Source: Candidatus Zixiibacteriota bacterium
Lineage (GTDB): Bacteria > Zixibacteria > MSB-5A5 > GN15 > FEB-12
NCBI GenBank assembly: GCA_041742355.1
Contig: JBGSIV010000066.1
Coordinates: 1 to 18,228, forward strand
Length of the DNA: 18,228 nt
Direction: 5' to 3'
The first letter of the stretch is position 1; every line of letters starts with the position of its first letter. The translations under genes and the position numbers were made by a program. The notes under the pieces were generated by a model that did not search any database, was not told the DNA's origin, and worked only from the letters and a program-made list of their open reading frames with translations. Positions 1-18,228 of this stretch are shown here, one piece after another.

Positions 1-1
1 C

Positions 2-553
2 ATCGACGAACCGGGGATCGCCAACGAGATCGCATCAGGCGTCGTCCCCCTCTCCACCGGCGTCATGACCGACCTCGCGGTCATCGAAATCGAGATCCCC
101 CGCGACGGTTTCATTGTCCTCTACGGCAAGTGCTACGTCAACCTCTCGGGCACGACCGGCGCCAACGGCGCGCAGATCCAGATCGACGCCGACTCGGGTG
201 GGACGGCAATCTACCCCTACTACACCCAATCCGGTTTCTCCGGCTTCGTCAATACCGGCGACAACTACCTCCCCGTCTTTGTCACCCGCACCTACTACCG
301 CGAGGCCGGCCTCCACGAGTTCCGTCTCGAAGGGAAAGCGACACACCCTCTGCCCGCGGTTGCCGAGACCTGGGACCACATCCTCACCGCTATGTACTTC
401 CCCACGGCGTACGGCTGGGTCTACTCCAGTTCGAAGTCATCCGAGGGCAATCCCACGGCCGTGCCGATGGAACAGAATTCTCCCGACCGCTCTGGCGTGA
501 TCTACAAACTCGATTTGCGTTATGAGAAGGATTCCCGCACCGACGGGAAGTGA
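2..553 (+). CDS. Hypothetical protein, C-terminal part (5' end outside window); beta-rich C-terminal domain
   Basis: Frame of ORF 65..553 stays open to the window edge (IDEPGIANEIASGVVPLSTGVMTDL...). Strong C/G third-position bias, stop TGA at 551-553. No family recognised with certainty. Confidence 0.8.
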   Translation: MDEPGIANEIASGVVPLSTGVMTDLAVIEIEIPRDGFIVLYGKCYVNLSGTTGANGAQIQIDADSGGTAIYPYYTQSGFSGFVNTGDNYLPVFVTRTYYREAGLHEFRLEGKATHPLPAVAETWDHILTAMYFPTAYGWVYSSSKSSEGNPTAVPMEQNSPDRSGVIYKLDLRYEKDSRTDGK

Positions 554-557
554 GAAG

Positions 558-646
558 GGTGGGTCAGACACGGCTTGGCGTGTTTGAGGTTCTCACATCA
601 GATTCTCATTTGCTCGTCAAGCACCGAAACCGGTGCTTGACCTACC
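558..646. repeat. Inverted pair of REP-like palindromes (REPIN/BIME-like)
   Basis: Plus strand 559-587: GTGG-G-TCAGACACG-gcttgg-CGTGTTTGA (stem with one G:T). Minus strand 645-616: GTAG-GTCAAGCACCG-gttt-CGGTGCTTGAC (perfect 11-bp stem). Both start GTRG-GTCA and point towards each other. Confidence 0.6.
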
Positions 647-738
647 GAACAACCAACTATGTTGCGCCGCCCACAGCTGCCGGGGGATTCCTGGTTTCAC
701 GTTGATTGTAAATATCGTGCTGAGATAGCATGCTGAAA

Positions 739-768
739 TGTCATGCTTCGACTCCGCTCAGCATGACA
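739..768. repeat. Palindromic intergenic element (TGTCATGCT-tcgactccgctc-AGCATGACA); possible terminator-like hairpin for the minus-strand operon
   Basis: Perfect 9-bp inverted repeat 739-747/760-768, 26 bp past the stop of the 795..2924 gene. The core CTTCGACTCCGCTCAGCATGAC resembles a dispersed intergenic repeat type I recall from other bacteria (not verified). Confidence 0.55.
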
Positions 769-794
769 CATACCTCGTGGAGAACACGCCCCCC

Positions 795-2924
795 CTACTT
801 CACCAGCACCATCTTCTTCGATTCGCTCACCGACCCCGCTTCCACTCGATACAAATACACCCCGCTCGCCACCTGACGCCCCCCGCGATCTGTCCCATCC
901 CACACCGCCTGATGTATCCCCGCCGCCCGCTCGCCATCTACCAGCCGCGTGACCTCCTGCCCGAGCATGTTGTAGATCGTCAGCTTCACCCGCCCCGCTC
1001 TCGGGACTCCATAGCGAATCACCGTCTCCCCATTGAACGGATTCGGATAGTTCTGGTACAGCACGTACTCCCTCGGCACCACCGGAGTGCCGCCCGTATC
1101 GTTCGCATCGACGCGGTAGATCTCGACCGAACCTCCGTCCGATGCCGCCAGCACCGGCCCAGACACGGCGATGAGCCGTCCCGGATTCCCTCCGAACTCG
1201 ATCAGCTCGGGCATCACCGAATCCACGTCGAAGACGGCGATTCCCGCCGAGCCGATTGCATACAGCCGCTCGTTCGCCTCAGCCAGACCAAGCACCGTCA
1301 TCGGCAGATCCTGCTCCCCGGTGAACTCCAGCGTGCCGAATTCGGACAGCACGTACACCGCCAACCGGTCCGGCCCGAACACGAGCAACCGATCCTTCAG
1401 CCAGTACAGCGCGGTCGGCAGGTTGGGCAGATCGAACCCCACCACCGTCTGCAGTTGCAGTGCGCTGTCGATCCGCTGCACGATCAGCTGGCGTTTCAGC
1501 GTCCCGGTGAAGACAAGCGTATCGGACACGACGCTCGACACGATTCGCGCCGACTGTTTCCAGGGCGTCAGCGGGGTTATGAGTCCCGAATCGTTGATCG
1601 CATACGCCTGCAGGGCAAATTCGCCCGGGACCACGACGCCGCGCAGCGTGTCGTCGCGCAGACGGGGCAGGAACTGCATCCGTCCGGAGAGGGTGTCGCT
1701 CAACGCGAACGACCGCTCGAGGAAGAACGAATCCGGCCGCAGGGCATCGAGAATAAACGCCACCCGATTGATCCCCGCGTAGTATGCAATCAGGCTGTCC
1801 CCCACCGGCAGGATCGACTGCACTCCCGTCAGCTCGGGGAACATCGTGTAGTCGAGCGTCGGCGCGAGGGTCGAGTCGAACGAGTAGACGTCGATCGGAT
1901 TTCCGCCGCCTCCGGTTACCAGCTTGCCGCCGATAAACGCCAGCGACTGCACCGGCCCCGACCGGTACAATCCGTCGCCGCTGCGCATGGGGTGATCGAT
2001 ATCGAACAGGTACAACCCGCCGTCAGCCTGCGGCAGCACGATGTACCGCCCGCTATCTGAAGTGAATGCCGCTCCCTCCGTTCCGATGCCGCTCACGGTC
2101 AGAGACGAAAGGAGGCTCCCGGTGGCGCGATCACGGACGTCGATCGACCGCGCCATCACCGCGACAATCTCCTCTCCGCTCGCGTAGATCTTTCTCGGCC
2201 GGATTATCCCTCCCACAGTCGCGCCCAGCACCGGCGTCTCACCGCCCATATCGCCGAGGATCATTCCGCCCTGCCGGACCAGCATCGTTACCTCCGTGCC
2301 ATCGAGCACGAAAGCGGAGACCTCCGACGGAACATAGAGGTAATCGACAAACGCGTCCGACCCACCCAGCGTCGGATCATACCGCATAATTCCGTTGTAT
2401 TCGTCAAGAACATAGAGGTACTGCGCATCCGCAGCAAGCTGCGTCAGCATGATCCCCGCCATGCTGCTGTCCAGAAACGTGAGCGTCCCCGCCGGATCGA
2501 CCGAGTACCGCCACAATCCGTCGAACCACGCGCTCAGGTAGAGCGACCCGCCCGCCACCATGTAATCCGCGAAGGCGATTCCGGGATCGGTCAGCCACTG
2601 CAGTTCCAGTTCCGGCAGTTCGCGGACGTCGTATGCCGCCAGCCGGAAGTCATCGGTCTTCACCACCAGCAGCGAATCAATCAGCCGCGCTCCGACCGGA
2701 TGAAACGGTGTCGGCACCACCCGCTCGGTCACGAACATCCGCAGGCTGTCGTTCCACCGCGCCACAGAGATTGCCGTTTCCGACAGCGAGATCGCCATCG
2801 AGTCCGCCACGACCACCCGGTCGACGCGATTCCACAGGATCGTGTGCAGCGGACCGTCGGCAAGATCGGCCGATGCCGTCCCGACGGCGAGCAGGAGGAG
2901 TATGAGTGCGAGGGCGGTTCGCAT
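795..2924 (-). CDS. Secreted predicted beta-propeller (LVIVD-like) protein with C-terminal FlgD-Ig/T9SS type A sorting domain
   Basis: 709 aa. Sec signal peptide MRTALALILLLLAVGTASA. Repeated short beta-strand units (e.g. LYLSAWFDGLWRYSV, LYVLDEYNGIMRYD, LYAIGSAGIAVFDV). CTD: LYQNYPNPFNGET...WDGTDRGGRQVASGVYLYR...KKMVLVK. Its ATG abuts the TAA of the upstream S8 gene. Confidence 0.85.
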   Translation of the reverse strand: MRTALALILLLLAVGTASADLADGPLHTILWNRVDRVVVADSMAISLSETAISVARWNDSLRMFVTERVVPTPFHPVGARLIDSLLVVKTDDFRLAAYDVRELPELELQWLTDPGIAFADYMVAGGSLYLSAWFDGLWRYSVDPAGTLTFLDSSMAGIMLTQLAADAQYLYVLDEYNGIMRYDPTLGGSDAFVDYLYVPSEVSAFVLDGTEVTMLVRQGGMILGDMGGETPVLGATVGGIIRPRKIYASGEEIVAVMARSIDVRDRATGSLLSSLTVSGIGTEGAAFTSDSGRYIVLPQADGGLYLFDIDHPMRSGDGLYRSGPVQSLAFIGGKLVTGGGGNPIDVYSFDSTLAPTLDYTMFPELTGVQSILPVGDSLIAYYAGINRVAFILDALRPDSFFLERSFALSDTLSGRMQFLPRLRDDTLRGVVVPGEFALQAYAINDSGLITPLTPWKQSARIVSSVVSDTLVFTGTLKRQLIVQRIDSALQLQTVVGFDLPNLPTALYWLKDRLLVFGPDRLAVYVLSEFGTLEFTGEQDLPMTVLGLAEANERLYAIGSAGIAVFDVDSVMPELIEFGGNPGRLIAVSGPVLAASDGGSVEIYRVDANDTGGTPVVPREYVLYQNYPNPFNGETVIRYGVPRAGRVKLTIYNMLGQEVTRLVDGERAAGIHQAVWDGTDRGGRQVASGVYLYRVEAGSVSESKKMVLVK

Positions 2925-5900
2925 TTACTTGATCAGCAGCATCTTTCTCGAGAGCACGGCGCCCCCGGCGGTGAGGCGGTACAGGTACACGCCGTTGGCC
3001 AGCGTGGATCCGTCGAACGCAATAGCGTGGTTCCCCGGATCCATCACGCCGTCCCGGAGCGTGGTGACCAGTTGGCCAAGCATGTTGAACACTTCCAGCT
3101 TCACGTGCTGCCGGGAGGGCAGACTGAAGCGGATCGACGTAGTCGGGTTGAACGGATTGGGGTAATTCTGCGCGAGGCGCAATTCGGGGGATTCCGGCAC
3201 GAGGATCTCCTCCACCGGCAATTGCACTCCCTCGGCTGTCGGCAGGGTCCCGCTGTTGTGATTGTCATAGAGCCAGCGGGTCACATTGCGACCGTCGTCG
3301 TAGTTCGCTTCGAAATCCCACACCAGCAGCCGCTCGTCTTCGCTGATGAGCACGAGCTCGACCTTTCCGTCGTTGTCGATATCGTCCACCAGCGGTGCGT
3401 GGCGTGCCGACGTCACGGCGTAGTGCGCTGCCGGGGTCGCTTTCGGCCATCCGGGGACGGGCGTGGCCGTGTAGTCGAGAATGTGCAGCAATTCCGGCCC
3501 CCAGGTGGGAAGCAGGTGACCCGACCGGATAATAATCTCCGGGAATTCGTCGCCCACCAGGTTGGCTACTCCCGCCGTCCCCAAGGTGACACCGTTGATG
3601 TACAAGGCCTCGCCCGGCCGTCCGCGCGGCGAGTCCTTATAGGGAGTCCCATCGGCTCGGTATATGAAGAGGGAGCTCTTGTCGAATTCAAAGTAGGTCG
3701 ACAGGATTTCGGGGATACCGTCCAGATCAAGGTCGGCCACAACCGGGTAGGATGGCACCCACCCCATCCAGGACTCGTCAACCGGCACGACCCAGTCGGC
3801 GAAAGGCTGGTTCCCCTTTGTCCAAATCCAGATGTGCTCCCGGTCGAGTGTGTCGAGTCCCGCGACGATGACTTCGGGACGGCCGTCCCGATCGAGATCG
3901 GCGAGCGCCATTCCGCTGACGTTCGGAATTATTTCCACGGTTGGGGCCTCCAATCCGAACGCCGGCTCGCCGCTGGCCCCTTCGAACATCGCCAGCCCGG
4001 TGTACGGGAACGGCGAGCTGAACGTCGCCACCACCTCGATGCGACCGTCTCCGTCGAGATCCGCGGATGTCGCCAGCGGCGAGGTGCTTCCTCCGTTGTC
4101 TTTGGAATACCGTATCCGCGCGTCGAACTCCCCGAACAGCTCCCGCGAGTAGAAGTATCGGTCGCCGTTGAATCGGTACGCCAGGATCTGCCCGAGGTTG
4201 TTGACGATGATTATCGCCGAGTCAGGCACCGCGCCCGGCTGCGCCGACACCCGCAACCGCGCTATCGTCGGAACAGGATATGCATACTCATAGCCGATTC
4301 TCCCTGTGAAGCAGTACTGCGGCCATCCCGCCGCATAGGTGCCATCGTAGTTGAAGACGTGGATTCCCGAAGAATCGGTGATGATGATCTCGTCCTGGCC
4401 GTCGCGATCGACATCGTAGATCGACGGCGCACAGCGCACATCCCGCCCGCCCAGCACCGGGAACCCCGGCAGGCCCACGCCGTTATCGGCCCGGTACACC
4501 ATGAGTCCGGAGGTGGTGGCTGTGACCAGTTCCTTAATCCCATCCCGGTTGAGATCGGTGCACACCGCCGTCATGCCGCCGGCCCCGGGCATCTGTCGCG
4601 GCCACCCGTTGGCGAAACTCGACAGAATCAGAACTGAGGCCGAGTCAACCGCGACACTCCCGCCGAAATATCCATACAGGTAGATGCGAAACGCCCCCGT
4701 ATCCGACCCCGAAGCCGACCACGCGAAGAACAGCGAATCGAAATACTCCGCGGTCGAGCCATGCAACCGCGCCACAGTCCCCTGCGGGTTGCGGTACCGG
4801 ATCACCAGCGAGTCGTAGTCCGGCCCATACGCCGAGCCGTAGATCGGGATATTGTACTCCAGTTCCTGCCCATCCACCGGCGAGGTCAGTTCCAAATGGT
4901 TGGCCCGGCTGTAGGTGATGGTGATCACCGAGCTATGCCCGTTGGCATCGATCAGCCGAAACGAAACCAGTCCTTCGTCCGTCATGCTGTTGAAGACGGC
5001 GAGAATGGAATCGGCCGGCAGACCGTTGCCGGACGCCAGTTCCACCCACTGCGCCGGGACCGGGCTCAATCCCAGCGCGTACTCCAGTGTCCAGCTCCCA
5101 TTGTATCCGGCAATACTTCCCCCCTTGAGCGTCACCGCCCCCGTGTGCCGCGTGCGCTGCCCCGGCGAGGCGACGTACATCCCGCCGTTCTGCAGCAATC
5201 CGAGCGACGCATCAATATTCAGGTACCCCCACCCGCACAGCGTATCCGGTCCCGGCAGCGTGTCCCCCTGGTTCAGCGGATCGATCAGATCGGTGGCCCC
5301 GTGCAGGAGGACCTCCAGCATTTCGCTCAGGGAGAGATCCGGCCGAAACGACCATATGAGCGCCGCCGCCCCCACCACCATCGGCGCCGCCATCGAGGTG
5401 CCGTCCGAGAGGTAGTAGTATTCGTCGATGATGCGCACGAACGGTTCGCGGGTAGGATACGGCGCGTACATGTCCGTCCCCGTCGCCCGCAGCGAGAGGA
5501 TGTCTTCTCCCGGGGAGATGATGTCCAAGTGCGCCCCGTAGGTCGAGAAATACGTCTGAAAACCATCCGAATTCCCCGCCCCGACCACCAGTGTCGAATC
5601 AAGGTCGAACGCGGCCGGATAGAAACGCGTGTTGTCGCCGCTGTTCCCCGCCGCGATGCACACGAGCACTCCGTTCTTCCGCGCGAGATCCAGCGCCTCG
5701 CGGAGGACTTGCGACTGGAAGGGCGTCCCCCAGCTGATGTTAATCACCCGCGCGCCGTTGTTCACCGCGTAGACAATCGCTCCCGCGCTGACCGCAGTCG
5801 TTCCGTTCGGCATGATCTTCACCGGCATGATCTCGACCATCGGGGCGATCCCCACCACCCCGACGCCATCCGCGTTCGCCGCCACTATCCCCGCAATGTG

Positions 5901-6644
5901 CGTGCCGTGGCCGTCGGGATCCCGGGGGTCAGCATCCCCCTGCGGATCAAAGAAGTCCGATGAATCTCCCGAAATGTCGAATCCCACGGTATCGTCGACA
6001 TACCCGTTGTGATCATCATCCGCCCCGTTTCCCGGGATCTCATCGAGGTTCCGCCAGATTCTCCCGGCCAGTTCCGGATGTTCCGTATCCACCCCGGTAT
6101 CAAGCACTCCGACAATCACCTTGCCCGCCGTGTCAGTCCGCGGCGCAAGGTACTGCCCCACCAACCGGAGGTCTTTGTTCACGGTCCCGCTCTTGCTGAC
6201 GAGCAGGTCGTTCTCCTCGCCCGTCACGCGCTCGATGCCGTAGTATTCCTGCCCCGTATTTAGCAGGTGCCACTGGTGGGGGAAGAGCGGATCGGAGGGC
6301 AGATCGAACTGCTCAAGGTAGTAGTCCTCCTCCACCCACTCCGCATTCTCCCGGCCGAGCAGCCTGACCACATCGGCCACCGCCGCGGGGGTGTCGGCCC
6401 GGAAGACATAGATGCGGTCAAAGCCGTCGCTGGCAGCCTTGGCCGTCCCGGCCGTGGGCACCACCAGACGCATTTGCTCCTGCCCGCCCAGTGCCTGGCG
6501 GAGCACCGCCGCATCGGCATTTCGTGTCAGTTTGACGACAAAACGACCCGGGACCGGGCCGGTCCGAGGTTGTCCCTGCGCCATACCGGCCAGGATCAGG
6601 CCGAGGAACATCAATCCACTGAGAAACCGGCTGTAATTTTTCAT
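2925..6644 (-). CDS. S8 (subtilisin-family) serine peptidase with FG-GAP/VCBS repeats and C-terminal T9SS type A-like sorting domain
   Basis: Catalytic motifs VGVLDTGVD (Asp), GHGTHIAG (His), AAGNSG (oxyanion Asn), GTSMAAP (Ser codon 5394-5396). Seven DxxxDGxxE-type repeats. CTD LAQNYPNPFNPTT...RKMLLIK. Start moved from 6770 to ATG 6644 because a signal peptide begins there (MKNYSRFLSGLMFLGLILAGMAQG) and 6770 lies inside the predicted promoter. Confidence 0.95.
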   Translation of the reverse strand: MKNYSRFLSGLMFLGLILAGMAQGQPRTGPVPGRFVVKLTRNADAAVLRQALGGQEQMRLVVPTAGTAKAASDGFDRIYVFRADTPAAVADVVRLLGRENAEWVEEDYYLEQFDLPSDPLFPHQWHLLNTGQEYYGIERVTGEENDLLVSKSGTVNKDLRLVGQYLAPRTDTAGKVIVGVLDTGVDTEHPELAGRIWRNLDEIPGNGADDDHNGYVDDTVGFDISGDSSDFFDPQGDADPRDPDGHGTHIAGIVAANADGVGVVGIAPMVEIMPVKIMPNGTTAVSAGAIVYAVNNGARVINISWGTPFQSQVLREALDLARKNGVLVCIAAGNSGDNTRFYPAAFDLDSTLVVGAGNSDGFQTYFSTYGAHLDIISPGEDILSLRATGTDMYAPYPTREPFVRIIDEYYYLSDGTSMAAPMVVGAAALIWSFRPDLSLSEMLEVLLHGATDLIDPLNQGDTLPGPDTLCGWGYLNIDASLGLLQNGGMYVASPGQRTRHTGAVTLKGGSIAGYNGSWTLEYALGLSPVPAQWVELASGNGLPADSILAVFNSMTDEGLVSFRLIDANGHSSVITITYSRANHLELTSPVDGQELEYNIPIYGSAYGPDYDSLVIRYRNPQGTVARLHGSTAEYFDSLFFAWSASGSDTGAFRIYLYGYFGGSVAVDSASVLILSSFANGWPRQMPGAGGMTAVCTDLNRDGIKELVTATTSGLMVYRADNGVGLPGFPVLGGRDVRCAPSIYDVDRDGQDEIIITDSSGIHVFNYDGTYAAGWPQYCFTGRIGYEYAYPVPTIARLRVSAQPGAVPDSAIIIVNNLGQILAYRFNGDRYFYSRELFGEFDARIRYSKDNGGSTSPLATSADLDGDGRIEVVATFSSPFPYTGLAMFEGASGEPAFGLEAPTVEIIPNVSGMALADLDRDGRPEVIVAGLDTLDREHIWIWTKGNQPFADWVVPVDESWMGWVPSYPVVADLDLDGIPEILSTYFEFDKSSLFIYRADGTPYKDSPRGRPGEALYINGVTLGTAGVANLVGDEFPEIIIRSGHLLPTWGPELLHILDYTATPVPGWPKATPAAHYAVTSARHAPLVDDIDNDGKVELVLISEDERLLVWDFEANYDDGRNVTRWLYDNHNSGTLPTAEGVQLPVEEILVPESPELRLAQNYPNPFNPTTSIRFSLPSRQHVKLEVFNMLGQLVTTLRDGVMDPGNHAIAFDGSTLANGVYLYRLTAGGAVLSRKMLLIK

Positions 6645-6761
6645 GCGTAAGTCTCGTCCGTGCTGAGCTCCGCTGCCGCGGCCACTCGGTGTCTGCGTTC
6701 TTCCCCATAGACGCCCGGCCCAGCGATTATGTTCAACCCCCGGCCGCCCTGACCTGCGTAT

Positions 6762-6789
6762 AAGATACAATAATGCAAGGGGTTGTCAA
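6762..6789 (-). promoter_or_regulatory. Putative sigma70-type promoter for the S8 peptidase operon
   Basis: Minus strand TTGACA (6789-6784), 16-nt spacer, TATCTT (6767-6762), in an AT-rich patch of a GC-rich window. Confidence 0.6.
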
Positions 6790-6869
6790 ACTGGAAGCAC
6801 ATCCCGCCACTTTTTGCGCCCGGAACAGCGCCGTTGCCCCGCCGTGTTTCAGGAAGGCCAAGTCCCGCA

Positions 6870-6898
6870 TTGCTTCAACTCGAAGAACCGCGTATGTT
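6870..6898 (+). promoter_or_regulatory. Putative sigma70-type promoter for asnB
   Basis: TTGCTT (6870-6875), 17-nt spacer, TATGTT (6893-6898), about 80 bp upstream of the asnB ATG. Confidence 0.45.
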
Positions 6899-6976
6899 CG
6901 GGTACCGCCGGACCGGGTTAACTAAACGAAGACCCCTCCGATACTTGATATTGAGGCCGAAAGAGAAATAGAACGT

Positions 6977-8968
6977 ATGTGTGGAATAGCCGGATATTTT
7001 CAGTTAACCGAATCGAAGACCCCTGACCAGGCCCTGATCCGACGCATGGTCAACAGCTTGCGCCACCGTGGGCCGGACGAGTTCGGCGCCTACCTCGACG
7101 ACCGCTGCGTCCTGGGCCAGTCCCGCCTGTCGATTATCGACCTCTCCGGCGGCTCCCAGCCGATGTGCAACGAAGACGGCTCGCTGTGGATCACCTTTAA
7201 CGGCGAGATCTTCAACTACCTCGAACTGCGGGATGACCTGGCCGCCCGCGGCCACCTCTTCCGCACCCGGTGCGACACCGAGGTCATTATTCACGCGTTC
7301 GAGGAATGGGGCAAGGACTGCCTCCAGCGCTTCAACGGCCAGTTCGCCTTCGTCCTCTATAACCGGAACGACCGCTCGCTCTTTTTCGCGCGCGATCGCC
7401 TCGGTATCCGCCCGCTTTTCTATGCGCAGCACAACGGCCGCTTCTATTTCGGCTCCGAGATCAAGGCGATCTTCTGCGACCCGTCGGTCCCGCGCCGCCT
7501 CGACTTGAAGGGGCTCGATGAGATCTTCACCTGGTGGACCACCGCCCCGCCCCGCACGGCTTTCGAAGGCATCAACGAACTCGAGGCGGGCGCGTGCGGC
7601 ACCGTCCGCAACGGCCGCGTAGAAATCGAGCGCTGGTGGTCCATGACCTTTCCCGAGACGTTCAACCACCGTCGCTCGCTCGATTCATGGGCCGAAGAGC
7701 TCCACGCCCTGCTGGTCGACTCGGTCCGCCTCCGTTTGCGCGCCGATGTCCCGGTCGGCGCCTACCTTTCCGGCGGCCTCGACTCGTCGGCCACCACCGC
7801 CCTCATCAAGTATCACACCGACACGCCGGTCGAATCGTTTTCCATCGCTTTTCAGGATAAGGCCTACGACGAGTCCGAGTACCAGCAGCAGATGGCCCGC
7901 CACCTCGGCACCCACCACCATGTCGTCTCCTGCACATACCAGGACATCGCCTGCAATTTCCCCGCGGTCATCCGCCACACCGAGCGGCCCATTGTCCGCA
8001 CTGCCCCGACGCCCCTTTTCCTGCTGTCGCGGCTCGTGCGCGAGAACAATTTCAAGGTCGTTCTCACCGGTGAGGGCTCCGATGAAATCCTCGGCGGCTA
8101 CGATATTTTCAAGGAAACGATGATTCGGCACTTCTGGTCGCGCTCCCCCGAGTCCGCCTGGCGCCCCGCCCTGCTCAAACGCCTCTACCCCACGCTCCCG
8201 CTCTCGGGCGCCCGCGCCAAGTTCTACCTCGAGACATTCTACAAAGCCGGCCTCGCCGACACCGACGCGTTCCAGTACTCCCACCAGCCGCGGATCAACA
8301 CGACGACCAAGGTGAAGGACTTCTTCACCCCGGCCGTCCGCGATAGTGTCGGCGACTACGATTCGATCGGCGCCTTCGGCCGCGACCTCCCCGACACCTT
8401 CGATCGCTGGCACCATCTCTGCCGCGCCCAGTACATCGAGGCCCGGTCGCTGCTTTCCGGCTACCTGCTTTCGTCACAGGGGGACCGTGTCGGCATGGCC
8501 CATTCGGTCGAGGGCCGTTTCCCCTTCCTCGACTACCGCGTAGTTGAATTCGGCGCCACCATTCCGCCGTGGCACAAGCTTTTCGGCCTCAGAGAGAAAT
8601 TCGTGCTCAAGAAGGCTATGGCCCGCGAACTCCCCAGGGAGATCACCGCCCGCGTCAAACAGCCCTACATGGCCCCCGACTCCAACAGCTTTGTCCAGCC
8701 CGATTCTCCCGAGTGGATAGCCGAGGTGCTTTCCGAACGGGAGATCAGCCGGACCGGCCTGTTTGATCCGGCCGCCGTGCAGACCCTGCGCGAGAAGGCC
8801 ACCCGCCTCAAACACGCCCACCTCTCGTTCAAGGACAACATGTCGATGATCGGCATCCTGTCCACCCAGCTGCTCGTCCGCGAGTTTATCGATGACTTCC
8901 GGCCCGCCGACGATCCGGGCCGCGACCACTTCTCGGTCTGGCTCGATCAGAGCGCGGTCAGCGCCTGA
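6977..8968 (+). CDS. asnB: Asparagine synthase (glutamine-hydrolysing) family amidotransferase
   Basis: 663 aa. N-terminal Ntn nucleophile MCGIAG, HRGPD, RLSIID, FNGEIFNY, DTEV, RDRLGIRPLFY, PP-loop LSGGLDS, TGEGSDE, EGRFPFLD. Confidence 0.95.
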   Translation: MCGIAGYFQLTESKTPDQALIRRMVNSLRHRGPDEFGAYLDDRCVLGQSRLSIIDLSGGSQPMCNEDGSLWITFNGEIFNYLELRDDLAARGHLFRTRCDTEVIIHAFEEWGKDCLQRFNGQFAFVLYNRNDRSLFFARDRLGIRPLFYAQHNGRFYFGSEIKAIFCDPSVPRRLDLKGLDEIFTWWTTAPPRTAFEGINELEAGACGTVRNGRVEIERWWSMTFPETFNHRRSLDSWAEELHALLVDSVRLRLRADVPVGAYLSGGLDSSATTALIKYHTDTPVESFSIAFQDKAYDESEYQQQMARHLGTHHHVVSCTYQDIACNFPAVIRHTERPIVRTAPTPLFLLSRLVRENNFKVVLTGEGSDEILGGYDIFKETMIRHFWSRSPESAWRPALLKRLYPTLPLSGARAKFYLETFYKAGLADTDAFQYSHQPRINTTTKVKDFFTPAVRDSVGDYDSIGAFGRDLPDTFDRWHHLCRAQYIEARSLLSGYLLSSQGDRVGMAHSVEGRFPFLDYRVVEFGATIPPWHKLFGLREKFVLKKAMARELPREITARVKQPYMAPDSNSFVQPDSPEWIAEVLSEREISRTGLFDPAAVQTLREKATRLKHAHLSFKDNMSMIGILSTQLLVREFIDDFRPADDPGRDHFSVWLDQSAVSA

Positions 8969-8987
8969 CCCAAGGCCACAGAAACTT

Positions 8988-9019
8988 CAGGGGGCGACGT
9001 CCACCGACGACGCCCCCTG
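8988..9019. terminator. GC-rich hairpin between convergent asnB and adenylation genes (possible bidirectional terminator)
   Basis: CAGGGGGCG-A-CGTC-cacc-GACG-A-CGCCCCCTG: 9+4 bp stem with one A/A mismatch. No clear U-tract on either side, so intrinsic termination is uncertain. Confidence 0.55.
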
Positions 9020-9050
9020 CGCTTCTCCCCTGCCCTGACCGATCCTGAGG

Positions 9051-10664
9051 TTAGATATCCTGCTCCTTCTCTCTGGTCCGACGGGTCTTTTTCGATTTCG
9101 CCGCCACTCCCCCTGAATCCGGCACGTGCTGCCCCAGCACATCGTCAACCGTCCGGCGAATCTTCCCGGAGTCGGTCAGCGAGAGCGACGGCACGATCGC
9201 CACTGCCTGCGGAATCAGGGCCGGCTCCAGGTGCTGCCGGCAGTGCGCCAGCACTCCCTTCTCGTCGAGCGTCGAACCCTCCCGGAGCACGATCTCCGCC
9301 CGGATCGCCTGCCCGCACAGCTCGTCGGGCACGCCCACCACCCGCGCGTGCAGTACGTCCTCCAGCAGGTAGAGCGCGTCCTCGATTTCTTTCGGATGCA
9401 CCCGCTCCCCTCGGCACTTGATGATGTCGTCGGTGCGCGCGACAAAATAGAGATACCCCTCATCATCCATGCTGAACAGGTCTCCGGTGTGGAGCACCTG
9501 CTCCCACGGGTACTTCCCCGGCTTCAGGCGCCGCGCAGTCGCCTCCGGATCCCGCCAGTATCCCCGCATGACCGTCGCTCCCCGCACCACCAGTTCCCCG
9601 ACCTTCCCCCGCGGCACTTCCACTCCCTTGTCGTCGACGATCATCACCTCGAGATTCGGCATCGCGATGCCCACCGACGACGGTTTTTCATCCAGATGCT
9701 CCGGCGGCAGGTACGACACGCGCTTGCACTCGGTCAGCCCGTACATCGAGAAAATCCGCGCCTTCGGAAACGCCTTCTGCAGCCGGGGCACGTACGCCGG
9801 CGGCAGCGGCGCCGCCGTATTGGAGATGTACCGGACGGTCGGGAAGGTCTCCTTCTCCATCGCCTCGAGTTGCAGCAGGATCGCCATGATTGTCGGCACC
9901 AGCGGCAACCCCGTCACCTCGTGCTTCCGGATCAGCTCGATAATCTGGTAGGGAAAGGCGAAGGTCGGCTCCACCACCAGAGTCGCCCCTATCTGCATCG
10001 CCATGATCAGCTGGTACAGCCCGTAGTCGAAGGAGAAGGGCAGCATGTTGAGGATGACGTCGTCGCTCCGGTTCTCCAGGTAGCTCGTGATCGAGGTGGA
10101 GGCGGCCACCATGTTGCGGTGGGTCATCGTCACCCCCTTGGGGTCGCCCGTCGAACCCGAGGTATAGATGATCGCCGCCAGATCATCGTCGATCATCCGC
10201 GGCCCCTGAAACGGACGAAAACAGTCGAAAATCGCCGGGATTCCGGTCTCGGCCCGGTCGTAGTCGGTGTACAGGAGCACCGGCGGCTGGGCCAGTTCGG
10301 CTGCCGCCGACTCCACCAGCGGCTCGGCTTCTTTGGGCGTCACGACAAATCGTGGCTCGGCATTGGCGAAGATCTTCCTGAGCTTGGCCTCTCTCACCCC
10401 CGGATTGACCACCGAGAAGCACCCTCCGGCCTGCAAGACGCCGAAAATCGAGATTGCGGTTTCCGGCTGGTTGCCGGCGTATATGACCACCCGATCCCCC
10501 CGCTCCAGCCCGTTGCTCGATAGAAAGCCCGCCAGCGCCTGCGCCGCGTGGCCGAACTGCGCATACGATAACCGCTGGGTGCCGAAAATCAGGGCCGTCT
10601 TGTCCGGCGTCTTCTGGGTCGAGTTCCGAAGAAAATCATGTACCAGCATAAACGAATTCCCCAT
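9051..10664 (-). CDS. Stand-alone class I adenylate-forming (AMP-binding) enzyme, resembling exosortase-associated ligases and NRPS A domains
   Basis: 537 aa. Core motifs YTSGSTGDPKG (A3), PFSFDYG (A4), MYGLTE (A5), GELVVRG (A6), HTGDL (A7), RTDDIIKCRGERVHPKEIE (A8), LTDSGKI (A10). Alternative start ATG 10649 (MLVHDFL), preceded by GGGGAA. Confidence 0.92.
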   Translation of the reverse strand: MGNSFMLVHDFLRNSTQKTPDKTALIFGTQRLSYAQFGHAAQALAGFLSSNGLERGDRVVIYAGNQPETAISIFGVLQAGGCFSVVNPGVREAKLRKIFANAEPRFVVTPKEAEPLVESAAAELAQPPVLLYTDYDRAETGIPAIFDCFRPFQGPRMIDDDLAAIIYTSGSTGDPKGVTMTHRNMVAASTSITSYLENRSDDVILNMLPFSFDYGLYQLIMAMQIGATLVVEPTFAFPYQIIELIRKHEVTGLPLVPTIMAILLQLEAMEKETFPTVRYISNTAAPLPPAYVPRLQKAFPKARIFSMYGLTECKRVSYLPPEHLDEKPSSVGIAMPNLEVMIVDDKGVEVPRGKVGELVVRGATVMRGYWRDPEATARRLKPGKYPWEQVLHTGDLFSMDDEGYLYFVARTDDIIKCRGERVHPKEIEDALYLLEDVLHARVVGVPDELCGQAIRAEIVLREGSTLDEKGVLAHCRQHLEPALIPQAVAIVPSLSLTDSGKIRRTVDDVLGQHVPDSGGVAAKSKKTRRTREKEQDI

Positions 10665-10820
10665 ACCTTAACTGTTTCCTGACAGGCGCGGTCGCGCGCA
10701 AGCGGCCCGGGGAAAGGGTCAAGGCTGGGACTTGGGGAGAAGACTGGCTCGGTGAGACTTACGCTGGACATGACGCCCGTGAATATTACCGGAAGAGGTG
10801 AAGCGGCGTCGAGGTATACC

Positions 10821-10849
10821 ATAATAACAACCTCGCCCGAACCTGTCAA
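10821..10849 (-). promoter_or_regulatory. Near-consensus sigma70 promoter (extended -10) for the adenylation gene
   Basis: Minus strand TTGACA (10849-10844), 17-nt spacer ending in TGt, TATTAT (10826-10821). Confidence 0.7.
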
Positions 10850-10917
10850 CCCGATATGCTGTTTATCCGATAGAAAGAAGTGTCGATATACCTGTTGAGC
10901 GCCGATGGCGAATGCCG

Positions 10918-10946
10918 TTGACATCGGGACCGGGGATGCACATATT
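10918..10946 (+). promoter_or_regulatory. Putative sigma70 promoter for the carrier-protein gene
   Basis: TTGACA (10918-10923), 17-nt spacer, CATATT (10941-10946). Back-to-back with the promoter at 10821-10849. Confidence 0.55.
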
Positions 10947-11042
10947 CCCAACCCGTAGCCCCCGCCGCCGGCTGCTGCGCGAAGAACGCGTTTCTTCGCA
11001 CCGATGATTGTGTGTGGACTAGTTAAGCAGACAGGAGGACAC

Positions 11043-11288
11043 GTGAGCATTCGCCACGAACTGCGTTCGTTCATAAAAGACAACTTCATGATCGGGCGAA
11101 ATCCCGACGAGCTGACCGACAACGGTTCTCTCCTCGAACTGGGCATTATCGACTCCACCGGCGTGCTGGAGCTGGTCGGCTTCCTCGAGGAACGCTACGG
11201 CATTCAGGTCGAAGATAACGAACTCGTACCGGAGAACCTCGACTCCCTGGAAAATCTCGAACGTTACGTTTCAAGGAAGAACTGCTAG
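11043..11288 (+). CDS. Acyl/peptidyl carrier protein (phosphopantetheine-binding)
   Basis: GTG start at 11043 after a strong SD AGGAGG (11033-11038). 81 aa, acidic, LLELGIIDSTGVLELVGFLE with the attachment Ser at 11154-11156, and the typical ...ELVPENLDSLE tail. Confidence 0.93.
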   Translation: MSIRHELRSFIKDNFMIGRNPDELTDNGSLLELGIIDSTGVLELVGFLEERYGIQVEDNELVPENLDSLENLERYVSRKNC

Positions 11289-11330
11289 GTAAACGCCGGG
11301 CCGAGCGGGCAGCGCTCTCCCACTACCGCA

Positions 11331-11357
11331 TCAATCATTCGCCAATGCTGCCGATAC
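11331..11357 (+). promoter_or_regulatory. Sigma28 (FliA/SigD)-like promoter
   Basis: TCAA (11331-11334), 15 nt, GCCGATAC (11350-11357), versus the consensus TAAA-N15-GCCGATAA. ATG follows at 11365. Confidence 0.5.
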
Positions 11358-11364
11358 GGATATC

Positions 11365-12192
11365 ATGAAGCGGTTGTTCATCTCTCTGCTCCTCTCGGCC
11401 GGCCTGCCGGCGGCAGCCGTGCGCGCCCAGGAGCCGGTCTACCCGGACAACAGCAGCGTCACCTCCCTGTACCACCTCAGCGATTCGGTCCTCTCCGCCG
11501 CCGATACCCTGATTGTCACCCGCACCCTGACCAACGCCGAGTCTTTTCCCCTGACCGGCCTGTACTTCAGCGACAACCTCCCGGCCGGCCTGAACGTCGT
11601 CGGTTACACGGCGACGCTCAATGGCGCCCCGCTCGCTGTCGCTTTCGCCGGCCCGCTGGCCGGGAATGTCATCGGGGATTTCCGAACCTACCGCTGGGTG
11701 GTTGACTCCCCCGAACCGACGGACTACATCAGCCGGACGATCTACCCCGGCGACCAGGTCCGCCTGACCTACCGCATCGCCGCGTCCGATATCGGCGACT
11801 TCGTGCTGCCGCTCCACACCACCGTTTGCTTCGGCAACGGCGACGGTATCTTCGCCACGGGTCAGGGTTCCCTGCGGGTCACCATTGAATCCGATGATGA
11901 CGATCCTGACAACCTCCTCCCCGCCACGTACCTTGTCACGTCGGCGTACCCCAACCCGTTCAACGCCGAAGTAGCCATCTCGTACGAAGGCGCCAACGTA
12001 GCCGCCAACCCGATCGACTTCGAGGTGTTCAACCTCCTCGGCCAGGAACTGGCCCGCTACCGGGTCGTCGCCGAGGGCGACGCCGGCATAATCATGTGGA
12101 GCCCCGATGCCGCCACCGGCACCGGCGTCTTCCTCTACCGTCTCTCTTGTGCGGGAAGAACATCAACCGGCAAGCTGATGTTGCTGAAGTAG
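11365..12192 (+). CDS. Secreted protein with DUF11-like Ig domain and C-terminal T9SS type A-like sorting domain
   Basis: 275 aa. Signal peptide MKRLFISLLLSAGLPAAAVRA. DTLIVTRTLTN...LYFSDNLPAGL and IYPGDQVRLTYRI resemble the DUF11 pattern. Acidic linker ESDDDDPD. CTD SAYPNPFNAE...VFNLLGQ...GVFLYRL...GKLMLLK. Confidence 0.8.
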   Translation: MKRLFISLLLSAGLPAAAVRAQEPVYPDNSSVTSLYHLSDSVLSAADTLIVTRTLTNAESFPLTGLYFSDNLPAGLNVVGYTATLNGAPLAVAFAGPLAGNVIGDFRTYRWVVDSPEPTDYISRTIYPGDQVRLTYRIAASDIGDFVLPLHTTVCFGNGDGIFATGQGSLRVTIESDDDDPDNLLPATYLVTSAYPNPFNAEVAISYEGANVAANPIDFEVFNLLGQELARYRVVAEGDAGIIMWSPDAATGTGVFLYRLSCAGRTSTGKLMLLK

Positions 12193-12234
12193 CCGCCCCA
12201 AAATCTCCCGAGTAGCCCTTTACGAGTCCCCGTT

Positions 12235-12879
12235 TCAGAGCACGCCGAACGGCAACGCCGCCTGCACGTACGGATCGATCGCCTGCGCGAACCTCAGCGC
12301 CCGCGCCATCGCCTCATCCGTATTCCCCTCGTACACCGGCACCGTAATCCGCACCAGCGCCGCGTCGGTCGGGCGCATCGCCAGCGCATTCTGCAACAAA
12401 TCCAGTTTCAGCCCATATTCATCGCGCACCACCCGCGACCGCGTCTGGTACCAGTACAGCATCAGGCTCTCGTGCTCTCCGAACGCGATCCGCAGGCGGT
12501 TCACTGTCCGCGGCGGCGCTCCGGCCAGGCTCAATTCCACCGCCTCATGCGCCTCGATCTGCCATCCGCCCCCCGGCAGGCAGTGCCGCGGAGAATGAAT
12601 TCCCGCCCCGAACCGCTGCGACTCGAAGTACGCCACGAACAACTCGTTGGTCCCGCTGTCCGCCGAAAGGTACCGCTTCATGGTCGTCGAGGTCGCGTTG
12701 AGCACTTCATACGTCGTCTGGTCGAATAACTCCTCCCGCCCCGCATACCCTGCCACCTGCAGGGGGATCGACGCGAACTCCGCCTGGCGGTCCGGCTGGT
12801 TGCCCACGAACCGGAAATAGTTGCCGATCAGTCCACCGACGAGCAGGAGCGCCCCCGCAATAAGAATCCGGGTCTTCAT
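12235..12879 (-). CDS. epsI: EpsI family protein (exosortase-associated)
   Basis: 214 aa. N-terminal membrane anchor, IPLQVAGYAG, LFVAYFESQR, IHSPRHCLPGGGW, LYWYQ, TDAALVRI. Overlaps the exosortase stop (ATGA at 12879-12876). Confidence 0.9.
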   Translation of the reverse strand: MKTRILIAGALLLVGGLIGNYFRFVGNQPDRQAEFASIPLQVAGYAGREELFDQTTYEVLNATSTTMKRYLSADSGTNELFVAYFESQRFGAGIHSPRHCLPGGGWQIEAHEAVELSLAGAPPRTVNRLRIAFGEHESLMLYWYQTRSRVVRDEYGLKLDLLQNALAMRPTDAALVRITVPVYEGNTDEAMARALRFAQAIDPYVQAALPFGVL

Positions 12880-13784
12880 CGGCTCAACCTCCGCAATCCC
12901 ACCGCGAGAATCGACAGCAGCACGAACGCCACGACGAACACCGACAGCCCCAGCAAGGTGTGGTACGGCTCGGTGGTCGGATCGAGTTGCCCCACGTAGG
13001 CGATCACCGCCGTTAGGAACACCCGCACCACGTTGCCGATGACCGCTACCGGAATAGCCAGCAGGAAGATCGCCATTTTGCCCCAGAACTTCGGCTGCGA
13101 CATGTATCCGAAAATCGCCCCCATTGCCATCAAGGATATCAGCGACCGCATGCCCGAGCAGGCCTCGGCCACCTCCAGCGGACGGTCCGGCAGCACGATG
13201 ATATTCCCCTGCCGCAGCACCGACATCCCCAACCCCTGCATCATCTCCACCGAAACCTTGCTGGCCAGAAGCTGCATCGGAAAGGTCAGCGAGTAGTAGA
13301 TCACGCCGGGGATCGGGATCATGAACAGGAGGATGAAGAAGGCAAACCAGGTCCGGCGGATAAACTCCGCGCCGAGCAGGTACAGAGCCAGTCCGAACAG
13401 CACCATCACCATTGAGATCGCGATAATGAAGTACTCGACCCCCGCGTTGCCGAACACGAACAGCGTCATCCCGATCACCAGCAGGAGCAGCCCGAGGCGG
13501 CTTGGCCGGACCGCCAGCCCGGCCAGTTCGGCCCGCTTGTGCCAGAGGAAGTAGGCGGCGATCAGAGGCACAAGAAACCCGTGGGAGTAGTTCGAGTCAT
13601 CCCACCAGCGCTGCACCAGATCGACCAGCACCGGCGCAAACACCAGAAGGAAGAGCGCCCCGATGAGCCAGGTCGACTTCCGTTCGATCACCGCCGCTGC
13701 CGCTAGTGTGTTCTTCGATTGTGCGTCCATCGCTGCCACTTCGCCTTGTTCCGAGTTATCGCTGTCAGAGAGTACCGTCCGCAT
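12876..13784 (-). CDS. xrt: Exosortase (EpsH/exosortase-archaeosortase family transpeptidase)
   Basis: Polytopic membrane protein with YSHGFLVP, LLFMIPIP, and the catalytic triad motifs LEVAEACSGMRSL (Cys codon 13158-13160), NVVRV (Arg) and YHTLLG (His). Start is either 13784 or ATG 13730. Confidence 0.93.
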   Translation of the reverse strand: MRTVLSDSDNSEQGEVAAMDAQSKNTLAAAAVIERKSTWLIGALFLLVFAPVLVDLVQRWWDDSNYSHGFLVPLIAAYFLWHKRAELAGLAVRPSRLGLLLLVIGMTLFVFGNAGVEYFIIAISMVMVLFGLALYLLGAEFIRRTWFAFFILLFMIPIPGVIYYSLTFPMQLLASKVSVEMMQGLGMSVLRQGNIIVLPDRPLEVAEACSGMRSLISLMAMGAIFGYMSQPKFWGKMAIFLLAIPVAVIGNVVRVFLTAVIAYVGQLDPTTEPYHTLLGLSVFVVAFVLLSILAVGLRRLSR

Positions 13785-13885
13785 CCTCCCGCCGCAACAA
13801 CAAACGACGGCCGGTTGAAGGCTGCGCTGGTCCTCCGGCGCTGCCTCTTGGGCTTATAATCGGTAATCAGTTGGTAAAATCTGAG

Positions 13886-14917
13886 CTAGTGCCGAAGGGA
13901 CAGGACCTTGCGGCGAACCGCCAGCACTCCCCTCGCCAGTCCGCCGGGCAAGGCCGACAAGAACCGGTGAATCATCGGCACATCATGCACTTGAGCCAAT
14001 TGTGCCCGCGCCTCCGCCGTCCGCCCCTCCGATATCAATCCCGCCGCGACGACTACCCGATTCTCATCCAGCAGCCGCCGATACGCCTCCCCATGGATCT
14101 TCTGGAACTCCGCATCGGGTCCCCAGACCTCTTCGAGAATAAACACGCGCGATACCGCCCGCGCATAGGTATCGGCATCGGTCACCCGGTCGCCCGTATG
14201 CCCGTTCTGTATCGCCAAATCGCAATCCAAATAGGCCACCGGGCCGCACTGCGCCACCCGGGCGAAACAGGCCCACTCCTCGAAAATCTTGATCCCCTCC
14301 GTGAAGCGCAGCTCCTTCACCAGGCTCCGCCGCACCATCGCCGTTTGCGCCGCGACATAGCACTGATCCAGAAGGCACCGGTACAGATCGCCCGTGTACA
14401 CCCGCACATCGTCTTTCCCTTCCGGCCACTCGGCCATCTGCGACAGCAGCTTCGGTTCGCCCAGGCGATCCTCCCACGGCCGGCTGTCCCCCGTCCACCG
14501 CCGGATCCCGCCTTCGACCAGCCGTCCGTCGACAAACCGCAGCTTGAAATCGGAGAAACACAGGACTATGTCCGGTCGCGCCGCCATCAGACGGCACTGC
14601 GGATCGAGTTTGCCGGGCAGCCACTCGTCATCCGAATCGTTGAAAGCGATCAGGTCGTGCTTGGCCTCCGCAATCCCCTTATTGCGCGCCGCCGCCACCC
14701 CGGCATTCTTCTGCCAGACGTAGCGAACCGAGCTGCCACTGCGTTTCGCCCTTTCCGCGTACGGCTCGACTGCCGCCGCCGTATTATCCTTCGAGCCATC
14801 ATCGACAACGATGATTTCATCTCCCGGGCACACCTGTGGAAGCACCGACTCCAGCGCCCGCCCGATCATGTCCGCTCGGTTGTAGGTCGGAATGATAATC
14901 GATACCGCTTGCCGCAT
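13886..14917 (-). CDS. Glycosyltransferase family 2 (GT-A fold)
   Basis: 343 aa. VSIIIPTYNR, EIIVVDDGSKD, NAGVAAARNKGI, IAFNDSDDEWLPGKL (DxD). Helical C-terminal extension. Confidence 0.93.
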   Translation of the reverse strand: MRQAVSIIIPTYNRADMIGRALESVLPQVCPGDEIIVVDDGSKDNTAAAVEPYAERAKRSGSSVRYVWQKNAGVAAARNKGIAEAKHDLIAFNDSDDEWLPGKLDPQCRLMAARPDIVLCFSDFKLRFVDGRLVEGGIRRWTGDSRPWEDRLGEPKLLSQMAEWPEGKDDVRVYTGDLYRCLLDQCYVAAQTAMVRRSLVKELRFTEGIKIFEEWACFARVAQCGPVAYLDCDLAIQNGHTGDRVTDADTYARAVSRVFILEEVWGPDAEFQKIHGEAYRRLLDENRVVVAAGLISEGRTAEARAQLAQVHDVPMIHRFLSALPGGLARGVLAVRRKVLSLRH

Positions 14918-14993
14918 TCTTCACCTCGATGCCGGATTCACGTGCTGTGTGTGGTCCCTGCCGACCGGCCGGGGCCAATCACCCGTCTTCCTG

Positions 14994-16178
14994 CTATTTT
15001 TTCACGATCGAACGCACCGCGTGGAGCCCCGCCTTCAGGCCGGGTACACTCCGGAAGTGCTGCCGCGCCCGCTTCGGCCATACCCCGGCCACCACCGAAC
15101 GCACCCGGTTCGGATATACCCACAGATCGAAGTACGGCTCCTTCGCGGGGCGCCAGCTCGACAGCCACGTTCGATCTGTTACAAAATTCACGCTGTCCGT
15201 ATCCGGGTCGGCAAACGCCTTACCGAGCATTTCCCCGATCAGAAGGAAGCCTGGTGAGCACTCTGCGTACGCTTCGTCATAGCCGATCTTCCACAACACG
15301 AGCGTTCGCCCCGATCGGATCGCGAAATGCCCCGCCACATACCGATCGTCGACCCGCAGGAAGTGCCACTCCAGCACCCGCCGTGCGTGGAGCCGTGCGC
15401 ATACCGCCGAGTAAAATTCCCGCAGCCGCGGATCGGCGCCGACCGCTGATCCCTCGCGCCCCTTCCAGCCGGCTGCTTCCAGCACGGCGAAGCGGTCGAG
15501 GTACTCCGGATTCGCTTCCGCCCCGGTGTAAAACTCCGAGTGCACCGTCCCGAACTTCGCCAGCTTGCGGCCGTACTGCCGGAAGTGCTTCCGGAAGTGG
15601 CCGGAGCACTCGTTCATAAAGAACTCATCCCATGTCCCCTGCGTCGCCCGCACCGTCGCCAGCCCGCTCGGATTGACCACTGCCCGCGTCTCCTCCAGTG
15701 CTTCGACTTCTCTCAGCAGCTGAGACCTTTCCTCCACCCCCAGCAGCTCCACCCCGAACCACTCCGGTACCGTCTCGTCCAGCGCCTTCCGAAACGCCGT
15801 CACGACCCGCCGTTCCCACCCCGGCGTGATCACCGCGTCGATCGACCGGGTGTGCCCGTCCCCCGGCTGATGCAGCGAAACGACCATCTTCCCCAAAACC
15901 GGAATCCGGCGCTCCTCCAGCGTCAATACCCCCACCAGCCGTCCGTCGGCCACCGCCGCCAGGCACAACCAGGGGCGTTCGGTCGGCTGACGGAATTCCA
16001 GGTGGGCCGACAACCACGCGTGCGACAGCATCGGCAAACGCCCGTTGCTGAAAACCAGGTCGTCCCAATCCTCGGCGTACGGCTCCAGATCGGCCAGCGT
16101 CCGAAGAACTCGGACCTCCAGCGCCTTCGACCTGACAACTTCCTGCTTTACTATCGATCCGAATTGGTCCATGCTCAC
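14994..16178 (-). CDS. GNAT-fold acyltransferase (CelD/BcsL-like, Acetyltransf_6/FemAB-like), paralog 1
   Basis: 394 aa. W..LV...HAWL..., GRLVGVL, SGHFRKHFRQYGRKL, LEAAGWKG, LVLWKIGYDEAYAECSPGFLL. Start GTG 16178 or ATG 16172. Confidence 0.85.
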   Translation of the reverse strand: MSMDQFGSIVKQEVVRSKALEVRVLRTLADLEPYAEDWDDLVFSNGRLPMLSHAWLSAHLEFRQPTERPWLCLAAVADGRLVGVLTLEERRIPVLGKMVVSLHQPGDGHTRSIDAVITPGWERRVVTAFRKALDETVPEWFGVELLGVEERSQLLREVEALEETRAVVNPSGLATVRATQGTWDEFFMNECSGHFRKHFRQYGRKLAKFGTVHSEFYTGAEANPEYLDRFAVLEAAGWKGREGSAVGADPRLREFYSAVCARLHARRVLEWHFLRVDDRYVAGHFAIRSGRTLVLWKIGYDEAYAECSPGFLLIGEMLGKAFADPDTDSVNFVTDRTWLSSWRPAKEPYFDLWVYPNRVRSVVAGVWPKRARQHFRSVPGLKAGLHAVRSIVKK

Positions 16179-16268
16179 GACAAATCTGGGTTATTCTCCT
16201 GCCCCCAAGGCCTGCGACCCGGAAAGAAAGCGACTCTACCTTGCGGAGCCTTACTCATCGGGACCAGC

Positions 16269-16297
16269 AATATACCGGAAAATCGAAGATCTGTCCA
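16269..16297 (-). promoter_or_regulatory. Putative sigma70 promoter for GNAT paralog 1 and the GT2 gene
   Basis: Minus strand TGGACA (16297-16292), 17-nt spacer, TATATT (16274-16269), in the intergenic gap 16179-16329. Confidence 0.55.
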
Positions 16298-16329
16298 GTA
16301 CACGTTTTCGCGACCTGGCCGGCCCATGT

Positions 16330-17532
16330 CTACGATTCGGCCTTCCGGGCCGGGTTCGCTCCCCGCCTGCCCTCGCGAAGCGCGCGGACAGCCTGTTGCA
16401 GCCCCGGCACCCGCTTCAGCAGCTCCCGGCAGTGTTTCGGCCACGCCCCGGCAAGCAGCGGCCACGGGCGGTCGGGATACAAACCGACATCGTAGTACGG
16501 TCGCTTGTCCGGATGCCACGTATGATGCCAGTTCTTATCCGTAACAAAATTCACTTCGTCCGTCAGAGTATCGGCAAACGCCCGGGCCAACATGTGCTCG
16601 ATCAGCAACACTCCCGGCGAATAGTGCGCAAATGCCTCATCGTACCCGATCTTCCAGAGAAACAGCCTCCGGCCGCTGCGGATAGCGAGGTGCCCCGCCA
16701 CATCCGTCCGGCCCACTCGGAGAAAATGCCACTCGAGTTTTCCGCAAGAGTGAAGCCGCTCGGCGAGCAGCCGGTAGAATCTCCTCAGCCCGGCATCTTT
16801 CAGGATCGCCGACCCGGCCCGACCCTTCCAGCCTGCGGCTTCAATTGGCATGAACCGATCCAGGTACTCCGGCCGCGCCGCTTCTCCCGCCAAAAACTCC
16901 GAAACAATCTCGCCCACTCCGGCCATCTTACCGTGAGACCGCTTCAACTGGCGGTGAAAATTCGACGATAACCCTCTTTCATACTCATCCCAAGCGCCGA
17001 CTGTACGCACCACTGAGGCACATCCGTCCAAACTGGTGACAGCCGAACTCCGGGGCCAGTCGGACGAAACCAGCGGCGACTCTCGCTCAAGCAACGTAAA
17101 CTCCAACCCGAACCACCCCGGCGCCACCTCGTCCAACGCTTTCCTGAATTCTACCGCCACCGCCTCTTGGTATCCCGGCGCCGCCACCAGATCGATTGAA
17201 TGAGTGTGGCGATCCCTGGGTTGCCGCACAATGCTGACTGAACGCCCCCAAGCCGATGTCTGTTCGATCGACAACGGCAACACTCCCACCAGCCGCCCCG
17301 CCGCAATTGCCACAAGACACAACCAGGGACAGCCTTCCGGTCGGCAGCATTCCAGGTGCGCCGAGACCCATGCATGGGACATCGCGGGAAACCGACCGGC
17401 CCCCCCAAGCACCAAATCATTCCAGGGTTCGGCGAAGGGCTCCAGTTCGTGAACATCGCGAAGCACCCGAACCAAGACCGATCCGCTGCCGGCTTTCGCC
17501 GAGCGGGCATCGGCTGAAATCACGTTCTTCAT
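16330..17532 (-). CDS. GNAT-fold acyltransferase (CelD/BcsL-like, Acetyltransf_6/FemAB-like), paralog 2
   Basis: Colinear with paralog 1 (SHAWVSAHLE, PWLCL, FRKALDE, PEYLDRF, EAAGWKGR, LEWHFLRV, WKIGYDEA, VNFVTD). Start uncertain: ATG 17532 preferred over TTG 17553. Confidence 0.85.
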   Translation of the reverse strand: MKNVISADARSAKAGSGSVLVRVLRDVHELEPFAEPWNDLVLGGAGRFPAMSHAWVSAHLECCRPEGCPWLCLVAIAAGRLVGVLPLSIEQTSAWGRSVSIVRQPRDRHTHSIDLVAAPGYQEAVAVEFRKALDEVAPGWFGLEFTLLERESPLVSSDWPRSSAVTSLDGCASVVRTVGAWDEYERGLSSNFHRQLKRSHGKMAGVGEIVSEFLAGEAARPEYLDRFMPIEAAGWKGRAGSAILKDAGLRRFYRLLAERLHSCGKLEWHFLRVGRTDVAGHLAIRSGRRLFLWKIGYDEAFAHYSPGVLLIEHMLARAFADTLTDEVNFVTDKNWHHTWHPDKRPYYDVGLYPDRPWPLLAGAWPKHCRELLKRVPGLQQAVRALREGRRGANPARKAES

Positions 17533-17659
17533 ACATAGGTAAAATACATCCAAAATCCCGTTTGGGGTAGCCCAAACCAGGGATACGGCGATCTATCTCC
17601 CCACACTCCCCGACTCCACCCGACATGGGTCAACGTCACACGGGTTACCAACCCGCCCG

Positions 17660-18226
17660 CTATACCGTCTTAATATCCCCGGCTGGAAGCCGGCAAAAGA
17701 CATGAAGCCGCCGGCCTTGAAACGGCCATGACTTGTAGTAGCAGAAACTTACGCCCGCCACTGTGACACCGAAAGTCTCGCCGCAGATCCGGAATCCCAT
17801 TCGGAGGTGCGTTCGCAGCGACTCGGTGTTGAACGCGCTGATCGTGCCCAGAATGTTGCGGCAGCCGCGCGCATGGTTGTGCTCCAGCTGCTTCTTGAAG
17901 CAGATGAGGACAAACCCCTTCAGCCGTTCCTCCGGGGCCGTGTAGACATTGTACAGGAAGAACCCGTCGTCCCCCGTGTCGATCGTGATCCCCCCCGATG
18001 CGACAAAAAGCCGGCCGGTCGCCGACCAGCTCCACGCCACGACCCGATCCTCCTTGAGAACCAGCACGCAGTGGTCGCCCCGCTGCATGCGCTCGCGAAA
18101 TACCGCCTCCCGCACCCCCTCCCTCCTGACCCGGTCGATATCGTCAAGGCTCGCCCGTCGGATTTCGTAATTGCGGTAGTCGCGCGGCTGGAGTTTCAAC
18201 TCCTGCCCGCTGACCAGAAAGGTGTG
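17660..18226 (-). CDS. GNAT family N-acetyltransferase-like protein, 5' end probably outside window
   Basis: Frame is open upstream of the TTG at 18199 to the window edge (HTFLVSGQELKLQP...). GNAT motifs FLYNVYTAPEERLKG (acyl-CoA-binding motif A) and NTESLRTHLRMGF (motif B). Confidence 0.8.
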   Translation of the reverse strand, partial: HTFLVSGQELKLQPRDYRNYEIRRASLDDIDRVRREGVREAVFRERMQRGDHCVLVLKEDRVVAWSWSATGRLFVASGGITIDTGDDGFFLYNVYTAPEERLKGFVLICFKKQLEHNHARGCRNILGTISAFNTESLRTHLRMGFRICGETFGVTVAGVSFCYYKSWPFQGRRLHVFCRLPAGDIKTV

Positions 18227-18228
18227 GT

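Follow-up and report, generated by a model that had tools for sequence, protein, structure and literature searches.

A contig of 18,228 nucleotides carries, within about 11 kb, an AsnB-type amidotransferase, an adenylation enzyme, a carrier protein (ACP), three GNATs, a GT2 glycosyltransferase, and an exosortase with EpsI, which raises the question of whether these genes form a single carrier-dependent pathway for tailoring the cell surface, as a preliminary description had proposed. The window is this entire contig (C66), and its 13 called proteins were profiled. Gene calls and profiles placed all of the named genes at 6977-18226:

6977..8968, + strand: AsnB-type glutamine amidotransferase, cassette gene 1 (TIGR01536, 516.6 bits, cut-off 267.1)
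9051..10664, - strand: stand-alone adenylation enzyme of the VinN-like type, A1 (best PDB match VinN 3WVN, E 2.9e-84)
11043..11288, + strand: stand-alone ACP of 81 aa (PF00550)
11365..12192, + strand: secreted DUF11-repeat protein with a T9SS-like C-terminal domain (TIGR01451 and TIGR04183 over cut-off)
12235..12879, - strand: EpsI family protein, a neighbour and not a cassette gene (TIGR02914, 113.7 bits, cut-off 42.8)
12876..13784, - strand: exosortase, sole copy in the genome (TIGR02602, 203 bits, cut-off 105.55)
13886..14917, - strand: GT2 glycosyltransferase, assigned to the glycan locus in which it lies (PF00535)
14994..16178, - strand: PF13480 double-GNAT protein of 394 aa (AlphaFold model, pLDDT 94.7)
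16330..17553, - strand: second PF13480 GNAT, a paralogue about 50% identical, likely start ATG 17532
17660..18226, - strand: small GNAT with a single domain, truncated at its 5′ end where the contig stops (PF00583, 19.9 bits, cut-off 20.7, E 0.0009)

None of the 13 proteins matched a condensation, ketosynthase, or thioesterase family, in agreement with the same description. The gene orientations show four transcription blocks and not a single operon: the AsnB and adenylation genes converge on a hairpin, the adenylation and ACP genes diverge from two sigma70-like sites, and the exosortase/GT2/GNAT block lies in the opposite orientation to the ACP gene:

8988..9019, no strand assigned: G+C-rich hairpin where the AsnB and adenylation genes converge
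10821..10849, - strand: sigma70-like promoter upstream of the adenylation gene (TTGACA-17-TATTAT, 11/12, extended TG; consensus match only)
10918..10946, + strand: sigma70-like promoter upstream of the ACP gene (10/12; consensus match only)

The hairpin, with z scores of -3.35 on the + strand and -4.16 on the - strand relative to 200 shuffles, is likely a two-way terminator; it has no U-run and is absent from the output of the terminator scan. Seven sigma70-like sites were found in 6700-18228, compared to 2.4 ± 1.6 in shuffles.

The key residues of the A1 enzyme are Asp213, Tyr214, Thr283, Lys314, Arg315, and the catalytic Lys501. In an ungapped alignment with 3WVN, VinN residues Asp230, Lys330, and Arg331 correspond to Asp213, Lys314, and Arg315, and there are two conservative changes, Phe231 to Tyr214 and Ser299 to Thr283 (roles of the VinN pocket residues from the portions of PMC11253843 used here). 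The β13-β14 loop is, as in VinN, one residue shorter than in a second adenylation enzyme on contig C53, from which the pocket Asp is absent. On the basis of this VinN-type pocket, the A1 enzyme is predicted to load aspartate through the β-carboxyl. The pairing of a stand-alone adenylation enzyme with a stand-alone carrier is also that of VinN-VinL in the vicenistatin pathway (and FlvN for Asp), as presented in portions of PMC11253843 and PMC11284099, whereas no PKS, PLP decarboxylase, VinM, or VinK was found in the window or the loci read, and two ATP-pyrophosphatase ligases are present here. The VinN-like type is in the minority (24 of 201 genomes); most relatives carry the type without the Asp, and genome G002, which has no VinN-like enzyme, retains the same ACP in the same position. 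Aspartate is therefore not the universal substrate.

The ACP gene has a GTG start preceded by AGGAGG, and the phosphopantetheine serine of the protein is Ser38 (11154-11156) in the motif GIIDS. No other ACP of this type was found in the genome. The solved structures closest to it are those of type II peptidyl carrier proteins (2MY5, PltL, PigG), and DltC is a weak match. The adenylation enzyme thus looks, from its VinN match and conserved pocket, like an amino-acid/carrier loader and not a fatty acyl-CoA ligase, as had been suggested, and the peptidyl-carrier-like ACP adds to this.

The AsnB protein has the N-terminal MCGI cysteine and an SGGLDS pyrophosphate-binding motif at residue 265, and its best PDB match is the hydroxyamidotransferase 7YLZ. 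It is the single full-length AsnB found in the genome, and so free asparagine synthesis is possible too.

Judged by sequence, the AsnB, adenylation enzyme, and ACP of the window are three of the four members of a widespread SMb20649-52-type cassette. The Sinorhizobium meliloti pSymB operon, in the order asnB-ACP-ligase-nadE, was published by Ramos-Vega et al. in 2009, and the gene set can hence not be called undescribed. The acyl groups on its ACP, SMb20651, are reported there to be C12/C18 fatty acids. All four homologues are encoded in the present genome, with identities to the pSymB proteins of 47% (AsnB), 44% (ACP), 50% (adenylation enzyme), and 47% (NadE-like), and the adenylation enzymes share the FDYG / SNTAA / TECKR pocket. 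The fourth gene, which the earlier gene set had missed although it is linked as tightly as AsnB, lies on contig C53 and encodes a PRK00876-type NadE-like protein (NF002048, 453 bits, cut-off 313); a canonical NadE is encoded separately on C198, and therefore the NadE-like gene is spare. In contrast to the S. meliloti operon, the genes here are neither adjacent nor co-oriented, being split over two contigs in three orientations (AsnB +, adenylation enzyme -, and ACP + on C66, NadE-like on C53), a further adenylation enzyme, of a different type, is present, and the surroundings are those of a Wzx/Wzy glycan locus that includes an exosortase. Split forms of the cassette are common among relatives. 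The S. meliloti ligase SMb20650 failed to complement fadD mutants, which further supports carrier loading, and SMb20651 was acylated in vivo, a result that concerns S. meliloti only (both from the portions of PMC7232532 used here).

The co-occurrence of the three window genes was borne out by profiling 60 relatives, in which the adenylation enzyme was found in 34, the ACP in 36, the NadE-like gene in 33, and the AsnB orthologue in 34. Chance falls far short of explaining why AsnB, the adenylation enzyme, and the ACP lie together, since all four cassette genes were present in 28 of these genomes and none in 22, with the reservation that these kin are not independent. In a sample of 201 genomes of the phylum, the NadE-like gene was found in 111 of the 115 that carry the enzyme, and 29 sampled genomes had the NadE-like gene without an AsnB orthologue. 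A substitute ligase accounts for 25 of these 29: a NadE-beta copy is present in 15, another second copy in G058, and a WbuX-like gene adjoins the NadE-like gene in 9. No substitute was found in the remaining four (G136, G173, G207, and G208), which are assemblies of 240-650 contigs. AsnB and NadE-beta were both present in G150, and in relatives AsnB is replaced in place by the second NadE-like gene. The name WbuX-like is used because TIGR03573 is the best family, yet the proteins score below its cut-off (168-176 relative to 203.2, in all three scanned). The cassette thus nearly always retains two ATP-pyrophosphatase amide ligases across the 201 genomes, and the pairs are interchangeable: AsnB with NadE-alpha, NadE-beta with NadE-alpha, or NadE-beta with a WbuX-like protein. 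This pairing, which is the new element of the present analysis, suggests two successive nitrogen-adding steps on a single carrier-bound diacid.

The glycan-linked setting that had been proposed was supported, in that the surroundings are a Wzx/Wzy locus. Genes for Wzx, Wzy, Wzz, GT4, deacetylases, and Ugd recur around the cassette in relatives, and a 58% identical orthologue of the window GT2 sits at the same place in G002. The full gene series is contiguous across about 35 kb in G001, and G002 ties the gene order of the window to genes of C115 and C53. Contigs C66, C115, and C53 are therefore likely parts of one large fragmented glycan locus, a join made by synteny only, as the end of C66 does not overlap those of C115 or C53.

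Our main reading is that the window holds three of the four cassette genes within this locus and that the cassette would place a carrier-bound, amidated aspartate-type group on a surface sugar. We hold it tentatively, at a probability of about 45%. Counting against it are the S. meliloti locus without glycan genes, the acylation of SMb20651, the minority status of the VinN-like type with its two pocket changes, the four genomes that show no substitute ligase, and the presence of both AsnB and NadE-beta in G150. As judged from its pocket, the A1 enzyme would adenylate the β-carboxyl of L-aspartate and load it onto the phosphopantetheine of Ser38. AsnB, with glutamine and ATP, would then amidate the free α-carboxyl, and the two-ligase rule implies that the NadE-like enzyme would make a second ATP-dependent nitrogen addition to the tethered group. 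Transfer to a glycan amino or hydroxyl group would follow, with the LbH and SGNH-like neighbours on C115/C53 as candidate transferases. The C53 adenylation enzyme likely provides this carrier with another diacid, one without an amino group. DltA/DltC D-alanylation is a case of an adenylation enzyme and a carrier decorating a surface polymer. The pair and its proposed role are alike here, whereas the window pocket predicts a diacid and not alanine, the tethered group would be further modified, and no MBOAT DltB or DltD was found among the called genes of the window. That amino sugars can bear diacid tags is shown by the C4-linked N-malyl substituents of bacterial O-polysaccharides (PMC3210612, in part).

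It seems unlikely that the cassette instead makes a free small molecule or a modified lipid, such as an amino-acid amide or aminolipid, with its placement among glycan genes due to the clustering of envelope genes. In S. meliloti RCAM1115, the operon is surrounded by sugar ABC, aldo-keto reductase, and minCDE genes and no glycan genes, and in many relatives the genes are singly scattered (AsnB by an S8 peptidase, the NadE-like gene by an M24 peptidase). The top NCBIfam match of the ACP is the OlsHI ornithine-lipid carrier NF052616 (65.2 bits, below the cut-off of 130), and the in vivo acylation of SMb20651 would also fit a lipid product. However, SMb20650 did not complement the fadD phenotypes, no lipid-type acyltransferase is conserved beside the cassette in the loci read, and the most frequent neighbours of the cassette are Wzz, Wzx, Wzy, and GT genes.

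The single-module claim of the preliminary description, in which the GNATs would move the ACP-bound acyl group to a GT2-built glycan and the exosortase would couple that glycan to PEP-CTERM proteins, appears distinctly improbable. The order ACP-DUF11-EpsI-exosortase-GT2-GNAT-GNAT is kept in G002, and G110 has NadE-ACP-AsnB-A1 followed by EpsI-exosortase-GNAT-GT2. An exosortase lies at most 12 kb away in G114, G099, G135, and G145, and 23-40 kb away in 7 more genomes. The pI values of the GNATs are basic (8.6-8.9), and that of the ACP is acidic (4.4). In Porphyromonas gingivalis, the FemAB-related aminoacyltransferase VimA, a deacetylase, and an AsnB homologue (Wbp/Vim pathway, with VimE and WbpS) build an amino-acid-bearing linking sugar alongside a protein-sorting system, and the authors speculate likewise for exosortase loci (PMC7468200, in the portions used here, where the pathway is without a carrier protein or adenylation enzyme). 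By enzyme class, the counterparts here are the deacetylases and GNATs on C115.

The distribution of the genes argues against that single system. Strong exosortase matches were found in 55 of the 60 relatives and PF13480 in 59, including 19 and 22, respectively, of the 22 in which no cassette gene was found, whereas an exosortase lies within 12 kb of the cassette in only 6 of 118 cassette genomes (1/38 and 5/80, many of them drafts). In G018, which is 95% complete, three such GNATs lie together with an exosortase, Wzx, and Wzy, and no cassette gene was found. The exosortase and PF13480 GNATs are therefore neighbours and not obligate partners of the cassette. The modelled fold of the 394-aa GNAT, the sole large GNAT folded, is closest to that of tRNA-dependent enzymes, for which a basic surface is equally expected: FemX 6SNR gave Z 21.9 (rmsd 4.5, 306 aligned; Foldseek E 1.3e-12), Sbb17 19.7, and MprF 17-18, relative to 12-14 for CoA-type tandem GNATs. 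The double-GNAT fold is thus shared with FemX, FemA, Sbb17, and MprF (Z 17-22), whereas identity is just 9-14%, and no PDB match was obtained by sequence or profile. This protein is likely an aminoacyltransferase, and its model hints at aminoacyl-tRNA donors. Other PF13480 paralogues are encoded on C115 and C55. In our preferred reading, the PF13480 GNATs are likely FemX/VimA-like aminoacyltransferases that modify amino sugars in parallel with the cassette pathway. The syntenic locus of G002 lacks a homologue of the small GNAT.

In the exosortase, Cys209, Arg254, and His275 are what we take to be the catalytic triad. It likely processes the PEP-CTERM proteins encoded on C282, C164, C120, and C110 (four TIGR02595 matches), and would do so beside the cassette and not within it. 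The same enzyme classes occur near the exosortase in the XrtA/PEP-CTERM set (TIGR03108 amidotransferase, TIGR03098 ligase, TIGR03019 FemAB-related protein), whereas AsnB (482.6, cut-off 816.9), the A1 enzyme (436.4, cut-off 592.35), and the exosortase (190, cut-off 208) all fall below the XrtA-system cut-offs, as does the C53 adenylation enzyme (389.5, cut-off 592.35). The exosortase is also below those of XrtW (219.6, cut-off 425) and XrtD (195.9, cut-off 400), models that contain a fused EpsI. TIGR03019 was unlisted for the three GNATs (NCBIfam, E up to 0.01, the presence of this model in the library being unconfirmed). The earlier reading is thus supported as to carrier loading, the co-occurrence of three genes, and the glycan context, and is not supported as to the membership of the GNATs and exosortase and as to novelty.

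We regard as similarly doubtful an arrangement in which the substrate of AsnB is a nucleotide-sugar uronic acid, that of the NadE-like or WbuX-like enzyme is an acetamido sugar, and the adenylation enzyme and ACP supply only an unmodified aminoacyl or diacyl group. The AsnB homologue WbpS is a uronamide-forming enzyme of P. gingivalis (PMC7468200, in part), Ugd genes lie beside the cassette in G016, G015, G051, G057, and others, and WbuX-type enzymes are by family name sugar amidotransferases. Set against this, the cassette AsnB shows 59-84% conservation across most carriers and follows the distribution of the ACP, whereas other AsnB-like genes of glycan loci are divergent and variable, and the cassette also occurs in the S. 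meliloti locus without glycan genes. That these are housekeeping genes for asparagine synthesis, NAD synthesis, and an acyl-CoA ligase, clustered by chance, is most improbable in spite of the NCBIfam names over cut-off (asparagine synthase and NAD(+) synthase) and the single AsnB in the genome, given that the genes are present or absent as a set, that canonical NadE is located elsewhere, and that a second NadE-like gene takes the place of AsnB in relatives.

The DUF11-repeat protein gene at 11365-12192 is unrelated to the named genes and interrupts the middle of the set; its order next to the ACP gene is conserved in G001, G002, and G010.

Every gene named in the preliminary description was found in the window, which spans all of contig C66 of a 4.37 Mb genome in 310 contigs (G000), and these genes fall into four blocks.

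Features of the window, and of a second contig (C53) of the same genome
6977-8968, plus strand: AsnB (window gene call)
8988-9019: hairpin between the AsnB and adenylation genes, z -3.35 and -4.16 on the two strands
9051-10664, minus strand: adenylation enzyme, converging on AsnB
11043-11288, plus strand: ACP, divergent from the adenylation enzyme
11365-12192, plus strand: secreted DUF11/T9SS-tail protein, in the same block as the ACP
Minus strand, one run: small GNAT (5' end cut), two PF13480 GNATs, GT2, exosortase and EpsI
3998-6868 of locus L083 (C53): second adenylation enzyme, directly behind a NadE-like gene, with the motifs YYIYGNS, TQAGG and TEASPR and without the amino-binding Asp

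The divergent adenylation and ACP genes are separated by two sigma70-like sites found in a sequence scan. A recent foreign island was ruled out, as the window has an even G+C content of 58-65% relative to 60.4% for the genome.

In the loci of relatives, the constant partner of the AsnB and adenylation enzyme orthologues was not the exosortase but a NadE-like gene (NF002048). In G000 this gene is the one immediately ahead of the second adenylation enzyme on C53, and the canonical NadE is encoded separately, on contig C198. Among 60 relatives, 34 hold the enzyme, 36 the ACP, 33 the NadE-like gene and 34 an AsnB orthologue (identity of 60% or more); all four genes of this cassette were found in 28 and none in 22, and so the profiling bears out the proposed co-occurrence of AsnB, enzyme and ACP. 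In a phylum sample of 201 genomes (at least 85% complete, G000 included), the NadE-like gene was found in 119, AsnB in 96 and the enzyme in 115, of which 111 also held the NadE-like gene, and at least one of the three cassette enzymes was found in 125 (about 60%); because kin are not independent, these counts are descriptions and not statistics. A homologue search of genome contigs with the adenylation enzyme gave only six loci, all distant (28-36%), which were set aside. One relative (G125, L160-L162) holds three cassette copies that differ in type, and the adenylation gene of G186 (L159) is in three pieces.

On pSymB of Sinorhizobium meliloti, these four genes make up an operon, with identities of 47% (AsnB), 44% (ACP), 50% (enzyme) and 47% (NadE-like). 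This cassette has reportedly been known since 2009, from a paper on SMb20651. On the evidence of these identities (44-50%), the core of the window is a known cassette rather than the undescribed pathway that had been suggested, and the window itself offers no new pathway, since the exosortase-linked system proposed for it was not established. Carrier-bound amidation by AsnB homologues is familiar from OxyD and its relatives. In the open literature, keyword searches turned up nothing relevant on the cassette, no relevant precedents for tethered amidation, and, among the papers listed, none using the term aspart-4-yl for glycans. Membership in the ornithine-lipid (OlsHI) family was dropped because the score was under the curated cut-off, and a suspected link to dehydroalanine was dropped because nothing supporting it was found in the literature. 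The portion of one report that treats these genes (PMC7232532) describes co-transcription of smb20650 with the ACP gene smb20651, the formation of acylated ACP upon co-expression of SMb20650 and SMb20651, and the failure of SMb20650 to complement fadD mutants.

The preliminary description had placed the exosortase and GNATs in one system with the cassette. Strong exosortase matches were found in 55 of the 60 relatives, including 19 of the 22 where no cassette gene was found, and PF13480 proteins in 59, including all 22. The proposed enzyme-carrier-amidotransferase core stands, whereas the single exosortase/GNAT system does not. The generic exosortase and EpsI models reached their cut-offs, but the XrtA/PEP-CTERM-specific models did not (AsnB 482.6 vs 816.9, ligase 436.4 vs 592.35, exosortase 190 vs 208), and membership in an XrtA system was dropped. 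Of 38 close relatives with a cassette, one (G002) had an exosortase 12 kb or less from a cassette gene, as did five of 80 further genomes (G099, G110, G114, G135 and G145), and seven more had one at 23-40 kb; these distances come from comparing place tables by eye for 80 of the 91 eligible further genomes, and, because most genomes are drafts, separate contigs give no proof of distance. In G110, the cassette, EpsI, exosortase, GNAT and GT2 are all together. The link between exosortase and cassette thus recurs but is not obligatory. In G018 (95% complete), three homologues of the window GNATs lie beside an exosortase, Wzx, Wzy, a PaaK-like ligase and deacetylases, and a search of this genome for cassette genes found none. 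The part of PMC3684757 on a PEP-CTERM polysaccharide cluster lists AsnB and FemAB-related genes.

The minus strand of the window encodes, at 795-6770, a subtilase S8/FG-GAP protein and its partner of 709 aa, each with a T9SS-like tail. In 11 relatives (G001, G002, G006, G011, G020, G021, G026, G027, G029, G034 and G036; the 709-aa partner was not seen on the short contig of G006), this pair adjoins a cassette gene, and it is a steadier neighbour of the cassette than the exosortase. In G000, 51 reading frames have a C-terminal T9SS-like tail of the PNPFN type and four, all outside the window, have a PEP-CTERM tail; two C-terminal sorting systems coexist in this genome. The usual neighbours of exosortase/EpsI in the lineage are genes resembling UbiA-type decaprenyl-phosphate phosphoribosyltransferases and lipid kinases (L111, L112, L114, L117, L120, L122, L126 and L127; families confirmed for G001 only), which may hint at a lipid acceptor of the exosortase.

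The best PDB match of the window adenylation enzyme was VinN (3WVN, E 2.9e-84). In an ungapped alignment, Asp213, Lys314 and Arg315 of the window enzyme correspond to VinN Asp230, Lys330 and Arg331, and Phe231 and Ser299 of VinN are replaced by Tyr214 and Thr283. Passages of two reports (PMC11253843, PMC11284099) present the VinN pocket residues as determinants of beta-amino-acid recognition, the loading by VinN of 3-methylaspartate, and weakly of L-Asp, on a stand-alone carrier, and Asp as the substrate of FlvN. The structures nearest to the window ACP are type II peptidyl carriers, and AsnB retains its N-terminal Cys and SGGLDS motif. The VinN-like pocket together with the peptidyl-carrier-like ACP suggests that loading would yield a beta-aspartyl-ACP whose alpha-carboxyl stays free, so that AsnB could readily act on it.

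Aspartate is not a universal substrate, because most relatives use a type of enzyme that lacks the pocket Asp and has a loop longer by one residue. In a quick tree, the adenylation enzymes formed two well-supported clades; the VinN-like clade occurs in 24 of 201 genomes, and the Asp-less type, as on C53, is the one that accompanies the cassette most often in the lineage. The carrier would accept interchangeable loaders, because G000 and G001 hold both types and G002 (same genus, 98% complete) has a 78%-identical ACP in the same place with the Asp-less type only. Enzymes of G004 and G020 (L006, L043) belong to the VinN-like clade but lack the pocket Asp and Lys (FGYG, TECAR/TECIR), and a third specificity is predicted for them.

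The best mechanism, to which we assign a probability of roughly 45%, is that the adenylation enzyme would place a beta-aspartyl group on the ACP, AsnB would amidate it, the NadE-like enzyme would alter the amidated carrier-bound group again, and a putative further transferase would move the finished group onto a glycan.

The two ligase positions of the cassette are variably filled. Four relatives have the enzyme, ACP and NadE-like gene but no AsnB orthologue; each holds a second NadE-like gene, and in three cases it takes exactly the usual position of AsnB. In the phylum sample, an AsnB orthologue is missing from 29 of 119 NadE-like-positive genomes, of which 15 have a second NadE clade, nine have a WbuX-like gene adjoining the NadE-like gene, one (G058) has another second NadE-like copy, and four, which are fragmented, yielded no substitute ligase. 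The second clade occurs in 16 genomes, the sixteenth (G150) having AsnB too. FastTree separated an alpha group that includes the S. meliloti and C53 proteins (support 0.91) from a beta group of second copies and partners of WbuX-like genes (0.88). In seven loci with the order NadE-ACP-enzyme-NadE (L133, L134, L135 and L156-L159; G057, G039, G053, G124, G151, G198 and G186), the distinct second clade occupies the position that AsnB has in other genomes, and six have the order ACP-VinN-like enzyme-NadE-beta-WbuX-like (L150-L155; G116, G094, G175, G139, G122 and G161).

Because the ligase pairs seen are AsnB with alpha, beta with alpha, and beta with WbuX-like, parsimony suggests that beta has the function of AsnB (acid to amide) and alpha that of the WbuX-like protein. 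WbuX/PseA enzymes convert acetamido to acetamidino groups, and for this reason our boldest reading, from gene patterns that reflect few independent events, is an order of amide and then amidine. At rather long odds, the cassette would be a general, ATP-dependent two-step assembly of a nitrogen-rich, carrier-bound acyl tag, from acid to amide (AsnB/NadE-beta) to amidine (NadE-alpha/WbuX-like), with a swappable diacid (aspartate or non-amino) set by the adenylation enzyme and transfer to a glycan of the cell surface, which would anchor exosortase-sorted proteins in some lineages. Hundreds of genes annotated as NAD synthase would then encode carrier-dependent amide or amidine synthases, and many such annotations are probably wrong. 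No description of the AsnB/NadE/WbuX-like interchange was found in these keyword searches of the open literature.

In G175 and G139, two genes after the WbuX-like gene resemble exosortase-A-associated hydrolases 1 and 2 (TIGR03100/03101, under cut-off) and are candidates for the transfer step. G109, G114 and G099 (contigs C7, C1 and C7) have a separate pair of adenylation enzyme and WbuX-like gene in addition to the AsnB/NadE-alpha cassette. An apparent NadE-AsnB fusion in G097 (a 1005-aa NadE frame) was ruled out; the genes are separate.

The product may instead be a small molecule or a lipid, because in S. meliloti no glycan genes lie less than 8 kb from the operon. In G001, about 35 kb hold AsnB, two ACPs, both enzymes, LbH, SGNH-like, GNAT, DegT-like, GT2, Wzx, Wzy, GT4 and NadE-like genes, and in G002 the ACP-to-GNAT order of the window continues into homologues of genes of C53 and of a third G000 contig, C115. 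Because of this contiguity and synteny, C66, C115 and C53 are likely pieces of one glycan locus; no overlap was found between their ends. C115 (L084), probably the continuation of the window's locus, carries three PaaK-like ligases, Wzx, Wzy, an LbH acyltransferase, an SGNH-like protein, a deacetylase and two more GNATs, and its ligases probably provide alternative acyl-CoA donors for the GNATs. N-malyl groups on amino sugars of O-polysaccharides, described in a section of PMC3210612, show that tags of this diacid kind occur; no connection was found between structures of this sort and the cassette.

The GNATs may need no ACP, because the fold relatives of the 394-aa GNAT model (pLDDT 94.7, 140-row alignment) are users of aminoacyl-tRNA: FemX (Z 21.9, rmsd 4.5, 306 aligned), FemA, Sbb17 and MprF outranked CoA-type tandem GNATs (Z 12-14). 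No PDB match to this protein emerged from either a sequence or a profile search. An ACP donor would also be compatible with the modelled FemX-like fold. The nearest tested precedent for GNATs with AsnB, in the section of PMC7468200 on the Porphyromonas gingivalis linking sugar, has FemAB-related VimA setting an amino acid and an AsnB homologue making a uronamide; a similar scheme for exosortase loci is the authors' speculation there.

What is added here is the swappable loader and the interchange of two ligases. The cassette extends over about 60% of the sampled phylum genomes and to culturable rhizobia, and its chemistry becomes directly testable because the window and its relatives supply a VinN-like pocket that names the first substrate to try, an Asp-less type that shows the substrate to be swappable, and an interchange of AsnB, second NadE clade and WbuX-like gene that tells which reactions are equivalent. 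Beside the NadE-like block of G002 (L088, 17328-20000) are three genes that we take to resemble cas2, cas1 and the end of cas9.
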